This document shows positions 1-64,000 of a stretch of DNA of 64,000 nucleotides, one piece after another. The DNA comes from Candidatus Bathyarchaeota archaeon (GTDB lineage: Archaea; Thermoproteota; Bathyarchaeia; Bathyarchaeales; Bathycorpusculaceae). Numbering within the stretch: position 1 is the stretch's first letter; each line of letters starts with the position of its first letter. The notes below the pieces were generated by a model. It worked only from the letters and a program-made list of their open reading frames with translations. It had not been told where the DNA came from and did not search any database. Where the stretch lies: NCBI GenBank assembly GCA_963828195.1, contig CAWHDT010000007.1, positions 64,001 to 128,000 on the forward strand, read 5' to 3'. The translations under genes were made by a program, and so were the position numbers.

Positions 1-216
1 TACGATACACTGGGCCTAGCAATCGGCGCCGGATTAGCTATTGGCTTATCTTCCTTAGGCGCTGGACTTGGAATCTCCGCCGTTGGCAGCGCCGCCATCA
101 GTGCACTATCTGAGAAGCCTGAAACTTTCTTTAGGAGTTTCTTGATTGTGGCGTTGTCTGAAGCCTTAGCTATTTATGGGTTAATCATGGGAATTCTACT
201 TTGGATAAAAATATAA
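1..216 (+). CDS. atpK: A/V-type ATP synthase subunit K (c), 3' part; truncated by window edge
   Basis: Manual frame-1 translation YDTLGLAIGAGLAIGLSSLGAGLG...SEKPETFFRSFLIVALSEALAIYGLIMGILLWIKI*: proteolipid hairpin with catalytic Glu. Confidence 0.9.
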   Translation, partial: YDTLGLAIGAGLAIGLSSLGAGLGISAVGSAAISALSEKPETFFRSFLIVALSEALAIYGLIMGILLWIKI

Positions 217-440
217 AAAGCAAGGGCGCTTTTGGGCATGCGTGCTGTATTCGTTTTTTCTTGAACAAGAAAGATAAGTAGCTATACTGCTGACCTTGAG
301 AATTTCTACATAGTCCTAATTAATTTCTTTCCGGTTTTATTTCTCTGGAACTAAACTTAGGAAAATAAAATTGGTGAAAAAACCGCAATCTTTTAGACCG
401 ACGCTCGATAACTTAAATATATGAAGTTACTCCTGATGAT

Positions 441-959
441 TTGTCCGTGAGTGATAATGACTTATCAAAAGTAGTTTGGCTTGCTTTTTTGGTTGTCCTC
501 TTAGCTGCCGTCGTGGCGGGTGCGGTGATTGGTTACAATTTGAAGCCTTCAACGACCTCAGTCGCCAGTGTGCCGAAAACCGCGGATATAACTTTGGTAG
601 TTCAAGGTGACGTGAAACTTGGTCCCGATGGTTTACTTCACGACGCTTTTACGCCATGCAACTTCACCGTCTACGCAGGACAAGAAGTGAACCTAACAAT
701 TATAAACTATGATAACGGAGAACATAGCTTTACTAGCCCAAGCTTGGGAGTGAACTTTGCGGTACCGCCAAGCAATGAAACGGGAGTTCCAACAGTGTCT
801 AATTACCAGTTTAACGAGGCAACAGCTGGCGTTTACCGTTGGTGGTGCACATATCCATGCGATACCGATGCAGGGGACTGGGCAATGATGACCGGCAGCG
901 ATGGGCAACCTGACCAGATTGGATACATGGGCGGATTCGTAACCGTCCTACAAGGATAA
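441..959 (+). CDS. Membrane-anchored cupredoxin-fold protein with atypical ligand loop
   Basis: N-terminal TM helix; EHSFT His; C-terminal GVYRWWCTYPC...AM...GYMGG. Confidence 0.7.
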   Translation: MSVSDNDLSKVVWLAFLVVLLAAVVAGAVIGYNLKPSTTSVASVPKTADITLVVQGDVKLGPDGLLHDAFTPCNFTVYAGQEVNLTIINYDNGEHSFTSPSLGVNFAVPPSNETGVPTVSNYQFNEATAGVYRWWCTYPCDTDAGDWAMMTGSDGQPDQIGYMGGFVTVLQG

Positions 960-1105
960 ACAACTAATAATTCGCAAATGTAGTCGCATCAAAAGGATTA
1001 AAGGATGAACCTTCAAACCTTTTCTTGTCTGAGGAAAAGACACTCTCAACTTATCTTTATGAAAATATGTTTGAAAATGAAAAAAGCCCTAAGATGATCG
1101 ACTAA

Positions 1106-1510
1106 TCATTCTTTCGCGTCTGTTATCATGACTGAGAATTTTATTTGTTTAACTGGCTTGTTGGCTTTTAGTCCGTCAATGAGGCTTTTAAGCCGCTCGG
1201 AGGGTCCTTTTACCGCCATAACCTCAAGGCAGCTTGTTTCATTTAGATGCGAGTGCAGATATGCTGCAATCATGTCTCCGTATTCATGCTGCAGGTGGAA
1301 CAATTCTTCATTTTGCTCTGTCTTCTCATAAAGAACGGTTATGGTGGCTATCACGTTTCCTTTGATTTTGTCTAATTCGTTATATTCTGTAATGTAGTTT
1401 CTGACAGCTTGCCTGATCACTTCGGATCTGGTCGCAGAGTGCTGTTCACCTAAAACACCATCCAACTCTTTGAGCAGTTCCTCAGGCAGTGAAACGCTAA
1501 TTATTTCCAC
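1106..1510 (-). CDS. nikR: NikR-family ribbon-helix-helix metal-responsive regulator
   Basis: IISVSLPEELL..LD..RSEVIRQAVR RHH domain; LQHEY, HSH and CLEV match the NikR His/His/His/Cys site. Confidence 0.85.
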   Translation of the reverse strand: MEIISVSLPEELLKELDGVLGEQHSATRSEVIRQAVRNYITEYNELDKIKGNVIATITVLYEKTEQNEELFHLQHEYGDMIAAYLHSHLNETSCLEVMAVKGPSERLKSLIDGLKANKPVKQIKFSVMITDAKE

Positions 1511-1656
1511 GTAATTCTCCTCAACAGCTTATTGTAACAAGATGTTTAACTAATAAATCGTCTTATGCCACGTTGGCTTATGCACCATTAAGATGAGTGG
1601 TTCTAAATGATTTAGTTTTGATTTTCTTTTGCTCTGTCCAGCCAAAAACTGCGTGG

Positions 1657-1688
1657 AGTTATTAAAAAATGAGTAAAACTTAATAACT
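1657..1688. promoter_or_regulatory. Candidate NikR operator
   Basis: Perfect inverted repeat AGTTATTAA-N14-TTAATAACT between divergent nikR and the ABC operon. Confidence 0.55.
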
Positions 1689-1725
1689 TGGGCTGACTAC
1701 AATGCACATATAGGCAGATTAGGAT

Positions 1726-2721
1726 ATGCGGAAAACAACATCTATAATTATTGCAGTAATCTTGGTGGTGTTAATTGTGGGAGGAGCCTTCACAGGCATA
1801 TATCTCTCAAAACATTCAACCTCTACAAGTTCCACTGGAGTGACTGGCACTACGGGAGTGACCGGCACTGCAAGTTCTAATGGAGTGATAAAGATAGTTG
1901 CCGCTGAAAATTTCTGGGGCAGCTTAGTATCTCAACTTGGAGGAACAAAAGTTAATGTGACGAGCATCGTTTCAGACCCCAATACTGACCCTCACGAATA
2001 CGAAAGCAATGCCGCTGACGCCATAGCAATCGCAAATGCCCAATTCGTAATTGTCAACGGAGCCGGATATGACACTTGGGCTCTTCAGCTGATTTCCGCA
2101 AGCGCTTCTTCAAATCAAGTTGTCTTAAACGTCCAAGAACTCATCAACCAAACAATTGACGCTAATCCCCACTTCTGGTACAGCCCCTACTATGTGAATG
2201 ACACTGTAGCTGAGATGTACAAAATCCTCTGCGCCATCGAACCATCCGCCACCTCATACTTTACACAGCAGTATCAAATATTGAAAGATGGCAACGGCCC
2301 TAATGATATATCGCTTAGCACATACAACGCGCGGATTGACGAGATAGCGCAAGATTTTGCCGGCACAAAGGTAGGATCTACGGAGAGCATCTTTGTGTAT
2401 CTCGCGAACGCCACCGGTCTTGACCTAGTGTCTCCTCCTGCATTCATGGAAGCCGTCGCAGAAGGAAACGATCCCCCAGCGCAGAGCGTCGTACAGTTCG
2501 ATAATCTCATTACGAATGGAACCATCACTATGCTGGTCTACAACGAACAAACTGTGACGCTGCTCACGACGAGCATCAAAGCACTAGCTGCTAAATATGA
2601 CATTCCGATTGTTGGAGTGACAGAGACTATACAGCCGCCGGATGTCTCGTTCCAAACTTGGATGAATGCTGAGTTACTCGCAATTCAAGACACACTTAAC
2701 GCAAATGCCCTTGGTCAGTAA
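1726..2721 (+). CDS. Zn/Mn-type (cluster A-I) metal ABC transporter substrate-binding protein
   Basis: VAAENFWG, DPHEYE, NPHFWY motifs; N-terminal TM anchor with Thr/Gly linker. Confidence 0.9.
   Translation: MRKTTSIIIAVILVVLIVGGAFTGIYLSKHSTSTSSTGVTGTTGVTGTASSNGVIKIVAAENFWGSLVSQLGGTKVNVTSIVSDPNTDPHEYESNAADAIAIANAQFVIVNGAGYDTWALQLISASASSNQVVLNVQELINQTIDANPHFWYSPYYVNDTVAEMYKILCAIEPSATSYFTQQYQILKDGNGPNDISLSTYNARIDEIAQDFAGTKVGSTESIFVYLANATGLDLVSPPAFMEAVAEGNDPPAQSVVQFDNLITNGTITMLVYNEQTVTLLTTSIKALAAKYDIPIVGVTETIQPPDVSFQTWMNAELLAIQDTLNANALGQ
1834..1869 (+). repeat. 18-bp imperfect tandem duplication encoding TGVTGT x2
   Basis: actggagtgactggcact / acgggagtgaccggcact. Confidence 0.7.
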
Positions 2722-2723
2722 AT

Positions 2724-3521
2724 ATGACAGAACAATACGAAATCATAAAGTCCGAGAATCTGGTGGCGGGCTACCCAGGCAACGTAGTTTGGCGAGACGC
2801 CAATTTCGCCATTAACCGTGGCGAGTTTGTTGCTGTTATCGGTCCTAACGGAGCAGGCAAGACAACTATGTTTCGTTTGCTCCTTGGGCTACAAAAACCT
2901 ATCAGCGGCACCCTCAAGATATTCGATGAAGCGCCTAAACGCGGCAATCCGCAGATTGGTTACGTTCCTCAGCGTCATATTTTCGATGGTGAAACGAGTG
3001 TTGAAGCTTTTGAACTTGTGCGGCTGGGAGTCTCCGGTACACGATGGGGTTTAGGCCTGTTCTCCAAAAAAGACCACAAAGCTGCTTTGGACGCGCTGGA
3101 AGGTGTTGACGCGACAGATTTGGCTCATCGTTCCCTCAGCGTGTTGTCGGGCGGGGAACTGCAAAAAATATTTTTAGCCGAGGCACTTGTAAGCAACCCC
3201 TCTATCCTATTGCTTGACGAGCCGCTGTCGAATCTTGACATGCGACGCGAGAGAGAATTACTACAGCTTATACACAAAGTAGTTCAATCGCGCAACGTAA
3301 CTGCACTGCTGATAGCCCACAACATCAACCCTCTTTTACCATACCTCGATAAAGTGGTCTACATAGCTAACGGCAAAGTAGCGACTGGAACACCACAAGA
3401 AGTCCTAACATCGGAATGTCTCTCGGCACTATTCGGAGTACAAGTCGAAGTCCTCAAGGATTCGAGAGGTAACATCGCAATCGTAGGAATTGAAGACTGC
3501 CACGGGTGCCAACCAGAATGA
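2724..3521 (+). CDS. Metal ABC transporter ATP-binding protein (ZnuC-like)
   Basis: GPNGAGKT, LSGGE, LLLDEP, GYVPQR. Confidence 0.92.
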   Translation: MTEQYEIIKSENLVAGYPGNVVWRDANFAINRGEFVAVIGPNGAGKTTMFRLLLGLQKPISGTLKIFDEAPKRGNPQIGYVPQRHIFDGETSVEAFELVRLGVSGTRWGLGLFSKKDHKAALDALEGVDATDLAHRSLSVLSGGELQKIFLAEALVSNPSILLLDEPLSNLDMRRERELLQLIHKVVQSRNVTALLIAHNINPLLPYLDKVVYIANGKVATGTPQEVLTSECLSALFGVQVEVLKDSRGNIAIVGIEDCHGCQPE

Positions 3522-4387
3522 CCTTAACATCATTGTCTACTTTATCTTCAACCTTTAGCTATAATCCAATTATCGATCTGCAACGGATTTTTCAATTTGC
3601 GTTCATGCAGCACGCCTATGAGGCAGGAACAGTCGTCGCAATCGTCGCGGGCATTGTCGGCTATTTCATTGTGATTCGTCGTTCCTCATTCGCAGCGCAT
3701 GCACTCTCCCACGTCGGTTTCACTGGGGGAGCGTTTGCCGTATTAATCGGCATCAGCCCCATTTACGGTCTTCTCATGTTCACAAGTATTGGCGGACTTG
3801 GAATAGCCGCGCTTGGTCGGAAGGCTTCCTCGCGTGACGTCCAGATCGGATCGGTTCTCGCATTCATGCTCGGTCTAGGCGTGTTGTTCCTCAGCCTCTA
3901 TACTGGTTATGCAACCGAGGCGTATTCGATCTTGTTTGGAGAAATATTAGGCGTCAGTTATACCGCTGTTCTTTTGACCCTCTTTGCTGGCGCGATAATT
4001 CTGGCGGTTACCGCGGTGGTATATCGACCACTCTTGTTTTCATCGCTTGATGAAGATGTTGCTGAAGCAAAAGGAATGCCCGTACTTTGGCTCGGCGTAA
4101 TTTTCATGCTTCTGGTAGCAGTTGTAACGTCATTTGCGGTCCAGGTCGTTGGCGTCCTGCTCATTTTCGCATTGATGGTCACGCCAGCCGCAACTGCTCA
4201 ATTGTTGGCAAAACGGCCGCGGCAAGTCATAATTCTTTCGGTAATCATTGCTCTGTTAGCAACTTGGTTTGGGCTTTTCATCGCGTTTTATACACCCTAC
4301 CCCGTTAGCTTTTTCATATGCAGCATAGTGTTTTTCTTTTACTTGTTTGTAAGATTCGTCTATAGAAAAATTAGGCCTTTGGCCTAA
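3518..4387 (+). CDS. Metal ABC transporter permease (ZnuB-like)
   Basis: HALSHVGFTG, ILFGEILG, VVGVLLIFALMVTPAATA; ATG at 3518 overlaps the upstream stop (ATGA). Confidence 0.9.
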   Translation: MTLTSLSTLSSTFSYNPIIDLQRIFQFAFMQHAYEAGTVVAIVAGIVGYFIVIRRSSFAAHALSHVGFTGGAFAVLIGISPIYGLLMFTSIGGLGIAALGRKASSRDVQIGSVLAFMLGLGVLFLSLYTGYATEAYSILFGEILGVSYTAVLLTLFAGAIILAVTAVVYRPLLFSSLDEDVAEAKGMPVLWLGVIFMLLVAVVTSFAVQVVGVLLIFALMVTPAATAQLLAKRPRQVIILSVIIALLATWFGLFIAFYTPYPVSFFICSIVFFFYLFVRFVYRKIRPLA

Positions 4388-4434
4388 TTTTTGAGAAAAA
4401 GCACTTTTTCTAAGAATTCCGTTAAATCAAATGT

Positions 4435-5085
4435 TCACGGGTTAATTACCACGTTGCCCCACATGCCTAGTGTGACGTGACCTGGAACTTGGCAGATGTA
4501 GTAAAAGTCGCCTGATTTGGTTACTTTAAAAATGATTGATGCGGTTTGGTTCATTTCTATGGGGACTGAGCCGCTGTCGATTTGCGCGCCGAACAGTACT
4601 TTGGCGGATGTTTGGTTTGTGGTTGTTAGTGCCCAGTTATGAGGCATGGTTCCAATGTTGATGACTGTCATGTTTACTACGTCGCCGACGTTGAAGGTTA
4701 ATGTCGGACCTGGTGAGGTTATGGTGTTTGAGCTGTTTCCAAATCCGTATAGGGTTAAAGTGTTACTAGCATAGAGAGTTACTGAAACGTTGGGTGGAGG
4801 CAGAGGTGGGGTTGTTCCAACGCCTGTGAACACGGCAGCCGCCAGCAAAACGAGGACTGCTAAGGCAGCGAAGCCTGCAGTTAAGAGTTTTTTGCTGACT
4901 CCAGGGTTTTGCTCATAAAAAATGTAGACAAGCAACGCAAACGCAATAAGTTCGGCGCTCATGAGGAAGCCGAAGACTCTTTGTTGAGATATAAAATCCA
5001 AAAACCATATCGAGATTCCCACAACAATCAGAAAAGTTAAGAGGAAAAATGCAATCAAACGTAGTGGGTCGCTATTGTGTGTCAT
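4435..5085 (-). CDS. Multi-TM membrane protein with C-terminal type-1 blue copper (rusticyanin/sulfocyanin-like) domain
   Basis: Three TM helices, then SPGPTL, MPHNW and YICQVPGHVTLGMWG (His/Cys/His/Met); start 5085 or 5124. Confidence 0.8.
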   Translation of the reverse strand: MTHNSDPLRLIAFFLLTFLIVVGISIWFLDFISQQRVFGFLMSAELIAFALLVYIFYEQNPGVSKKLLTAGFAALAVLVLLAAAVFTGVGTTPPLPPPNVSVTLYASNTLTLYGFGNSSNTITSPGPTLTFNVGDVVNMTVINIGTMPHNWALTTTNQTSAKVLFGAQIDSGSVPIEMNQTASIIFKVTKSGDFYYICQVPGHVTLGMWGNVVINP

Positions 5086-5386
5086 TGTTTTGTCTCTAGA
5101 GAGAGCGGTATTTACTGCAACCATAAACGTTTTCCCCTAACATAAAAAGCATAACAATAAGCACTCTTTAAGAGAAAACAAGAGCTTATTTAATGCTATG
5201 GTCTCAGGTACCAATTGTTTTAGCACTTAAAAATAGTTCTCAACTGCGAGACCGCTCTGAACAGGATATCAGATAGGGCAATTTCGCCAACATATTTCAG
5301 CACATAATATTGGAAGAGGCAGCGCCCCCGCCTTCAAACTGCCAGCGTTGGCGAATTATAAAATTAGCAGGATAAAAAAAGAAAGA

Positions 5387-5974
5387 TTATGATTTAACGA
5401 ATTTTGGTCTGATTTTCTGCCGCACCACGAAAGCTGACAAAGCGGTTATTGCAAGCGCAACGAACATCAATGCCAAGGCTGAAGGAAACTCAGGAATGGT
5501 TGGAGTCGGAGAGGTGCTGGCGGCTGATACTACTACGTTTCCCCACATGCCAAGTGATATGTGGGCTGGTACTGTGCAGACGTAGTAGAAGTTGCCTGTT
5601 TGGGTAGGAGTGACAGTGGCTGATCCTGAACCTCCAGCTGGAATGTAGTTGGTTATGTCAATGCCTGAGTTCCACAAGGGTGAAGTGCTTGCTGCTTTGG
5701 TCGGGACTATTTCGAAGGAATGTTGCATGGTGGAGACGTTGTTTACTGTTATTGTATATGTTGTGCCTTCCACTAGAGTTAATGTTGGTCCAGGCGAGGT
5801 AATTTTGCTTGAGCTTAGACCGTACCCATAGGTGCCTGAGCCTGTTGTCACTGAACCTGCATACAGGGTTATTGAATTTCCAGAAATCTGCGCCTTAGTT
5901 GTCGTCGCCGTCAAAGTAGATAATAAGCCTATTACAAGTATTAGAGTAAACACTAACCAAATTCGGTTTTTCAT
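5387..5974 (-). CDS. Secreted type-1 blue copper protein with PEF-CTERM-like C-terminal anchor
   Basis: Signal peptide; MQHSF and YVCTVPAHISLGMWG; tail PTPTIPEFP + TM helix + basic residues. Confidence 0.8.
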   Translation of the reverse strand: MKNRIWLVFTLILVIGLLSTLTATTTKAQISGNSITLYAGSVTTGSGTYGYGLSSSKITSPGPTLTLVEGTTYTITVNNVSTMQHSFEIVPTKAASTSPLWNSGIDITNYIPAGGSGSATVTPTQTGNFYYVCTVPAHISLGMWGNVVVSAASTSPTPTIPEFPSALALMFVALAITALSAFVVRQKIRPKFVKS

Positions 5975-6138
5975 AATTATCCTCTTTTACTCAGCTAGTT
6001 TAATTCAATTGTTTTAAAAAGATTTGTTGTAGTGCATATACAGTCACAATACCGAAATTATTTGCCTCGACTTGCCTAATAACACTGAATGCTTTCAGCG
6101 GCTCCGGTTTTATCTACACGTTTTCTTGACCGGAACGT

Positions 6139-7005
6139 TTAGATGAGCACGATTTTGTCGATGATTAGCCCCATCATCAAGCAAGTCAAATAGGGCATTG
6201 ATGCAATAAACACTTTAAATCCCTGTGTTTCAGAGGAGGAAAATAGTAATCCGCGGTTTCGGAACAAAAACGTGACGCCCGCCGCCAAAGCAACTGCCGT
6301 ATAGATTATGCCAGTTAAACCGAAAAGTACGAATAGAAACGAGGAAGCAACAGTTAAAACATTCAACCAAAAAACAACCTGCGACGTCTTTACTATGCCA
6401 ATCTTCACTGGAAGCATAGGAATCCCCGCAGCCTTGTATTCCTTCACTTTTTTAATGGCAAGTCCCCAAAGATGACCTGGCGTCCAAAGAAAATCCAGCA
6501 TCGCAACAAGAAAGGGCATTAAACTAAGCGTATTGACGGCGGCTGTCCAACCAGCAAGTCCCGCAAAACAGCCAGCGAAACCGCCTATAACCACATTCCA
6601 GGGGCTGGTGCGCTTTAGCCAAACAGTGTAAATAAATAGGTAAAAGACTGTTCCAAGACCGAGCATCAGGCAAGTCATGGGGTTGAACAAGAAAAAAGAG
6701 AAGGCGAAGCTTGAAGAAATCATTGCCAACCCCAATATCAGTGCTTCATTTGATCTCACTTTTCCGGCAGGAATTGCCCTTTTCGAGGTGCGCGACATTA
6801 ATTTGTCAACGTCTCTATCATAGAAGCTGTTTAAGACACCGCAGCCTCCAGCAGCTAAATAACCTATAACAGCGAACAAGGCAAGTTTAAACCAGGAGAT
6901 AGCAGGAAACACAGCAAGCACAAAGCAAGTGACTCCCACCAGCAAATTTAGTAGTGTCACCTTAGGCTTCGTTAGTTGAAGATATCGGTTTATTTTTTCC
7001 CTCAT
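6139..7005 (-). CDS. cyoE: Protoheme IX farnesyltransferase (heme o synthase)
   Basis: LTKPKV, NSFYDRDVDKLMSRTSKRAIP, YTVWLKR, WTPGHLW, EYKAAGIPMLP. Confidence 0.93.
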   Translation of the reverse strand: MREKINRYLQLTKPKVTLLNLLVGVTCFVLAVFPAISWFKLALFAVIGYLAAGGCGVLNSFYDRDVDKLMSRTSKRAIPAGKVRSNEALILGLAMISSSFAFSFFLFNPMTCLMLGLGTVFYLFIYTVWLKRTSPWNVVIGGFAGCFAGLAGWTAAVNTLSLMPFLVAMLDFLWTPGHLWGLAIKKVKEYKAAGIPMLPVKIGIVKTSQVVFWLNVLTVASSFLFVLFGLTGIIYTAVALAAGVTFLFRNRGLLFSSSETQGFKVFIASMPYLTCLMMGLIIDKIVLI

Positions 7006-7055
7006 AATCAGATTCTCTCAAAATACAAAATATGTTTACATACGTTTTAGAACCG

Positions 7056-7574
7056 TTAAGGAAACGCTGGGCCAGTTACTGAGCTCACTATGACTGCGCC
7101 ATACATTCCGTCCGCTGTATCATTGCCAACGGGGGAGATGTACCAGTAATCAAAAGCCTCATTGTTTGGAGTAAAAACAACCGAGCCTTCTTGTCCCGGC
7201 TGAAGAGGGTTGCTTGCTGAACCAATCACGGCGCCGAATAATACTGTGGCATCTGCAATGGGCATGGTGGTTATTGCGAAGGCGTGCGGCAGCTTTCCTA
7301 CGTTTATTACGGTGAGGTTAACGAGGTCTGATGTGGAGAATCCAATGGTCGGTCCAGGCGAGGTCAGGTTGTCTGCTGCCGCGCCGAATCCAAATTGGCC
7401 GTCGGGCATTTCTCCTTCGTAGAGTACAATATTTGACGGAGTCCTAGTTGAGACGTGGGTTACCAATTTAGGCTGAATATTGAAAATCAGCATAGATATC
7501 GCTCCGAAGAAAAACGCGAGCGCAAGAATCCCTATCAAGATGAGGGGCAGATAAGCTTTGAGTTTGCTTTTCAT
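7056..7574 (-). CDS. Membrane-anchored cupredoxin-like protein lacking the Cys and second His ligands
   Basis: SPGPT, LPHAF and GMYG retained, but ligand loop reads YWYISPVGNDTADGM. Confidence 0.7.
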   Translation of the reverse strand: MKSKLKAYLPLILIGILALAFFFGAISMLIFNIQPKLVTHVSTRTPSNIVLYEGEMPDGQFGFGAAADNLTSPGPTIGFSTSDLVNLTVINVGKLPHAFAITTMPIADATVLFGAVIGSASNPLQPGQEGSVVFTPNNEAFDYWYISPVGNDTADGMYGAVIVSSVTGPAFP

Positions 7575-7587
7575 TTGTTCATCACAT

Positions 7588-7860
7588 TCACATAGACATT
7601 GACATCCAAGCTGCAACAGCTAGAATTATAACGCCTAAAACGGCAGCAATCGGCAAAAGAGCTAAACTTTTGTTTTCATACCGCAGATGCTGAAAGTACA
7701 TTGCTATCGTTACAGCTTTACCCGAAGATATCAGAAGAATAACCCCCGATATGACAGCGAACGTTCCAGGTAGTGACCGCGTCATTACTTCTGTCACGGT
7801 TGCTGCTACAAGTCCAGCCCAAATTCCCACATAAAATTTCATTCCATGCATGTTTTTCAC
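7588..7860 (-). CDS. Heme-copper oxidase subunit IV
   Basis: Three TM helices, KAVTIAMYFQHLRYE motif, position in the cox operon. Confidence 0.85.
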   Translation of the reverse strand: MKNMHGMKFYVGIWAGLVAATVTEVMTRSLPGTFAVISGVILLISSGKAVTIAMYFQHLRYENKSLALLPIAAVLGVIILAVAAWMSMSM

Positions 7861-8634
7861 CTAAATTAAATAGAAGAGTGGAAAGAGAAACATCCAAACG
7901 ATGTCGACAAAGTGCCAATACAAACCGATGTTCTCGACGGCTGAATGGTTAGTCTTAGTGAATCCTCCCTGATAGGTTCTAACGATCAAGTAACTAACCC
8001 CCACCAAACCCCCAACTACGTGAGCCGCGTGCAAACCCGTCAGCACGAAATAAGTTGAGCCTGGTAACCCACTGCTTATGGTGAACCCATGTCGGTAGTA
8101 AGCGGGCCATTCAATTCCCAGTTTTATTGCGAGGAAAGCGACGCCTAAGCCAAATGTGCTGAATAACCCGATTTTTAGTCCCCTTATATTGCCCGCTCTA
8201 ATCGAGACAAGCGCAAATATCATCGCTAAACTACTTGTAAGCAATACAATCGTATTAGTCATTCCAAGCATCACGTTGTGCACTTGAGTTGCCACCGGCC
8301 ATGAACCGCTTGAGAATCGAACAAAGATATAGGCAATTATGAGCGACCCAAAAATCAGAATTTCCGACACGAGAAAAATCCAGACGCCCAGTCTTCGTTT
8401 GTCCAAAAATCCAAGCGGCCACTTCTCCTCGACAGATTCTTTTAGATCAGCAAATTTCCCTTCAACGCTGTCCCTGAACAAAGTGAATACGCCAATAGCC
8501 AAAACCACTGCACCTGCAATTGCCAGTGGAATATAAACCACCAAGCCGAAAAGCAATAATGCAACTCCCGCGGCAACTATCAGCGGTGTAAAGGAAGATT
8601 TTTTCTCTTCAGGGCCATCGTAATTTTCAGTCAA
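7861..8634 (-). CDS. coxC: Heme-copper oxidase subunit III
   Basis: [34 protein letters not shown]. Confidence 0.93.
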
Positions 8635-10313
8635 TTTTTATCCTCCATAGTGTTATTTGGGGAACCATTTTTGTCGGGATAATCAACTGGCTTTTCTGCA
8701 GTTTTACAAGTACCATCTTTACACCAGTACCAGCGGTCCTCCCGCGTTTCTTGAGGCAGATTATCTTCTGCGTGAACGGCGTTGTCAGTGGAGTTAGCTG
8801 TCTGAGTTGCTGTCGAACCATGGTAGTTCTGAGTCCACTCCAGCTCTTGAGCATCCCACGGATTAGCGTTGGGCATCGCAGGTTTTCTCAAGCTTAAAAT
8901 CAAATTCAAAACTGCTAGCGCCGCAGCGGGACCAAATATGTAAGCGCCGAAAGTGGCAATTAAGTTTAGGTTTGCAAAACCTGAAGCAACAGTGTAGGTT
9001 TGTATTCTTCTGGGCATGTCTAAGAGAAAGAAATAGGGGAAATACAGAATGTTGAAGCTTATGAAGGCCACAACGAAAGTTATGACTCCGAATGTTTCGT
9101 TGGGTTTTCTTTTAGTGATTTTCGGCCACCAATAATAGAGGCCAGCCAATAACGCAAAAAGGGTTGTTCCAGCCATCACATAGTGGAAGTGACCTACTAT
9201 CCAGTAAGTTCCGTTAAACGCATAGTCCAAAACTGGGAATGCCTGCAGAACTCCTGTTATTCCGCCCAGAGTTACAGTGAAAATGGCTGCTAAACAGTAC
9301 AGCATCGAGGTGTTCAGTGTAATTTTGCCTTTGTACAGAGTTAGCACTAGGGCAAGAACCAGCCCTTCAAAGGGCACAGAAATAGCCAACGTAGTGAAAG
9401 AGAACGTTTGCAAAACGCTGTAGTTTACGCCAGTTGTGTACATGTGGTGCATCCAGACGCCCATACTTAGAAAAGTCACGGCTGCAAATTCGATGAGGAA
9501 CACGTTTTTTGAGAATATGGGTTTCTTTGCGAACGTTTGGAAGACTTCGGCGATTACTCCTAATGCTGGGAAGACGACTATGTACACTTCAGGGTGCCCG
9601 AAAAACCAGAAAAGCTCATCCCACAAGATGCCGCCGCCTTGGGTTGAACTGAAGAACACTGTACCAAGAAACCGATCGCTCGAAAGAAGTAAGAGTCCTG
9701 CTGCTAAAGGCGGGAACGCGAAGAGCGCCAGCGCCATCGTGAAGACGATTGACCATGTGAACAGCGGCAACCGCCTCCAAGTTACTCCTTTGGCTCGTTT
9801 TATGGCGATGGTGGTGAGAAAGTTAATTGAGCTCATAGTTATGGAAAGAGCCAGAAGCAAGATTCCAAGCACCGCCAAAGTCATTCCTGGTTGAGGCGTG
9901 AACTCTATGGTGTTCAGAGGCGCGTAGAGCGTCCAGCCAGTGTTTGGTCCGCCGCCTGGCAGAAAAACGGTGCTTACCATCATTATGCCGCTGAAAAGGT
10001 AAGTCCAGTAGCTTGTCGCATTCATGCGCGGGAACGCGAGATCCTTTGCACCTATTTGAAGTGGCACAATATAATTTGCAATTCCGGCGCCGAGAGGTGT
10101 GAGGACCCAAAGTATCATTAATAGGCCATGCAAGGTAACGGTTTGCTCGTAAGTGGAGGGCTGGAGAAAATTGTTCATTGGAACGGCAAGCTGGGTTCTC
10201 ATCATTTCTCCAAACATGCCTGCTATAGCCATGAAGAATATGGCTGTTACAATGTATAGAATGCCTATCTGCTTATGGTTAGTTGTGGTTAACCATTCTT
10301 TGATTGAAAAAAC
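8631..10313 (-). CDS. coxA: Heme-copper oxygen reductase subunit I, A1 type; start uncertain (about 10304-10313)
   Basis: Six His ligands (LHG, GHPEVY, WMHHM, GHFHY); [11 protein letters not shown]; frame stays open upstream of ATG 10232 through conserved [14 protein letters not shown]. Confidence 0.95.
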
Positions 10314-10320
10314 CGCCCTT

Positions 10321-10995
10321 TTAGCCTCCTGAATTTGATGCGCTTATAGCCAATTGGGTGGCAAGCCACTGATTATATTCGGTTTGATTAACAACAAGCA
10401 TTGTTGCATCCATGAAAGTGTGTCCGACGCCGCAAAGTTCTTTGCACTCGATGTTGTACGTGCAAACTTGGTTTCCAGTTACCGCTGGCGTTGTTATCCA
10501 TAAAATGTTGTATCTGCCAGGTATCGCCTCTATGCTTACCTTGAACTCTTCCAGGTAAAAGTTATGCATAACGTCTGCGCTTGTAACGTTAAACATTACA
10601 GGGGTGTTTCCAGGCAAAGTCATGTTATCTTGGGTTATAACGCCCTCTGGATACCCAAAATTGAAACCCCATTGAAAGCAAGTTACGTCAATTACCAAAC
10701 TTTTGGAGACTCCAGCTGGCTCAAAGCGTGGATTAGGAGTAAGGCTGTAGGATGCCGCGACCAAACTGACCAATATTATAATGGAGATTGAGGCAAAAAT
10801 CAAGCTCTCTCTGGGGCGGCTTTTTTTCAAGCTGAAGTCTGGAATAGATTTGGCTTGCCCTTTTCGTTCGCGGTATTTTACTATAAAAAAAATCATTGCG
10901 CCTATAACAATCGCCAACGCAATTAACGCTGTGGTAGCGGCTAAATCGAAGAAATGATTCCAATCTGAAGCCGAAACTGGTATTGGTTGTGACAT
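10321..10995 (-). CDS. coxB: Heme-copper oxidase subunit II with CuA site
   Basis: Two TM helices, FQWGF, DVMHNF, CKELCGVGHTFM; no fused cytochrome c. Confidence 0.95.
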   Translation of the reverse strand: MSQPIPVSASDWNHFFDLAATTALIALAIVIGAMIFFIVKYRERKGQAKSIPDFSLKKSRPRESLIFASISIIILVSLVAASYSLTPNPRFEPAGVSKSLVIDVTCFQWGFNFGYPEGVITQDNMTLPGNTPVMFNVTSADVMHNFYLEEFKVSIEAIPGRYNILWITTPAVTGNQVCTYNIECKELCGVGHTFMDATMLVVNQTEYNQWLATQLAISASNSGG

Positions 10996-11302
10996 ACGAA
11001 ACTCCTAATTTGGAAGTCAAAAATCAAAGTAAAGCCAGGATTGACGTGGAACCCATAAGCTTATTGAAAAGCTACTAAGTTACCGCATGTACCCAGTTTA
11101 CAAGTACTAATCAGAAAAGTTTGGGGTTTAAAGCTGTGTGGCTAGCTTAGTACAGTCACAAGTTATGACTTGCTACTTTGGTTATTGTTACCACTCGGCA
11201 GTCTACATGCCAAGCGTAGAGCTAAAAAGCTTGTAAGGATAGAGTTTCAAAACTCTTTTATGATGACGCCCTCTTCCGTGGCGTTCGGCTGTTGAACTCG
11301 TA

Positions 11303-12229
11303 TTATTTTATTGACCTGTTACATCCGGGGCAAAAGACGGTATCCTTCTCAATTGGAGAGTTGCAGTGCTTGCACATGGATTTTGAAAAATGCGTTAGCC
11401 CCGAAGGCGAGGTTCCGTGAGCTTCTGCTTCTTTTCTTGCTTTGCGAGCCCCATCGATTCTTCCCGCAAATAACGTTGCTGTTTCAAACACAAAAACAAA
11501 CGGCGCAAGCATGATTAAGCCAGTGATAGGGGTTGGGTCTGGGCCAAAAATCCAGATTAACATCAAGATTGCCACGTAGATGATAATTTTGTTTCTGCCT
11601 CTCAAAAACTTCATTGGAAAAACTCCCACATGAACCAGCATAACAATAAAGACGGGGATGGTGTAGAAAACGCCGCAAATTATGAACAGGGTAAAAATCC
11701 AGTTGTAGAAATCTTTGATGAAAAACAGTGGCATTGATCCGCCTTGCAATGTAAAATACATCAATATTCTGAATGAAATTGGAACTACCAGGAAATATGC
11801 CATAGTTGCCCCTAATGACAGGGTGCCAATGAACGCTCCTAAGTAGTATCCGAGAACTTTCTTTTCGTTAGCATAAAGTGCAGGTTTAACGAAAGCAATG
11901 ATTTCATAGAATATTACTGGGGAAGCCAACAGCAATCCAATAATAATTGACAAGTACGCCATAACAAACACGGTGTCAGCCATACCGCCAGCAATCAGCG
12001 TCGCGTGGCTAGGAAGAAAAACCGCCTTAATCCTAAGCATAACAAGCGATAGAAGCGGCTGATAATCTCCAAATGGGCTAGTTATCCCAGCTATGCTGGT
12101 CGGCAACCAACCGATAGAGATTGTAACTACAAGAGTAATTAACACTACTTTGCCGCGGCGCACCAGCTCATCGACATGCTCCCAGAAACTTAAAGCCCAA
12201 CCCTTAATTGACGCAGATTCAGTACTCAT
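11303..12229 (-). CDS. tatC: Twin-arginine translocase TatC with C-terminal zinc ribbon
   Basis: SFWEHVDEL, FVKPALY..EK, GPDP; tail CKHC...FCPGC. Confidence 0.88.
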   Translation of the reverse strand: MSTESASIKGWALSFWEHVDELVRRGKVVLITLVVTISIGWLPTSIAGITSPFGDYQPLLSLVMLRIKAVFLPSHATLIAGGMADTVFVMAYLSIIIGLLLASPVIFYEIIAFVKPALYANEKKVLGYYLGAFIGTLSLGATMAYFLVVPISFRILMYFTLQGGSMPLFFIKDFYNWIFTLFIICGVFYTIPVFIVMLVHVGVFPMKFLRGRNKIIIYVAILMLIWIFGPDPTPITGLIMLAPFVFVFETATLFAGRIDGARKARKEAEAHGTSPSGLTHFSKSMCKHCNSPIEKDTVFCPGCNRSIK

Positions 12230-12411
12230 AGTTATTCAAACCTTGAAACAAGTAGAGAGCGACGCGCCATCGCTTGTAGCAACCTTCGCGGTGACAAACT
12301 ATATGTTAATTAACGAACCATAAAACAAAAAGTGGGAGCCGAGCTTAACCGCTCCTTGAAAATTTATTGTTTCATCTGCCTTTTTACCCGAAAAAGAAAA
12401 CAACGAAGCGT

Positions 12412-12750
12412 TTATGCTGCGCTTAACAGTTTAACTTTCACGGATATGTCGTTGGATATTTCTTCTCTGGTTTTGCCGTCGGTTGAAATTCCAAGTCTCT
12501 GCGCAGTTTCAAGCAATATTTCATCTTTAGTCTTTATTGTTGTTGCAAGTTTAGGCGCAGCGGCGGCTCCAACTGTGGCTGTTGCTGCTGACCCTGTGCT
12601 AGCTGCATCCATGAATTCTTTCTGTGCATTCGCAAATTCACCTTTAGCCCTGCCTAATGCTCGGGCAAACTCTGGAATCTTTGCTGGACCCCACATTATA
12701 ATCACAATGGCAACAATACCGACGATAATCAGTTCCCATCCATCAAGCAT
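12412..12750 (-). CDS. tatA: Twin-arginine translocase TatA/E
   Basis: GWELII...WGPAKIPEFARALGRAKGEF. Confidence 0.9.
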   Translation of the reverse strand: MLDGWELIIVGIVAIVIIMWGPAKIPEFARALGRAKGEFANAQKEFMDAASTGSAATATVGAAAAPKLATTIKTKDEILLETAQRLGISTDGKTREEISNDISVKVKLLSAA

Positions 12751-12872
12751 TCTAAAAAATCTCCTTTCTTCTTATTGTAATTAAACCTCTAGAAATAAAG
12801 TTCATAAATACATTTGTTGGTGTGAGTTAACAACCACAATCGATTGCTAGGCTGGCTATTTAAGCAAGATTT

Positions 12873-13466
12873 TCAGGTTGACAGAAGAAATAATCCAATT
12901 TCTGCAAAAAGGTTTGGCAGCAATCTGACCGCGCGGTTTTTTCTTACAAATGCCGAAGCTTCAATACAGATGTTATTTTTTCGGCAATACTCTTTGAAGT
13001 CGGCGATGCTTAAGAAATGCAGGTTTGGCGTGTCATACCATTCGTAAGGCAACGCTTTGGTGACTGGGACTCTTCCTTTGAAGAATATTTGGAGCCTGGC
13101 TGGGGCTTGCACGAAGTTTGGGAAGCTGACAATGACCTTTTTTCCCACGCGCCGAGCCTCTTTCAGGGCGAAATCTGGTTTTTTCACTTGCTGCAGTGTC
13201 TGGTTTAATATGACGTAGTCGAATGAGTTGTCTGCGTATTCGGAGAGGCCTGTATCTATGTCTTGTTGAAAAACGCTTAATCCTTGAGCTATACATCGAT
13301 GAATGGCGATTTCGCTTAGTTCTATGCCCTGAGCGTGCACATGCTTTTCTTTTATGAGAAGAGCTAAAAGTTCTCCGTCGCCGCATCCAAGATCAAGCAC
13401 GGAAGAGCTGCCGCTAACCCATTTTAGGATGATCTCGTGCTCTGCTTTTCCCGTTGCCTGACTCAC
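12873..13466 (-). CDS. metW: Methionine biosynthesis protein MetW
   Basis: [32 protein letters not shown]; follows metX. Confidence 0.92.
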
Positions 13467-14593
13467 TGCTTGTCACCATAATGTCCGTTTGACGCTGTGT
13501 TGAGGAAATGCTTGATCAGCTGGGTTTCTTGCTCTGTTTCTAAAAGGAATGCGTCGTGACCGTATGTTGAGTTTATGTCGCAATAAGTGGTGTCGACCCC
13601 CGCGAGTTTACAGGCTTTCACGATTTCCAGAGACTGATAGGAGGGATACAGCCAATCTGACTTGAAGGATATTACGAGCACTTTTGCCTTTAATTCTGCA
13701 AAGACGCTGGAGAGGCTTCTGCCATTTTGAAGGTTGAAGTAATCTATGGCTTTGGTAATGTATAGATACGAGTTAGCGTCGAAACGTTTGACAAAGTTGT
13801 CGCCTCGATAATGCAAGTAGCCTTCAACCTCAAACTCGGCGCCGAACTTGAAGGGCTCCTTGTCTTCTTTTAGGCGTCTTCCGAATTTTTCAGCCATTGA
13901 GGCATCACTCATGTATGTTATGTGTCCGATCATCCGCGCCAAAGCTAAGCCCTTCGCCGGAGCCGTGGAGCCATAATAATGCCCATTCATCCAGTCGGGG
14001 TCCGCCATAATCGCTTGGCGACCAACCTCATTGAAAGCTATCTGCTGAGGCGTATGCTTCAACGTTGTTGCGATTGGTATTGCAGACCTTATTCTTTCGG
14101 GATGAGAAACCATCCATTGGAGAACTTGCATACCGCCCATTGAACCGCCTATGACGGAGAGAAGTTTCCCTATGCCTAAATGGTCGATTAGGCGAACTTG
14201 AGCGTTCACCATGTCGCCAATTGAAATTAGGGGAAAATCGGTGCCGTAGGGCGTGCAAGTTTTAGGATTAATAGAGGATGGACCAGTTGAACCCTGGCAC
14301 CCGCCGATGACGTTGGAGCAGATTACGAAATACTTGTTTGTATCCAAGCCTTTGCCTGGACCAATTAAGCTGTCCCACCAGCCGTAGGCTCCAGCGGCGT
14401 GGGCGTCCCCGGTGAGAGCGTGAAGCACAAGAACTGCATTTGATTTTTGCGGGTTAAGTTCGCCATAAGTTTCGTAGGCGAGCGTTATGGGACCGAGTTT
14501 TTCGCCTGATTCAATAGATAGTTCCTCAGGCGGCTTAGCGAATGCAAAGTGCTTTATTTCAGATAATTGAAGCGTTGGGTTAATTTTTGCTAA
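13463..14593 (-). CDS. metX: Homoserine O-acetyltransferase; true start lies upstream of the track ORF (non-canonical, about 14584-14593)
   Basis: HALTGD, GGSMGG, DWLYP, YGHDAFL; the frame continues upstream through [20 protein letters not shown]. Confidence 0.92.
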
Positions 14594-14620
14594 ATTAGGT
14601 GCCCTCCAAAAAAGCGTTGA

Positions 14621-15952
<1,332 letters not shown>

Positions 15953-16039
15953 TCAAAACATCCGATAACGCCGTTATATGCTTTTTTGTAAGTATTATTC
16001 CAAAAAGAATATTAGACAAACAAATCAACTAAATACAAC

Positions 16040-16594
16040 ATGTTTCCCACACTAGAAGACATCGCCAAACGTAGAAGACAATTAGGTCTAAAACAGTCAG
16101 AACTAGCCGAAATGGCAGGCGTAAGCCAATCCTTAATCGCCAAACTGGAAGCAGGAACCATCGATTCATCCTACACAAAAGTCAAAACAATCTTCGACGT
16201 CCTCGAACGGCTAGAAGCCAAAACAAAAATCCAAGAACGAAAAATCGTACCTAACGAGATCATCAGCATACAGAAAGACGAACCACTATCAAAAGTTGTC
16301 AAACTAATGAAAGAGCACGGTTACTCACAGATCCCTGTGTTTAACGGCAAACAGTCTGTCGGAAGCGTTTCGGAAAAAACCATTCTGCGCCAGATTTTGG
16401 CGGGCAAAGATTTAGATCAAATTTCCAACTTGCCAACCGAAGATATAATGGAAGAAGCTTTTCCACAGGTCAGTGAAGATGCGCCGCTTTCGCTGATTTC
16501 TAGTCTTTTGCAGACTTATCAAGCGGTTTTGATGGCGAAAAAAGGATCTGTAGTGGGCATAGTCACCAAAGCCGATTTATTGAGAATGTTATAG
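16040..16594 (+). CDS. XRE-HTH plus CBS-pair transcriptional regulator
   Basis: LGLKQSELAEMAGVSQSLIAKLE; two CBS domains (YSQIPV, GIVTKADLL). Confidence 0.88.
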   Translation: MFPTLEDIAKRRRQLGLKQSELAEMAGVSQSLIAKLEAGTIDSSYTKVKTIFDVLERLEAKTKIQERKIVPNEIISIQKDEPLSKVVKLMKEHGYSQIPVFNGKQSVGSVSEKTILRQILAGKDLDQISNLPTEDIMEEAFPQVSEDAPLSLISSLLQTYQAVLMAKKGSVVGIVTKADLLRML

Positions 16595-16776
16595 TTGATC
16601 CATAAAGGTGCCGCGTCATCAGACCGCCAGTAACTTCGTCTTAAAAGAAAAACTATGATGTTTTTCATCAACTTCTAAGCAATCCCGACTGAACATATTT
16701 ACGTCACTTCTGTTTACTTGATCGTTTTTAAAGCGACAGGACAGAATCAGGCATGATTTCAAATGGGGAATGAAAG

Positions 16777-17358
16777 ATGAATTTAGGCTTTGACATTGAT
16801 GGAGTAATCGCCGATTTCTCACAGGCACTTCTTGAAACGATAAAGAAAAATTACGGTTTAGCCCTAAATAAAACGGACATTTACTGTTTTGACTTAAACG
16901 TTGTTTTGGGGATAACCAAGTCGGAAGGAAAGCAGCTTATAATTGAAGTTTTACAGAAAGATTTGCCGTTAAATACGGGCGCAAAAGAAACGTTAGAACA
17001 GTTAAGCCGAGAAGGCCACAGCATCTATCTTCTAACAAGCAGATACGACGTTCTCCGAGACATAACGCAGTCTTGGCTAAAAGAAAAAGGTGTACCATAC
17101 ACTCAGCTTCATCTTTTAAACGTGGGTGAAAAGTACCTTGCAAAAGTCGAGCCGTTAGATTTAATCGTGGAAGATTCACTTGAAGAAGCATTAGGGTGGA
17201 CCCAAAAAGTCAAAAATGTTCTTGTTTACGATCAACCATGGAACAAAACATTAAACGTTAAAAACCTAACCAAACGAGTTTACAATTGGGACGAAATATA
17301 CGATGAAGTACAACAATTAAAGCGAGAAACCATTAAAAAAAGGTTAAAGGAAAATTAA
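16777..17358 (+). CDS. HAD-superfamily 5'(3')-deoxyribonucleotidase-like protein
   Basis: FDIDGVIAD, LTSR, IVEDS, QPWN. Confidence 0.8.
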   Translation: MNLGFDIDGVIADFSQALLETIKKNYGLALNKTDIYCFDLNVVLGITKSEGKQLIIEVLQKDLPLNTGAKETLEQLSREGHSIYLLTSRYDVLRDITQSWLKEKGVPYTQLHLLNVGEKYLAKVEPLDLIVEDSLEEALGWTQKVKNVLVYDQPWNKTLNVKNLTKRVYNWDEIYDEVQQLKRETIKKRLKEN

Positions 17359-17434
17359 TTAGAAAAAATATTGACAAACAATTTTTGCCATTTAATTTAT
17401 TAAGGTATAATGCTGTTATAATTGCTGAATCAAA

Positions 17435-17782
17435 ATGGGTGCTCGATGCGAAACCATAGGAAAATACGTGCTTCCATTCTTCAGGTCCCTTGTCGCCAAA
17501 GAACTCATTAACACTTACCATTTAACGCAGGTTGAAGCGGCAAAAAAACTAAAAACAACCCAAGCAGCAGTAAGCCAATACATAAACTCCAAACGCGCCA
17601 TCAAAGGCACCGAACAATTCACCGATGTTCTCCCCAAAATCCAGGCAGAAGCCAAAGAAACCGCTAAGCGCCTCGCAAACCAAAAGACAACTTGGGACGA
17701 AGTGACACTTGACTTCTGCAAGCTTTGCTCCACTTTTTACGTGTCGGAAGAAAACACAACAGGCGACAGCTACACAATATAG
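17435..17782 (+). CDS. Archaeal HTH transcriptional regulator with Cys motifs
   Basis: CE..GKYVLP..RSLVAKEL, LTQVEAAKKLKTTQAAVSQYI, FCKLC. Confidence 0.8.
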   Translation: MGARCETIGKYVLPFFRSLVAKELINTYHLTQVEAAKKLKTTQAAVSQYINSKRAIKGTEQFTDVLPKIQAEAKETAKRLANQKTTWDEVTLDFCKLCSTFYVSEENTTGDSYTI

Positions 17783-18093
17783 CAGATCAAAAAGCCAGTA
17801 GGCTATTACTCGAAAAAATTAAAATATAAGAAGTTTGAACTGACGTTTTTCTATTGGAACGGTTTTATCGTGACTTTTCTCTTAGACAATGGCTTGTTGG
17901 ACCCAAAAGAATTCTTCTGAAGTTAGCCTAAAACATGAAGTAAAATGAAGGTATGTGACTGCACGGTTAAGCCAACATTGCGCTGGAGTGATGGAGTGAT
18001 TTGTTGTTGTGCTGGACAGGTGCACAGTTCAAATCAACATTAATAATGTTTATTAAGACTCACTACACACTCGGTTATTCGGGGAAACAAAAA

Positions 18094-18726
18094 ATGAATG
18101 AAAAATTACAAGAAAGCGCACAATCACTAAAATGCTTCAACAACATAGAAGTCGAAGCATTCAGACTATACGAAACCTTAGCCAAAAAAATCAATCCTCC
18201 AGAAAGCAGCTTCATTCTATCCTTAGCCTACGACAGCCTGAAAAACGCAAAAATTCTCCAAGGAATAATCGAGTACATGGACCTGCCAGACACCGACATG
18301 AACTGCAAAAAAAACCTGACAGAGTTAGCAAGCAGCATCACCCAATTCACCAAACGACTATCCAAAACTAACAACCTGAATTACGAGATTTCATGCGAAA
18401 TACTAAAAGAATTAACCGATATGGAGGATCAATTAAGCGAAGTCTACACCAACTACGCGCAATCTGCCGCAGTTAAAATCGTCGCCGACGAATTTTCGAA
18501 ACTGGCTTTGAACCTGAGCAATTTCAAAAAAATCTTTGAAAACTTCGTAGAGCAAAAACAGAAGCACCGAGAAACCCTCATCGAAATCATATACTGCTTC
18601 GAAGCGAAAGAATCCGAGAGACTCCGCACCCAAGCGCCAACATTCAAATACAAAAACCCAGATGCTTGGATCCACGAATCCACAATGCACTCTTTTGCGG
18701 CCACACAAGTCAAAGAAAACGTTTGA
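18094..18726 (+). CDS. Hypothetical helical protein, ferritin/rubrerythrin-like
   Basis: IEVEAFRLYETLAKKI and MEDQLSEVY helical repeats; metal ligands look degenerate; ATG 18094 preferred. Confidence 0.5.
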   Translation: MNEKLQESAQSLKCFNNIEVEAFRLYETLAKKINPPESSFILSLAYDSLKNAKILQGIIEYMDLPDTDMNCKKNLTELASSITQFTKRLSKTNNLNYEISCEILKELTDMEDQLSEVYTNYAQSAAVKIVADEFSKLALNLSNFKKIFENFVEQKQKHRETLIEIIYCFEAKESERLRTQAPTFKYKNPDAWIHESTMHSFAATQVKENV

Positions 18727-18830
18727 GAAAAAGATTCGAGCTTACCAGTGACTCTGAGCCGCTGGTAGTTCGGGTCAAATAACTCACATTTTTAATTTTG
18801 CAATCCCGTACCGCAAAATATAGGCTGGGT

Positions 18831-19007
18831 CTACTCTTCGCCGTACCCGTGTTCTATTCTGCCGTGAGTTTTTTGGTAATAGGACGCGTGGTCTGCTTTG
18901 TTCTCGCCAAAGCTTTTCATGTGCTTTTCCAAGTCAGCTTTGGTTAAGAAAATGCAGGCGCAGTGCGGGCACCTGTAACATTGGTTGTTGTTTTTTTCTT
19001 CAGCCAT
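18831..19007 (-). CDS. Small (58 aa) C2H2-like zinc-finger protein, absent from the ORF track
   Basis: Manual translation MAEEKNNNQCYRCPHCACIFLTKADLEKHMKSFGENKADHASYYQKTHGRIEHGYGEE*; starts 16 bp after the ileS stop. Confidence 0.7.
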   Translation of the reverse strand: MAEEKNNNQCYRCPHCACIFLTKADLEKHMKSFGENKADHASYYQKTHGRIEHGYGEE

Positions 19008-19023
19008 ACTTTTCCGCTCTTAA

Positions 19024-22000
19024 TCAGTGGATGTTTAGGTATATTTTTTTGCCGTCTAACTCTGATTCATGCCACTCGGCGTCATGTTCTTCGCTGCGGC
19101 TGCTGTGCAGGTACACTTTCCTTGCTCTCACTAGTCCAGCCATTTCCTCCAGATACGTCTCCAGAAGCGCCATGCTTTCGGCATCTAACTCGGCGATGTG
19201 AACTGACTCCAAGACATCGGTCGGCATAAACCCCATTTCTTTTCTGAGGGCTTGGACGCGACGCGCTAAATCTCGCATGATGCCTTCGCCCAGCAGGGTG
19301 TCGTCTCTTTGCCCGCTTACGAGTACGGTTATGTCGTCTTCTTGGCTGGAAACCCAGTTCTCGCCTCCAACGTAGTCGGGAACCTGAGCGGCATATTCGA
19401 CTGCTTTCACGTTTAGCTGTTCCAACAACAGAGATTCGAGAAACTTTAATGCGTCCAAAGTTTTTGCTGGCGCAACCACGATTGCTTTGCTAAGCGGCCA
19501 CCGACGCTTCAGCTTTCCCTGTTGCCTTGCAGCGTAGCCGATGGAGACGGTTTTAAGCAGAGCCTCAAACTGGTCTTCAAGCGGTTTGTCACGTATTTTC
19601 GGGTCAGGCGTTGGCCAACACGCAAGATTTACTGATTCGGGAAGCTGCGGTTCAAGTTGCCTGTAAATTTTCTGGTACAGTGCCTCGCTGAGGTAGGGCG
19701 TGATTGGGTTGAAAAGCAACGTCACCGTTTTTAGCGTGTGGTGCAGCAGGGCATAGATTGTTTGGCGCCTCTGCATCGTTTCAGGCTCATCCGTCCAAAG
19801 TTCCTTCCGAATCATAGGCACGTAGAGACGGCTTAGTGTTTCAATTACGAAATCATCCAAAACAGCGACGGCAGCGTTAAATTCGCATCTTTCAAGCTTG
19901 CCTGTGTAGTCTTCGATTTTCTCTTGCAGCTTAGAGAGCAGCCACAAGTCAGCAGGCTCAAGCTTATTTGCCTTAAAAGCCCAAGCTAACGTGCATTCGG
20001 AGGGATTGAACTTGTCGAAAGTCGCGTTCTGCATAAAGAACCTGCTCAGATGGTACAGGGTTGAGAGGACTTGGTAGGGGCGACGGTTTAGTTCCTGCAT
20101 GTCAAAATTCATAAAATCAATAGGCGAGCATTTTCGCGTCATATAGAAGCGGCAGAGGTCAGCTGAGTTCGTCTCCAAAAGCTTGTTGGTTTCAACCACG
20201 TTGCCTAAGCTTTTGCTCATTTTTCTGCCTTTCGCATCCTGAGTTAAACCTTGAAACAAAAATGACTTGTACGGCGCATTGGGCTCTGCAGTTAAAACGA
20301 CGTATTCAAGCAGCAAAGAGTTTGCCCAGCCCCTTGTCTGGTCGATGCCTTCAGTTAAGAAGCTGGTCGGCACAAACTTCTCAACCTCTTTGTCGGTGAA
20401 ACGGGCGTATGGCGAAGCGCCGCTGTTGTGCCAAGTATCCAAAACGAAGTCTTCCCGCCGCATATTGCCGCCGCATTTTTCGCATTTAAGCGTGATTCGG
20501 TCCACCCACGGCTTATGTAACTCAAAGTTTTCAGGAATCGGTTCCTGAGCGTTCTCAAGTAGCTCTTTTTTGCTTCCGACTATGCGTTTGGCGCCACATT
20601 TTTCGCACGCCCAAATCGGAAGCGGTGTGCCCCAGATGCGTTCCCGGCTTATACACCATGGTTTTCCTTCTTTTAGAAAGCCTAAAAACCTGTTTTTGGG
20701 TTCTTCAAAGTAGTACTGTACTTTTTCTGCTGCTTCCAGAACTTTGCTGTTTAACTTGTCTGTGCGTAAAAAGTATTCTTTTCTTGCAAGCCAAATGAGC
20801 TTGTGGTGTGAACGCCAGCAGGTGGGGTACTCATGTTTGGTCTTTGCGACCTTGACGAAAGCGTTGTGGTTGCGGAGTTCTTCAACAACCAAGTAATCGG
20901 CGTCTCGGGCAAAGACACCGTTGAAGATTCCTGCGTCTTTGGTGAATTTTACTTCATCATCGTAGGGTGCGAAGATGGGGACGCCTCTGCGTTTGGCTGC
21001 CCAAAAATCGTCTTCGCCGTTTCCAGGCGACAAATGAACTACGCCTGTGGCGGTGTTAACGTCAACGAAATCTTCACCGATAACTTTGTGAACCAGAGGA
21101 TGCTCAGTTTCAAGCTCTGCCTGTTTAGGAATCAAATCTTTCAGCGGGTAATCGTAAGCTGCGCCCTCCAGGTTTTTGCCCCAAACGGTTTCTGTGACTT
21201 CATACTTTATTATGTCAAGTTCCTGCATAACTGGCTCAACGCGTTGCTTCACCATTATCCAGGTTTCTTCGCCAACCTTCACTTTCACGTACTCAGCGTT
21301 GGGCTGAACCGCCAGCATTGTGTCGGTTATTATGGTGAAGGGCATGGTTGTCCAAACAAGGAAAAACTCGTTTTTGCTGCCGCAGACTTTGAATTTAAAG
21401 TATAAGGATGGGTCTTCTACTTCTTTGTAGCTGCCTTCGTAACCGACTTCTGCGCTGCTCAGCGAGGTTTGGCAGCCGGGACAATAGGCGACGACGTAAT
21501 GTCCCTCTTCAAGCAGGTTTTGTTCCCATGCCCGCTTCAGGATTTGCCATTCACGCTCAATATAATCGTCTTTGTAGGTCCAGTAGGCTTTTTCCTGGTT
21601 GATGAAAACGCCGAGGTTTGCATCGGCTTCAAGCCACATCTTGTGGTAGCGCATGATGGCTTTCTTGCATTCCTCAATGAACCGCTCCATGCCGTATTTC
21701 TCAATGGATTCGCGTTTGTTGCGTACGCCCAGAAGCTTCTCAACTTCCAGCTCCACGGGCAAGCCTTGGCAGTCCCATCCAGCCCAAAACGGCATGTAAT
21801 AGCCCTCCATGGTTTTCCATCGGTAACGAATATCCTTCAGGACTCGTCCGCGGGCATGACCAATATGGGGAATACCGTTTAGCGTTGGCGGTCCTTCTAC
21901 GTAACCCAAGATGCCCTTGGCGTCTTTTTCAACAAGTTCAAGCTTCTCACGTATCTGGTTTTTAACCCAGAATTCCCTCATTTCCTTTTCCAACTGAAGA

Positions 22001-22056
22001 GGCGAATAATTCGTTGGCAAAGCTTGGTCTATGTCAGCTTCATCCATGGAAGTCAT
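19024..22056 (-). CDS. ileS: Isoleucine--tRNA ligase
   Basis: GPP..NG.PHIGH, GWDCQGLPVE, WTTMP, WCISRER.WG, KMSKS. Confidence 0.97.
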   Translation of the reverse strand: MTSMDEADIDQALPTNYSPLQLEKEMREFWVKNQIREKLELVEKDAKGILGYVEGPPTLNGIPHIGHARGRVLKDIRYRWKTMEGYYMPFWAGWDCQGLPVELEVEKLLGVRNKRESIEKYGMERFIEECKKAIMRYHKMWLEADANLGVFINQEKAYWTYKDDYIEREWQILKRAWEQNLLEEGHYVVAYCPGCQTSLSSAEVGYEGSYKEVEDPSLYFKFKVCGSKNEFFLVWTTMPFTIITDTMLAVQPNAEYVKVKVGEETWIMVKQRVEPVMQELDIIKYEVTETVWGKNLEGAAYDYPLKDLIPKQAELETEHPLVHKVIGEDFVDVNTATGVVHLSPGNGEDDFWAAKRRGVPIFAPYDDEVKFTKDAGIFNGVFARDADYLVVEELRNHNAFVKVAKTKHEYPTCWRSHHKLIWLARKEYFLRTDKLNSKVLEAAEKVQYYFEEPKNRFLGFLKEGKPWCISRERIWGTPLPIWACEKCGAKRIVGSKKELLENAQEPIPENFELHKPWVDRITLKCEKCGGNMRREDFVLDTWHNSGASPYARFTDKEVEKFVPTSFLTEGIDQTRGWANSLLLEYVVLTAEPNAPYKSFLFQGLTQDAKGRKMSKSLGNVVETNKLLETNSADLCRFYMTRKCSPIDFMNFDMQELNRRPYQVLSTLYHLSRFFMQNATFDKFNPSECTLAWAFKANKLEPADLWLLSKLQEKIEDYTGKLERCEFNAAVAVLDDFVIETLSRLYVPMIRKELWTDEPETMQRRQTIYALLHHTLKTVTLLFNPITPYLSEALYQKIYRQLEPQLPESVNLACWPTPDPKIRDKPLEDQFEALLKTVSIGYAARQQGKLKRRWPLSKAIVVAPAKTLDALKFLESLLLEQLNVKAVEYAAQVPDYVGGENWVSSQEDDITVLVSGQRDDTLLGEGIMRDLARRVQALRKEMGFMPTDVLESVHIAELDAESMALLETYLEEMAGLVRARKVYLHSSRSEEHDAEWHESELDGKKIYLNIH

Positions 22057-22163
22057 CTTTCATCACACCGCAAAATACGCTAAAAGACTATAAAAGTATT
22101 AAATGCAAAAAAAGCCCTTGACCCAAAAACTGCTCAAAGCGATTAGTCAGCAGTTTGAAGGCG

Positions 22164-22739
22164 TCAATTTGCAGGCACGGGCGTCGGATTTGGCAAAGTC
22201 AGCGTTGTCACAAAATCGCTGCTTGTCTGCGTGAAGTTTTCATCAGTGTTTATCTTTTCTTGTATTCTTACTTCTAGAGTGCTGCCTTTAGGCAATGGGG
22301 CTACATTTTGATTTGGGTAGTTGAAGCTGCCGACTCCAAAAACGCCTACAACCGTCTGCGACGCCGGCTTTAAGTTGCTTAGATAGGACCGCACTGAAGC
22401 CGCTGCGTTTCCACTATAAACCGGTCCACCTACTACAATGATTGAGTATTGATTGAGGTTAGCTGTTGCAGTCGAGCTTTTTATGCCTGCTAAGTTGACG
22501 GTGAACCCGTGTGTTTGCATATCAGCGGCAACTTTGTCGGCAAAATCTTTCGGTGCACCAGTTAAGCCTGGATCATAAACTACAAGCGCTTTTGCATAAA
22601 CACCTGCTGGACCAGTGAGCGTTTGCGTTCCCGTGGCTGTGTAGGCTGCCACATCAAGGAATATGACGCTTAATCCAACTGCTGCAATGATGACGAGCGC
22701 CAAAAAAACTGTCAATATGATCTTAAATTTTCTCCTCAT
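22164..22739 (-). CDS. Membrane-anchored flavodoxin-fold protein
   Basis: N-terminal RRKFK plus TM helix; ALVVYDPGLTG, IVVGGPVY, VGVFG. Confidence 0.7.
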   Translation of the reverse strand: MRRKFKIILTVFLALVIIAAVGLSVIFLDVAAYTATGTQTLTGPAGVYAKALVVYDPGLTGAPKDFADKVAADMQTHGFTVNLAGIKSSTATANLNQYSIIVVGGPVYSGNAAASVRSYLSNLKPASQTVVGVFGVGSFNYPNQNVAPLPKGSTLEVRIQEKINTDENFTQTSSDFVTTLTLPNPTPVPAN

Positions 22740-22885
22740 ACTTACTGCCTTTTACTCGTTAAATTGATTATGGGGTTATGTCGCGTTGTAGCTTTTCTGT
22801 TTTTCGCTTATCAGCCAAGCAAATAACGATTCAACTTATATCTAAAATACGTTAACATACTTGGATACCAGAGAAGCGTGACAAA

Positions 22886-24073
22886 ATGGGTAAGTTTCGG
22901 TTAGCCGTCTTTAACACTCAACCTCCCCAGCTTTACTTCGGAGGAGTCGAAAGGCGAATAATCGAAACTACCAAACGGCTAAGCAGCCAAGCCGACGTCA
23001 CCGTTTACAGCGGCACCAAGACGGGCTTCAAAAAACCTGCAACCATTAACGGTGTACGTTTCGTTCCATATTATTCGACAGACAGCATTTTTCCTTTAGA
23101 TAACTGGTTTTTCAACAGAAGCCTCGCTAAAAAAGCAGGAGCCATCGACGCTGACGTCTATGAAGTGCATGCTGTAAGCGGGTACGGTCTCGTAAAAGCG
23201 TGGAAAAAACGGGGCATCAGCAAGCCTTTCGTGCATACGGTTCACGGCGTCCTCGCCGACGAATATGAACAGGCACGCGTGAGCGGCGACCAAACGTTCA
23301 GAGGCAGAGTAGCCAATTATTTTATGCATCGACTTGCCAGGTTGGAAGAGGAAACCACAAAAAACGCAACCCAGATAGTTACTATTAGCCAGTATTCTCT
23401 TGAAAAACTGAAGACGTACTATGGTGTTGATGCGTCTAAGGTTCGGATCGTTCCAAACGGCGTTGACCCCGAAAAATTCAAACCCCGCGCGGACATTGAA
23501 GTGGCGAGGCGGCAGTTTGGGTTAGGCAAGGAGCCCTGCGTGGTTTTTGTCGGCAGCTTAATCCCCCGCAAGGGGGTGCCTTTTCTGGTTGAAGCCGCCA
23601 AAAAAATAGTCAAAGAACAAAGTGAAACGAAGTTTTTAATTGCTGGAGAAGGACCCCTAAGACACCAGTTAGTTAATTCCATTGAAGCCGCTGGTCTTTC
23701 AGGCAATTTCAAATTTTTAGGCAACCTAAAAGACGACACACTTCCAACGCTGTATAACTGCGCAGACGTGTTTGCGCTGCCGTCAATTCAGGAGGGACAG
23801 GGCATTGTACTTCTGGAAGCCCAAGCTTCAGGTAAACCTGTCGTCGCTTTTGATATCGGCGGAGTTAACGAAGCCGTGCGCAACGGCGAAACGGGGTTGC
23901 TTGTGAAGCGGGGCAGCACCGACCAGCTGGCAGAGGCAATTATGAGGCTGCTTTCCGATAAGGCACTGCGTGAAAAAATGGGCAGTAACGGCAGAAATTT
24001 TGTGACTGAGAATTTCACATGGAACATTTGCGCTCAAAAAATGCTCCAAGTTTACCGTGAAGCGTTAGCATGA
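22886..24073 (+). CDS. Glycosyltransferase family 4
   Basis: GGVE, HTVHG, VPNGVD, EGQGIVLLEAQASGKPVV. Confidence 0.93.
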   Translation: MGKFRLAVFNTQPPQLYFGGVERRIIETTKRLSSQADVTVYSGTKTGFKKPATINGVRFVPYYSTDSIFPLDNWFFNRSLAKKAGAIDADVYEVHAVSGYGLVKAWKKRGISKPFVHTVHGVLADEYEQARVSGDQTFRGRVANYFMHRLARLEEETTKNATQIVTISQYSLEKLKTYYGVDASKVRIVPNGVDPEKFKPRADIEVARRQFGLGKEPCVVFVGSLIPRKGVPFLVEAAKKIVKEQSETKFLIAGEGPLRHQLVNSIEAAGLSGNFKFLGNLKDDTLPTLYNCADVFALPSIQEGQGIVLLEAQASGKPVVAFDIGGVNEAVRNGETGLLVKRGSTDQLAEAIMRLLSDKALREKMGSNGRNFVTENFTWNICAQKMLQVYREALA

Positions 24074-24598
24074 GACGTTAACTGCTTTTGCCAGCCGTTT
24101 AAAGTCGTATTCGCTCATCCACTCAGTTCGCAGGTAGCAGCAGATTCGTTCATCGCTAAGTCCAATCCGTTTTGCTTCTTGGACGCAATAACGGTACGCT
24201 TCAACTTCAGTGGGCCGCTCAACGTAGTCGTATCGGGGATCAAAGAGCTCTTTTCCCTCCATATGCTGCTTGACATGGCAAAGCTCATGGATTAAGTCCA
24301 AGTAAATGTCCGTTTTGTCGCCGTTTTCTAAGTATCTTTTGCTTATTGTGAGGTGCCCATCGTTGCCGTCTACGTACATGTATCCCATGAACCAGCTGAG
24401 CTCCACTTTGAGGTGGCTGAGAACTTCGTCGGTTTTTTCGCCAAAAATTCCCCTTACCGCTTCAACTTTGTTAAAACCTTTAAAGAATTCAGAAAAAATT
24501 ACTTTACGATTCCCAATGCTCAGCGGGTTAAATGGAAGTTTCCTAAATAAACGAAATATCCTAAACACTGAACGCTCTATACCAGACAAAGCACACAA
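24065..24598 (-). CDS. Hypothetical protein with HExxH zincin-like motif
   Basis: LIHELCHVKQ...PTEVEAY. Confidence 0.6.
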   Translation of the reverse strand: MCALSGIERSVFRIFRLFRKLPFNPLSIGNRKVIFSEFFKGFNKVEAVRGIFGEKTDEVLSHLKVELSWFMGYMYVDGNDGHLTISKRYLENGDKTDIYLDLIHELCHVKQHMEGKELFDPRYDYVERPTEVEAYRYCVQEAKRIGLSDERICCYLRTEWMSEYDFKRLAKAVNVSC

Positions 24599-24604
24599 CA
24601 GCTC

Positions 24605-25969
24605 CTACTTGAAAGTTGAAAGATACTCAATCTTCATTCCTCTACGAGGCAAATCCGGAAGGTCATCTATGGATCCGATGCTGGCGTCAATGTTCCGGTG
24701 AATTGGGTGGCTCCATTCGCCCTCAGGGGCAAGGTTAAACTGTAAAGGCACATCTGACCTAATCTTGTGCTTCTCGCTTAAATTTTTAATTAACTTTCCT
24801 TCTCTGCAAGCGGTTCGGGCTGAAGTGCAACTTTGAAGCAGCTGTGGAGAAGCAAAAGAGCCGACTGCATGCCAGACGGCGGCGTCCTCAGGCGAAGCCA
24901 TAGAGTACAGGAAAAACTGAGGCGAAGAGGGAGTTTCTTTAAAGCTGTAGTCTGCAAGTTTATCGCCCGTCACAGTAAAACTGTCCTCACATTCTGCTAC
25001 GGCTATGTCTTCGGGGTCCATCGCGTTGGGATAAAGCTTGGTTGTTTTGTATTTGACAGCAACATCGAGAAGTTTGCCGTCTTCAAAGTGCAGTTTACCT
25101 CGAGCTGCCCGTTTGGAGCCATAGCCTTTCTTTGAATGAGGCACCGTGAGCAGGGTGGTTCGTTTCGTCATGCTTCTGCCCATGCATGTGTACGCTTCCT
25201 CGATGGCTGAGTAGTCAAGGTGGCTTTCGCCGATGATGTAATGTATTAAGCCGTCTTTTTCCTCTGCCTGCAAGGTTGAGAGAGGCATGCGCAATGCGAA
25301 AAGTGAAAGGTTCATTCCGAAGAAATTCGAGAGCCCTTCAAGCTGGTTATACTTTATTAAATCACAAAAATCCAGGTACGAACCATTTGAGTTTCTAAGA
25401 CCCTCACTGATTAGTTCGGCCTCGCCTTTTGAAATCAAACTTCCATTATACTTCTTGACAAAAGCGTCATCAACTTTGAGTTGGCTTGAGTCCACGTTTG
25501 CCGCGGGAAAAGCGCTCTGGCCGCTTGCAATAATGGAGTGTTTGAGCGGGTTTATGGAGTATCGGTCTGCCTCTACATCGTCAGTGTTCAGAAGGAAAGG
25601 AACAATGTAGTCTTCAGGTGGCTTTTTCAATATCTCCAAGAGCTGAGAAATGTCGCTGATGTCTGGTTTATGTAAGCCGTATTTTTCGAAGTAGTTTCCG
25701 CAAGCTTCAAGCAGACGCGTGCCAATAATTCCCTGAACATCTTCGACGGTTAACTGAGGATTAGTGTATTCGACCGAGCCCCTTAAAAAAAACCTGTTAC
25801 CGTCAAATTGAACGTTCACTTTTTGACCGTTAACATAATGAAATAAAGTTACTTTTCTGGCACGTTTCTCTTCTTTGAAACTGTGCAGTTTTTCAACTAA
25901 GATTTTTATGCTTAACCAAGAGCTCTTAAGAAAATCTTCAAGCAAAATCTTGCAGTAATCTTCACTCAT
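24605..25969 (-). CDS. Hypothetical protein (454 aa)
   Basis: Long ORF tightly coupled to its neighbours (3 and 6 bp gaps); no recognised motif. Confidence 0.7.
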   Translation of the reverse strand: MSEDYCKILLEDFLKSSWLSIKILVEKLHSFKEEKRARKVTLFHYVNGQKVNVQFDGNRFFLRGSVEYTNPQLTVEDVQGIIGTRLLEACGNYFEKYGLHKPDISDISQLLEILKKPPEDYIVPFLLNTDDVEADRYSINPLKHSIIASGQSAFPAANVDSSQLKVDDAFVKKYNGSLISKGEAELISEGLRNSNGSYLDFCDLIKYNQLEGLSNFFGMNLSLFALRMPLSTLQAEEKDGLIHYIIGESHLDYSAIEEAYTCMGRSMTKRTTLLTVPHSKKGYGSKRAARGKLHFEDGKLLDVAVKYKTTKLYPNAMDPEDIAVAECEDSFTVTGDKLADYSFKETPSSPQFFLYSMASPEDAAVWHAVGSFASPQLLQSCTSARTACREGKLIKNLSEKHKIRSDVPLQFNLAPEGEWSHPIHRNIDASIGSIDDLPDLPRRGMKIEYLSTFK

Positions 25970-25972
25970 AAA

Positions 25973-26812
25973 TTATCCTCTTTCTAAAGATTCAGCCATA
26001 CATACACAATTTTTTGAGACCGATTGACCTAGAAACATTCTGGACACACAAAAATCTTCCCTAAAACCAACGTCAAAAAGCATGTTCGATAGAGCGGTTT
26101 CTTTTTTTGGCAGAGCCGCATAAACGCTTAAACCCCCTAATTTTTCAAGCACTCCCTTAAGAAGAGAAACCGCTTCCTCATAGTGACCCGCCTGACACAT
26201 GAGAGGCCCAACCCACGCCATTTTCTCGTAAACCGTAGCAGCCACATACCCAACAATTTCCTTCTCACGCATTTGAAAGTTGCATAAATTTCCTTTTTCA
26301 AGAATGATGGATTCGAGAAGTTTTTTCCTGTCACCGCCAAAGCAACAGCGATCAAACTCTTCAATTTCCCTGATTTTTTGTGCCCCGATTTTCGGTAGAG
26401 TTTGAGCGGTCAAGGATTTAAGGGCATCAGTGCTAAGCACAGAACAATCTTCATCATATTTAAAACCCAAGCTGCTGTAGAAGCCAATCAGGTTTGGGTA
26501 AGCGTAGAGACCGATAGTTTCGACGCCTTTGCTTTGCAAATAGTTAACAGAGTGCTTTACGAGGAGTTTTCCAACGCCTTTGCCTCGGTATTTTTCTTTA
26601 ACTATCAAGTTGCCGAACCAGCCTACCTTGCCGAAACTGATGCTTGTGGCTATGCCTAAACGTTCAGTCCCTTGGAAAACAACAAAACAACCCTCGGGCT
26701 CAAGCGAAACCATAAACTCAAAATCTTCCTCAGCCATGTTCCAGTTCATTGTGTTGGCTAATTTAGTTGCAAACAGAAAATCGCCAGCCTGCATCGGTTT
26801 TACTTGAAACAT
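25973..26812 (-). CDS. GNAT N-acetyltransferase (tandem GNAT)
   Basis: LIVKEKYRGKGVGKLL, FYSSLGF, WVGPL. Confidence 0.85.
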   Translation of the reverse strand: MFQVKPMQAGDFLFATKLANTMNWNMAEEDFEFMVSLEPEGCFVVFQGTERLGIATSISFGKVGWFGNLIVKEKYRGKGVGKLLVKHSVNYLQSKGVETIGLYAYPNLIGFYSSLGFKYDEDCSVLSTDALKSLTAQTLPKIGAQKIREIEEFDRCCFGGDRKKLLESIILEKGNLCNFQMREKEIVGYVAATVYEKMAWVGPLMCQAGHYEEAVSLLKGVLEKLGGLSVYAALPKKETALSNMLFDVGFREDFCVSRMFLGQSVSKNCVCMAESLERG

Positions 26813-26958
26813 AAAAATACTTTGTAACCTCGGGGAATTAAGCATTTGATGGGCAGCAAAACTAAGTCACATTTTTTCCGATACCTATAATAAATTAGAA
26901 GCGGTTTTTTATACCAAGAATAATTCATTTTTATTTCGCCGCGCCGGAGAAACTGTTT

Positions 26959-27735
26959 TTGCAGGATAAAAGAAAGTTTAGAACAAGAGCATCCATTCTT
27001 GTTGTTATTTGGGTTATTTTGCTAGTGTTATCTTTGCTTTTGCTGTCGATTCTGTTTTCGCTGTTTGCCAGTAACCCTGAAAGCGAAAGCATTTCAAGCT
27101 TAAGTTGGGCTGGCTACATCACCACGAAAAACGCTAACCCCCAGTTCGAGGTCGTGGGCATATCATCTTCATGGACTGTTCCCACACTTAACGATACGGC
27201 GGCTACAGGGTATTCTTCTGCTTGGATTGGAATTGGAGGTCAACTGGACAAAACCTTGATTCAGGCTGGAACCGAGCAGGATGTGGTAAACGGGCAGGAG
27301 AACTACTATGCGTGGTACGAGTTACTTCCAAGTTTTGCTATTCAATTAAGAACCTTAACAGTTTCCCCAGGGGATACAATAGTTGCATCGATAAATCTGG
27401 TTAATCCAGGCACAAACCAGTGGAGCATACAAATAAGTGACACTACAACGGGACAAACCTTTGGCAGAGACGTCCTTTACAATTCCACCCGCTCCTCTGG
27501 AGAATGGATAGTGGAGAGACCGACAATAAACGGTCAAGTCAGCCAGTTATCTAACTTCGGAAACACTACTTTTTCAAATTGCCGAATAGACGTAAGCAAC
27601 ATCACTGGTTCAATAACGAAGTTCCCGTTTTCTAAAATAGAGATGGCAGACAGCCAAAGTGCCCCGTTAACCTCAGTCTCAAATCTCAGCCCTGACGGAT
27701 CAAGCTTCACCGTCAGTTATCTAGCAAACAAGTAA
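26959..27735 (+). CDS. Membrane-anchored G1-family glutamic endopeptidase
   Basis: SWAGY, SAWIGIGG, LIQAGTEQD (catalytic Gln), SGEWIVERP (catalytic Glu). Confidence 0.88.
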   Translation: MQDKRKFRTRASILVVIWVILLVLSLLLLSILFSLFASNPESESISSLSWAGYITTKNANPQFEVVGISSSWTVPTLNDTAATGYSSAWIGIGGQLDKTLIQAGTEQDVVNGQENYYAWYELLPSFAIQLRTLTVSPGDTIVASINLVNPGTNQWSIQISDTTTGQTFGRDVLYNSTRSSGEWIVERPTINGQVSQLSNFGNTTFSNCRIDVSNITGSITKFPFSKIEMADSQSAPLTSVSNLSPDGSSFTVSYLANK

Positions 27736-27746
27736 AAAAGGGGTAA

Positions 27747-28278
27747 TTATTGCTCGGTTGATATGGCTGCTGAAAGAGCCTCTGAACTCTTCTGAATTTC
27801 CTTTGTTATATTTGAGAGGAGTTTTATGCGGTTTTCCAACTTACGTTTTTGTTGGCTGGTTAAGTTTTTGAATTGGGGCATTACGTCTCCTATAACAGCG
27901 GTCATTAGGTCGCGGTTTTTTTCTTCGCTTAAATCTTTTAGTTCAAGGTGGTCGTCTTCAAAAAATAGTACTAGGTGCCCTGTTGGATCTATATGTGCTT
28001 GAACTACATCGCTAAGTTGCGATGGCAACGCAGATGGGTTCACAGTTATCGATGAAGCTAGGGGCTTCATGAGTTTAAGCAGAGACGAAAAAAATTGTGT
28101 TACCAGTATTTTTTCTTCAGAACTTAACTCGCTTATTTGCCCAATGTCGTCGGCTGTGCTTTTTAGTGAATCGACTAGTTCTTGAATGGATACCTGTTTT
28201 TTCCCTCTCTGATTGTTTAAGGTCCTGCGAAGCTAAGATTGCTGCGGGTGCTTGTTTAATTACTGCTTCTTGAGTCAA
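27747..28278 (-). pseudogene. Hypothetical protein with an apparent 1-nt frameshift at the A6 run (28197-28202), or an assembly indel
   Basis: Frame of 27747..28070 stays open upstream (QVSIQELVDSLKSTADDIGQI) without a start; a TTG-started frame from 28278 joins it if one A is removed. Confidence 0.5.
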
Positions 28279-28480
28279 TTTTGATCAAATAGTGAATAGC
28301 GTTTGCTAAACAGAAAAGGGCTTGTATGTCTCTGTGGCTATGCACAAAATTTTAGGTGACCAAAAGTGATAAAATACGCAGGGTCAAGACTTGCGCGATA
28401 TGTAGTGTGTATATTGAGTAGTGCTACGCACTATTTATCTACTCGATTCTGAACCCAATGTACTCCAGAGACGGCGCCGA

Positions 28481-29506
28481 ATGAGTTATGGACATCAAGG
28501 TATAAAAGAAAAATCTGACCCAAGCAGAGTTCATGAGATTTCATCCCTAAAAGAAGACAAATTCAAGGTAACAGTCTCGTTAGATAAAGAGCGCCCCATG
28601 TCCAAATCACCCTTATACGAAAAATACAACATACAAAGATACGACCTTCACCCAAACTTCAGCTTCGCACACCTTGACGAAATGATACCCAAAGGAACCC
28701 CAGAGTATTTAGACCATGGATTTAACTACGTTGAACGCATTGTCCGCGCACTCTACTATTTCAAGCAGTGCAGCTTAATCGGACCCTCAGGAACAGGCAA
28801 AACCCACATCGTCTACCTGGTAGCTGAACTCACAGGCTTACCAATCTGGGAAGTCAACTGCGGCTTATCAACATCTTCATTTGACCTGATTGGGCGATTC
28901 ATCGGACTGGGCAAAGAAAACTGGGTAGACGGCTTGTTGACGCAGTGGCTAAGAAAAGGCGGCATCATGTATCTCGACGAAGCAAACATGATGAAGCAGG
29001 ATGTCGCGACAAGGTTAAACCCAGTTTTAGACACAAGAGGCCACCTAGTGCTAAACGAAAAGGACAGCGAGGTAATCGAACGCCACAAATACGGTTACAT
29101 GATCATCAGCATGAACCCCGCCACAGCTGAATTCTCAGGAACAAAACCGTTAAACGCTGCAATGAGGCGACGCATGGCTGTGTGGATAAACTTTGATTTC
29201 TTAAGCGTGGGGGAAACCATTTCACCCGACGAAGTAGATATGCTGCGTAAAAGAACAAAGGTGGATCAGGATACTGCTTATAAAATCATTCAAGCCGGTG
29301 CCGAGTTAAGAAGGCAATACAAAGTAGGCGACTTGCCTTATGGACCCTCGTTGGGCGACTTAATCAACTGGGCAACGTTAGTTAAAGATGGAAATACCCC
29401 TATGGGCGCAGCTGAAGAAACCATAATCGGGTTAACCAGCGACAACGTTGAAGTTCAAGCAGATGTAAGAAGGATTCTGGAAGCAGTTTTTAATAAATCG
29501 CAATAA
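28481..29506 (+). CDS. MoxR-family AAA+ ATPase (CbbQ/NirQ/NorQ-like)
   Basis: GPSGTGKT, WVDGLL, YLDEAN, SMNP, LNAAMRRR. Confidence 0.88.
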   Translation: MSYGHQGIKEKSDPSRVHEISSLKEDKFKVTVSLDKERPMSKSPLYEKYNIQRYDLHPNFSFAHLDEMIPKGTPEYLDHGFNYVERIVRALYYFKQCSLIGPSGTGKTHIVYLVAELTGLPIWEVNCGLSTSSFDLIGRFIGLGKENWVDGLLTQWLRKGGIMYLDEANMMKQDVATRLNPVLDTRGHLVLNEKDSEVIERHKYGYMIISMNPATAEFSGTKPLNAAMRRRMAVWINFDFLSVGETISPDEVDMLRKRTKVDQDTAYKIIQAGAELRRQYKVGDLPYGPSLGDLINWATLVKDGNTPMGAAEETIIGLTSDNVEVQADVRRILEAVFNKSQ

Positions 29507-29507
29507 T

Positions 29508-31241
29508 TTGGAGTTATTGCATTTGGGATTTATTGATTACGCCTGGGCGGTTTCACTTCAAAAAGACAACACGAAAGTAAAAATACTTCAGGATCCCGCC
29601 TTGATTCAGCCTACGCTGCAAAGTGACGATTTCGGGTTCACTATTAAGTTCCCGACCGTTCAAATGCTTGAAGACGGAAATGTTTCGTTTCTCGGGCACA
29701 AATTTTCCTCGAACAATGAAGGCAAATCCAAAATTGGACGCTTATTCAGGGCATCCGTTTTGCACTTAACAACTCACACTTTGGAGCCTTTTCAAAAAGA
29801 AAAAATTGTTCCTAAAGCGTCGGACACTGTAGTTGAGGCATTTGCAAAGTCGCTGATTAATGACACATACATCAACGCTTACATTCAAACGTGGTTTTCT
29901 GACAGATTTCTTGATCTTGCATATGCCAATGCGTTGGCTTACCAGAAAATAAAATCTTCAGAGAGAATCTTCACCGTCTCCACAAAGCTCATGGCGGCTT
30001 TACTTACAAAACTTAACACAGGGTTAATCAAAAATTCTCCAGGAGAAGAGGAAGAGCGAGTAGTAAACGAATTATTCAATGACTTAACGGGTTTAAAAAA
30101 AACTTTTTTAGCGTCAATGAAGGACGACAAGATTAATCTGGAAAATTTATTTGACGAAAAAATTAAAGATATAAAATCTCAACTTGAGCCTTTTGGCCCA
30201 TTTTTGGAGACGCCTTCACTGCGGCACACCGAAAGCAACGGAAGCTGCAGCATTTACAGTCCAGCAGAAACCTCGGAGGATGTTGATTTGGAAAGCGTGT
30301 TCAAGCAATCTCTCCTGAGTTTAGGAGGCACCTTCCCTGCTGTAGAAAACATGGAGCAATGCTGGAGCATGGAACAGGAAGCGGAGGCACTGCAAGCTTT
30401 TAATTCTGACAATTACCAGAAACTGCGGGAAGAAAAAATACTTTCAAAAATCAGTCCCCATGTAACTTTAACCAGATTTAAATCGGTCTCTTTTCCAGAG
30501 GAAGATTACACACAATATTTAAGGGCTAGAAACTTGGTTCAGGGAGCAAGCCGACGACTTCTAGACATTCTCAGGTCAGCCTTTAACTATCTTGATGAGG
30601 ATCCAAGGCAAGAAATGGGTCAATTGGATTTGCCTTCGGTAATTCAATCCTTGGCAAGTAACAAGCCAGCGACCGACGTGTTTGTTTTGGATGAGTATCT
30701 TAAGCCAAATTTCGCTTGGTCCATCATTTTTGATGTAAGCAACAGTATGCAGGTGAAAGGCGAATATGGCCGCGCCTTAGCCATAGCTGTGGCGGAGGCA
30801 GCTAAAGAGTTGATGATGGATGCAACATCTTGGACTTTCTTTGCTTTCAGCGACAAACTCTACATTCTTAAAGACAGCACGGAATCCTACTCAAAGAAGG
30901 TTCGAGGCAGAATCGGCGGCTTAAAATTTGAGGGACTCACCTTCATCCCCGATGCCGTTCAGATAGCTGGAAAAATGCTTGCAAAAAGGTTTGAAGAACA
31001 ACGCTGCTTAATAGTTATCTCCGACGGCTGGCCCTATGGATACCCTGACATGCCAACAGCCCTAAAAAACTGTGTCAATGATTTGATACGGAAAGGAGTC
31101 ATAGTTATAGGGGTTGGCGTGGATACAAAAAGGATGGATAATTTCTTTCACCTACATGCCTCAGTTTACACTCAGAAAGACCTCGTGAACAAATTCGGGT
31201 CAATCTACGCTAACGCCTCCGCAAAAGCTCTTGAAACATAA
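29508..31241 (+). CDS. von Willebrand factor A domain protein (CbbO/NorD-like partner)
   Basis: MIDAS DVSNSM, T in GLTFIPDA, VISDGWP; directly follows the AAA gene. Confidence 0.85.
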   Translation: MELLHLGFIDYAWAVSLQKDNTKVKILQDPALIQPTLQSDDFGFTIKFPTVQMLEDGNVSFLGHKFSSNNEGKSKIGRLFRASVLHLTTHTLEPFQKEKIVPKASDTVVEAFAKSLINDTYINAYIQTWFSDRFLDLAYANALAYQKIKSSERIFTVSTKLMAALLTKLNTGLIKNSPGEEEERVVNELFNDLTGLKKTFLASMKDDKINLENLFDEKIKDIKSQLEPFGPFLETPSLRHTESNGSCSIYSPAETSEDVDLESVFKQSLLSLGGTFPAVENMEQCWSMEQEAEALQAFNSDNYQKLREEKILSKISPHVTLTRFKSVSFPEEDYTQYLRARNLVQGASRRLLDILRSAFNYLDEDPRQEMGQLDLPSVIQSLASNKPATDVFVLDEYLKPNFAWSIIFDVSNSMQVKGEYGRALAIAVAEAAKELMMDATSWTFFAFSDKLYILKDSTESYSKKVRGRIGGLKFEGLTFIPDAVQIAGKMLAKRFEEQRCLIVISDGWPYGYPDMPTALKNCVNDLIRKGVIVIGVGVDTKRMDNFFHLHASVYTQKDLVNKFGSIYANASAKALET

Positions 31242-31542
31242 ACTAAACATCGAGAAACGTCAGCGCTTGTTAGGCTATTTGCGTTTGGATTTTGGCACAA
31301 ATAGTAGAGCTCCTCTATCGGTAGCGACATTGCTTCAGCGGAAAAGGTGGAATAAAATGGCGGAATTGATTTCGGATGATAAGTTAGACTTTTGAATTGG
31401 CAGTATAATTGATATTTGTTCTTATGCAGCGATAAAATTTAGTGCTTGCATAACATTTGTTGGTTTCAACGTGTGACAACAACATTTTATATTCTTTCGA
31501 ATTGTAGGTGGTAACAAGAGGAAGCTAAGAGCCAGCGATTGC

Positions 31543-31632
31543 TTAAGCGGGTTCCGCTGCTGATATGCGATAAAGTGTTGCCCGTTGCTTTTTACACTTT
31601 GTCGGTGTCAGCACTTGGCCGAGTCCGCCTAA
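31543..31632 (+). ncRNA. Candidate structured non-coding RNA (long imperfect hairpin)
   Basis: GCGGGUUC/GAGUCCGC basal stem plus UGCUGAUAU(G)CGAUAAAGUGU/ACACUUUGUCGGUGUCAGCA upper stem with G-U pairs; TATA-like TTTTATA near 31486. Confidence 0.4.
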
Positions 31633-31741
31633 CCCCAAATTTTCGCCCCCCCAAAAAATGCATATGCTGACTGCACAAGATGAGTTGGAAAGTAGAGACA
31701 ATACGTTGTCTTTCCTTTTTAAATTAAACGTTTTTAACTTC

Positions 31742-34438
31742 TTATCGCTTGAGAGGTAGCCGTATAATGAACGTGGTTCCTTTGCCTTCTTGACTCTCGA
31801 AAGAAACTGTGCCGCCTAACGATTCAGTCATCCGCTTAATTACCACTAACCCGAAGCCTTGACCCTTCGATTTTGTAGTGAACATAGGTGTAAACAATTT
31901 GTCTTTTACTGCTTCAGGAATGCCCACGCCAGTATCTTTGACGGTTAAAAGGACGTCGTTTGACTCTGTGTAAGCATGTAGGGTTAGTTTTCCGCCTTTG
32001 GGCATTGCTTGAACTGCATTGGTTACCAAATTGTACAAAATTCGGTTTACATAAGTTGGGTCAGCCACAATTTTCTGAGCTGTATTTGCCACGTTAACAG
32101 TTACCTTAACGTTGTCTGGCAACCTGTTTTTTTTCAACAATTCTTCAATTATGAGTTTTAGGTCGGATTCTTCAAAGCTTGGTTTAAGAGGTCTGGCGAA
32201 GTCTTGGAGGTCAGCCACAATCTTGTTAATGTAATCGGTGTTCTTTTCTATTTCCTGCAGACTTTCCAGCACATTTTTTTTCTCATCACCATCAGGAATC
32301 GATTCCAATTCTGTTTTAGCCAGGTAAACGTCGCTGGTGATAGCCTGCAAGGGGTTACGAATATCATGCCCGACCATGCCGGCAGTGGCGCCAATGGCTG
32401 CTAGACGCTCGGCATCCTTCAACTGCGCTAATCTCTTATTGGCAAGTTCCTCCATTTGAGTAGCGTATTCTTCAACGCGAACTGCAGATTCTTCAAGCTT
32501 ACTTTGCATCTCTATCCGATCAGTAATATCCACGTTAGACTCCAACATCTCCACTACATTACCGTCTAAACCAAATTTAGCCAACCAATAACTCTGCACA
32601 ACCAACTTATCCCCACTTTTGCAAGTGTGAACAACTTCACCTGACCATTTTCCATCAAGTTTAAGCTTGTTTAGAATCTCGTCAAGCGGTTGTGGAAATT
32701 TCGTCTTTAACAAGCTGTTGATGTCTTGTCCGACTGCTTCTTCCTTCGTCAAACCGTACAGTTTCTCCGCGCCTTTGCTCCACAAGGTAATGGTGCCGTC
32801 AAGCTTTCTGACAATAATAGCGTCTGGACTGAGATCAATTAGCTCAGCTTGCCTTGCTGTAGCTTCCTCTACCTTCTTACGCTCTGTTACATCTTCTAAG
32901 ACATTGACTGCTGATGTGATCGCGCCATTGTCACCTAAGAGTGGCGCTGCAGATACAAGTAACTGCAATTGTCGTCCGTCAGCCCGTTCAATCATTACCT
33001 CTTGGCCATGAACCACCTGCCCTCTTAGGGCTATGCTAGCTGGAACATCCTCTGCCTTATATGGCGTCCCGTCGGTTCTTTTCGGTTTTATCTTAGCCAT
33101 ATTAGCAGCCAAATCAAGCCCCAAACTATCAAAGCCATAAATCTCCGCCGCTCGCTTGTTAACAAATGAAATCCTGCCGTCTGCTTCAACGATAACAACT
33201 CCAGTGGGAGTAGTCTCTAAAATAGTCTCCAAACGCTTCGCGCCAAGCTCAGCTTGTTTGTTGGCTTCTTTTAGGGCTTCCTCACCTTTTTTGCGCTCAG
33301 TTATATCTCTAAATATGAGGACGACACCTGTGGTTTTGCCCTCTTTGTCTTTTATTGGGGCTCCGCTGTCATCGATTGTGACTTCTGTTTTATTCTTCCG
33401 AATCAAAACGGTGTGATTAGCTAACCCAACAATCGTGCCTTTCTCCAGAACCCTGCTAACTGGATCTTCAACATCGACGCGTGTCTGTTCATTAACGATA
33501 TTGAAAACCTGCTTCACAGGCTTAAACGTAGACTCGCCCAATGTCCAACCGGTCAGTTGTTCAGCAACGCCATTCATGAACATGATTTGCCCAGAAAGAT
33601 CCGTGGCAATAACAGCGTCGCCGATGCTTGCCAGGGTAGTTGCCCACCGCTGCTCACTTGCCCGCAGAGAAGCCTGTGCTTTTTCCAAGTCTGCTTTAGA
33701 CGCGGTTACGGTTTTCAGGTTAGCTGACATTGCGTTGAAGGAGCGAGATAAATCTCCAAGTTCATCTTTTTTGTCTTCTGGAAGCTTAAAGTCCAAGTTG
33801 CCTGAACCTATTATAGCTGAACCCGCTTGAAGCTCTGATATCGATTTAATGGTACGCCGAAAAGTCTGAAGGTATATGACGGCAAGAAGAGCGCTGAATG
33901 CAGCTATCATGACAAATATTAAAGTCGAATTTATCGTGTTTAGTTGGTTTACCTGTGCAGAAAGCAGCGTTGACAATTGCGTAGCGTCTGATATTACAGC
34001 TTGGCTTTGAATTGATATGCGGCTCCATGAGACCTGGAGTGTAGATAATTCTTCATTTGCGTTTGAGGTTTGATTCGAAGAGACTCCGATGGACGCTGTG
34101 ATGCTATTAAACACTACTTGCATATTTTGCTGACTTACTTCCATGTCATGCAGTAGTGCTTGCTGCTCTGGCGTATGCACGCTTAAGTTGCCAAGGTCGT
34201 TGGAGAGCAGTGAATAGCTTGCTTGCCACTGGATAAGCTGCGTATTTGAAGGGTAAAAAACATAATCGCTTGAAAGGTAGGTCAATTCATTGGAAGTTTG
34301 TACAATGTTGTTGGCGAGGTTTTCCTGCCTTCGAGTCGCACTAGCCTGCTGAGAGGTAATCACTATCGATGACCCAATAACAACTAGTGCCAAGCTAAAG
34401 ACGATGAGAATAATTCTGAATTGATTTGTAATTCGCAT
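31742..34438 (-). CDS. Membrane sensor histidine kinase (extracellular helical domain, HAMP, three PAS)
   Basis: Two TM helices, DELGDLSRSFNAM HAMP, three PAS, GHDIRNPL H-box, NLVTNA, DTGVG, GQGFGL. Confidence 0.93.
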   Translation of the reverse strand: MRITNQFRIILIVFSLALVVIGSSIVITSQQASATRRQENLANNIVQTSNELTYLSSDYVFYPSNTQLIQWQASYSLLSNDLGNLSVHTPEQQALLHDMEVSQQNMQVVFNSITASIGVSSNQTSNANEELSTLQVSWSRISIQSQAVISDATQLSTLLSAQVNQLNTINSTLIFVMIAAFSALLAVIYLQTFRRTIKSISELQAGSAIIGSGNLDFKLPEDKKDELGDLSRSFNAMSANLKTVTASKADLEKAQASLRASEQRWATTLASIGDAVIATDLSGQIMFMNGVAEQLTGWTLGESTFKPVKQVFNIVNEQTRVDVEDPVSRVLEKGTIVGLANHTVLIRKNKTEVTIDDSGAPIKDKEGKTTGVVLIFRDITERKKGEEALKEANKQAELGAKRLETILETTPTGVVIVEADGRISFVNKRAAEIYGFDSLGLDLAANMAKIKPKRTDGTPYKAEDVPASIALRGQVVHGQEVMIERADGRQLQLLVSAAPLLGDNGAITSAVNVLEDVTERKKVEEATARQAELIDLSPDAIIVRKLDGTITLWSKGAEKLYGLTKEEAVGQDINSLLKTKFPQPLDEILNKLKLDGKWSGEVVHTCKSGDKLVVQSYWLAKFGLDGNVVEMLESNVDITDRIEMQSKLEESAVRVEEYATQMEELANKRLAQLKDAERLAAIGATAGMVGHDIRNPLQAITSDVYLAKTELESIPDGDEKKNVLESLQEIEKNTDYINKIVADLQDFARPLKPSFEESDLKLIIEELLKKNRLPDNVKVTVNVANTAQKIVADPTYVNRILYNLVTNAVQAMPKGGKLTLHAYTESNDVLLTVKDTGVGIPEAVKDKLFTPMFTTKSKGQGFGLVVIKRMTESLGGTVSFESQEGKGTTFIIRLPLKR

Positions 34439-34449
34439 GGCACTATAAC

Positions 34450-35469
34450 CTACTTAATGATTGTCACTGATTGGGGATCTACAGCCTCGAGACCGCTAGT
34501 GTAGATGTAGTTTGTGAAGTTAGGAACTTGCGTTTGATTCGTAAGCTGATTGCTTATTATCCATTGCGCCTCCTCCTGCATAGCTGTAACAAGTGATTGA
34601 TCCAGCGAGAGCGAAAAAGAATTATCTTGCCAATCTTGCGCTGTATAAGCGCTTGTGTAATTTGACTCGGTTTGGAAAATAGTTTTAGCTTGCTCAGGGT
34701 TACTAATTGTGTATTCTTCGGCTTGTTTTAGGGATTTTAAGAGCCTGTTTATTGTGTCAGAATGGGTTAATATCCAACTATTTGTACTCGACAAGAGCCA
34801 GAAGGCGGGCTGTCCACTTTGCACGGGTAAACTGAAAAAATTGCTGCCAAACAACTGCTGAGCCTGGCTGAAATAGGTATCCTGAGCGAGGCATGCATCA
34901 ACTGTACCATTTGCTAAAGCATTAATATACTGCGATGGAAGGAGATTCACTTCGGTAATATTCTGCACACTTAAGCCATTTAAGCTAAGATATTGACCTA
35001 AATAAAATTCCTCTATCGTTCCCAAACTAAGACCAATTCGTTTTCCAACAAGGTAAGAGGCATTTACAGCTTCAGCAGTATTTGTCTTACCAATAATGTA
35101 AACATTCTGAAATGCATCGATATTTGCAATCACGCTTATGTTACTTCCGTCAAAAGCTTGAGATACCATTGCATATTCAGTCGATACAGCAACATCAACT
35201 TCGTTGTTTAATAATCCAGTTACCGCTGATGCTCCAGTTGCATATGATTGAATAGTAACATTAAGACCATTCGCAGAGAAGAATCCTTCTTTTTGGGCGA
35301 CATAAATTAGTTCCGACTGGCCTATAGATTCCTGCCCGATTGTTAAGGTCTCAAGTTTTGGGGTTGAATTGTTATGTAAATACAGAAATGAAGCCGAAAC
35401 AATCAAAATTACAAGAATAATGGCCGCTGTTACAATCGCAATATTTCTCTTGTTCATTTTAGCTTTCAT
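34450..35469 (-). CDS. NitT/TauT (SsuA/NrtA-like) substrate-binding protein 1
   Basis: LIYVA..GFF..NGL, LVGKRIG..GT..EFYL, ALANGTVDA. Confidence 0.85.
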   Translation of the reverse strand: MKAKMNKRNIAIVTAAIILVILIVSASFLYLHNNSTPKLETLTIGQESIGQSELIYVAQKEGFFSANGLNVTIQSYATGASAVTGLLNNEVDVAVSTEYAMVSQAFDGSNISVIANIDAFQNVYIIGKTNTAEAVNASYLVGKRIGLSLGTIEEFYLGQYLSLNGLSVQNITEVNLLPSQYINALANGTVDACLAQDTYFSQAQQLFGSNFFSLPVQSGQPAFWLLSSTNSWILTHSDTINRLLKSLKQAEEYTISNPEQAKTIFQTESNYTSAYTAQDWQDNSFSLSLDQSLVTAMQEEAQWIISNQLTNQTQVPNFTNYIYTSGLEAVDPQSVTIIK

Positions 35470-35642
35470 TTTTTTAACCTCAATGAATAATCGTTACTGA
35501 TTGAGGATCCACAGCCTCAAGAACGCTCGTGTATATGTAGTTTGTGAAGTTGGGAACTTGCGTTTGGTTTGTAAGTTGATTGCTTATTATCCATTGCGCC
35601 TCCTCCTGCATAGCTGTAACAAGCGATTGGTCAAGGGAAAGC
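34456..35642. repeat. Two similar ~157-bp copies (34456-34612 and 35486-35642) encoding the C-termini of binding proteins 1 and 2
   Basis: Shared block tgattgcttattatccattgcgcctcctcctgcatagctgtaacaag; the last ~50 aa are almost identical. Confidence 0.85.
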
Positions 35643-36511
35643 GCGAAGTTGTGCAGAGGCCACACACTGTCAAGATAGGAACTAGTGTAATTTAACTGAT
35701 TTTGCACGATGGCTTTTGCATGTTCAGGATTATTTAAGATGTAATTCTCTGCTTCATTGAGGGCTTTCAGGAAGCGCTGAACCGTACCAGCATTCTGACT
35801 TAACCATCCATTGTTGCAAATCAGAATGCCAAATGCTTCCTGACCGCTTTGAACTTGCCAAGTCAAAATTCCGCTTACTTGGTTTTGTATCTGGTTTATG
35901 TAAGGTTGCCAACCTACCAACGCGTCAACTGTTCCATTGGCAATGGCACTAACGTATTCCGCGGGTTGAATGTTGACCAAGTTCACGTCATTAATGCTCA
36001 TTCCGTTTAGTTGAAGAAAACGCCCAAGATAAAACTCGGCAATTGTTCCCAGATCTACACCGATTGTTTTGCCCTGTAGATCGGAGATATTTTCGATTCC
36101 GCGACTTTGCAAGGCGACGAGATAGTCATTTTGAAACTGGTCATTGCACGCGATTATAGAGACTGAATTGTTTTCGAATACTGCATTAACGAACGGGTAT
36201 TCTGCAGATTCTGCGATGTTTGCTTCGCCGTTCAACAATGCGTTTATGGCAATTGTTCCTGAACCATAATTATTTATTGATACAGTTAAGCCATTGCTGC
36301 CGAAGAAGCCTTGATTGGCTGCAACATACAACAGTGCATTTTGTTCAAGAGGAGGAACCGCCATGGTTATGGCTTCGGTCTCTCCTGTGTAGCCTCGTTG
36401 ATAGTTCAAGTAAAGAAAGATTCCTGAGATCAATGAAACTGCAAGTACAATCACAATCGCCACAGCAACGATTTTTTTGTTAATTTTCAGATTTATTTTG
36501 TTCCTCCTCAA
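35480..36511 (-). CDS. NitT/TauT substrate-binding protein 2
   Basis: Same motifs; DLQGKTIG, VDALVGWQPY. Confidence 0.85.
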   Translation of the reverse strand: MRRNKINLKINKKIVAVAIVIVLAVSLISGIFLYLNYQRGYTGETEAITMAVPPLEQNALLYVAANQGFFGSNGLTVSINNYGSGTIAINALLNGEANIAESAEYPFVNAVFENNSVSIIACNDQFQNDYLVALQSRGIENISDLQGKTIGVDLGTIAEFYLGRFLQLNGMSINDVNLVNIQPAEYVSAIANGTVDALVGWQPYINQIQNQVSGILTWQVQSGQEAFGILICNNGWLSQNAGTVQRFLKALNEAENYILNNPEHAKAIVQNQLNYTSSYLDSVWPLHNFALSLDQSLVTAMQEEAQWIISNQLTNQTQVPNFTNYIYTSVLEAVDPQSVTIIH

Positions 36512-37524
36512 TGAATAATGGTTACTGAGTCTGGGCTAACTTGGGTTAAGCCGTTGAAGTAAATGTAATTTAGGAAGTTAGGCTCTGATGTTGCAGTAGT
36601 CAAATTATTGTTTATTAGCCATTGGGCTTCGCTTTGCATCAGAAGAATGAGTGGTTGGTCGAGGGTGATTGTAAACTGATATCCGCCCCAAATAGATGCA
36701 AGGTACGAGCTTGTATCGTTAAGTTGTTTTTCGATTAAAGCCATCGCTTGAGCTTGATGGTTTATGTTAAAGTTTTGAGCTTCTACCAGTGCTTTTAAGA
36801 ATCGCACAATTAAATCTGGATTCGCAGTTGCCCAACTTCTCGTGCAAATCGCCTCGACATAACTAAACTGATTGCTTTGAGCGCTCCACGTTACCGTATC
36901 ATTAGGGAGAAGGCTTTGAGCTTGACTTGTGTACGGCGGAGTCGTTACTACAGCATCTACGGTACCGTTTGCAAGCGCCATTGCTAATTGCTGGTTGGGA
37001 ATATTGATAATTGTTACTTGGTTGAGGCTTATCCCGTTTAGTTCAAGGAATTGACCAAAGTAGAATTGATTAGAAGATCCCAGCAGGAGTCCAACGTTTT
37101 TGCCTACTAAGTCGGAGATACTGTTGATTCCGAGGTCTGTTCTCGCAACCACAACTACGTTTTGGTATGCACAAACACTTCCAATAGCATAAAGACTTGC
37201 ATTTTGCAGAGCTTGCGTGGCAAGGACGAACTCAGGTGACGTGGCGATATCGACCGCACCGCTAAGCGCCGCAGTAGCTGTAACAGCATTGTTAGGGTAA
37301 CTTTCGAGGGTTACGTTAAGACCGTTCGCTGCGAAATAATGCTGGTCAACGGCTACATAAATTAATGTATCATACTCTGAAGGCAAAGTTCCAATGGTGA
37401 TTGATTCAACCTTACCATCGAAGGGCTTTTGAGAATCAAGATAAACAAATGAACTTACAACAATGGTTACAACCAAAATTATAGCTGCTAAGACCACGAA
37501 ACTCCGCTTCTTCAACGTAGCCAT
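36508..37524 (-). CDS. NitT/TauT substrate-binding protein 3
   Basis: Same motifs; DLVGKNVG, ALANGTVDA. Confidence 0.85.
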   Translation of the reverse strand: MATLKKRSFVVLAAIILVVTIVVSSFVYLDSQKPFDGKVESITIGTLPSEYDTLIYVAVDQHYFAANGLNVTLESYPNNAVTATAALSGAVDIATSPEFVLATQALQNASLYAIGSVCAYQNVVVVARTDLGINSISDLVGKNVGLLLGSSNQFYFGQFLELNGISLNQVTIINIPNQQLAMALANGTVDAVVTTPPYTSQAQSLLPNDTVTWSAQSNQFSYVEAICTRSWATANPDLIVRFLKALVEAQNFNINHQAQAMALIEKQLNDTSSYLASIWGGYQFTITLDQPLILLMQSEAQWLINNNLTTATSEPNFLNYIYFNGLTQVSPDSVTIIH

Positions 37525-37828
37525 CTAAAAGTCCTCAACAAGAAATCTGATTACGTACACTTTGTAGTTAACGTATTTATGATTATCTGAATAAAACCAA
37601 AAAGGAAATTTTTCAGATTTTGATTGAACTATTTTTTCTTCCACTCAAGTTGCTGGTTATGCCTTAAACGACCAATTTTATCACTGTAACTCGGCTAATT
37701 TTGGGTTTTCCTTAAATGTGAATTCTGAATTCAGATTTTGAAGTCGTAATTATATTATATATAAAGGGTCAGAATTGGGTAGCAGTACCCCAAATATTGA
37801 CTAAGGAGAAAAAGGAGAAACACCCACA

Positions 37829-38704
37829 ATGGCACTAACAATGGAAAAACAAGAATTGACAAAAGTATACAATAAACAAAATGAATCTTGGAAACTGGTA
37901 AAGAAAGATCAATCCTACAACGAACAGTTAACAACCATTGAAGAGACGCTTTCAAGGTTTGGACTGCTTAAAAACGAAATTAAAGTTTATTTGCATCTTG
38001 CAAGAACGGGCGAAATGAAGGCTGGAGAATTAGCGGAATCAATCTCGCTTCATCGGACCGAAACTTACAGAGTTCTGCGGGATCTGGAAAAGAGGGGCGT
38101 GGTTTTTTCTATTTTCGAGAAACCGCTAAAATTCACGGCTGTCCCATTGGATAAAGCTATTGATTTGCTTGTAGATGCGCAAAAAATAAAAATCAAGCTT
38201 TTAGAACAGGAAAAAACCAGCCTTGTCGAGCTTTGGCAATCGATACCGCAGCCGAAAGTCGCAAGCACGAAAAAAGAGCTTTTCCAGATGCTTGAGGGTG
38301 AACAGCAAGTGCTCATGAAAGCCAACGAGTTGCTGGAAAGAACCGAAAAAACATTTCAAATCTTCGCTTCAGCCGATTACCTCTCTCAGCTCTACTACAG
38401 CGATTTCTCTGACAAACTGAAAAAGCAAGCCGACAAAGTAGACGTTACCTTCGTAACTGATAATTCGCAGAAAAGCGCTTACTTCGTTGGGCAGCTAAAA
38501 TGGTTAAGCGGATCTCACCGAATTGCAGATGGACAAAGCTTGCCATGCTTTATGATTTCTGATAACAAAGAAGTGTTGATTGCATTCCACGAGGACGCAG
38601 TAAACGACGGGGACACCAAGAAGAAGGATAAAACAGCGGCGATATGGACAAACTACAGTGCCTTCATCACGGTTCTGCAGATGCTGTTCTCCAAACTGGC
38701 TTAG
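37829..38704 (+). CDS. TrmB-family transcriptional regulator
   Basis: FGL..NEIKVYLHL, HRTETYRVLRDLEKRG, P..FTAVP, ISDNKEV. Confidence 0.88.
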   Translation: MALTMEKQELTKVYNKQNESWKLVKKDQSYNEQLTTIEETLSRFGLLKNEIKVYLHLARTGEMKAGELAESISLHRTETYRVLRDLEKRGVVFSIFEKPLKFTAVPLDKAIDLLVDAQKIKIKLLEQEKTSLVELWQSIPQPKVASTKKELFQMLEGEQQVLMKANELLERTEKTFQIFASADYLSQLYYSDFSDKLKKQADKVDVTFVTDNSQKSAYFVGQLKWLSGSHRIADGQSLPCFMISDNKEVLIAFHEDAVNDGDTKKKDKTAAIWTNYSAFITVLQMLFSKLA

Positions 38705-38883
38705 ACAAAAAAAAGTCTAAACCAAATTTCCAGCTCTTATTTTTCATATCCGAGTAGGCTCCAATTGAGCGGTTAATGGTAAAAACAAAATTTTAAATTC
38801 GCCGCCTTGACTCCGACGCCACTGGATCTTCATTTGTTACGCAGCACAAAGCTTTCAGTTCTTAATTTAACGTTTACTTGGTA

Positions 38884-39648
38884 TCAGGCGTTATTTGTGC
38901 AGGTTGCATTCGCTTCGACGGATATGCCGCGTTGATCCGTGCAGAGCATAGAGACCGCAAGAGGATTGTTGGACTGATCCGTTTCAGTAATGAACGTTAC
39001 TGTGTAGGTTCCGTTGCCCAAATCGGTTATGCTCGGAGAATCCGCTGGTACCCAAGTGCCAGTTGAGTTCTCAAAGTAAAAAGTGAAGTTTTGCACCAAA
39101 GCAGGTTTGCCCTCGTTAAGTATGTTTGCTGTTAAGTTCACTTGCGTTTCGTTGCCGTTAAGTTGTAAGTAGCCGCTTAAATCGGCTTCAGTAGTTACAT
39201 TCACGTCATACCCCACATTGGAGGACGCTGTAGGAGCTGAAGAGGTAAAGGCAAAACTGACATAAGCACTTGAGACTCCTTGGCCATTGTTGCCCCAAGA
39301 GATCCAAAAGCCGTTTTGGTAGGGGGCTATGTTCAGCGGAGTGTAATTCATTTGGAGCATGGCTTGGTATGAATCGCCAGAGATCGCCGTATTCAATTCG
39401 TTTAGATCCGCAGTTAAAACTCCTGGGTCGCCGCCGTTGGTTACGTTTGCTAATGCGCTAATCAGGGTGTTTACTGTGCTTTGCTGGTAGGCAGGGAAAA
39501 TGTTTTCTTGGCTGGTGTTAGTCGTCGGCACATCTTTTTCGGTTTCAAAAACATAGATGGCGGTGGACAGTAAAAGCGACGCCACAAGCAGAGCTGTGAT
39601 AATAATTACTTGCCCTGAACTGTTGCGTTTAAAGCTGCGGCGTTTCAT
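38884..39648 (-). CDS. Minor pilin-like protein with class III signal peptide
   Basis: MKRRSFKRNSSG|QVIIITALLV: basic leader, G/Q cleavage site, hydrophobic helix. Confidence 0.65.
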   Translation of the reverse strand: MKRRSFKRNSSGQVIIITALLVASLLLSTAIYVFETEKDVPTTNTSQENIFPAYQQSTVNTLISALANVTNGGDPGVLTADLNELNTAISGDSYQAMLQMNYTPLNIAPYQNGFWISWGNNGQGVSSAYVSFAFTSSAPTASSNVGYDVNVTTEADLSGYLQLNGNETQVNLTANILNEGKPALVQNFTFYFENSTGTWVPADSPSITDLGNGTYTVTFITETDQSNNPLAVSMLCTDQRGISVEANATCTNNA

Positions 39649-40073
39649 GTTAATCCAACCTCCGACAGTTGAAGCCTAAGTATGTAGATTGTGTAGGAGC
39701 TGTTTTGGCTTGCACAAACGTAGTCTACTGAAACGATTTTGTCGCTGACAGAACCTGCGTTGCAAATTGGAAAAGGGTTAAGGGTTTTCATGTTTCCGTC
39801 GAAAACTGTCAAGTTAAACCATACTGTAAGCGGCAGAGCAGATTCCAAGCAGTCTTTAAGTGCAGCCCAATTTTGATTATCCACCAAGATTGCCAAGTGC
39901 CCGTTACTGTCTAAACTTAACAGAACGTTTTGTGCTGTAGAAATAAGGTTCCCTGAAGGATCCTTCACGCTTGAAGATGATGGAATAAGAGACAGGCACG
40001 ACATCAAAAGGATCGTAGCGAAAATCGCTTCTATTACGCGCACTTGCCCTCTTTTGTCTCTTAGAAGCTTCAG
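39645..40073 (-). CDS. Minor pilin-like protein; probable CTG start at 40073
   Basis: Upstream extension LKLLRDKRG|QVRVIEAIF gives a complete class III signal; the CTG overlaps the upstream TGA. Confidence 0.65.
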   Translation of the reverse strand: MKLLRDKRGQVRVIEAIFATILLMSCLSLIPSSSSVKDPSGNLISTAQNVLLSLDSNGHLAILVDNQNWAALKDCLESALPLTVWFNLTVFDGNMKTLNPFPICNAGSVSDKIVSVDYVCASQNSSYTIYILRLQLSEVGLT

Positions 40074-41113
40074 GAAACCACATCTCCAAAACTTATATCC
40101 ACATTATAGAGCACGCCGTTTATCGTGACCATGTAGCTGAAGACGTTTTGTTCTGAATCATCAAAGCTTGAACCTGCTCGCAGTGGAACCTGTGGATAAG
40201 AGCTCCATTCTTGAAAATAAGCGCCGCCGTTGGAGCCGCAGAGAACTATGATGAAGGGGCTTTGGTCAATTAACGCTGGAATTGTGTATTGAGTTGTGTC
40301 TTGGATGGGAGTGAGATTTTGTTGGTAACTGTATGTGAAGACATAGCCGTTTTGGATTGTTAAGTCAGACGAGTTTGTGCTGTAGCTTAGTGTGTAGTTA
40401 AGAGGGGTTAAAGTTAAAACGTCGTTGCTTGGAGCTGACTCCTGGCTTGAACTTTGGAAGTTGTAGATAGCATACGAGGTTACTCTATCATCGAAAGATG
40501 CCCGCGCGAACACAATTAGCATAGCGTTGCCAGCTTCAGCGTTTGGGATTTGCACGTTAACGTAGCCGACTCCGACGCCTGAAGTGACGCCGGTCACGTT
40601 GCTAAGATAGTTGTCTGCCACCACATAGCTGTTCAGGCTTGCGCTTGCTGGCTCAGAATTAATGCTTGTTAAAACCGTGAAGGCAAAAGATACGCTGTCG
40701 CCGTCTGTGCTGTTGCTTGTTTGCTCGATATTTATAGACATTACCTGAGAAACCGTTATGCCTAAAGCTACGTTGTTTAGTTTGGCGGAGGTTTCCATGT
40801 TAAAGTAAGACAGTGAGTAGTTGTTTAGGCTGTTTAGCCTTGTGATTTTGTCTATGTCTAACTCGTAGGGAGCCGTGGAGGAGCCGGATGCTAACCCGAA
40901 GTCGTCGGGAACGCTGCTAGTTCCCCAGTTAACTGGGTCGCCGGGGTTTGTTATGATGTGGTCAGCTATGGCTTGCAGGTAACTGTCTTTGTTGATGTTT
41001 TGGGTGCTGTCTATGCTGGTTTGCATTGTTGAAGTCAGAAAAGCGGTTGCTATCAAAGCTACGGCTACAATGATTGTGCATGCGAAAAAGGTGTCAATGG
41101 ATGTTGATGGCAA
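40070..41113 (-). CDS. Pilus-associated membrane-anchored protein
   Basis: N-terminal TM helix, PGDPVNWG...FGLA motif; within the pilus operon. Confidence 0.65.
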   Translation of the reverse strand: MPSTSIDTFFACTIIVAVALIATAFLTSTMQTSIDSTQNINKDSYLQAIADHIITNPGDPVNWGTSSVPDDFGLASGSSTAPYELDIDKITRLNSLNNYSLSYFNMETSAKLNNVALGITVSQVMSINIEQTSNSTDGDSVSFAFTVLTSINSEPASASLNSYVVADNYLSNVTGVTSGVGVGYVNVQIPNAEAGNAMLIVFARASFDDRVTSYAIYNFQSSSQESAPSNDVLTLTPLNYTLSYSTNSSDLTIQNGYVFTYSYQQNLTPIQDTTQYTIPALIDQSPFIIVLCGSNGGAYFQEWSSYPQVPLRAGSSFDDSEQNVFSYMVTINGVLYNVDISFGDVVS

Positions 41114-41129
41114 CGTAGTGTTTCTCCTT

Positions 41130-42641
41130 TTAAGTGCCTGTTAATCCTCCGAAAAGATGGGAAAGAACAATCTGAGAGACAACCAAAGACACATATGCGG
41201 TTGCCGCCAACAGCGCTGCGTGTTTAAATCCGGATCCCAAGTTACCTTCGCTGATTTTACCAATAAAGAACCCTGAGACCCAGCATTGAATAATTATGCC
41301 CACGGAGAACATGTTTAGCTGACTTGACATAGGTATTGCAGCGACTGAACCCAGAGTAGTGCTGTTAACGGTTGTCATCATGCTGGTCGTCAAGCTAGTA
41401 GTTAAAGCCACTATAGTTGTTGTAACAGCGATTAATCCGCTCCACATGAAAGCAAGAAGAATGTAAGGCTTCAAAAGTTCACGCCGGTTGACTTGCAACT
41501 CATGCTCTTTTTCGCTGTACTCTGAAAGAATCTCGAGCGATTGGGTTGAGTTTCCGCCGATTTCAATGGTCTCCACCATCATGGCAAAGTTAACCACGAC
41601 AAACCAGCTTCGAATTTCCTTACGGATGTTTTCAAAAGTTCTTCGCAGCGGTATGCCCCACTCGATTTGGCTTCGCATTAAATCTAAAAATTTGGAGAAA
41701 GGCCCGTAGTCTTTGCGTTTTGTGGCTTGTATGATGCTTTTTTCTGGTGAAAGCCCAGTTTTTTGAGAATCTGTTATGTCTCTTATGAAGCTAGGAAGGG
41801 ATTCTTCTGCGTTGTAATTGATTTTAGCGATCTTTCGATACTGGAGCGCAAGCGGCAGTGAAGAACCAACCAAGCATATTGTGGTGATTGCAGGTAACCC
41901 TACGGGGCTTACTGCTTGTGATATTGAAGGAACAATTCCGATGATAGCTATGACGGCGAATGCCGGCGGTATGAAGAAGAGGGCTTTTCTGTAGAGGTCT
42001 TTCAGGTCGGGAAAAGCGCTTTGCTGCAGATTATGCGCCATCAAAATGAAGACGCAGGACCCCACAGGCAATATGACAAACGCGATTAAGTAAGACAGCA
42101 TAGGCGACAGGGAAACTGAACCGCCGATTACCATTGACATAACGTTTGATGATGATAAGACAACAAAAAGAATATACGAGCACAACACAACAATCAGCAT
42201 AACCGAGTAGGCCTCAACTAAAGTGGCGATTTTCTCAATAGAGCGGTTCAGATTGATGTATCGCAGCTCAAAGATTGCCTTCAACTGGCTCTTCATGTAA
42301 TCAACCAGTTGTCCGCCGCTTCTAACCGAAGAAACAAAGCCGCCTAGAAAATTTCTATACAGCTTAGAGCCTGTGGCTTCTGCCCGCATCTGCATGACGG
42401 TTAAAGGGTCTTTGCCTAAAACTTCAACTTGGCGTACAACTTCGTCCGCTTCTTTTTTGAAGACTGGCAGGAACGTAAGTTTCCGCATTCTTTTCCAGCT
42501 ATCGTAGGGCGATATGCCGCTTGCAGCCATAAGAGTGAAAATCATTACTGCGAAAGGCAGTTCCCGCTCTGTTCTCTCTTTTTCTTCGCTAGTAGCCTTA
42601 TTCAGTGAACCGAATATTTTGCCTAGGAAACCGCCAGCCAT
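41130..42641 (-). CDS. Type II/IV secretion membrane platform protein (TadC/ArlJ-like, two T2SSF domains)
   Basis: ELPFA...AASG.SP and LPSFIRDI...TGLSP repeats; follows the ATPase gene. Confidence 0.88.
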   Translation of the reverse strand: MAGGFLGKIFGSLNKATSEEKERTERELPFAVMIFTLMAASGISPYDSWKRMRKLTFLPVFKKEADEVVRQVEVLGKDPLTVMQMRAEATGSKLYRNFLGGFVSSVRSGGQLVDYMKSQLKAIFELRYINLNRSIEKIATLVEAYSVMLIVVLCSYILFVVLSSSNVMSMVIGGSVSLSPMLSYLIAFVILPVGSCVFILMAHNLQQSAFPDLKDLYRKALFFIPPAFAVIAIIGIVPSISQAVSPVGLPAITTICLVGSSLPLALQYRKIAKINYNAEESLPSFIRDITDSQKTGLSPEKSIIQATKRKDYGPFSKFLDLMRSQIEWGIPLRRTFENIRKEIRSWFVVVNFAMMVETIEIGGNSTQSLEILSEYSEKEHELQVNRRELLKPYILLAFMWSGLIAVTTTIVALTTSLTTSMMTTVNSTTLGSVAAIPMSSQLNMFSVGIIIQCWVSGFFIGKISEGNLGSGFKHAALLAATAYVSLVVSQIVLSHLFGGLTGT

Positions 42642-42645
42642 CTTG

Positions 42646-44232
42646 TTATTTCTCCATGGAAGATTCTTTCGCGGTTAAATCTGCAAGTGCAAGTGAACTG
42701 TTGAGTGCCTTGTGTACGCTTCTGAAATCCCTCAGGTTCTTCTCGATCATGCTTAGCAAGATTTGTTTTCTTCGCTCAAACTCTTGTTGAACCACGCTGA
42801 GGGGTGCATCGAGGTTTTTGGCTATTTTAGTCAACAGGTAGCTTTTGTCCAGGTTTTGTGAGAAAGTGTCCGTTGACATGTTCCAATTAAACACTTGATG
42901 GGGAACGCCGTTGTTATCGATTTCAGCGACCTCTACGAATTTGCGTCCAGCAGTTTTTCGGTCTTGAGAGTTCAAGTAAGAAGTTTTAACTTGCTTGACA
43001 ATGATTACACAGTTCATTAGAGACAAAATGTTTTGTGGAATGTTCATCGGGGGCTGAGTTAGCCGTTTAATGACTGTTTCTACGTCGTCTGCGTGCATTG
43101 TGCATAATCCGCCGTGTCCAGTAGCCAGCGCCTGGAAGAGAACGTAGGCTTCTTCACCTCTGATTTCGCCTACAAGAATCAACGCGGGTCGGTGCCTTAC
43201 AGCTGATTTTATCAGGTCGTAGAGTGTGACTTCGCCTTGGCTGTCTCCCCCGAAGCCTGTTCGCGCAATAGTTGAAACCCAGTTTTCCTGAGGTAGATTA
43301 ATTTCTTGAACCTCCTCTACTGAAATCATTTTAAGTTCAGGACGCACCAGACATGCAATAGCATTTAACGCCGTTGTTTTCCCCGCACCCGTCGGACCCA
43401 CAATCATCACCGACATTTTATTTTCCATCAGCATCCAAAGGTACGCCGCGATTGACTCGTCAATTGTTTCGTTCATTATCAGGTCCACGATGGTTAAGGG
43501 GTCTTCTTTGAATTTTCTTATAGTGAAGCTTGTTCCAGCGGGAGTTGTTTCTTTTCCGAAAGAAATTGCAAGCCTATGCTTCCCCGGAAGAGTCAAGTCC
43601 ACAATTGGGTGAGCGATGCTTACGTGTTTGCCTTGTCTATGAACAATTCTCGTCATGAAATCGTCGAGTTCTTCCTCATCAGTAAAGATGATGTTGGTTC
43701 GTGCGTTAGCGTATTTTCTGTGATAAATGAACACTGACTTGTTTAGGCCCAAACAGCTTATGTCTTCAATTAGGGGATCGTTTATGAGCCCTTCGATTTT
43801 TCCGTAGCCGATCAGGTCTTTTTCGAGGTAATAAGTGATTTTTCGCAGACCCACTTGGTCGGTTCCTTCAAGAGCTTTCAGGTGCTCTTCCAAGATTCCT
43901 GGAAGTTGTCGGTGGAACGAGTCTACAAGAGTTTCATCTATCCTTGGAGCTTTAAGTTCATACTCAAGAATGTTCTTTAGTCGCTTGTAGGATTCCCGCT
44001 CTGCTCGTGACATGGGAAGTTCGTCAACAACGTAGAAGTAGCTGCCTTCCGCGTCATCTTGAAATATCCAAGCGTAAGAGAACGGGGGATTAAGGGGGTA
44101 ACTTTCAACTTGCGAGTAACCCTCAGGCACACGGTACCCCTGAATGCCCAGATACGCTATCATTTCCTCGTCTGAGTTTTTTTCTTTTTCTTGGATTTCT
44201 TCTTTCTTTTTGCCTAATTTCAATTCAATCAC
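42646..44232 (-). CDS. Type IV pilus assembly ATPase (ArlI/TadA/VirB11 family)
   Basis: DPLIEDISC, FTIRKF, GPTGAGKTT, RHRP..ILVGEIRG.EA, TGHGG..TMHA. Confidence 0.93.
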   Translation of the reverse strand: MIELKLGKKKEEIQEKEKNSDEEMIAYLGIQGYRVPEGYSQVESYPLNPPFSYAWIFQDDAEGSYFYVVDELPMSRAERESYKRLKNILEYELKAPRIDETLVDSFHRQLPGILEEHLKALEGTDQVGLRKITYYLEKDLIGYGKIEGLINDPLIEDISCLGLNKSVFIYHRKYANARTNIIFTDEEELDDFMTRIVHRQGKHVSIAHPIVDLTLPGKHRLAISFGKETTPAGTSFTIRKFKEDPLTIVDLIMNETIDESIAAYLWMLMENKMSVMIVGPTGAGKTTALNAIACLVRPELKMISVEEVQEINLPQENWVSTIARTGFGGDSQGEVTLYDLIKSAVRHRPALILVGEIRGEEAYVLFQALATGHGGLCTMHADDVETVIKRLTQPPMNIPQNILSLMNCVIIVKQVKTSYLNSQDRKTAGRKFVEVAEIDNNGVPHQVFNWNMSTDTFSQNLDKSYLLTKIAKNLDAPLSVVQQEFERRKQILLSMIEKNLRDFRSVHKALNSSLALADLTAKESSMEK

Positions 44233-44669
44233 TCACTAGTTAAAGTTAAAGTAACAGTTTGGTTGTCGTTACAACACTGCAGAAAAGCCCTGCCCCAGCC
44301 ACTAACGAAATTTCCTGACGCGTTAATTTCAGCCGGTATGTAAATTTGCGGTTGATTTTGCACGGCTGATCCAAAACCTGATTCAACCCATGCGCTTGAC
44401 GAATCGTTTGCTAGGCTTATCGAGTATTCTTTGTTTCCGATTTGCGACGGAAGATCCAGAAACGCAGTAGCATTTTGGCCGTCTTGGGCTACGTGTGTTA
44501 CAAGGCTCAGGCTTTGTGCTGCCACATACTCGTCAACATTGGTTAACTGTTGGGTTTCCGCTTCATTTCTGATGTTTAACATGGAAACGCTGCAGCTGCA
44601 AACTATGATTGCGCAAACGACAAGGGCAGCAAAAATCGAGTACATGTAACTTGGAATTATCGTCACCAT
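44229..44669 (-). CDS. Pilus-associated hypothetical protein
   Basis: N-terminal TM helix, LDLPSQIGNKEYSI; overlaps its operon neighbours. Confidence 0.6.
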   Translation of the reverse strand: MVTIIPSYMYSIFAALVVCAIIVCSCSVSMLNIRNEAETQQLTNVDEYVAAQSLSLVTHVAQDGQNATAFLDLPSQIGNKEYSISLANDSSSAWVESGFGSAVQNQPQIYIPAEINASGNFVSGWGRAFLQCCNDNQTVTLTLTSE

Positions 44670-44671
44670 AG

Positions 44672-45454
44672 TTACTGGATCCACCTCTGGATTGACACGT
44701 TAGAAATGACGGTTTCTATGTAAATCACTGCGCCGTAATTGGTGCTTGAAATCGGAATCGAAACGGTTCCGTCGGCGCCGTTCAGCTGCGAATTTATGGT
44801 TAAGCTTTCAGGTTGGTAGGGGACATTGTAGGTTTCAGTTGTAAGTTGTGTTCCTGTGCAGGAGATTTGTAGGGGGAGCTCGCCTCCCAAAGCTATCGGG
44901 TCTGATGAGTTTAAGTTGACGATGTAGATTCGGATGTCGTTGACGGCTTGACCATTTTCGTCTCCTCCAGTTGCATACGTTACGGTTGGCCGGTACTGCA
45001 GCTGAATCTCAGGTCCTGTGGGTGAACTTGTCAAGTAGAGTTGGCTCGGCGTCGCGCCGCTTTGGTTAGTTATTGTTTGGCTGTCTCCAGATAGGTAATA
45101 TCCCATGTCAAGGGAGCCTGAACATGGAAGATCATAGGTGACTTGCCCCACCGAAGCGTTAAAGATAGTGTCGTCGATGCTCGAATTATCCGTGACGTTG
45201 ATGGTTAAGATGTTGCTGGCTGGTTCTACATTTGTTGTTCCGCCTGAATCGCTCAAATCAATCGTGCTAGAAGAGCCAGGCTGCCCCAAAGTTGAAAGAA
45301 CATCGTTGTTTAAAGATATAAAGTCCTGTTGAGCCGTGGAAACTTTGAGAGATTCACTCTGGACGCCGATGTTTTCAACCGCAAAATAATAAGTAACTGT
45401 AATGATCCCAAGAGTTGACACAAGCAGTATAAGAAATGTAACTGGCAACGCCAA
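44672..45454 (-). CDS. Minor pilin-like protein
   Basis: Pilin-like hydrophobic N-terminus LALPVTFLILLV preceded in frame by RFRRFAKSKCA. Confidence 0.65.
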   Translation of the reverse strand: MALPVTFLILLVSTLGIITVTYYFAVENIGVQSESLKVSTAQQDFISLNNDVLSTLGQPGSSSTIDLSDSGGTTNVEPASNILTINVTDNSSIDDTIFNASVGQVTYDLPCSGSLDMGYYLSGDSQTITNQSGATPSQLYLTSSPTGPEIQLQYRPTVTYATGGDENGQAVNDIRIYIVNLNSSDPIALGGELPLQISCTGTQLTTETYNVPYQPESLTINSQLNGADGTVSIPISSTNYGAVIYIETVISNVSIQRWIQ

Positions 45455-45680
45455 TGCACATTTAGATTTGGCAAACCTTCTGAAGCGTCAACTGTGCAAA
45501 GTAATTGTCAATTACATCCTCTCGTAAATGTGCATTTACAATAGAGAAGTCAGAAAATGGATTAAGCCATTTGTGTGTATTAACAATTCACATATTATTT
45601 CGAAAATAAATTAAATCGGGTTAAGCAAAACTAAAAATTTTATAAAAAATATAGGGGAGGGGGATGAATGCTTTTGCTAT

Positions 45681-46235
45681 TTAAGTGCCTAAAGATGTTG
45701 ATGATGCTTGAACGTTTGTCTCTGTGTAGTATGCTGCGTCTGCGGTGAAGACTGTGAGGGATATCGTTGTGCCTATGTCTGCTGTGGAAACACTGCCTGG
45801 AGCAACCATCCAAACGTTGATAGACTTGCCTGAATCCAACACTATGGGGCCGCTAGTTGTTTGGTATTTGCCTGTTGCGTTAGTGACAAACGCCGCAGCT
45901 GATACAGCTGATATGTCTGCACTAGGTGTCCCCGTTGACGTATAACATGTGCCCGTGAAAGATGGCTGTCCGCGCACTTCGATCTGGTTGATAACTACGT
46001 CGCGTCCGCCAGTATTAGATATCACAATCCCAGCTACTGCATTACCGTCCGAGTCACACCAAATGTGAGCAAAGTTAACTGTTACACTTTCTGTCTGAAC
46101 CCTGGTGCTGACAACGTTGATAGCAAAGTAAGTAACGACGCCTGCAAGAAGCACTGAAACGACAAGAATGATTAGCGTAGTAATGACTGTACTAAGAGCC
46201 AAACGATTCTTCATCAATTTATGCATATTTATCAT
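45681..46235 (-). CDS. Major type IV pilin/archaellin-like protein A
   Basis: MKNRLA|LSTVITTLIILVV class III signal; NTGGRDVVI. Confidence 0.8.
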   Translation of the reverse strand: MINMHKLMKNRLALSTVITTLIILVVSVLLAGVVTYFAINVVSTRVQTESVTVNFAHIWCDSDGNAVAGIVISNTGGRDVVINQIEVRGQPSFTGTCYTSTGTPSADISAVSAAAFVTNATGKYQTTSGPIVLDSGKSINVWMVAPGSVSTADIGTTISLTVFTADAAYYTETNVQASSTSLGT

Positions 46236-47070
46236 TTTATTTTTTAACTCCGTTGAAAAAGCTTACGCGTTTTCGGGATAAGTAAACTTGTGCGTAAAAA
46301 AAAATACACATCTGACAAAAAAACGCAAGGAGAAACATAACAACAAGAAGGAAAACAGAAGAATAATGTCACTTAAAATATTTCTTCAAAAATAGAAAGA
46401 ACATGGGGGAAGAGAGGGATAATCTCTTGTTTGGTTAAGCTAAAGATGTTGATGATCCTTGAACGTTTGTCTCTGAATAGTATGCTGCTTGAGCTGTGAA
46501 GACCGTGAAGGATATAGTTGTGCCTATGTCTGCTGTGGAAACACTGCCTGGAGCAACGATATAAACTTGTTCGCATCCGCCTGACGCTAACACTATAGGA
46601 CCAGTTGTTAGACCTTCGGCTGCAGTTTTAGCCTTTAATGCGGTTTGTGTCATAGATGATAAGTCTGCGCCAGGTGTGCCTGCTGAAGCAACTACGGTGT
46701 CTGATGGGAATATTGGTTGCCCTCGCACTTCAATTTGGTTGATAACTACGTCGCGTCCGCCAGTATTAGTTATCAAAAGCGCACCTACGGCGTTACCGGC
46801 TGAGTCAACCCAAATGTGAGCAAAGTTAATTGTTACACTTTCTGTCTGAACCCTGGTGCTGACAACGTTGATAGCAAAGTAAGTAACGACGCCTGCAAGA
46901 AGCACTGCAACGACAAGAATGATTAGCGTAGTAATGACTGTACTAAGAGCCAAACGATTCTTCATCAATTTATGCATATTTATCATTTTATTTTTTAACT
47001 CCGTTGAAAAAGCTTACGCGTTTTCGGGATAAGTAAACTTGTGCGTAAAAAAAAATACACATCTGACAAA
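46059..47070. repeat. Direct repeat, two 261-bp copies (46059-46319 and 46810-47070)
   Basis: Only two mismatches seen by eye; covers 84 bp of upstream sequence plus the first ~59 codons of pilins A and B. Confidence 0.92.
46435..46986 (-). CDS. Major type IV pilin/archaellin-like protein B
   Basis: Paralog of 45681..46235. Confidence 0.8.
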   Translation of the reverse strand: MINMHKLMKNRLALSTVITTLIILVVAVLLAGVVTYFAINVVSTRVQTESVTINFAHIWVDSAGNAVGALLITNTGGRDVVINQIEVRGQPIFPSDTVVASAGTPGADLSSMTQTALKAKTAAEGLTTGPIVLASGGCEQVYIVAPGSVSTADIGTTISFTVFTAQAAYYSETNVQGSSTSLA

Positions 47071-47162
47071 TTCAAAAGAGAAAAAAATTCAGTGCATATT
47101 TTAGGTGAAATGAAAAGAATTGAGAGGGGTAATATCCTCCCGTAAGTTCTTCGATTTTTGGA

Positions 47163-47750
47163 TCATGTGCCAGTATATGCTTGGACGTTTGTTTCTTTGT
47201 AGTACATTGCTTGTGCTGTGAAGACTGTCAAGCCGACTGTTAAGCCTATGTCGTTGAGCCCGACGCTGCCTGGTGATAGGATGTAGACGACCGTGGTGTC
47301 GCCTGAAGGCAGTACTAAGCTGCCCGGAGATGCAGCTAGTGGGTTGTTAAAGGTTCCTACGGTTGCAGTGGCAAGTGTTGGGCCAGTGAGGGTGTCCGTG
47401 TATGCTAAGCCTTGGTTTAAGTTATCAGCTGTAACTGCCATAAGAAAGAATACGCTTGTGCATGGTTGTCCAAGTACTTGAATTTGGCTGATGACTACGT
47501 CGCGTCCGCCAGTGTTAGTGATCATCATTGCGGCTTCAACGGGACCGGTTGCTGTGGTTGAAGGCACCCAAATGTGGACGTTTGAAACTGAGACACTTTC
47601 CTGTTGAACCCTAGTGCTCACTACGTTTATGGCAAAGTAAGTTACTACACCCGCAAGCAGTATTGCTACTACTAGGATTATGAGTGTAGTGATTACCGTG
47701 GCTAGCGCGTAACGGTTTTTTAAGAGCCGCCTTATTGTTAAGTGGATCAT
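47163..47750 (-). CDS. Major type IV pilin/archaellin-like protein C
   Basis: LKNRYA|LATVITTLIILVV; NTGGRDVVI; more divergent paralog. Confidence 0.8.
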   Translation of the reverse strand: MIHLTIRRLLKNRYALATVITTLIILVVAILLAGVVTYFAINVVSTRVQQESVSVSNVHIWVPSTTATGPVEAAMMITNTGGRDVVISQIQVLGQPCTSVFFLMAVTADNLNQGLAYTDTLTGPTLATATVGTFNNPLAASPGSLVLPSGDTTVVYILSPGSVGLNDIGLTVGLTVFTAQAMYYKETNVQAYTGT

Positions 47751-48058
47751 TGCTTATTTTTCACCTGTAGCAAAAAGAACAGACATTTCCTTATAAATAT
47801 CTTCCGTAGCAAGACTCAATATACTTGGTCTTTATTGAAAAAACAAAATTCAACCCCACGAAAAAACGACAAAACACACGACAAATCAAAAGCAACTCGC
47901 CATGAAACTTTAGTTTTTTCACAAAAGATACCCGCTAATTTCCACAGAAGAAAGAGCGGCTCGAACTGCAATCCTGGTTTGAAAATATAGATTCAGTCTT
48001 CATAACCAATATGGTCTAGCACCAGTTAATACCATAACGTTCGCAAGCTGATTTAGCC

Positions 48059-50161
48059 ATGCATCTGAAAATTAACCCCCAAACAAAAATCCTATCACTA
48101 ATTATAATGGTAGCCTTAGTTTTCAGTCCAATATTCATGGCTCAAGCTGCAACCACTCAGACCCAAACTTCAGCCACCACAACTCTTCCAACTGCCCAAT
48201 TAACCACAACGTCAGAATACATAAACTATGTTCAGAATTTTGTGAACACCCAAGGAAACTGCACTTACATGGCAAAACCAATGTTTCCAGTACTAATCAA
48301 TGATTCTCAAATACCGATCGGTGAAAACTGGACCATCATATGTACTCTGCAAGCGGACCTTAACTATCATATTTACCTTTATGGTGCATGGGTAAACACT
48401 TCAGCCCAGGCGATAACGGACTATAACGTCTTCGTCTATGACCCGCTGGGAAACTTGGTCAGCTCCCACATCGAATCAGCCGGTTTTCCACCACATTTAG
48501 GCACAACTGTAAATGACACGTTTTTCACGCCGGCTCTATCGGGTAACTACTCGTTTGTTATATATAATAACCCGTTTGGAAGTAAAGGTGCTCAACAGGC
48601 AACTTTTATGATAATTCAAAATCTTGCCTGCGACACATGGTACAGTAGTTATGTCGAAGGCACAAGTAGCAGCCTCCCAAGTTTCTACACAAACTGGGCC
48701 TACGAGTTCGCAACCAACTCGTCACATGTTCAATTGTACATAAAGGTTCCAGATTCACTAGGCATGTATGAAGCTAGGCTTTACTTAATGAATAACGAGG
48801 AATCTCCAACTTTAAGTAATTTTCCACTGGCTTGGGAACCAGGTTTATACGGCAACCTAAGCGATTCGGTCGGCGGCTACAACTTTGAACCTAACGACTA
48901 CAGAGGCGTAGCATACACAACCGATGAACAGATGGGGCAATTCTTGACTCTAAATTACACCTCTCCGAATACTGGGGAAAATCTCTATCAGCTAGTGCTC
49001 ATAGGCAATGTAGGTGCAGGGAATATACAGTTAATGATGAAAGATGATTTTGAAAACGCTTCTTTGATATCTTCACCTATGACGATTTTCCCTTATACTC
49101 CGACCGGACTCACTTTTACCTCAACTAACAACAGCACTATTTTGGAGACCTCACAGCTTTTATACACTACCGACAACTGGGCCGACAATAATACTATCAA
49201 CATGAATGTTAACAATCAAATATGCAATGCCACGATTCCAGGCCAACCAACGGGAACACTGGTTCAATACCAAGTTAACGCAACTGATATTCTGGAAAAC
49301 ATCTTGTGCGCGGCGGGAAACTATACAGTGGAAAATGCTTCCTTAGCGCCTTCGATTGCTATTCCAAGTGAAGTTTTTCCTAATGAGCCCACCATAATGG
49401 CTTTCACGTCAAACAGCACTAATTTGGCGACAGCTCAACTGTCTTACACCGCCAACAATTGGACCAGCACCAATAACGTGAACATGAATATCAGCAACGA
49501 AACATGCAACGCCACAATCCCAGGCCAACCAGCAGGAACACTGGTTCAGTATCGAGTCAACGCAACGGATATTTTTGAAAATGGCTTCAGTACATCGGGC
49601 AACTACACGGTGAAAGATCCGTTGATGCTAAACATTACCTCATCAGAAAGCAAGATACGCCTTGGCGAAAACGTCACGGTTGACGGGGTTCTATCGCCTA
49701 ACTATTTCGAATACGACGCTGCCTTGAACGCCAATAGTTCTGTAACTGCTAGCGATCAAAACTCCACCGTTTCCTCGGCAGCTACTTCCAACTCTACTGG
49801 TTCTGCGGGTACTACGAGCCCTAATTATTCGATGGGTGCTCCAAACTACAATGATTCTATTATTGAAGTTCAGTTCAGCAGCATCAACTCCACCCAAACA
49901 GTCGATTGCCTAGTGAGCAGCAATGGTACTTTTGTTGCGTCTTTCAAACCTGACTCTTCTGGACTATGGGCTGTCGGTGCAGCGTGTCCTGAAACCCAAA
50001 CATCCTACAGCTGCATCAGCCAAGAGCTAACGGTGACAGTTAACCCGGTACCAATCTACGTTAAGGATGCCCTTTATATTGTGGCTGGATTAATGGCGCT
50101 TATAGCGGCTGGCGGAGCAGTCTACTTTTTGAAGTTCAGAAACAACAGTGGATTTCGATAG
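48059..50161 (+). CDS. Large secreted, C-terminally anchored surface protein with a duplicated ~87-aa domain
   Basis: Signal peptide, many N-x-S/T sequons, two YT.(D/N)NW...CNATIPGQP.GTLVQY.VNATD repeats, C-terminal TM helix. Confidence 0.75.
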   Translation: MHLKINPQTKILSLIIMVALVFSPIFMAQAATTQTQTSATTTLPTAQLTTTSEYINYVQNFVNTQGNCTYMAKPMFPVLINDSQIPIGENWTIICTLQADLNYHIYLYGAWVNTSAQAITDYNVFVYDPLGNLVSSHIESAGFPPHLGTTVNDTFFTPALSGNYSFVIYNNPFGSKGAQQATFMIIQNLACDTWYSSYVEGTSSSLPSFYTNWAYEFATNSSHVQLYIKVPDSLGMYEARLYLMNNEESPTLSNFPLAWEPGLYGNLSDSVGGYNFEPNDYRGVAYTTDEQMGQFLTLNYTSPNTGENLYQLVLIGNVGAGNIQLMMKDDFENASLISSPMTIFPYTPTGLTFTSTNNSTILETSQLLYTTDNWADNNTINMNVNNQICNATIPGQPTGTLVQYQVNATDILENILCAAGNYTVENASLAPSIAIPSEVFPNEPTIMAFTSNSTNLATAQLSYTANNWTSTNNVNMNISNETCNATIPGQPAGTLVQYRVNATDIFENGFSTSGNYTVKDPLMLNITSSESKIRLGENVTVDGVLSPNYFEYDAALNANSSVTASDQNSTVSSAATSNSTGSAGTTSPNYSMGAPNYNDSIIEVQFSSINSTQTVDCLVSSNGTFVASFKPDSSGLWAVGAACPETQTSYSCISQELTVTVNPVPIYVKDALYIVAGLMALIAAGGAVYFLKFRNNSGFR

Positions 50162-50266
50162 ATACCCTCAGACGCTGAAGGCAAGTTCTCCTATGCAATT
50201 GAAGGAAGCCACAAAACTTATTTCATAATCAACGAGTAACATCAGTAGAAGCAGAAGCTGGGTAAG

Positions 50267-50578
50267 ATGGATAATTTTATTCCTGTTTTAGAAGAAAAAG
50301 AGTTGCAAGAAGGTACAATGAAGCTTGTGTCAGTTGAAGGGTGCCCAATTTTACTGGTTAAGCAGTCTGGCCAAATTTTTGCTATCGATAACCGCTGTCC
50401 ACACATGGGCTGTGCTTTTTCAGGCGGGTCCCTTGATGGTTTCGTAATTGTTTGCCCCTGTCACGATTGGCGCTTTGATTTGAAAACAGGTGAGTATGAA
50501 GATGAGCCGTCAATAAAACTAAAATTTTACGAGTGGAAAATTGAGTCTGGCAAAATCTGGATAAAACTCGAAGAATAA
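50267..50578 (+). CDS. Rieske [2Fe-2S] ferredoxin
   Basis: NRCPHMG...VCPCHDWRFDLKTG; no signal peptide. Confidence 0.92.
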   Translation: MDNFIPVLEEKELQEGTMKLVSVEGCPILLVKQSGQIFAIDNRCPHMGCAFSGGSLDGFVIVCPCHDWRFDLKTGEYEDEPSIKLKFYEWKIESGKIWIKLEE

Positions 50579-50590
50579 ACTTAAGGACCA

Positions 50591-51523
50591 CTAATCTGCG
50601 GCGCATGAGATAGCTTCATTTTTGAACTGATATTTTTTGCAAAATTCCCAGAAAGCTTCGGATTCTTTGAGAAGCGGCATTTTTGGTCGTACCATGTATA
50701 GTTTTCTTGGGCTTTTCGCTTCCTTAATTTTAAGTATTTTTACTAAGCCTGCGGCTTGAGCTTTATTTGCGGCGATTGAGGAGATTATGCTTATTCCGCG
50801 TCCTTCTGAGACAGCGGTTATCACTGATTCGGTGCTTCCAAGCTCCAATCCGATCCCTAACTTTTCCAAGGGGAACTTGTTATTTTCAAAAAAGCGTTCA
50901 ATCTCTTTTCTAGTTCCAGAAGTTTCTTCACGGCTGATGAAAGGAAAGCTGATAATTTCAATTAGCTTAACCGATTCTTGCTTGACTAATTCGTGATTGC
51001 AGGGGACAATTAGAACCAGTTCTTCTTCGCCGATTTCGATAGTATCAAATTTTTCTTCATACCTTAATATTGTCCCAACTGCTGCGAAATCCACATCCTT
51101 AGCTTGCAAGCTTTGAAGGCTTGTTATACTGTCTTGCGCTTTTATCTTAAATCGTATGGCAGGATGCTTTTTTTGAAATCCAGCGATTAAACTGGGAATT
51201 ATATGTTCTCCAGGTATGGTGCTCGCGGCAATTTTTATTGTTCCTGACATGTTTTGTTTAGCCGAGGAGATTTTTGCTTTTGCGTCCTGGGCTTCTTGAA
51301 GTATTTTTTCCGCGGCTTCTTTAATGGTTGCTCCTGCTTCGGTGACGTCTACGCCGTTACCTGAACGCTGGAATAATGCTGCATCGAAGTATGCTTCTAA
51401 TGCCGCTATGTGGTGGCTGACTGTGCCTTGGCTTGTTCCAAGTTCTTTAGCTGCTGTTGAGAAACTACGTGTCCGCGTTACTGTGAGGAATGTTTTGAGA
51501 TAGTCGAACCTTATGGTTTCCAT
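50591..51523 (-). CDS. LysR-family regulator (CysL-like / selenium-metabolism-associated type)
   Basis: SFSTAAKELGTSQGTVSHHIAALE; AASTIPGEH; REETSGTR; ELGSTESV. Confidence 0.9.
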   Translation of the reverse strand: METIRFDYLKTFLTVTRTRSFSTAAKELGTSQGTVSHHIAALEAYFDAALFQRSGNGVDVTEAGATIKEAAEKILQEAQDAKAKISSAKQNMSGTIKIAASTIPGEHIIPSLIAGFQKKHPAIRFKIKAQDSITSLQSLQAKDVDFAAVGTILRYEEKFDTIEIGEEELVLIVPCNHELVKQESVKLIEIISFPFISREETSGTRKEIERFFENNKFPLEKLGIGLELGSTESVITAVSEGRGISIISSIAANKAQAAGLVKILKIKEAKSPRKLYMVRPKMPLLKESEAFWEFCKKYQFKNEAISCAAD

Positions 51524-51648
51524 GTGTGCTACAACCTCATTTGCATTGTTATTCTTCGTTAGAATGTTTATATGTTATTTGTTTTGATAGAAAACGCTTA
51601 TATTAGTTTTTTTAATAACTGCTATTCAGTAAGTTGAGGTTGAATGAC

Positions 51649-51999
51649 ATGGCAACATTCACATTAATAATATATGAAGCTCCATACGCAAAAGAACGAG
51701 CGCTATCAGCTTTAAGGTTCGCATGGACCTGCGACGTGGAAGGTCACAAAGTAAGAATTTGGCTGTTTGAAAACGGCGTATATCTAGCCAAGAAAGGACA
51801 AAAACCTGCTCAGGGCTTAACCAATTACGGCCAAATGCTTGAAGACTTAATGAAAGGCGGCACCGAAGTGAAAGCCTGCGTCGTCTGCGTAGACGCCCGT
51901 GGCTTAACGCAACCTGACTTGATTGATGGGGTAAAAATCGCGACCGTTCATGAACTTGTTGAGTGGACAGTTAACAGTGACAAAGTCATCGTGTTTTAG
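51649..51999 (+). CDS. DsrE-family sulfur-relay protein
   Basis: EAPY..ER..ALRFA, ENGVY.AKKGQ, ACVVCVDARG. Confidence 0.88.
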   Translation: MATFTLIIYEAPYAKERALSALRFAWTCDVEGHKVRIWLFENGVYLAKKGQKPAQGLTNYGQMLEDLMKGGTEVKACVVCVDARGLTQPDLIDGVKIATVHELVEWTVNSDKVIVF

Positions 52000-52232
52000 T
52001 GACTATTTTGGACATTGAAAGGTTGGATGTTAAAGGGAAAATGTGCCCCATGCCTGTGGCGTTTACTAAGCGGAAGCTTGAAAGCATGGCTTCAGGGCAG
52101 TTGCTTGAGGTCGTAGGTGAAGGGGAATTGGAGTTTGACAATATTCAGCGTTGGGTTAAGAATAATGGGCATGAGGTTGTTGAGGCGGCTAAGTCTAGTG
52201 CGGAGTTCAGGGTGTTGATTAAAAAACACTGA
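51999..52232 (+). CDS. TusA/SirA/YedF-family sulfur carrier
   Basis: LDVKGKMCPMP, GQLLEV, GHEV. Confidence 0.9.
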   Translation: MTILDIERLDVKGKMCPMPVAFTKRKLESMASGQLLEVVGEGELEFDNIQRWVKNNGHEVVEAAKSSAEFRVLIKKH

Positions 52233-52312
52233 TTTCCCATCAATTTTTCTAATATTGCTTATCAATAATTTTAATAATCAGCGACTGCACACCTTCCCAA
52301 GCAGTGATCACA

Positions 52313-53599
52313 ATGACTGAAAAATATGTTGAAATGTGGAAAAACCTCGGAATGGACATCGAAAGACACAACCAACTCCTAAACGGTCTAGGCCAATATT
52401 ACACAAACACAGTATTATCCCAAAAAAACAGACCCAAAAAAATGGATTACTTCGACTTCGTTGTCTCTGAAGTTCACGGTTTAAGAATCAAAGAACTCAA
52501 CGACCTAAGAGAACAGGGAAAGAAAGTGGTGGGCGCATTTTGCATTTACGCACCCGAAGAAATAGCTTACGCGGCAGACGCAACAATGGTCGGGCTATGT
52601 GGAGGGGCAGACTTCTCAGTTCCCGACGCCGAAGCCGTTTTACCCCGAAACCTTTGCCCACTCATAAAGTCATTTTACGGCTTCAAACTAAACCGCACCT
52701 GCCCATACTTCCAGTCCAGCGACCTCGTTGTAGGAGAAACAACTTGTGACGGCAAAAAGAAAGTCTATGAACTCTTAAACGAGCTTGTCCCAACCTACGT
52801 ACTTGAAGTTCCGCACAAACCTGACACGGCTCAAGGCAAAGCTTTCTGGTTTAAAGAGTTAGAAGCCTTTATGGTTGAAATGGAGAAGCTTACAGGCAAC
52901 AAGATAACGGCAAAAAAACTAAAAGAAGCCATAGAACTCATAAACGACAAACGCAGAGCCCTCAAACGTTTATCCGATTTACGTGCAAATTCGCCCTCGC
53001 CAATCAGCGGGTTAGACGGCTTGCTTATTGACCAAATAGGCTTTATGGATGACGTTAAACGTTTCACTTCTAAGGTGAATGAGCTCTGTGATGAACTGGA
53101 TCAGCGCGTTTCTAAAGGTGAAGGAGTGGCAGACAAGGACGCACCCCGAATAATGATTTCAGGCTCTCCCATGGCGGTTCCCAACTGGAAAGTGCACAGC
53201 ATTGCTGAGTCTCTTGGCGCAACGGTGGTTGCCGAAGAAAGCTGCGTGGGAACAAGATACTTTACTGATTTGGTGGAGCCCAAGGGCGAAAACTTGAAGG
53301 AGATGCTTTGGGCTATAGACGAAAAATACTCCAAAATCCCCTGCGCCTGCTTCACACCAAACAACCGACGAATAGAAAGCATTACCCAGCTTGCAAAGCA
53401 ATTCAACGTAGAAGGCGTAATCTACTATACACTTCAAAACTGCCATGACTACAATGTTGAAGGTGTCAAAGTAGAGCGAGCACTCAAAGCCCAAGACCTG
53501 CCGATGCTGAAGATCGAAACCGACTACACAATGGGTGACTCTGAACAAATCAAAACCAGAATTCAAGCCTTCATGGAAATCCTGCAGGCAAAAAGGTAA
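52313..53599 (+). CDS. Double-cubane cluster protein (DCCP; 2-hydroxyacyl-CoA dehydratase-like reductase)
   Basis: FCIYAPEE, GLCGG, PRNLCPLIKS, CPYF, ETTCDGKKK, EESCVG, CACFTPN, QNCH, IETDY. Confidence 0.85.
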   Translation: MTEKYVEMWKNLGMDIERHNQLLNGLGQYYTNTVLSQKNRPKKMDYFDFVVSEVHGLRIKELNDLREQGKKVVGAFCIYAPEEIAYAADATMVGLCGGADFSVPDAEAVLPRNLCPLIKSFYGFKLNRTCPYFQSSDLVVGETTCDGKKKVYELLNELVPTYVLEVPHKPDTAQGKAFWFKELEAFMVEMEKLTGNKITAKKLKEAIELINDKRRALKRLSDLRANSPSPISGLDGLLIDQIGFMDDVKRFTSKVNELCDELDQRVSKGEGVADKDAPRIMISGSPMAVPNWKVHSIAESLGATVVAEESCVGTRYFTDLVEPKGENLKEMLWAIDEKYSKIPCACFTPNNRRIESITQLAKQFNVEGVIYYTLQNCHDYNVEGVKVERALKAQDLPMLKIETDYTMGDSEQIKTRIQAFMEILQAKR

Positions 53600-53707
53600 C
53601 CAAACCTTTTTCCACAATTTTTATCTTTAAATATTTTCAAACCATTGGAAATATGTTAGCATTGTTTCTCGGAACGCCAAAGAAACGTTAGGTTTGGAGG
53701 AAACAAG

Positions 53708-54727
53708 TTGACTTACAGGTTAACTAAAGCAGTTCCAGTTCATGGTTGCAGCTGCAAGCTTCCGCAGTACCAACTGGGCATGTTGTTGGATAAAGCTGGT
53801 TTAACAGCTGATTTCGGCGAAGAGGTCTTGGCTGGTCCTTGGGAAAACGCGAGCGTTGTAAAAATCGCTGATGGAATCGTCGTTTTGAACACGCTTGATT
53901 TTTTTACGCCTATGGTTGATGAACCTGAAATTCAAGGCAGAATTGCGGGAAGCAACGTTACCAGCGACATTTATGCTTTGGCTGTTACCAAGATTGTTAG
54001 CGTTTTATCTATCCTGGCTTTTCCCGAGAACATGCCTGCCGAGTTAGCTGTGGGCATGCTGAAGGGGTTTGGAGATTTTTGCCGAGAAATGGGTGCACCC
54101 GTGGTTGGGGGACACACGATTCGGAATCCTTGGCCAATCATCGGCGGTGCTGCGACTGGTGTGGGTGACCCAGAAAAAATCGTTTATACTCGTGGAGCCA
54201 AAGTTGGTGACCGATTATTTTTGACCAAGCCGCTGGGGATTGCGCCTGCAATGGCTGCGTACAGGCTCAGGAAAGAGGAAGAAGGACAAGAATTGCTAAA
54301 AGAGGTTCCAGAAGAACTGATCGAAGCAGCGGTTGATGAAGCCATTGAGGGAATGATTAGTTCTAATAAGCCTGTTGCTGAAGCGATGCAGAAGGTTCCA
54401 GTTCACGCCGCCACTGATGTGACGGGCTTCGGTCTCAAGGGCCATGCTGGAAACATGGCAGTGCTGGGTAAAGTTGACATCGTTATTAATCAGTTGCCAG
54501 TTATCCGCGGAACCCCATTTTTAGCGGAAATTTTTGGTTACCCGTTGCTGCAGGGCGAGGCGAAAGAAACGGCTGGTGGAATGCTGATTGCCGTGGCTAA
54601 AGAGAACGTCGATGCTTTGCTGGAAGAGTTAGATAAGCGTAAGGTTAGGCATTTTGAAGTCGGCTGCGTCACCGAAGGCTGCGGGAATGTTAACGTAGTC
54701 AAAAACGCGAAAGTCATAGAAGCGTAA
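53708..54727 (+). CDS. selD: Selenide, water dikinase (SelD family), Cys form
   Basis: RLT...HGCSCK, DFFTP.VDEP, N..SDIYA, GGHT, LTKPLG, TDVTGFGL.GH, ETAGG. Confidence 0.88.
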   Translation: MTYRLTKAVPVHGCSCKLPQYQLGMLLDKAGLTADFGEEVLAGPWENASVVKIADGIVVLNTLDFFTPMVDEPEIQGRIAGSNVTSDIYALAVTKIVSVLSILAFPENMPAELAVGMLKGFGDFCREMGAPVVGGHTIRNPWPIIGGAATGVGDPEKIVYTRGAKVGDRLFLTKPLGIAPAMAAYRLRKEEEGQELLKEVPEELIEAAVDEAIEGMISSNKPVAEAMQKVPVHAATDVTGFGLKGHAGNMAVLGKVDIVINQLPVIRGTPFLAEIFGYPLLQGEAKETAGGMLIAVAKENVDALLEELDKRKVRHFEVGCVTEGCGNVNVVKNAKVIEA

Positions 54728-54797
54728 CATCGCAATTTGGGCGAAATAGCTAAACTTAATTGTCTAAGGTCTGTAAGTAACAAGTGGTGACTAACCT

Positions 54798-55127
54798 GTG
54801 TGTGCTTTGAGCTATGCGATTAAGCTTTGGATGGTCAACGAAAAGAATGAAGCAGTTTTCGGCGATGGTTTAGCTGAATTGATAGAGGAAATTGATAAAT
54901 ACCATTCGATATTGGCGGCTGCAGAGAACATGCACATGTCTTACCGGTATGCGCTGCATCGGATTACTTTGGCAGAGGAACGGCTTGGTCAACTGCTGGT
55001 TACCCGGGTCCGCGGCGGAGCCAAGGGCGGGGGATCTTCGGAGGTTACTGATTTCGGTCGAAATTTAGTTAAGCGATACCGAAATGCTCAAGCGGAGCTT
55101 GACAAAATACTTAAAAAAATGCCATAA
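54798..55127 (+). CDS. ModE-family winged-helix regulator (DNA-binding domain only)
   Basis: FGDGLAEL..ID..SILAAA..M.MSYR...RGGAKGGGS. Confidence 0.85.
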   Translation: MCALSYAIKLWMVNEKNEAVFGDGLAELIEEIDKYHSILAAAENMHMSYRYALHRITLAEERLGQLLVTRVRGGAKGGGSSEVTDFGRNLVKRYRNAQAELDKILKKMP

Positions 55128-55232
55128 ACTGCTATGTAATGTTTTCAAGCGACGGCTGGCTGGCGCATTTTTGCAAATTTTTTCATTATTTTTTGTCCAG
55201 TGCTTTTTGTTTCCAAGAAATGTTTATAACAT

Positions 55233-55258
55233 TCGATATTACTGATTGATAACATCGA
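55233..55258. promoter_or_regulatory. Candidate ModE operator
   Basis: TCGATATTA-N8-TAACATCGA inverted repeat (8/9) between a TTTATA box and the modA start. Confidence 0.5.
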
Positions 55259-55263
55259 GAAGG

Positions 55264-56124
55264 ATGAAAATGAACAAAAAATATCTCGCTACTGCATTAA
55301 TAGTCATAATAATTGTAGCTGGAGCAGTTGGCTATCTAGCATACAACGGAACATTCTCGGCTAAGAAACCCTCTCTGATAGTTTTCGCAGCATCAAGCAT
55401 GACTAACGTCATCGCCAACATGACCCAAGCATTCGAAAACGCAAACAACTGCAAAATAGTGGTTAACTCCGCCTCATCAAGCACCTTAGAAACACAAATC
55501 ACTTCGGGCTCACCATGCGATGTCTTCATGTCAGCTAACAACAAATGGAACGTAGCGCTAGATACTGCTGGACTTCTGTACCAAAACTACTACGATAATT
55601 TCACGACAAACAGCCTTTGCATCATAGTGGCGGCAGGAAACCCGAAAAACATCACCTCAATGGCAAGTTTAGTTAACCCTGGGGTAAGACTAATTGTGGC
55701 AGACGCGTCGGTTCCTGTAGGTGAATACGCAAACGACACCGTTTATAACATCGCGGCAACATGGGGCAACGCTAGCAGCCCACTTTACGTTACCTCAGGC
55801 GCTTACCTAAATTACCCAACAAAGTTTGCGGCAAACGTGGTTTCCTATGAAGACACCGATGAAAACATAGTTGGAGACGTCTCCCTCAACATAGGCCAAG
55901 CTGACGCAGGCATAGTATTTTACTCTGACTGGGCATACGGCAACATGACGGGCGCTCAAGTACAGTTCATTCAAATACCTAACTCTGTAAACACTGTCGG
56001 CAATTACGGCATATGTATTCCCAGCGAAGCAACTCACATAGCTTTAGCGCAAACGTTCGAGAATTACTGGCTTTCATCACAGGGACAAGCACTGCTCACG
56101 CAATTCGGGTTCGGAACCACCTAA
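55264..56124 (+). CDS. modA: Molybdate ABC transporter substrate-binding protein
   Basis: VFAASSM, SSSTL..QI..G...DVFMSA, SVPVGEYA, ADAGIVF.SD. Confidence 0.9.
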   Translation: MKMNKKYLATALIVIIIVAGAVGYLAYNGTFSAKKPSLIVFAASSMTNVIANMTQAFENANNCKIVVNSASSSTLETQITSGSPCDVFMSANNKWNVALDTAGLLYQNYYDNFTTNSLCIIVAAGNPKNITSMASLVNPGVRLIVADASVPVGEYANDTVYNIAATWGNASSPLYVTSGAYLNYPTKFAANVVSYEDTDENIVGDVSLNIGQADAGIVFYSDWAYGNMTGAQVQFIQIPNSVNTVGNYGICIPSEATHIALAQTFENYWLSSQGQALLTQFGFGTT

Positions 56125-56180
56125 AAGTGCATATAAGGCACTCCTCACCCTTTTTTTAACTAATTAACCAGCGTGAAATA

Positions 56181-56999
56181 TTGAAACGTACCTTCCGTAA
56201 TTCGTTTTCAGATAAGTTTGTACTGGTAATTCTGGGTCTAATAGTATTAACCTATTTTCTTTTTGTTGCTATTCCGATAATTGGGATCTTTTTGAAAATC
56301 GATCCGGGCCAAGTCAACGCCCAACTGCATAACTCTGCGATAATAGACGCCATACAACTTAGCTTATTTACATCAGGTTCGGCGACCTTGATTGCTTTTG
56401 TCTTAGCCGTGCCAACAGGTTATTTCATGGCGACAAGGAATTTCCCTGGGAAAGCAGCCCTTGATACATTGATGGATTTACCCATCTTGCTGCCGCCTGC
56501 AGTTGCAGGCATAGTGCTGCTGTATGCTTTCGCGCCAAAAGGGATCTTGGGACCCGTATTCAACCGACTGGGATTAATTATTCCGGGAACCACAATAGCG
56601 GTTATTATTGCTGAAACTTTTGTGGCGTCTCCGTTTCTTTTAAGAGCTTCCAAAACTGGGTTTGAAAACATGGATAAAGATATCATTAATAGTGCAAAAA
56701 TGTTAAGCGGCTCCCGTCTTAGGGTATTCTTTACAATCACTTTTCCATTATCAATTCGAGCAATAATTTCTGGGACGATTGAGACGTGGGCAAGAGCTAT
56801 GGGTGAGTTTGGTGCAACGTTAATGTTTGCTGGAAACCTGCCCGGTATAACGCAGACGATGCCTCTTGCAATATATGTGCTGCTGTATTCTGATCCGTTA
56901 GGAGGCGTCATGTTAGCCATTATCTTAATCATCATCGCATTTTCAATACTTATAGCCGTCCGGCTGCTAACACAAAAAAGGTTCGGGCTCAAAAAATGA
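56181..56999 (+). CDS. modB: Molybdate ABC transporter permease
   Basis: DLPILLPPAVAG, WARAMGEFGATLMFAGN, TQTMPLAIY. Confidence 0.92.
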   Translation: MKRTFRNSFSDKFVLVILGLIVLTYFLFVAIPIIGIFLKIDPGQVNAQLHNSAIIDAIQLSLFTSGSATLIAFVLAVPTGYFMATRNFPGKAALDTLMDLPILLPPAVAGIVLLYAFAPKGILGPVFNRLGLIIPGTTIAVIIAETFVASPFLLRASKTGFENMDKDIINSAKMLSGSRLRVFFTITFPLSIRAIISGTIETWARAMGEFGATLMFAGNLPGITQTMPLAIYVLLYSDPLGGVMLAIILIIIAFSILIAVRLLTQKRFGLKK

Positions 57000-58102
57000 T
57001 TGAAATTGATTCAATCACTAAGTCATTCGCAGAAAAAAAAGTTATAGAAAACTTAAATCTCAAGGTAAAAAACGAAGAAATACTGTCTTTACTTGGGCCC
57101 AATGGGTGCGGAAAAACAACTCTCCTAAACATTCTTTCAGGATTAACAAAACAAGATGAAGGCAACATTTACATTAATGATATCTTAGCAAGTGGAAAAA
57201 CAGGCACAAAAAAAGTTCACCTTAAACCATCAGACAGAAAAGTTGGATATGTCTTCCAAACCACATCGTTGTTTCCACACATGCGAGTTCAAGACAACGT
57301 GGCATACGGGTTGAAAGCAATGCATTTATCCGAGCAAGAAGTTAAAAAAAGAAGCCAAAGCCTGCTCGAGTTTGTAGGCCTTAGTGAATGCGCAAAGTTT
57401 TATCCGCATCAACTAAGCGGCGGGCAAAAGCAGCGCATTGCATTGGCAAGGTCATTAGCTACTGAACCGCAAGTGTTGCTTTTAGATGAGCCGGTTTCTG
57501 CTGTTGATCCTCAATTGAGGGAATCTTTCAGGCTGGAACTCAAAAACTACCTGCAAGCGCTCAAAATCACAGCAATTTACGTGACTCATAATTTGTCTGA
57601 AGCATTCATAATGTCAGACAGGATAGCGGTGATGGGTAACGGGCGCATAGAACAAATAGGTAACCGTACAGAAATTTTTGATAAGCCCAGTTCATCATAC
57701 GTCGCCAATTTTCTAGGAATTAACACGTTCAAAGGCAAAGCTGTTAAAACCCGCGCAAATCTCTTAGAAATTGATGTAAATGGTATGCTACTGTTGGCAC
57801 CTCAAGCGCCTGAACTGGTGGGAAAAGATGTAATTGCGACAATTAAGCCTGAAGATATTACGCTTTCAAAACCAGGTGATACCAATTTTAATGATGCATC
57901 AAGCAATTCAGTTGAAGGCGTGATAACTGAGATGGTTCAAATGAGATCAAACGCCCAAGTCACCATAGATGCAGGCTTCCTTTTAAAAACAAGAGTTTCT
58001 TTAAGCTCAATTAAGAGTTTAGGGCTCAACTTAGGAGACAAAGTCCACGTGCGTTTCAAAGCTGACGCCTTAAATGTTTTTGCGGATAGCGACAACAGAT
58101 AA
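56996..58102 (+). CDS. modC: Molybdate ABC transporter ATP-binding protein with TOBE domain
   Basis: GPNGCGKT, LSGGQKQR, LLLDEP; C-terminal TOBE. Confidence 0.85.
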   Translation: MIEIDSITKSFAEKKVIENLNLKVKNEEILSLLGPNGCGKTTLLNILSGLTKQDEGNIYINDILASGKTGTKKVHLKPSDRKVGYVFQTTSLFPHMRVQDNVAYGLKAMHLSEQEVKKRSQSLLEFVGLSECAKFYPHQLSGGQKQRIALARSLATEPQVLLLDEPVSAVDPQLRESFRLELKNYLQALKITAIYVTHNLSEAFIMSDRIAVMGNGRIEQIGNRTEIFDKPSSSYVANFLGINTFKGKAVKTRANLLEIDVNGMLLLAPQAPELVGKDVIATIKPEDITLSKPGDTNFNDASSNSVEGVITEMVQMRSNAQVTIDAGFLLKTRVSLSSIKSLGLNLGDKVHVRFKADALNVFADSDNR

Positions 58103-58624
58103 TTACTCAATATCAAAGGTTAAGCTTTTTTTCTCAACTAAATCAGCGAGCTCCATCGCCTGCGTTAAGCTTTTAACCATCGGAACTTTAAACCCTACAG
58201 CTTTCCCAATTTCCTCTTCAGACTCCATTATTAACCCTGAAATCGCCACAGTTAAGCCGCCCAAGTATTCTTTTGCTTCCGCGGCGGTTTTCGCAGCGAT
58301 AATTTTAGGCAGTTTTTTCTCCGATTCAAAACCCTCCAAAATAATGTAATCAACGTCTTTGAAGAAGGGTAAAACCTCTTTTACGCTGAGCCTTTTTTTT
58401 ACGAAAATTACGGTTTCGCGTCTTGGAATAGCCGCTATTATTTCTGCTCCGGCAGTTGTGTACCTGTCGGTTTCAGTGGCTGGTGTATCTAAAGTTGGGA
58501 TGCGAACCATCTCTTTGATTGCTCCAACATGGTATCCGCGGCGTTTAAGCTCAGCAGTTAAGTGCTCAATCACCGTGGTTTTTCCCGAATGCTTTCCTCC
58601 GACGACAGCAACAAGTTTTGGCAT
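58103..58624 (-). CDS. mobB: Molybdopterin-guanine dinucleotide biosynthesis protein B, copy 1
   Basis: GGKHSGKTT, IILEGF; IKEM replaces the usual IKH. Confidence 0.8.
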   Translation of the reverse strand: MPKLVAVVGGKHSGKTTVIEHLTAELKRRGYHVGAIKEMVRIPTLDTPATETDRYTTAGAEIIAAIPRRETVIFVKKRLSVKEVLPFFKDVDYIILEGFESEKKLPKIIAAKTAAEAKEYLGGLTVAISGLIMESEEEIGKAVGFKVPMVKSLTQAMELADLVEKKSLTFDIE

Positions 58625-58732
58625 AGCCTGCACCGCTTAAGCTGTAGAGGGTAGAATGAGCATATATTGTTTAATGCGTAAAACACAAAAAAGTAAGGCG
58701 CAATTTTTAAAGCTAAGCAAATTGACTGTCAA

Positions 58733-59314
58733 ATGGAGCGTGAATCCGGTACGGTTTTAGTTATTGCCGCGGTCGGCGTAAGCGGTTCAGGAAAAACAGT
58801 GACCTTAGAGTATTTAATTTCTAGTCTTTCAGCGGAAGGCTACAGTGTGGGTTCAATAAAGCATGTTCACCACAAGGGTTTCACCATGGATAAAGTTGGC
58901 ACTAACACCTGGAGATACGCTCAGGCAGGCTCCAAAGTGATCGTGGCGATTTCACCTGAAGAAATAGACATCATCAAGAAAACTCAGATGGCGCTCAACG
59001 ATTTGGACCAAATAATCGCCCTGCTGGAACAGGAGAAACTTGACGTCGTTTTCATCGAAGGCTTCCACAGTTTAATCGCTAAAAGGCAAGACGTACCCAA
59101 AATTATCACTGCCAAAGACCAAACTGGGCTTGAGCAAACTTTGGAAGGGACGGTTCAGCCGATTTTGGCGATCGCGGGCATCGTAGCCGAAAACGCTGGC
59201 AGCCCAACCTTCAAGGACATCCCAGTGATTAAAGTTCCCCAAGACGGACAAAAACTCATTGAACTAGTCAAAAAACAATTAGAAAAGGCAAACGCATCAA
59301 AAACTGGTAACTGA
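58733..59314 (+). CDS. mobB: Molybdopterin-guanine dinucleotide biosynthesis protein B, copy 2
   Basis: GVSGSGKT, IKHVHH, FIEGF. Confidence 0.88.
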   Translation: MERESGTVLVIAAVGVSGSGKTVTLEYLISSLSAEGYSVGSIKHVHHKGFTMDKVGTNTWRYAQAGSKVIVAISPEEIDIIKKTQMALNDLDQIIALLEQEKLDVVFIEGFHSLIAKRQDVPKIITAKDQTGLEQTLEGTVQPILAIAGIVAENAGSPTFKDIPVIKVPQDGQKLIELVKKQLEKANASKTGN

Positions 59315-59324
59315 GGAAAACGCC

Positions 59325-60410
59325 ATGACTAAACGGGCTGCACTTATTTTGGCAGGGGGAAAAGCCCGCAGATTCCAGTCAAAAAATGGGACGTGGGAAG
59401 ACAAAGCCCTCGCTGAACTTTCAGGAAAACCACTTTTAATTCACGCCATCGAAAACGTTCAAAGCGTCGTTGACGAAATTGCAATATGTGTAAACGACCA
59501 AGAGCGCAAGTTTCAATATTCCCAAATCCTAAAAAAACATGCTATATCAAACGTTCAAATCGTGATCGATGAAAAAAATCGCATCAGCGGTCCCACAGTG
59601 GCAATTATGTCGGGGTTAAAGTCTGTTCACGCAGATTATTGCCTTACTTTTCCCTGCGACATGCCCTTTCTGCAATCATCTGTTGCGGATTACTTGCTTA
59701 GTGAGGCGGAGGGTTTCGAGATCGTTACTCCAATGTGGCCTAACGGCAGGCTTGAAACTCTTTTGATGGTGCTTAAGAGGCATAGCGGCTTAGAAATAAC
59801 CAGCACATTGTGCAAGTTGAATCGCCCGCGCTCAGACGATATACAAAGGGGTGCCTCCAAAATACTGTTTGCGTCTCCAGTTAACCATATTAAAACACTT
59901 GACCCAGAACTCAAAAGCTTCATCAACATCAACCTTAAAGAAGACCTCAGCAGGCTGCAGACCCGCCATAGTCACGGCGCCGTCACAGAAAACCTCCAGG
60001 TAAACTTGGGTGTTTCATCAAGTTCCGATTTGCAGCTTCTTCGGAAGGGCGCGGAAATGTTGAATGAAGGCAAATTTTCGGAGGCGCAGACCATTTTTGG
60101 TTCATGTACCAGCAACTTTGAGGTTTCTAACAGCTTTTTCTGGGCAGCAGTAAGCGGGGAAAACCAAGGTGAAGCACTTCTAAAGTTGTCTTTGCAGCAA
60201 ATTGAACCAGATGCAGCTACGAAATCAGATTTTGAAGGCAAAGAAGCTTTTCAGAGGGCTGCAAACAATTATCGAGTAGAGGCTGAATTACACGAAAAAA
60301 ACCGTTGCTGGCTGCTGGCTGAACGCGCATTAGGTGATAAAGCATGGTGCGAGTCATGGGTTATGGGAAAACACAGTCACGTTCACAGGTACCCATCTAA
60401 AGCTTTGTGA
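59325..60410 (+). CDS. mobA: Molybdenum cofactor guanylyltransferase with C-terminal helical extension
   Basis: LAGGKARRF...DKAL, CDMPF, FININ..EDL. Confidence 0.85.
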   Translation: MTKRAALILAGGKARRFQSKNGTWEDKALAELSGKPLLIHAIENVQSVVDEIAICVNDQERKFQYSQILKKHAISNVQIVIDEKNRISGPTVAIMSGLKSVHADYCLTFPCDMPFLQSSVADYLLSEAEGFEIVTPMWPNGRLETLLMVLKRHSGLEITSTLCKLNRPRSDDIQRGASKILFASPVNHIKTLDPELKSFININLKEDLSRLQTRHSHGAVTENLQVNLGVSSSSDLQLLRKGAEMLNEGKFSEAQTIFGSCTSNFEVSNSFFWAAVSGENQGEALLKLSLQQIEPDAATKSDFEGKEAFQRAANNYRVEAELHEKNRCWLLAERALGDKAWCESWVMGKHSHVHRYPSKAL

Positions 60411-60417
60411 GCCTGTT

Positions 60418-61695
60418 TTAAGCGATTTTCGCCAGTTCCATTTTTCCGAACAAGTGGACATCCACTTTGGAGCCTTTAGCTAAGTTTGTGTGTGGCGGAA
60501 TTATTGAGTAGCCGTTTGCTTTGACGATGGTTGTCAACGCGCTTGAACCTCCTTCAACCTGCTCTGCTAAGAGGTTGTCTTCGGCTCGTTTTAGGTGAAG
60601 GAGCAGAAACCTGAATTGCGGGCCAGACTCAACTGGTTCCGAAAGTTCAGCCGTTAAACCCAACGGCAAACCTTCTTCTGGCATACCGCAGTAGAAGCGG
60701 ATTAGAGGAGCTGCAAAAAGGTAAAAACCAGCGATACACGATCCGATGTGACCGGGCAGCATTATAATTGGTTTGCCGTTGACGATGCCGAAGCCTGAAA
60801 CAGCGCCGGGCCTCAATGATACGCCCTGCACAACTACGCCTGGTTCTCCGAGATTGTTTACGGCGTCGGGAACAAAATCTTTGACGCCCACCGAGGTGCC
60901 GCCGATAGTAACAACAATATCGGCGTCTGAGAGTGCTTCACCAATTTTCGCTTGCACGAGGTCCAGTGCGTCAGGCATTATTCCCTTCAGCGTTGCCGTG
61001 GCGCCTAATTCTGAAGATAGCCCAGCAACAACTAATGCGTAGTTGTTTGCGATTTTTGTCGGATTTTTTCTGCATTGCCTAATTAACTCGTCTCCCCCAG
61101 ACAGGATGGCGATTCGTGGCTGTTTGAAAACTTCAGCTTCCGCCAACCCGATTGATGCGAGCAGCCCAAGGTCTTGAGGCCGCAAAACTTGTCCGCGCCC
61201 AAGAATTAACGTGTCTTGTTTTACATCGTCTCCAAGCGGTATAATCCCCTCGCCAGATTTGATTTCGCGGAACACTTCGATTTTATCGCCGTTTAGACGG
61301 GTTTCTTCCACCTTAACGGTTGCAGCTGCTCCTCTGGGTATGGGTGCTCCGCATGCAACGTAAATTGCTTCGCCGCTTGCCACCTTAGCATCGGTTGGGT
61401 AGTCTGCTGGAAACAGTTTACCAACAATTTTAAACACGGCTGGTTTCTCGGTGGATACGCCCGCGGTGTCTTTTGGATTGATTGCGTAGCCGTCAATGAA
61501 GGTTTTATCGTAAGCTGGTATGTTTATTTTTGAATGGGCGTCTTTGGCTAAAACTCTGCCTAAAGCGTCAGCCAACCCGACTTTTTCCGTGGACAAGGTT
61601 TTTGAGTGTACAGCATCGATGAGCTTAGCTTGTGCTTCTTGGGGGTTAGCGCGTTTTGGCAGTCGCCTAATATCGGGTCTATCCATCGAGGGCAC
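60418..61695 (-). CDS. moeA: Molybdopterin molybdotransferase
   Basis: ALGRVLA.D, DGYA, SGGDEL, GGTSVG.KD, LRPG, LPG. Confidence 0.9.
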   Translation of the reverse strand: MPSMDRPDIRRLPKRANPQEAQAKLIDAVHSKTLSTEKVGLADALGRVLAKDAHSKINIPAYDKTFIDGYAINPKDTAGVSTEKPAVFKIVGKLFPADYPTDAKVASGEAIYVACGAPIPRGAAATVKVEETRLNGDKIEVFREIKSGEGIIPLGDDVKQDTLILGRGQVLRPQDLGLLASIGLAEAEVFKQPRIAILSGGDELIRQCRKNPTKIANNYALVVAGLSSELGATATLKGIMPDALDLVQAKIGEALSDADIVVTIGGTSVGVKDFVPDAVNNLGEPGVVVQGVSLRPGAVSGFGIVNGKPIIMLPGHIGSCIAGFYLFAAPLIRFYCGMPEEGLPLGLTAELSEPVESGPQFRFLLLHLKRAEDNLLAEQVEGGSSALTTIVKANGYSIIPPHTNLAKGSKVDVHLFGKMELAKIA

Positions 61696-62481
61696 CTACA
61701 GAATTATTCTATCGAACCCCGTGTAAACGTTCATGCGTTTTCCGCGAACAAAACCGACCAAGGAGATGTTGGCTTTTTCCGCCGAGGAAATACCCGAGTT
61801 TAAAACCGCCGCCACAGAAGCAACGATGGGCAAACCGACTTTCGCCGCCTTGTAAATCATGTCGCCAGGCACGCGCCCAGTGATAATCATGAAGCATTCG
61901 GTTAAGTCCACTTTTTTCAGTGACGCCTCGCCGATAACTTTGTCAACTGTGTTGTGCCTCCCCACGTCCTCGGAGAAAGCAACGATTGTACCGTTGACTT
62001 TGACGATGGCGGAGTCATGCAGCCCGCCGGTCTCCCGGAACCCTTTGGCAAGGCTGTTGATTTGGTTCACCGCGTTCAGGATGGCTTGGGCTTTGATTTT
62101 CAGCGGCGATTTTACGACGGGGATCTTCTCGTCACGCTGATAGGGTGATGTGCTGGCTTTAATGAGTGGAATGATGCGTGTGCTGCGCCTCGAGTTTTTC
62201 ATTCGTTCATCTAAATCCACGCTTGCCTTCAGCTTAAGGTGGCACCTATGCTCTTTTTCCTCTGTTTTTGCGGATTCTATTTCGTCCACTGACCACAAAA
62301 TGTCCTCGGCAAGCAAGTAGCCAACAGCGAGCTCTTTAAACTGCGAGGGAGAACACCAAATAACAAACGTGTAAACATCATTCAAGGAGATTTGCAGTGG
62401 GACTTCTTCGGCAACGCAGTCCCTTGTTTTCTCTGCCTTCCCAGTTGATAAGTCAAGCCTAACAATGTCAACCTGACGCAT
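61696..62481 (-). CDS. fdhD: Formate dehydrogenase accessory sulfurtransferase
   Basis: EEVPL, ELAVGYL, TGGLH, EDVGRHNTVDK.IG, LVGFVRG; the usual CGxC loop is not evident. Confidence 0.9.
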   Translation of the reverse strand: MRQVDIVRLDLSTGKAEKTRDCVAEEVPLQISLNDVYTFVIWCSPSQFKELAVGYLLAEDILWSVDEIESAKTEEKEHRCHLKLKASVDLDERMKNSRRSTRIIPLIKASTSPYQRDEKIPVVKSPLKIKAQAILNAVNQINSLAKGFRETGGLHDSAIVKVNGTIVAFSEDVGRHNTVDKVIGEASLKKVDLTECFMIITGRVPGDMIYKAAKVGLPIVASVAAVLNSGISSAEKANISLVGFVRGKRMNVYTGFDRIIL

Positions 62482-62631
62482 AATGTTGTCCTCAGTTGGT
62501 GTTGTTTTTGACTCAGCGGACTTGATAAGGCATTCGGCTAACTATGCAAGGATAGAACTAGAGAACGTAGAGGCTAAAAGAAGCCTTCTGTGATTCGAAT
62601 TCATGCTTAATTACTGTTAGCGAGAATTACT

Positions 62632-63219
62632 TTAGACTGGTTTGAACCCTAAGGACAAATAAATTTTTATTGCTGAGCTGTTGGTTTCGTTGACATCAAG
62701 TATCGCTGAGGGTAAACCTATCTTTCTGAAATAATGCAGCGCATAAAGCGCAAGGTAACGCCCAAGACCTTTTTCTCGATGTTCAGGAACAACACATAAT
62801 CTGTGAACGCATCCCACTACACCCCCCTGAAAGGGCATCTTCATGGCATAAACAGTTCCGACAAATTCGTTGCCATGTTTAAGGAAGAAGAAGCCGTTTG
62901 GGTCAAGGTCTCTGTGTTGGCTGATTTCGGAAACGTCGGCTGGAAAGTGCTGACCGAAGGAGCGTTTGATAAGCCGCACCCACAGCTCTTCATCTCCACT
63001 GCGAAATGTTCTGACTTGATAATTCGGTTCTTCTGGCAGATCTTTCAGATTCTCAAGACTATCCAACTTCATGATGAAATATCGAGACGGGCTAAAAAGA
63101 AGGTTCTTCAGCATCACCACTGGTTTCGCATCTAGGACATTTTCCAGTTCACTTGAGATTGGCACTGGAAGTTTTATTAGAATAGGTTTCAGCTTCTCTA
63201 AATCAAGTATTTGCCCCAT
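62632..63219 (-). CDS. GNAT N-acetyltransferase
   Basis: VVPEHREKGLG, N..AIKIY.SLGF; ATG 63219 preferred. Confidence 0.85.
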   Translation of the reverse strand: MGQILDLEKLKPILIKLPVPISSELENVLDAKPVVMLKNLLFSPSRYFIMKLDSLENLKDLPEEPNYQVRTFRSGDEELWVRLIKRSFGQHFPADVSEISQHRDLDPNGFFFLKHGNEFVGTVYAMKMPFQGGVVGCVHRLCVVPEHREKGLGRYLALYALHYFRKIGLPSAILDVNETNSSAIKIYLSLGFKPV

Positions 63220-63829
63220 GTAAAGACCTTCTTTGAAAAGTAAACCCAACTTTTTGGGGAACTCTCTGAGTCTTAGAATACAGCAATAACAATATCTCAA
63301 AACCAAAGGTGATATTTAAGTTGCTATAGAACTTTGAGCCATATTTCAGATATATATCTTTCTCGAGAAAACCCCGAATGCATATGTAAAAAAAAGTTTT
63401 TTTTTATCCTTATTTATAAACAAGCAAGCGCCTACTAGCATTTAGTAACCTACCGAAAGGTTAAGGTTTTTGCAAGTTATAAATTTTGACAGGCGAACTC
63501 GACATGCCAAAAACGTATAAGTGCGCTGTTAACGCGAAGGATTTGGAGTTGGATAGCCAGCTGCCAATAAAATCGATGGAGGAACCGTCAGCTTTACATG
63601 ATGCAAAGGATGAACGCAAATACTGGGAAGGGCGAAGAATCCTACCTGTATAGAAAACTGCAGGGTCAATCGACTGAAAAATAAAGCTCAAGCTTCCGTT
63701 CCCTTCTTTTTAGGGAGGTTTACTGAAGTTCAAAAATAAGAAATTTTAGTTGAAAACCGCCTCTGCATGTTTTGACAAGCGCAAAACAATTTTTTCGGTG
63801 CGCAATTGCTTTGCTCCATATTAAGGCAC

Positions 63830-63959
63830 TCTAAAATTTCAGGTCAGCCGTGGAACATGAGTTTATGTTTTCCGTCTGTAAGAAATATGTGGGCTCTCTT
63901 TGACCTGCGACTTTGAAGCTCTTTTCAGCAAGTGCGTTGATTACCGTACGCCAACTCAA
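63830..63959 (-). pseudogene. Degenerate HicA-family toxin remnant
   Basis: LSWRTVINALAEKSFKVAGQR / AHIFLTDGKHKL / VPR pieces lie in different frames and resemble the HicA GF...QxGSH...VP pattern. Confidence 0.4.
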
Positions 63960-64000
63960 ACCAGTTATTGAAGAACTATTAAACGAAAAATGAAAAATAG

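Follow-up and report, generated by a model that had tools for sequence, protein, structure and literature searches.

A cluster of cupredoxin genes beside a haem-copper oxidase operon in a soil or peat Bathyarchaeia archaeon (genome 96% complete, with related DNA in bog and soil metagenomes) raises the question of how electrons might reach oxygen in a lineage usually regarded as anaerobic. Oxidase genes have been described in one soil genus of Bathyarchaeia, in a paper whose main text contains neither the word 'copper' nor 'plastocyanin' (PMC10321748). An earlier note on the stretch analysed here, a window of 64,000 nucleotides, had proposed that four differently anchored cupredoxins form a cytochrome-c-free copper wire around the oxidase, possibly fed by an extracellular donor. 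Pfam and NCBIfam profiles, AF2 models and Foldseek searches bear out the four cupredoxin-fold ORFs, namely cup441 (441-959, plus strand), cup4435 (4435-5124, minus strand), cup5387 (5387-5974, minus strand) and cup7056 (7056-7574, minus strand), with matches to Pfam Copper-bind, Cu-oxidase and Cupredoxin_1 as expected of the cupredoxin beta-sandwich. A hydropathy scan agrees with the anchors that had been described: one N-terminal transmembrane (TM) segment in cup441, three in cup4435, one in cup7056, and in cup5387 an N-terminal signal-like segment together with a C-terminal IPEF motif, TM segment and basic tail.

The four proteins are nevertheless not four equivalent parts of a wire, since in cup7056 only two of the four ligands of a type-1 copper site remain. 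The type-1 set (His, Cys, His, Met) is complete in cup4435, in cup5387 and in their paralogues on contigs C5 and C9 of the same genome, and is replaced by His, Ser, Asp and Met in cup7056 and by a C-x3-C element with no loop His in cup441. The segment said to be shared by cup4435, cup5387 and cup7056 is indeed present (GFGNSSNTITSPGPT, GYGLSSSKITSPGPT, GFGAAADNLTSPGPT), with an internal gap of five residues rather than the four that had been noted. These three proteins are true paralogues, being mutually 30-43% identical with BLAST E values of 1e-11 to 1e-24. The suggested local expansion is not recent, however, since a tree places orthologues of each paralogue class in other genomes; the one recent duplicate is cup4435, copied from a gene on a different contig to which it is 84% identical. 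We rejected cup441 as a paralogue, because BLAST gives no match between it and the other three.

The oxidase operon lies on the minus strand directly downstream of tatC and tatA (11303-12750; PF00902 116 bits, PF02416 43 bits), a flank that recurs in loci L010 and L042 at 77-82% identity. It comprises coxB (subunit II, 10321-10995), coxA (subunit I, 8631-10292; PF00115 416 bits), coxC (subunit III, 7861-8634; PF00510 95 bits), coxD (subunit IV, 7588-7860; PF03626 39 bits), cup7056 and the haem O synthase gene ctaB (6139-7005; TIGR01473 251 bits, above the cut-off of 210). This order is complete in 27 of 29 related Bathyarchaeia loci, the remaining two being short contigs that hold the cupredoxin-ctaB part; all 29 have the operon cupredoxin placed between coxD and ctaB. 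Of 23 type-B loci, 18 have another cupredoxin no more than 10 kb away, and 7 of 8 type-A loci have one from the PEF clade downstream of ctaB, so that co-conservation of cupredoxins with the oxidase is upheld both for the operon member and, in most loci, for a further one nearby.

CoxB carries the CuA pattern H...C-x-E-x-C-x3-H-x2-M, and its ligands H144, C184, E186, C188, H192 and M195 are invariant in 27 of 27 sequences. As all six CuA ligands are kept, the oxidase should need a protein donor. Together with the CoxA motifs GHPEVY, HHM and GHFHY, all of which were found, these features are those of an A-type haem-copper oxidase predicted to use a protein electron donor, with scores below the cut-offs of the equivalog models for both CoxA (520 against 670.75 bits) and CoxB (TIGR02866, 142 against 147.7 bits). 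The listed coxA ORF starts at 10232 and its frame stays open further upstream across TM helix I; inspection of this start region, whose sequence is confirmed by an independent contig, revealed no canonical start codon before helix I. A search for haem A synthase (PF02628) gave no match. The same genome has a second oxidase locus, a type B operon on contig C9, in which CoxA is split between two frames.

A cytochrome-c-free copper chain is supported by the searches for its alternative. Six-frame translation of positions 1-13000 of the window yields no CxxCH, in line with the earlier note, and in the 96% complete genome the cytochrome c families PF00034 and PF13442 have no match, the c-type maturation family PF01578 reaches at best 14.6 bits (cut-off 29.9) and no ORF has more than one CxxCH. 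The wire proposed earlier stands insofar as no cytochrome c was found and the operon is conserved, and falls short in that one of its members, cup7056, lacks a blue copper site. Gene content also supports the view that the step before the oxidase is supplied by a Rieske/cytochrome b operon, which has a cupredoxin of its own. This operon, on contig C5, encodes a b5-Rieske protein, cytochrome b, a three-TM cupredoxin, a UbiE-like methyltransferase and UbiA, an arrangement kept in 7 of 7 loci examined. The C5 cupredoxin is split between two frames, as is the CoxA of C9, and parts of the chain may thus be defective or mis-assembled. Blue copper proteins serve in the same way in Sulfolobus, haloarchaea and ammonia-oxidising archaea. 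The chain is a lineage version of a strategy already known in other archaea, including Thermoplasmatales, for which sulfocyanin and rusticyanin-like proteins have been described (PMC3750248).

Two cupredoxins of the window have the ligands to carry electrons. The three-TM protein cup4435, with its His/Cys/His/Met set intact, is the 84% identical copy of the cupredoxin gene in the Rieske/cytochrome b operon (C5:852676-853206) and has no copy at the corresponding position in G184, the nearest related genome. The second, cup5387, is a secreted type-1 cupredoxin whose tail (TIPEFPSALALMFVALAITALSAFVVRQKIRPKF) has all three elements of a PEF-type sorting signal, namely the PEF motif, a TM helix and a basic cluster, and scores 11.3 bits (E 0.32) against the TIGR03024 model, whose curated cut-off is 23. 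Tails of this kind occur on about 17 ORFs in the genome, and two archaeosortase-family genes pass the PF09721 and TIGR04178 signature (71.8 and 47.4 bits, cut-off 23), neither of which reaches a named type (archaeosortase C 24.9 and 42.4 against 100; thaumarchaeosortase 80.8 against 250). In the tree, cup5387 falls in a PEF-tailed clade of 8 rows with support of 100. Rusticyanin is the closest solved relative of both proteins; for cup5387 the alignment spans the whole domain (residues 28-149, E 2.4e-8). The rusticyanin model TIGR03095 gives 41.0, 35.5 and 22.5 bits for the window paralogues, 36.2 for the C5 copy and 40.6 for the C9 copy, all under its cut-off of 146.7, and the sulfocyanin model TIGR03094 gives 18.2-22.6 bits against 168.4. 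Against Pfam SoxE (PF06525, cut-off 21 bits) cup5387 scores just over at 21.9, cup4435 under at 19.1 and the C9 copy 27.2, and the sulfocyanin motif FNFNGTS, as defined in PMC3750248, is in none of six proteins scanned. We regard cup5387 as the likely donor to CuA.

The operon subunit cup7056 has taken a different path. Alignment of YWYISPVGNDTADGMYG in cup7056 with YYICQVPGHVTLGMWG in cup4435 reveals Cys-to-Ser and His-to-Asp changes at the type-1 site, and with Cys and the second His replaced the protein can no longer hold a blue copper site. The swap is common to 61 of 120 relatives (cluster representatives) and stays fixed even among sequences as little as about 58% identical, accompanied by a change of a conserved Tyr to Trp three residues upstream. 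Among the Ser/Asp rows, His is kept in 61 of 61 and Met in 57 of 61, or 57 of the 59 that reach the Met column, two of the four without Met ending before it. Values of dN/dS between 0.09 and 0.27 (median 0.14; 19 usable of 21 pairs) indicate that the Ser/Asp lineage is under purifying selection. The clade with this swap, type A, is monophyletic with support of 98, and its basal and sister branches are Cys/His except for L026, a long, unresolved branch with Ser/Asp/Leu. This distribution indicates that the operon cupredoxin was ancestrally a type-1 copper subunit and that it apparently remains so in the sister type B operons, including the C9 locus. The AF2 model of cup7056 has a pLDDT of 85 and matches laccase cupredoxin domains in Foldseek (E 3e-9). 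The protein has most likely been retained in the oxidase for a structural or docking role that involves no redox chemistry. That the Ser/Asp clade has retained His and Met is not what one would expect if the protein were only a structural relic; it is consistent with a metal site that has survived.

The remaining protein, cup441, matches Pfam Cupredoxin_1 (PF13473) at its cut-off of 27 bits and has no Pfam COX2 match. Its conserved H67, H95, C136, C140 and M149 make up the same ligand inventory as CuA but are ordered differently, in a HHCCM pattern present in 125 of 148 rows of the family alignment. The upstream His and both Cys do align with CuA: a profile comparison places H95, C136 and C140 on the CuA His/Cys/Cys of N2O reductase (E 9e-4). 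The CuA loop C-x3-C-x3-H-x2-M is not present as such, since cup441 has no His in the loop and its Met comes 8 residues beyond the second Cys. The AF2 model (pLDDT 82) has Cupredoxin_1 protein 4hcf, nitrosocyanin and CuA domains as its top Foldseek matches. A MerR-type HTH is fused to one relative. We found no functional description of the family, which numbers 612 representatives at 50% identity. Its relatives occur in 8 of 8 type-A genomes of the genus, and among the other 112 genomes only two complete and two fragmentary copies were found. Its inclusion in the oxidase locus does not hold generally, as cup441 adjoins the oxidase only here and in G184. It is followed by a NikR-family metal-responsive regulator (1106-1510, minus strand; NikR_C 73 bits, NF002169 117 bits), adjacent also in G184 at 94% identity, and by the three genes of a ZnuA/ZnuC/ZnuB-type metal ABC importer (1726-4387, plus strand; Pfam ZnuA, ABC_tran and ABC-3), at the same position in G184 at 80-85% identity. 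By its alignments, cup441 represents a separate CuA-like cupredoxin family and is a candidate member of the chain.

Taken together, these observations make it probable, in our judgment, that the locus forms the oxygen-reducing end of a chain that works without cytochrome c and in which cup7056 would have a structural or docking role; we infer both this role and the order of the carriers from gene content. The Rieske/cytochrome b complex of C5 would oxidise quinol, its three-TM type-1 cupredoxin, of which cup4435 is the intact copy, taking the place of cytochrome c1. Electrons would then pass to secreted cup5387, which would act in the role of a mobile cytochrome c while probably being tethered to the membrane surface by its archaeosortase-processed PEF tail, and from there to the CuA of CoxB and the haem-copper site of CoxA. 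Such a route from quinol to oxidase is complete without any outside donor, which weighs against the notion that all four cupredoxins form a layered surface-to-membrane relay that draws on Fe(II) or another extracellular donor. Predicted export and surface tethering of cup5387, its nearest solved relative being rusticyanin, and the occurrence of related DNA in bog and soil metagenomes would suit such a relay, as would the proposal that sulfocyanin and rusticyanin-like proteins serve in iron oxidation in acidophilic archaea (PMC3750248). Yet the complex-III cupredoxin is equally rusticyanin-like, so this similarity is no mark of an iron-oxidising role; one member of the relay has no blue copper site, and no gene of the locus hints at outside electron uptake. 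With nothing pointing to an extracellular donor, we consider this relay very improbable.

Two further alternatives to the chain ending in cup5387 and a structural cup7056 concern the metal chemistry of the locus. It is conceivable, if unlikely, that cup7056 retains another, non-thiolate metal site of His, Asp and Met with Ser nearby, and is a type-2-like copper protein still engaged in electron transfer or substrate oxidation. The nearly complete retention of His and Met is what this would predict, the wide fixation of the swap along with Trp fits it, and the swap introduces two potential oxygen ligands rather than arbitrary residues. Azurins engineered to lack the Cys thiolate, however, are known to bind copper only with particular replacements, and the intact type-1 cupredoxin that neighbours it in most loci could perform the transfer. 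A similarly low probability attaches to the broader idea that this site, set with its new Trp in a rusticyanin-like scaffold, arose in type-A operons with the spread of the cup441 family, the two together re-wiring the electron or copper route to CuA in aerobic soil Bathyarchaeia. If real, the site would amount to a naturally occurring equivalent of the Cys-free copper azurins made by engineering. A natural precedent for it is the cupredoxin FtrB, which has no His/His/Cys set, depends on an Asp to bind Cu2+ and can oxidise Fe2+ (PMC11966278). The other alternative, that cup7056 or cup441 is a copper chaperone loading CuA or CuB rather than a carrier or structural subunit, seems to us quite unlikely, even though neither SCO1/SenC nor PCuAC was found in the genome. 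In its favour, cup441 combines CxxxC, His and Met with a TM anchor beside NikR and the metal importer, has the cupredoxin-fold copper chaperone CupA among its fold matches (rank 36), and is joined to a MerR-type HTH in one relative. Its co-occurrence with type-A genomes would also fit, but these eight genomes form one clade and the association may be a single inherited event. Moreover, type-B genomes build the same CuA site mostly without cup441, and outside this genome and G184 its relatives are not near the oxidase.

The locus and the Rieske/cytochrome b operon provide a gene-level model of aerobic respiration without cytochrome c that spans three anchoring classes of cupredoxin. The new elements are the ligand-swapped, conserved subunit and its co-occurrence with cup441: the subunit is a natural experiment in how a cupredoxin functions once its thiolate is gone, and the cup441 family presents the CuA ligand inventory in a new order.

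Among known systems, the Sulfolobus SoxM-type terminal oxidase supercomplex, which uses sulfocyanin SoxE, is likewise free of cytochrome c, and in it too the connection between a Rieske/cytochrome b module and the CuA subunit II is made by a blue copper protein that is anchored in the membrane and encoded alongside the oxidase. Here, in contrast, the Rieske/cytochrome b genes lie apart from those of the oxidase, cupredoxins of as many as three classes occur, the proteins reach only 18-23 bits against the sulfocyanin cut-off of 168.4 and lack FNFNGTS, and in this lineage the cupredoxin of the operon is without its Cys and second His ligands. Hou et al. (2023) liken Bathyarchaeia oxidases to those of S. 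acidocaldarius (PMC10321748). With rusticyanin of Acidithiobacillus ferrooxidans, cup5387 shares the C-x4-H-x4-M ligand loop, whereas the scores are 36-41 bits against 146.7 (TIGR03095), the anchors are a PEF tail, one TM or three TM segments, and neither cytochrome c partners nor any sign of iron oxidation accompany the proteins of this genome. The cupredoxin domains of CyoA in bo3 quinol oxidase and of plant early-nodulin-like phytocyanins have been kept after loss of the metal site, and in cup7056 the fold has similarly stayed under selection after loss of copper ligands, in CyoA's case also within a haem-copper oxidase. Unlike CyoA, cup7056 is a separate subunit, and subunit II, CoxB, has its CuA intact; unlike CyoA and the phytocyanins, cup7056 keeps two of four ligand positions, with the others fixed as Ser and Asp. 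FtrB, the Cup-II protein of the FtrABCD iron transporter, resembles cup7056 in lacking the Cys-containing type-1 set, with Asp and His as proposed Cu2+ ligands, and differs in having an iron permease rather than an oxidase as context and in its additional carboxylate Fe2+ sites, the likeness being one by description (PMC11966278). Finally, cup441 differs from CuA domains in that no His follows the second Cys, its other conserved His is found about 70 residues upstream and its Met is spaced more widely, yet its family conserves two His, two Cys and one Met, as does CuA in N2O reductase and in oxidase subunit II.

All four open reading frames (ORFs) around the oxidase that an earlier note had called cupredoxins, named here by their start coordinates, have the cupredoxin fold, and their membrane anchors match its description. 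The minus strand carries tatA (12412-12750), tatC (11303-12229), coxB (10321-10995), coxA (8631-10232 as listed), coxC (7861-8634), coxD (7588-7860), the operon cupredoxin cup7056 (7056-7574), ctaB (6139-7005), a second cupredoxin, cup5387 (5387-5974), and a third, cup4435 (4435-5124). On the plus strand are the fourth, cupredoxin-like gene, cup441 (441-959), and a ZnuABC-type metal importer (1726-4387), with a minus-strand gene for a NikR-family regulator (1106-1510) between them. A G(F/Y)G-x5-(I/L)TSPGPT segment is indeed common to cup4435, cup5387 and cup7056, and the proposed paralogy holds for these three (30-43% identity, E 1e-11 to 1e-24) but not for cup441, which is unrelated to them in sequence. 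The three paralogues are not the product of a recent local duplication: in a tree, every class has orthologues in other genomes. The reported lack of CxxCH motifs is also correct, with none in a six-frame translation of window positions 1-13000. What had been missed is that cup7056 departs from the His/Cys/His/Met ligand set of a type-1 copper site, having Ser for the copper-binding Cys and Asp for the second His.

This swap is shared widely. Among the best 120 cluster representatives of the 205 matches to cup7056, 61 have Ser and Asp, 51 have Cys and His, and eight have other combinations; all full-length relatives in this set that are at least 58% identical to cup7056 belong to the Ser/Asp group. 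The first His is invariant, and Met is retained in 57 of the 61 Ser/Asp rows, two of the remaining four ending before the Met column. Near the site the Ser/Asp group also has fixed Tyr-to-Trp, Ser-to-Phe, Gly-to-Ala and Ser-to-Ala changes, and it is further marked by a C-terminal G-x-A-x-P extension, with few other differences. In a tree of 55 rows the operon cupredoxins form a single clade (support 99), wherein the seven Ser/Asp rows are monophyletic (support 98) and lie next to 19 Cys/His rows that also group together (support 98); two further Cys/His rows are basal. Because of this topology and the basal Cys/His rows, the ancestor of the operon cupredoxins is reconstructed as having had a normal type-1 site, with the Ser/Asp swap placed once in this lineage, that of the oxidase operons with a Ser/Asp cupredoxin (type A). 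The locus L026, one long branch with Ser, Asp and Leu, would possibly represent a second such event.

How should a cupredoxin that lacks the copper-binding Cys be understood? Decay to a pseudogene and a sequencing artefact are both ruled out by the conservation over 61 cluster representatives and by pairwise dN/dS values of 0.09-0.27 (median 0.14) among seven Ser/Asp genes, namely that of the window and those of loci L001-L006 (19 of 21 pairs, the other two having been dropped for saturated dS). Moreover, contigs from other runs span parts of 7056-7574 with no differences, which is further evidence against an artefact. Our preferred reading is that cup7056 would be a non-redox subunit of the oxidase system. 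The conservation of His, Asp and Met at the site nevertheless leaves room for a different kind of metal site, for which FtrB provides a natural precedent (PMC11966278). Among the matches listed from the literature on type zero copper and cupredoxins, there is no natural Ser/Asp cupredoxin.

A role as a copper chaperone is another reading, and it may apply to cup7056 or to cup441. No Pfam match to SCO1/SenC (PF02630), PCuAC (PF04314) or haem A synthase/CtaA (PF02628) was found in the whole genome, so such a role is possible; both oxidase loci of the genome do carry ctaB.

Cup7056 belongs to a well-conserved operon. A scan of species-representative genomes yielded 36 loci, 29 of them of Bathyarchaeia type, and the order coxB-coxA-coxC-coxD-cupredoxin-ctaB is found in 27 of these 29, the other two being short contigs with the cupredoxin-ctaB end. 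Six of the 29 are type A; the other 23 are type B, wherein the operon cupredoxin has Cys and His, and 18 of these have an additional cupredoxin no more than 10 kb away. All CuA ligands of CoxB are kept in 27 of 27 sequences, and the catalytic motifs of CoxA are present. Co-conservation with the oxidase holds for the operon cupredoxin (29 of 29 loci) but not for cup441, which adjoins the oxidase only here and in the nearest relative genome, G184.

Within the genus, 48 of 120 genomes have a match to cup7056. In eight the match is at least 63% identical (type A), in about 24 it is 47-57% identical (type B), and only the genome studied here has both types. Its second oxidase operon, of type B (contig C9, 48829-53568), encodes a Cys/His cupredoxin and a coxA split into two overlapping frames of 103 and 453 aa, either by a frameshift or by an assembly error. 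Of 301 genomes sampled from the class, 41 have subunit I; they include 34 of the 43 from a single other family and 3 of the 48 from the family of this genome. The flanks of the window operon (tatA, tatC, metW) and its PEF-tailed cupredoxin are nearest to those of type-B-operon genomes, at 77-83% identity (window 10321-12750 against loci L010/L042 and L041), and its oxidase core is nearest to type-A genomes, which suggests that the core may have been exchanged inside conserved flanks.

The coxA gene has an unusual start, at the coxB/coxA junction (10232-10320, minus strand). In relatives, ATG, TTG or GTG stands just ahead of 'VFSIKEWL', and at this position the window has GTT in a frame that remains open; no ATG, GTG or TTG precedes transmembrane (TM) helix I. 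DNA contigs of four runs confirm the coxB/coxA junction with zero insertions or deletions, and the same sequence stands in a short contig of independent origin (run X3, record 24), which covers positions 10110-10355, so the missing start codon is not an assembly slip. Translation may in fact begin at a rare codon, for instance the ATC of 'TCA ATC AAA'.

A cupredoxin of the cup5387 kind, here called the PEF clade, follows ctaB in seven of eight type-A loci (the six from the scan, the window and G184), the eighth being a 3.9-kb contig. The nearest solved sequence relative of cup5387 is rusticyanin (E 2.4e-8, whole-domain alignment), with which it shares a C-x4-H-x4-M loop, and its score is far under the curated rusticyanin and sulfocyanin cut-offs. 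Its tail combines a PEF motif with a TM helix and a basic end, but it scores just 11.3 bits where the cut-off is 23. In approximately 17 ORFs of the genome the C terminus has a Ser/Thr/Pro-rich linker and then PEF, a TM helix and a basic cluster (for example C8:82734-83870 and C1:374423-375439). The genome has two archaeosortase-family genes (C4:36959-38188 and C1:236195-237259), neither of which scores above the cut-off for a named archaeosortase type.

Upstream of the oxidase, the chain also appears to use a cupredoxin. An operon on contig C5 encodes a fusion of cytochrome-b5-like, TAT-signal and Rieske parts, cytochrome b, and a cupredoxin 84% identical to cup4435, followed by a UbiE-like methyltransferase and a UbiA prenyltransferase. 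This Rieske/cytochrome b operon is found in all seven complete loci examined, from both type-A and type-B genomes, each with a three-TM Cys/His cupredoxin of 216-223 residues. Since G184 has the gene order of the window with cup4435 missing, cup4435 is an extra copy of this complex-III subunit, specific to this genome. A frameshift splits the C5 cupredoxin (852676-853330) in its first TM segment, whereas cup4435 has an unbroken frame; the gene next to the oxidase, rather than the C5 original, may be the working copy. In the 2.83-Mb genome (nine contigs, 96% complete), no cytochrome c domain (PF00034, PF13442) was found and nothing scored above the cut-off for the c-type maturation family PF01578; 38 ORFs contain a single CxxCH and none contains more.

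The fourth protein, cup441, belongs to a separate family, and the archaea that carry its 120 close relatives are of the same kind as the window organism. In an alignment of 69 rows, H67, D68, H95, C140, D141, W147, M149 and M163 are invariant and C136 is nearly so. Among solved proteins, the family profile best matches the CuA domain of N2O reductase (E 9e-4), to whose His, Cys and Cys the residues H95, C136 and C140 align, but the loop His of that domain is lacking in cup441. The wider family comprises 612 representatives at 50% identity (E 0.001 or better), and His, His, Cys, Cys and Met are retained in 125 of 148 aligned rows. Within the genus, 12 of 120 genomes yielded cup441 (all eight of type A, two other complete cases and two fragments); the type-A genomes form one clade, so this co-occurrence may reflect a single event. 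At seven loci away from the oxidase, the relatives have no respiratory neighbours. A second subfamily occurs at three of these (L044, L046 and L048) in a recurring trio, the cupredoxin coming after a NosD-like beta-helix protein and an F420_oxidored-like protein and before an Rpb5-domain gene. Of the 43 representatives that reach 200 aa, 27 were examined for domain fusions, and the only architectures are tandem copies and one MerR-HTH fusion (P0355), and a protein atlas search matched only unnamed Cupredoxin_1 clusters.

Elsewhere the window carries archaeal genes for housekeeping and for pili. A gene for peptidase A4, an acid protease family, lies at 26959-27735 and fits an acidic habitat such as peat; the names of relatives point to soil, peat and bog Bathyarchaeia.

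Taken together, a quinol-to-oxygen route with cupredoxins in place of cytochromes c1 and c is well supported at the level of genes. Cupredoxins also replace cytochrome c in Sulfolobus, haloarchaea and ammonia oxidisers. The route proposed here agrees with a published account of other archaea (PMC3750248). Hou et al. (2023; PMC10321748) reported oxidase genes for a Bathyarchaeial genus from soil, in a paper whose main text does not contain the words 'copper' or 'plastocyanin', and among the matches listed from the literature on Bathyarchaeia and cupredoxins, no title or abstract concerns Bathyarchaeial respiration. What is new here is an operon cupredoxin in which Ser and Asp are conserved, and the fact that it occurs together with the cup441 family.

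Follow-up and report, generated by a model that had tools for sequence, protein, structure and literature searches.

An A-family heme-copper oxygen reductase operon in a Bathyarchaeon that also encodes CODH/ACS

Known terminal oxidases and the affinities of the new locus

Bathyarchaeia are usually modelled as anaerobes, and an earlier note on the DNA analysed here, a window of 64,000 nucleotides, had set an oxygen reductase operon against that background. The novelty was overstated, as oxidases of Bathyarchaeia are already in print: passages of one study report cytochrome c oxidases in the soil genus Houtuousia (Hou et al. 2023, PMC10321748), and passages of another report a 'potential for oxygen respiration' for a peat Bathyarchaeia MAG (SPRUCE 2025, PMC12296737). 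The window extends a known trait to a second Bathyarchaeia lineage with its own oxidase clade and represents no new kind of system. The enzymes of Houtuousia and of the window are alike in that both are A-family oxidases of Bathyarchaeia in soil-type habitats and are interpreted as adaptations to (micro)aerobic life. Houtuousia is described as having the glyoxylate cycle but neither the H4MPT Wood-Ljungdahl pathway nor PFOR. Unlike Houtuousia, the host genome of the window (G000) has CdhC and three POR_N genes and showed no match to the glyoxylate-cycle ICL, a gene content that is not of the Houtuousia type.

The nearest named outgroups were the A-family oxidases of haloarchaea and Acidilobaceae (Aeropyrum-type), with 43-50% identity. 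In a phylogeny, as the earlier note had proposed, subunit I fell in the same archaeal clade as these enzymes (SH-aLRT 100), separated from them by a long stem of ~1 change per column; it also stood apart from the clade of family f35, described below. The likeness extends to the K-channel Lys motif, which is likewise replaced (PF(E/D)xx). However, the haloarchaeal and Acidilobaceae hosts are aerobes with heme A synthase (a Haloferax control matches PF02628), whereas the window's genus shows none. Haloarchaea use blue-copper proteins as electron donors, and the chains of Sulfolobus (SoxM/SoxABCD with sulfocyanin) and the copper chains of ammonia-oxidising archaea likewise lead from Rieske/cytochrome b through a cupredoxin to CuA. 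This latter likeness is one of architecture only, as both groups were absent from the trees. All scores were far under the equivalog cut-offs, and the oxidase genes here are unfused, unlike those of SoxM/SoxABCD-type chains. E. coli cytochrome bo3 is also an A-family enzyme; it runs on hemes b and o and requires heme O synthase only. In contrast to this quinol oxidase, which has no CuA, the window's enzyme keeps a full CuA site, so a protein electron donor is expected.

An eight-gene operon and the start of coxA

The operon is real, with all eight ORFs on the minus strand within positions 4435-10995, open and of full length, and each protein exceeded the cut-off of its own Pfam family:

coxB, 10321..10995, minus strand: CuA-bearing subunit II that lacks a cytochrome c domain (Pfam COX2, 44.7 bits)
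coxA, 8631..10316, minus strand: A-family subunit I (Pfam COX1, 415.8 bits when read from the first ATG)
coxC, 7861..8634, minus strand: subunit III (Pfam COX3, 94.9 bits)
coxIV, 7588..7860, minus strand: small prokaryotic subunit IV (Pfam COX4_pro, 39.1 bits)
cup1, 7056..7616, minus strand: membrane-anchored protein of the cupredoxin fold (Pfam Cu-oxidase_3, 35.6 bits)
ctaB/cyoE, 6139..7005, minus strand: heme O synthase (Pfam UbiA, 171 bits; NCBIfam equivalogs)
cup2, 5387..5974, minus strand: secreted type-1 copper protein (Pfam Copper-bind, 26 bits; SoxE, 21.9 bits)
cup3, 4435..5124, minus strand: membrane-anchored type-1 copper protein (Pfam Copper-bind, 28.7 bits)

The description of a complete, intact operon in the earlier note thus stands for the eight ORFs and their Pfam families but not for coxA, which has no canonical start, or cup1, which lacks copper ligands; the single cupredoxin mentioned there became three cupredoxin-fold genes. 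The order of the six-gene core was identical across the 28 closest loci, and the coxC start overlaps the coxA stop by 4 bases. The open frame of coxA matched Pfam COX1 with 431.2 bits over profile positions 1-436. The coxB translation slightly missed the NCBIfam model CoxB TIGR02866 (142 bits; cut-off 147.7), coxA reached 550.3 bits with CtaD_CoxA, under the cut-off of 670.75, and 396.8 bits with CyoB, and coxIV reached 27.5 bits with caa3_sub_IV, under its cut-off.

The CuA site, the six His, the cross-linking Tyr and the D-channel Asp, Asn and Glu that had been read from the letters were all found in the CoxB translation and in an alignment of CoxA with B. subtilis QoxB. In CoxB, the pattern H..CxExCxxxHxxM is readable with its H, C, E, C, H and M present. 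In CoxA, the six His tested, which are the ligands of the low-spin heme, the high-spin heme and CuB in subunit I, are conserved (TLHG, GHPEVY, HH, HFH), as are GHPEVY in helix VI, with the cross-linking Tyr and D-channel Glu, and KDLAFPRMN in the loop II-III region, with the D-channel Asp and Asn; we take the assignment of these two motifs to channels from established knowledge. The K-channel Lys (PTGVK, helix VIII) is absent from CoxA, which has PFEGL in the same alignment. At this site, all 25 Bathyarchaeia-type rows had PFEG(L/V/I), the 2 Acidilobaceae PFEMA and the 32 Halobacteria PFDL(M/I), with PTG(V/I)K in the 17 bacterial rows. Because the replacement is common to the aerobic Halobacteria and to Acidilobaceae, it gives no sign of lost function. 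Passages of PMC8239418 already describe archaeal A-family oxidases in which the K-channel is lost or varied.

The cupredoxins differ in their ligands. The full H/C/H/M set of cup2 lies in the motif YYVCTVPAHISLGMWG, and its C-terminus carries a PEF motif and membrane anchor, with no PEF-CTERM model reported for it in the domain-model search. All four type-1 ligands (His, Cys, His, Met) are present in cup3, in the motif YYICQVPGHVTLGMWG, and this protein shares 83.5% identity over 176 residues with the cupredoxin encoded beside the Rieske/cytochrome b genes on contig C5; Pfam SoxE-domain matches were found in both cup2 and cup3. In contrast, cup1, whose true start is likely the ATG at 7574, lacks the Cys and the second His, with YISPVGND where most relatives have YICPVPGH. 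In the 28-row alignment, in which the changes are Cys to Ser and His to Asp or Asn, 15 rows had the full set, 3 had the Cys without the His, 2 were truncated and 8 lacked both, namely L038 and all 7 of the subclade to which the window belongs, counting the window itself.

The coxA frame is open from 10343 without an ATG, GTG or TTG ahead of the conserved N-terminus, and, counting from the GCG at 10316, the first ATG (10232) comes 28 codons into the conserved coding region. This GCG (10316-10314) occupies the codon at which the coxA of relatives starts, and an ATC follows at 10304-10302. An AGGAGG Shine-Dalgarno sequence sits within the 3' end of coxB, just ahead of the coxB stop, and at a fixed spacing of 8 bases after it 17 of the 28 related loci have ATG, TTG or GTG, with ATC (5), ACG (4), GCG (1) or ATA (1) in the other 11. 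Translation of coxA would most likely be coupled to that of coxB, from a non-canonical start 4 bases after the coxB stop. The lack of a canonical start, with GCG one base from GUG and two from AUG, nevertheless counts against a working enzyme. The position of AGGAGG just before the coxB stop also led us to consider a CoxB-CoxA fusion by +1 frameshifting at that stop, which we rejected, as GGC-to-GCU re-pairing is poor and an ordinary start codon stands at that distance in 17 of the 28 relatives.

A decaying operon from which active enzyme is no longer made could account for the missing start of coxA and the missing ligands of cup1, and damage is evident elsewhere. A second oxidase operon of G000, on contig C9, has a coxA frameshifted outside any homopolymer, a fragmented neighbour and the sole DUF420 (CtaM-like) gene of the genome, truncated and frameshifted, where most related operons are adjoined by a DUF420 gene; broken oxidase genes also occur in two other members of the genus (G023 and G094). 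Nevertheless, we regard decay as quite improbable. The eight ORFs of the window are open and full length, and in the N-terminal 36 codons of coxA, which straddle the first ATG, synonymous differences (6-15) exceeded non-synonymous ones (2-6) in comparisons with seven relatives, a pattern of codons under purifying selection even before that ATG. The occurrence of non-canonical start codons at 11 of the 28 loci indicates a recurrent state rather than a single lesion, and the identical GCG-GTT state was found in another species (L033). Likewise, the ligand-less cup1 was kept in 7 of 7 subclade members with its C-terminal tail conserved, which points to a retained non-copper role.

Heme supply, a proposed electron route and host metabolism

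The absence of a heme a synthase from the window, remarked on in the earlier note, proved to hold more widely: PF02628 (CtaA/Cox15) had no match in the window or in G000 and none over the cut-off in the 81 genus genomes, in a search that matched the Haloferax control but also missed a Sulfolobus control, so that a compact archaeal heme A synthase could escape it. The UbiA protein (ctaB/cyoE) passed two heme o synthase equivalogs, scoring 252.5 bits against a cut-off of 246 for NF003349 and 251.2 bits against 210.3 for TIGR01473. A route to heme b is encoded by AhbA, at 144.9 bits against a cut-off of 140, and AhbB, at 170.6 bits against 125, together with AhbC-like and AhbD-like genes of the same cluster, which was identified through gene neighbourhood, since the AhbD equivalog gave many sub-cut-off radical SAM/SPASM matches in every genus genome; hemA/B/L/D and sirC are also encoded. 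The capacity for heme synthesis, which the earlier note had left for checking, is therefore present for hemes b and o. Because ahbABCD and heme O synthase are encoded and heme A synthase is not, the hemes of the oxidase are probably b and o.

We favour, as the probable reading, an A-family heme-copper oxygen reductase that works, or did so until recently, in a Bathyarchaeon able to live facultatively as a (micro)aerobe. This reading is built on the gene content, residues, genomic context and distribution that we observed, and it presumes that the operon is expressed; the sequencing runs listed for the stretch included none of RNA, a result that bears neither way on expression. In the chain that we propose, a NuoD-type complex and other dehydrogenases would reduce a menaquinone-type quinone, and the quinol would be oxidised by a Rieske/cytochrome b module; in place of cytochrome c, blue-copper proteins anchored in the membrane (cup2, cup3 and the paralog on C5) would carry electrons to the CuA of CoxB, and a low-spin heme would pass them on to the heme-CuB centre, the proposed site of O2 reduction in CoxA. 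Protons would be taken up via the conserved D-channel, and proton pumping may follow. A search for Rieske and cytochrome b genes, another suggestion of the earlier note, was successful: they are adjacent on contig C5 (853327-855800) and are adjoined by a cupredoxin, a MenA-like gene and a methyltransferase. The cytochrome b (96 bits) best matched SoxC among NCBIfam models (198.9 bits), and the Rieske protein is weakly SoxL2-like. A NuoD-like gene is present. Quinone synthesis is putative, as the MqnA/D families had no match in G000 and the MenA-like prenyltransferase scored under most equivalog cut-offs.

Alternatively, the oxidase could mainly scavenge O2, shielding O2-sensitive CODH/ACS, PFOR-type and HGD-D/DCCP-like enzymes during oxygen pulses in soil or peat, with little energy conserved. 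Such enzymes are encoded: CdhC of CODH/ACS was found in G000 (214.9 bits) and in 25 of 31 genus genomes, G000 has its three POR_N (PFOR-type) genes, and an HGD-D (DCCP-like) gene lies at 52304-53599 of the window, in agreement with the DCCP that the earlier note had placed on the same contig. The O2-sensitive CODH/ACS and the POR_N genes point to a mainly anaerobic life, and the lack of the glyoxylate-cycle ICL and the patchiness of the oxidase, as for an accessory trait, are in keeping with scavenging. Cytochrome bd, the usual O2 scavenger, is also encoded in G000 and could by itself remove O2; that this task usually falls to cytochrome bd also tells against the A-family enzyme as a scavenger, as does equipment that exceeds the needs of detoxification (subunits III and IV beside an intact D-channel, and a Rieske/cytochrome b-cupredoxin chain of its own). 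We consider predominant scavenging unlikely, but it is not mutually exclusive with respiration and the two can coexist.

Host identity and distribution

At a distance of 8 kb from the operon is an IleS gene whose product is 82-92% identical to 120 listed relatives, and all six organism-labelled relatives among these 120 matches were Bathyarchaeia or Bathyarchaeota. Of the 28 closest CoxA loci, 24 were labelled Bathyarchaeia. The host thus fits Bathyarchaeia, as the earlier note had supposed. A foreign operon, from a chimera or contaminant, or a host that is a known aerobe such as one of the Nitrososphaeria, would find some room in the contamination estimate of G000 (3.52%) and in the 3 of 28 closest loci labelled bacterial or nanoarchaeal. 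This is highly improbable given the IleS gene nearby, the length of the contig (334,863 bases) and its even GC, the related operons on contigs of >1 Mb labelled Bathyarchaeota, and the 17 A-type holders in the same genus by GTDB-based kinship. In addition, one relative (L055) shares the znuABC flank, and the oxidase clusters of three others (L024, L027 and L028) adjoin the same metW/metX block as the window's; such shared flanks make a chimera unlikely and bear out the integrity of the contig by synteny. Read assemblies over window positions 1-16000, from 4 runs belonging to 4 studies, yielded contigs that were short and of low depth. Many of them were identical to the window, and the run that covers it best may be the source sample. 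None of the read pieces listed spans an operon-flank junction with 31 letters on each side; the closest (X1 record 3, 4050-4458) extends 24 letters into cup3.

Within the genus, the oxidase gene was found in 27 of 81 genomes. Cytochrome b accompanied the A-type oxidase in only 7 of the 17 genomes that encode the latter, which shows that the Rieske/cytochrome b route is not a general one. Ten genomes of the genus encode cytochrome b, and 7 of these had an A-type oxidase. In the Bathyarchaeia family f35 (genus g70, another order), the oxidase was found in 29 of 32 genomes, with CdhC in 0 of 10 and ICL in 8 of 10; its enzyme is a fused CoxA-CoxC in a clade separate from the window's. This content fits the published description of Houtuousia, and we infer that g70 is that genus.

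We tentatively suggest that a soil and peat genus of >81 species keeps CODH/ACS while about one third of its species carry an optional respiratory kit, which may have arisen independently of that of the known aerobic family and would exist in an A-type and a cbb3-type form. The A-type form would be free of heme A and fed by copper carriers, with subunit I often started at a near-cognate ACG, ATC, GCG or ATA. If so, O2 respiration came into Bathyarchaeia on at least two occasions and is found there alongside acetogen-type metabolism. O2-reducing capacity in a large soil and peat genus that bears the Wood-Ljungdahl pathway would shift the position assigned to its carbon turnover on redox gradients, as when water tables change in peat. 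Heme b/o rather than heme A, copper-only electron carriers and non-canonical coxA starts are testable details. As for the cbb3-type form, such oxidases are, to our knowledge, usually regarded as purely bacterial, and in the portions of the literature covered by our search we found no attribution of them to Bathyarchaeia; a family-tested cbb3-type oxidase with c-type cytochromes is encoded in at least one other species of the genus (G014) and, judged by score, probably in eight more species.

The oxidase operon of the window

All eight ORFs on the minus strand of window positions 4435-10995 were placed by Pfam matches over cut-offs, confirming the oxidase operon that an earlier note had located there from sequence alone.

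Genes of the oxidase cluster, in window coordinates, with their Pfam families (all over cut-off)
10995-10321, minus strand: coxB, COX2
10232 (first ATG) to 8631 (stop), minus strand: coxA, COX1
8634-7861, minus strand: coxC, COX3
7860-7588, minus strand: coxIV, COX4_pro
7616-7056 (likely start ATG 7574), minus strand: cup1, cupredoxin-fold, cupredoxin-type family
7005-6139, minus strand: ctaB, UbiA; two NCBIfam heme o synthase equivalog cut-offs also passed
5974-5387, minus strand: cup2, cupredoxin, cupredoxin-type family
5124-4435, minus strand: cup3, cupredoxin, cupredoxin-type family

The first six genes, coxB to ctaB, are separated by only -4 to about 50 bases and therefore form one operon; 164 and 262 bases precede cup2 and cup3, respectively.

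The residues that the note had assigned to CuA, the six His ligands, the cross-link Tyr and the D-channel held up in the CoxB translation and the CoxA alignment. A CuA pattern (H, C-x-E-x-C, H, M) is present in CoxB, which lacks a cytochrome c domain. When CoxA was aligned with A-family enzymes of solved structure, among which subunit I of B. subtilis aa3-600 scored best (415.6 bits), the six His ligands proved conserved, as did GHPEVY, which includes the cross-link Tyr and D-channel Glu, and KDLAFPRMN, which includes the D-channel Asp and Asn.

Unremarked in the note was the K-channel Lys motif, which reads PFEGL in the window CoxA rather than PTGVK. In the CoxA alignment, every one of the 25 Bathyarchaeia-type rows carries a PF(E/D)xx motif, as do the rows from Acidilobaceae (2) and Halobacteria (32), and the Lys is retained in all 17 bacterial rows. 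Because haloarchaea respire with such enzymes, we regard the replacement as characteristic of the clade rather than as a defect; variants of the K-channel among archaeal A-family oxidases have been described before (PMC8239418).

Also unremarked was the absence from cup1 of the Cys and second His of the type-1 copper site. Both ligands are missing in all seven members of the window's oxidase subclade (window included) and at the related locus L038; the full set is present in 15 of 28 aligned cup1 rows, and both cup2 and cup3 have complete type-1 copper ligands. The C-terminus of cup2 and its orthologs carries a Pro-Glu-Phe motif, a hydrophobic helix and then basic residues, a tail that we take to resemble a PEF-CTERM archaeosortase sorting signal; the NCBIfam search reported no PEF-CTERM model for cup2.

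Initiation of coxA

The window coxA has no canonical start codon, a feature that the earlier note had passed over. The conserved CoxA N-terminus is encoded upstream of the first ATG, in a frame that is open from 10343 and contains no ATG, GTG or TTG there. The start position in the clade lies 4 bases past the coxB stop and is preceded, at a spacing of 8 bases, by a conserved AGGAGG within the 3' end of coxB (junction 10302-10332 in the window, with the same arrangement in related loci L012-L062). The window codon at this position is GCG (10316-10314). Among 28 related loci, the codon is ATG (eight), TTG (eight) or GTG (one), and 11 have a non-canonical codon (ACG in four, ATC in five, GCG in one and ATA in one), with an ATG two codons upstream in one of the ATC loci. 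Over 36 codons around the start, comparison with seven relatives showed 6-15 synonymous and 2-6 non-synonymous differences, a mostly synonymous pattern indicating that the region is translated. From the sequence pattern, we infer that translation of coxA may be coupled to that of coxB and begin at a non-canonical codon. Public gene calls shorten CoxA to 533 residues, compared to an open frame of about 562-570.

Host genome, distribution and phylogeny

The oxidase operon belongs to the Bathyarchaeon itself. The host genome (2.83 Mb, 9 contigs), in which the window occupies C7:64001-128000, is 96.14% complete with 3.52% contamination, and GC is even throughout the window. The window IleS (19024-22056) shares 82-92% identity with the 120 relatives among the matches listed, and the organism label, given for six of them, is in every case Bathyarchaeia or Bathyarchaeota. 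Among species-representative genomes, the 28 nearest CoxA loci are 55-90% identical; 24 are labelled Bathyarchaeota or Bathyarchaeia, one 'uncultured archaeon', and three have bacterial or nanoarchaeal labels. These three (L015, L025 and L038, titled Limnocylindrales, Nanoarchaeia and Sulfotelmatobacter MAGs in one MAG catalogue) nest within the Bathyarchaeia clade and are probably mis-binned contigs, because the operon in them is the same archaeal one and because L015 and L038 have tatA/tatC-like neighbours. A znuABC flank is shared with one relative locus, and a metW/metX/sulfhydrylase block adjoins the oxidase clusters of three relatives, as in the window. Three genomes of the genus that have no oxidase are syntenic with the window up to exactly metW (12873-13466), and the far side is different in each, placing the operon in a variable region beside a conserved block.

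The genus comprises more than 81 species, and COX1 matches were found in 27 of 81 genomes (17 of 47 high-quality genomes): 17 with the A-type, nine with a second type (one genome having both) and two with broken genes only. Elsewhere in the same order, no COX1 match appeared among 16 genomes drawn from 11 further families. Across the class, 39 of 251 sampled genomes matched, concentrated in a family of another order (f35, 29 of 32). In g70, a genus of this family, CdhC is absent (0 of 10) and ICL was found in 8 of 10; as this fits the published picture, we infer that f35/g70 corresponds to Houtuousia.

In quick maximum-likelihood trees with SH-aLRT support only, 22-26 rows of window-type CoxA grouped as one clade (support 100), and the f35 enzymes, which are fused CoxA-CoxC proteins, formed their own separate clade (support 100). 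The two clades fall inside a larger archaeal group together with Acidilobaceae and Halobacteria, in trees built without Nitrososphaeria, Sulfolobales and Thermoplasmatota; 24 haloarchaeal rows were omitted because of size, and no frame exceeded 430 residues in 5 of the 80 loci.

The note's interpretation, microaerobic respiration or O2 scavenging, is reasonable but unproven, and it is less novel than the note supposed, since oxidases in Bathyarchaeia were already published. Hou et al. (PMC10321748) report cytochrome c oxidases in the soil genus Houtuousia, as restated in a 2025 review (PMC12694404), and a 'potential for oxygen respiration' has been described for a peat Bathyarchaeia MAG (PMC12296737). 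Our literature search found no paper on such an operon in a Wood-Ljungdahl-bearing Bathyarchaeia genus, and supplementary tables may contain such data. The window enzyme is an archaeal A-family oxygen reductase, probably fed by cupredoxins, and represents a second Bathyarchaeia lineage, with the anaerobic core kept and an unusual coxA start.

Probable respiratory partners and other oxidases

Anaerobic-type genes of the host include CdhC of CODH/ACS and three POR_N genes, and no ICL was found in the genome. The DCCP of the earlier note corresponds to a DCCP-like protein of the HGD-D family in the window (52304-53599, plus strand, 417.3 bits).

A putative quinol-oxidising module lies on contig C5, where genes for a MenA-like prenyltransferase, a methyltransferase and a cupredoxin with 83.5% identity to cup3 adjoin those for a 503-residue cytochrome b, which matched SoxC best, though below cut-off, and for a Rieske protein. 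The Rieske protein (C5:854847-855800, or 8847-9800 of locus L093) has a TAT signal and, ahead of that signal at the N-terminus, a heme-binding domain of cytochrome b5-like type (26.7 bits); such a fusion is unusual among Rieske proteins of complex III type. The genome also encodes a NuoD-like protein and cytochrome bd subunit I. Heme genes include hemA/B/L/D and sirC, plus a cobalamin cluster, and an ahbA-ahbB-ahbC-like-ahbD-like cluster in which AhbA and AhbB, and not the other two, passed equivalog cut-offs. The window oxidase probably uses hemes b and o. The heme A synthase model PF02628 had no match in the host and none over cut-off in the 81 genus genomes; because it also missed a Sulfolobus control, a compact heme A synthase could escape it.

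A paralogous operon, coxB-A-C-IV-cup1-ctaB, is found at C9:48829-56262 (L094), its CoxA falling in a different subclade of the window-type clade. This operon looks decayed: coxA is split by a frameshift outside any homopolymer, the DUF420 gene has suffered both truncation and a frameshift, and one neighbour is a copy of C5:714033-716687 in fragments.

The second COX1 type, with matches of about 260-272 bits, occurs in nine of 81 genus genomes (G014, G001, G015, G022, G053, G054, G070, G083 and G089). At L008 1405-4253, in the one-contig genome G014, it is a C-family (cbb3-like) oxidase: a CcoN-like ORF (TIGR00780, 270.8 bits, below cut-off) precedes a fused FixO/CcoO with two cytochrome c domains, and a CcmF_C-like ORF lies upstream; family tests were made at this locus, and the other eight genomes, with similar scores, probably carry the same type. 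Oxidases of the cbb3 type are generally regarded as restricted to bacteria, and the literature searched held no attribution of them to Bathyarchaeia.

Most related oxidase clusters are preceded by a thermosome gene and a 4-TM DUF420 (CtaM-like) gene (30.7 bits at L027, cut-off 30.5), and followed by a trio encoding a protein of about 190 residues with no known function, a GMC oxidoreductase (about 605) and a TAT-signal Gluconate_2-dh3 subunit (about 290). These flanking genes were family-tested in L027 (6641-8896 and 14079-17379), with similar ORF sizes in many of L012-L039. The trio, which was not found in the host genome, suggests that an exported flavoprotein dehydrogenase may supply the oxidase with electrons. 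Two window ORFs, of 700 residues (48059-50161, plus strand) and 454 residues (24605-25969, minus strand), had no Pfam match at E <= 1e-5. The window also contains a small stand-alone Rieske ferredoxin (50267-50578, plus strand) and a multi-PAS histidine kinase (31742-34438, minus strand).

Follow-up and report, generated by a model that had tools for sequence, protein, structure and literature searches.

The five genes lying between positions 50,591 and 54,727 of a 64,000-nt window (the whole stretch of contig C7 analysed here) of a soil archaeon of the Bathyarchaeia form one selenium-related module, as the preliminary description had supposed. This set, which is small and regulated, encodes a LysR-family regulator, a DsrE/YchN-like carrier, a TusA-like carrier, a double-cubane cluster protein (DCCP; an iron-sulfur reductase) and SelD. 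Our reading of the module, in which we place about even confidence, is that it is an island for selenium uptake, carriage and activation, in which the DCCP reduces selenium ahead of SelD. Somewhat more tentatively, we propose that selenium is put to an undescribed, SelD-dependent use in the genus, one that involves neither selenocysteine (Sec), selenouridine nor YqeB/YqeC: once SelD had undergone a single change from Sec to Cys, most species would have lost the Sec machinery and kept LysR_Se, DsrE, TusA and SelD, often with the DCCP, under purifying selection. Most close relatives keep the gene set though every known use of activated selenium has been lost.

The module had been presented as undescribed, which does not hold: LysR_Se/HrsM, YedF-type carriers adjoining SelD and the co-occurrence of DCCP with SelD are already in print. 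Indeed, the DCCP-selenium link, LysR_Se and the idea of a selenium-bridged cluster have all been published (Lin 2015; Haft 2022 preprint; Kountz and Balskus 2023). The module is a new archaeal variant of an association that is known but uncharacterised; what is new is the orphan status of SelD across the genus.

Gene content of the locus

The five open reading frames were confirmed, with no internal stop in any of them in the ORF listing and, as described previously, no in-frame TGA. Coordinates and family scores agreed with a LysR gene divergent from a run of DsrE, TusA, DCCP and SelD. The LysR gene (50591..51523, minus strand; PF00126 and PF03466) encodes a protein that scored 259.8 bits on the selenium metabolism-associated LysR model NF040786, a marginal match that is 10 bits above the cut-off of 250; its ortholog in the sister genus g21 scored 251.9 bits. 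In 14 of the 20 genomes mapped, this gene and the operon were divergently oriented, and in g21 it adjoins SepSecS or PSTK-SelB. Residues specific to the subfamily, among them a proline conserved in the effector domain, have been given for LysR_Se, which is equated with the archaeal HrsM (Lin 2015).

Alignment of 15 LysR-DsrE spacers revealed a conserved promoter and putative operator 5' of DsrE (51597..51626, plus strand), in which a TATA-like TTATAT precedes an AT-rich dyad, AT(C/T)A(A/G)-N6-7-TAATAA. In a whole-genome PWM scan this site scored 38.5 bits, the sole other match (20.0 bits) being located inside an ORF, and the dyad probably acts as the operator. A second AT-rich region, conserved in the TusA-DCCP spacer (52238..52278, plus strand; 11 spacers aligned), contains two tandem ATCA(A/G)-N6-TAATA boxes, for which the PWM scan found no second site elsewhere in the genome. 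This suggests a separate promoter for the DCCP, of the regulated kind found at DsrE.

The two carriers are encoded on the plus strand. The DsrE/YchN-like gene (51634..51999; PF02635, 81.3 bits) probably starts at ATG 51649, a codon conserved in the 15 aligned loci; its product has a C82-x-x-C85 motif, both cysteines of which were kept in 18 of 18 loci, and among solved structures it is closest to E. coli YchN (1JX7, E 6e-19). The TusA-like gene (51999..52232; PF01206, 68.8 bits) encodes the active-site motif C16-P-x-P, and C-P-x-P was likewise kept in 18 of 18 loci. In terms of family-model scores, this protein resembles YedF more than TusA or TsuB, its best NCBIfam match being YedF PRK11018 (49.1 bits, under the cut-off of 79). 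Neither carrier is a YedF family member on the models PRK11018 / TIGR03527 (49.1 versus 79 and 36.3 versus 110 bits for TusA; E 0.009 for DsrE). In YedF, a TusA/SirA domain at the N terminus and a DsrE domain at the C terminus are joined in one polypeptide; the carriers studied here share these two domains and the CxxC of the DsrE part, but are encoded by two genes, DsrE then TusA. Judged from these motifs and scores, the pair is a split and reordered counterpart of YedF, predicted to be YedF-like in its working.

SelD (53708..54727, plus strand), of the archaeal/eukaryotic type, scored 343.2 bits on NF010705 (cut-off 291) and 233.7 bits on TIGR00476 (cut-off 125), and is the sole copy above cut-off in the genome; among solved structures, its best match is human SPS1 (3FD5). 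The protein carries the residues H-G-C14-S-C16-K17, of which C14 and K17 correspond to the N-terminal Sec/Cys and the glycine-rich-loop Lys that form the catalytic site in E. coli SelD. C14 was kept in 18 of 19 loci, the exception being a TGA codon in G068, and C16 and K17 were kept in all 19; a TGA is also found at the C14 position in other genera. The earlier assignment of a Cys-form SelD was thus confirmed.

Selenium or sulfur as the cargo

We considered whether, in Sec-less species, these genes might instead form a sulfur module, in which persulfide is passed along by TusA and DsrE, and the SelD homologue produces thiophosphate or serves some other purpose that does not depend on selenium. 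TusA and DsrE belong to classical persulfide carrier families, the classical selenium traits are all absent from the Sec-less genomes, and a SelD-like family of Crenarchaeota has been proposed to serve sulfur metabolism (PMC9312934). This reading is nevertheless quite unlikely: SelD matches at equivalog level and reached merely 40 bits on the sulfur-type model NF038049, C14 and K17 are kept, and the Cys-form SelD clade descends from Sec-form SelDs located in Sec islands. YedE, YedF and LysR affinities are also of the selenium type. No YedE was found in this genome, but a split YedE, a feature of archaea noted by Lin 2015, which gives YedF as absent from archaea, adjoins the module in G008, G067, G297 and G309. 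Scores of the split halves were 80-89 bits on seleno_YedE and 22-35 bits on the TsuA models. Because LysR exceeds the NF040786 cut-off both in this genus and in g21, TusA is nearer to YedF, the YedE halves are seleno_YedE-like and the same genes adjoin SepSecS/PSTK-SelB in relatives, we infer that the cargo is selenium and not sulfur.

Selenocysteine machinery and SelD distribution

No tRNA gene was detected in the window by Aragorn, the three tRNAs of the contig all being outside C7:64001-128000, and the Sec genes are located on another contig, C3. The preliminary description was therefore right that the window lacks Sec genes; its view of SelD as an orphan does not apply to this genome, but does apply to most congeners. 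Contig C3 encodes tRNA-Sec, SepSecS, a PSTK-SelB fusion (PSTK part, 153 bits versus a cut-off of 290.5; fused SelB, 276.3 versus 242.25) and an HdrA-MvhD protein with two in-frame TGA codons, and this genome thus has the archaeal selenocysteine-decoding trait. The genome-wide search recommended earlier also covered SelU, YqeB and YqeC, none of which was found.

Across the genus, SelD was present in 56 of 81 genomes, whereas SepSecS and tRNA-Sec were present in the same 6 of 81. SelU (TIGR03167) was detected in none of the 81 genomes at E <= 1e-5, a threshold at which the control, M. jannaschii, was detected. Searches for Sec markers, SelU and YqeC revealed no known selenophosphate consumer in 50 of the 56 SelD-bearing congeners, which weighs against a supply model by leaving it without a known sink in those genomes.

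One sink could be delivery of selenium or sulfur to a Mo/W cofactor, as in a selenium-dependent molybdoenzyme trait without YqeB/YqeC. ModE, ModABC, MobB and MobA are neighbours of the module, Mo genes following SelD at a distance of no more than 4 kb in 10 of 20 mapped genomes, and SelD was present in all 9 genomes of the genus with a xanthine-dehydrogenase (XDH)-family protein. However, the Mo neighbourhood is limited to the sub-clade nearest this genome and effectively represents one event, XDH-family proteins occur in 9 of 81 genomes against 56 for SelD, YqeC was found in 0 of 81, and YqeB was not found in this genome. We regard this explanation as improbable; the molybdenum link suggested earlier was not borne out, and what was found is synteny inside one sub-clade.

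All five genes are under purifying selection. Among Sec-less genomes, median dN/dS ranged from 0.06 to 0.11 (SelD 0.06, DsrE and DCCP 0.08 each, TusA 0.10, LysR 0.11), and between the closest Sec-less pairs values were 0.04-0.19 for all five genes. A view of the module as the decaying remnant of a former Sec trait in the Sec-less species is highly improbable given these values, even with broken copies of SelD or DCCP in G011, G087, G063, G062, G060, G078 and G016; moreover, catalytic residues are intact, and a 13-genome SelD clade with no Sec markers has deep internal divergence.

The double-cubane cluster protein

The DCCP gene (52304..53599, plus strand), here called type A, probably starts at ATG 52313, since homologues in the database have 428 aa. 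Its product scored 500.7 bits on NF040772 (cut-off 350) and matched PDB 7YYL_C and 6ENO_A over its full length (residues 7-424, E 2e-151). All seven cluster cysteines are present (80, 99, 118, 148, 314, 347 and 380), with spacings of 18, 18, 29, 165, 32 and 32, two of which are off the published motif (19, 18-19, 29, 166-170, 32-34 and 32; Haft 2022 preprint) by one residue. All 10 cysteines of the protein were kept in 11 of 11 loci.

No activase (DCCP-R) gene was found in the operon. The genome encodes just two BcrAD_BadFG activases, and both follow a DCCP paralogue on contig C3 (C3:168128-169252), which is 37% identical; an activase lies in cis with the DCCP in the sister genus g21 (TIGR00241, 288 bits) and in G191. 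In PMC9351452, neither dithionite nor Ti(III) citrate could reduce DCCP, which required its ATPase.

Conservation of the neighbourhood

Type-A DCCP was found immediately upstream of SelD in 32 of the 36 genomes of the genus that carry it, and this recurrence indicates that the arrangement is non-random. SelD was present in 35 of these 36 genomes, the single genome with a type-A DCCP and no SelD being 88% complete, and 28 genomes combined an adjacent DCCP-SelD pair with an absence of Sec markers. Conversely, type-A DCCP was absent from 21 of 56 SelD genomes, and 7 of 8 examined kept DsrE-TusA-SelD alone; type-A DCCP is therefore dispensable.

These distributions bear on the idea that the DCCP is the acceptor, SelD-derived selenium replacing the bridging sulfide of [Fe8S9] in a self-contained maturation system that yields a selenium-bridged double cubane; this would be the boldest form of the SelD-dependent selenium use proposed above. 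The Haft 2022 preprint raised such a cluster as a formal possibility and counted 955 of 970 DCCPs in SelD genomes, and with the DCCP as acceptor SelD would have a function in the 28 genomes above; type-A DCCP also almost never occurs without SelD. We find it unlikely, as 20 of 50 Sec-less SelD genomes have no type-A DCCP, SelD-less genomes contain a type-B paralogue, the module encodes no selenium-transfer enzyme and the cluster of the solved DCCP is all-sulfur (PMC9351452).

Linkage of SelD and DCCP is conserved in this genus and its sister g21, and also in a Bathyarchaeia family distant from them, in Collinsella and in a few further bacteria. On the DCCP tree, SelD adjacency required no fewer than 5 changes. 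These genes lie beside SepSecS and PSTK-SelB in g21 and in three more families of the Bathyarchaeia, and in other Bathyarchaeia genera the module includes an activase and a split YedE. SelD was within 10 kb of the DCCP in 35 of 37 Collinsella-type loci, but in only 3 of 43 loci of the nearest bacterial DCCPs outside Collinsella, 39 of which had an activase match. The latter, mostly with an activase alone, would fit a DCCP whose role is unrelated to SelD and which is co-located or co-regulated with it through a selenoprotein-dependent pathway or common anoxic conditions; Haft lists pathway-level dependence as the likelier kind of explanation. Yet type-A DCCP adjoins SelD in the 28 genomes without Sec markers, hence without selenoproteins, and is wedged between carriers and SelD with a box of the DsrE-promoter type in front, which makes an unrelated role rather unlikely.

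Proposed role of the module

In the island that we favour, LysR_Se would control the DsrE/YchN-like and TusA-like carriers, the DCCP and SelD. Selenium would enter the cell, in some relatives via the split YedE encoded in the same cluster, be held as perselenide on the DsrE/TusA carriers and then be brought to the selenide level. The DCCP would act before SelD as an ATP-driven, very low-potential reductase, freeing or reducing selenium that is elemental, bound to a carrier or in a more oxidised state; it would be served by the pair of activases whose genes adjoin that of its paralogue on contig C3. SelD would then convert selenide to selenophosphate, which in this genome would supply Sec synthesis (SepSecS, PSTK-SelB and tRNA-Sec) for the two-Sec HdrA-MvhD. 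The transporter stands first and the kinase last in the extended order, YedE-YedE-TusA2-...-DsrE-TusA-DCCP-(activase)-SelD; however, order varies among lineages (DCCP-activase-SelD in g21, SelD-DCCP-activase in G191, with SelD first), so the direction of flow is not fixed by gene order. The lack of an activase in this operon and of YedE in this genome, the dispensability of the DCCP and the rarity of SelD near the closest bacterial DCCPs outside Collinsella also speak against this scheme.

Comparison with known systems

Insects that have lost selenoproteins reportedly keep SPS1, a SelD homologue that remains under selection after Sec loss, as in the Sec-less congeners; unlike SPS1, the SelD described here retains the catalytic Cys and Lys and is accompanied by selenium-type carriers and regulator. 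SelD is also kept without Sec and selenouridine (SeU) in organisms with YqeB/YqeC (Haft and Self 2008; Zhang 2008), but that selenium-dependent molybdenum hydroxylase trait differs from the present case in its YqeB, YqeC and XDH-family content. Peng 2016 describes 26 bacterial organisms with an orphan SelD, which likewise have SelD without Sec/SeU; the neighbour genes proposed there differ from those found here.

HrsM of Methanococcus belongs to the same NCBIfam family as the LysR protein (above cut-off), but is described as a regulator of Cys-isoform hydrogenase operons, whereas the present gene is divergent from a carrier/SelD operon. The Carboxydothermus hydrogenoformans DCCP (6ENO, 7YYL; PMC9351452) shares full-length homology, the 7-Cys motif and NF040772 with ours, which has no adjacent cognate ATPase gene and sits between TusA and SelD. 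Close parallels are the bacterial selenium islands of Slackia (Lin 2015, Table 1) and Collinsella, also covered by Kountz and Balskus 2023 (Fig. 5 legend) and Haft 2022, in which DCCP, activase, SelD, YedF and LysR_Se occur together; as here, the same families are grouped with a LysR of the selenium type. Unlike these, the island of this genus combines an archaeal SelD type with archaeal Sec machinery, has DsrE and TusA as separate genes and one DCCP without activase, and persists in species without selenocysteine.

Gene content of the module

Window proteins were assigned to families with Pfam and NCBIfam. All five genes of the module were found exactly at the coordinates of the preliminary description: a LysR regulator (50591-51523, minus strand), which matched NF040786 ('selenium metabolism-associated LysR') with 259.8 bits (cut-off 250); and, divergent from it on the plus strand, DsrE (51634-51999; PF02635, 81.3 bits), TusA (51999-52232; PF01206, 68.8 bits), a double-cubane cluster protein, or DCCP (52304-53599; NF040772 double-cubane reductase, 500.7 bits, cut-off 350), and SelD (53708-54727; NF010705, 343.2 bits, cut-off 291). 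The nearest solved relative of DsrE was E. coli YchN, and the top NCBIfam match of TusA was YedF (49.1 bits, under the cut-off of 79). The DCCP matched the solved C. hydrogenoformans protein (7YYL, 6ENO) with an E-value of 2e-151; the seven cluster cysteines were present, with two spacings off by one. SelD was of the Cys form (C14, C16, K17). When TusA was modelled in one complex with DCCP plus SelD, the median score was 0.27 (mark, 0.32), a value that speaks neither for nor against binding.

The upstream flank carried a small Rieske [2Fe-2S] protein (50267-50578, plus strand), tail-to-tail with LysR; this gene adjoined the module in 14 of 19 mapped genomes of the genus and in both DCCP-bearing loci of the sister genus g21. 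Downstream of SelD lay a molybdate/tungstate uptake and cofactor block (54798-60410), comprising ModE-N, ModA, ModB, ModC, two MobB and MobA, to which a sulfite-oxidase-type Mo domain protein and MoeA were added in some relatives (L055). Elsewhere in the window (45681-47750, minus strand), three tandem paralogues of 184, 183 and 195 aa, with near-identical N-terminal hydrophobic segments, resemble archaeal proteins of the pilin type (class III signal).

Selenocysteine machinery and activases of the source genome

The source assembly comprised 2.83 Mb in 9 contigs and was 96% complete, with the window at C7:64001-128000; the names of homologues assign the organism to Bathyarchaeia. SelD had initially been described as an orphan, which was refuted for this genome by contig C3: it encoded a tRNA-Sec (aragorn; Rfam 65.8 bits versus 47), SepSecS (481.7 bits versus 224.85), a 753-aa PSTK-SelB fusion (G000:C3:95214-97475, minus strand; SelB model 276.3 bits versus 242.25, PSTK model 153 bits, below cut-off) and, a few kb from this machinery, an 834-codon gene for an HdrA-MvhD (FlpD) fusion (G000:C3:103951-106458, minus strand) with two in-frame TGA codons at conserved cysteine positions. 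The product of the latter very likely contains two selenocysteines, and the SelD product of the source genome would go to selenocysteine (Sec) synthesis. SelU, YqeC and YqeB were searched for in this genome and none was found. The PSTK-SelB fusion and selenocysteine have previously been described in Bathyarchaeota (PMC9499178); in G068, a Sec-positive relative, the same fusion (L064:10743-12941) came directly after a Sec-form SelD.

The selenoprotein scan was partial: six of the 1443 TGA read-through candidates were put to Pfam, and HdrA-MvhD was the only real one. The other five were adjacent same-frame genes, one of them a hydrogenase large subunit with a normal C-terminal motif.

Contig C3 also carried a second DCCP paralogue followed by two activases (G000:C3:168128-170943). 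The paralogue scored 330.5 bits, just below cut-off, and was 37% identical to the window DCCP (type A); it was present in 23 of the 24 genus genomes searched, with or without SelD. The two activases (C3:169292-170943), the only ones in the source genome, would drive the window DCCP in trans.

SelD and selenium traits across the genus

We surveyed 81 genomes of the genus, including the source; these are related species rather than independent samples, some of them incomplete, and 47 were of high quality. SelD (E <= 1e-30) was detected in 56/81 (33/47 high-quality) and type-A DCCP (E <= 1e-95) in 36/81 (20/47), while SepSecS was found in 6/81 and tRNA-Sec in the same six (each 2/47). Neither SelU nor YqeC was detected (0/81 and 0/47 for both). 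YedE was present in four genomes, all with SelD and of high quality (4/81, 4/47). TIGR04348, which we take to be the selenoneine enzyme SenB, was above cut-off in none of five good genomes searched for the selenoneine route. At the level of the genus, the description of SelD as an orphan held: 50 SelD genomes, some of them assembled as one contig (G014 and G067, for instance), showed no classical selenium trait. Among the papers retrieved, titles and abstract openings yielded no report of orphan SelD in Bathyarchaeia.

Gene order in the genus

In 32 of the 36 type-A genomes, DCCP was the gene immediately upstream of SelD, in the same orientation, the exceptions being G068, G006, G017 and G018. 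G018, 88% complete, was the sole type-A genome without a SelD match. In G068, LysR-DsrE-TusA-DCCP stood separately and the Sec-form SelD adjoined PSTK-SelB. L165 (G006), L167 (G018) and G017:C18 carried a DCCP of a third type, which formed its own clade and shared 48-50% identity with the window protein; neither SelD nor an activase lay nearby in these loci.

Twenty loci from 19 genomes were mapped, ten picked for DCCP presence and eight for DCCP absence. LysR was divergent from DsrE-TusA-DCCP-SelD in all ten of the former; seven of the eight latter had DsrE-TusA-SelD, and the last had SelD alone. In five relatives (L046:11135-12190 and counterparts in L047, L056, L057 and L059), a single gene with PhoU and AbrB domains followed SelD on the same strand, with an NfnAB/SudAB-like pair next on the opposite strand; the source genome was without this insert. 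YedE was not found in the source genome. Its split archaeal form occurred in G008, G048 and G067, accompanied in G008 and G067 by a second TusA; the full-length, unsplit YedE of G052 (G052:C106:622-1617, 477.6 bits) may have been acquired by transfer or may stem from contamination during binning.

Molybdenum genes lay downstream of SelD, no more than 4 kb away, in 10 of 20 genomes (the 19 mapped plus the source), all belonging to the sub-clade nearest the source genome, and we treat this neighbourhood as synteny. A xanthine-dehydrogenase-family protein was found in 9/81 genomes, all with SelD (5/47 high-quality). Given this restriction to the nearest sub-clade and to nine genomes, a molybdenum link was rejected as a general explanation of the module, and a role in Mo/W cofactor formation seems very unlikely. 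The source genome encodes one such molybdoprotein (G000:C3:427319-428026); YqeC is absent throughout the genus.

Regulatory elements

Alignment of the LysR-DsrE spacers showed that a TATA-like element and, after it, an AT-rich dyad are conserved. Two copies of a box similar to this dyad were present in the TusA-DCCP spacer, and the DCCP-SelD spacer contained a T-run and then a TATA-like element. The boxes are putative operators; the arrangement fits a cassette in which DCCP has a promoter of its own, subject to regulation of the same type. The whole source genome was searched with a PWM for each of the two boxes and with a degenerate pattern. The sole additional PWM match (20.0 bits) fell within an ORF, the degenerate pattern gave 9 matches versus 13.5 expected, and no further regulatory target was found by either approach. 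Mere co-regulation is an unlikely account of the DCCP-SelD association.

Selection and history of SelD

In Sec-less genomes, median dN/dS was 0.11 for LysR, 0.08 for DsrE, 0.10 for TusA, 0.08 for DCCP and 0.06 for SelD, and ranged from 0.04 to 0.19 in the closest pairs. SelD C14 was present in 18/19 loci, with TGA at that position in the nineteenth (G068), and C16 and K17 in 19/19; TusA C-P-x-P and DsrE C-x-x-C were each retained in 18/18 loci, and every DCCP cysteine in 11/11. A sulfur role of the module, in which DsrE and TusA would relay persulfide, appears unlikely beside the retention of SelD residues and a selenium-associated LysR.

All 23 Cys-form SelD sequences of the genus formed a single clade (support 100), whose sister comprised the Sec-form SelDs of G068 and genus g21. 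One subclade of 13 genomes had Sec markers in no member. Broken copies of SelD or DCCP, several of them split or truncated, were observed in G011, G087, G063, G062, G060, G078 and G016; in G011 (C3:58629-61050), adjacent DCCP and SelD carried 15 and 14 stops, respectively. In G062, SelD was broken although Sec markers were present. Module loss occurs, but as the exception, not the rule, and decay of the module in Sec-less species, which such copies might suggest, is disfavoured as highly improbable.

Related loci in Bathyarchaeia and bacteria

Across the class (301 genomes, 107 genera), SelD was found in 19 genomes from 6 genera, and 5 of the 7 SelD genes outside the source genus had an in-frame TGA. 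In G297 (g21), split YedE, a second TusA, a YjeF_C-like gene, DsrE, TusA, DCCP, an activase (TIGR00241, 288 bits) and Sec-SelD followed one another, divergent from LysR and with SepSecS alongside; G309 (g21) had the same cluster. PSTK-SelB and a LysR divergent from DsrE-TusA-SelD-SepSecS were observed in G312, SelD-DCCP-activase divergent from PSTK-SelB-SepSecS in G191 (a distant family), and SelD adjoining PSTK-SelB-SepSecS in G039 and G131. Since these SelD, DCCP and carrier loci adjoin Sec genes, the ancestral setting was a selenocysteine island. A genome of another Bathyarchaeia family (97% complete) encoded a lone Cys-form SelD (G156:C3:281741-282745, L161) and no SepSecS, and provides a second example of orphan SelD, independent of that in the source genus.

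Around the nearest non-Bathyarchaeia DCCPs, 80 loci were searched with the window proteins; a 7-sequence alignment served as the wider-locus query, a 20-sequence alignment being too diverse. SelD lay within 10 kb of DCCP in 35 of 37 Collinsella-type loci (order DCCP-DCCP-activase-SelD) and in just 3 of the 43 others, 39 of which had an activase match. Four SelD matches were checked and all were true SelD (270-345 bits). The DCCP tree required at least five changes for SelD adjacency; the linkage is recurrent yet lineage-specific.

Discussion

The most likely reading, to which we give about even odds, is that the module is an island for selenium uptake, carriage and activation. Reduction of selenium to selenide requires a strong reductant; the DCCP would reduce or free selenium ahead of SelD, both the order of steps and the reaction being inferred. 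The main weakness of this supply reading is the missing selenium sink in Sec-less species, and rival readings therefore stay alive. The preliminary description, in which selenium or sulfur was relayed to the DCCP bridging ligand or a Mo cofactor, or the DCCP reduced a sulfur or selenium compound that feeds SelD, was right in its observations and only partly supported in its interpretation. A selenium-bridged DCCP, which would itself be a sink, is unlikely; 20 of the 50 Sec-less SelD genomes lack type-A DCCP.

Two questions converge here: the cellular role of DCCPs, and the purpose of SelD where known selenium traits are absent. This archaeal lineage offers a natural experiment: it comprises dozens of species, some with DCCP and others lacking it, and species that have or lack the Sec machinery, all retaining SelD and carriers under selection. 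An acceptor, if found, would define a further selenium trait; proof that DCCP reduces selenium, or is itself an enzyme containing selenium, would assign the family a physiological function for the first time. What is new, and of greater interest, is that SelD and its carriers are retained across the genus without a known selenium trait; 26 bacterial orphan-SelD organisms have been listed (Peng 2016).

The physiological function of DCCP was stated as unknown by Jeoung (2022), who reported that neither dithionite nor Ti(III) citrate reduces its cluster. LysR_Se, YedE and YedF were defined by Lin (2015), who equated LysR_Se with archaeal HrsM and noted that YedE is split in archaea; Table 1 of that work places 2-hydroxyglutaryl-CoA-dehydratase subunits and an activase among selenium neighbours in Slackia. 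In a preprint, Haft (2022) built NF040772, counted 970 DCCPs, 955 of them in genomes with SelD, and allowed, as a formal possibility, that the cluster is selenium-bridged. The selenium clusters drawn by Kountz and Balskus (2023) include DCCP and DCCP-R together with a 'selR' regulator. In bacteria, the association has so far been a correlation only. The link between DCCP and selenium is already known, though uncharacterised; its archaeal form is new.
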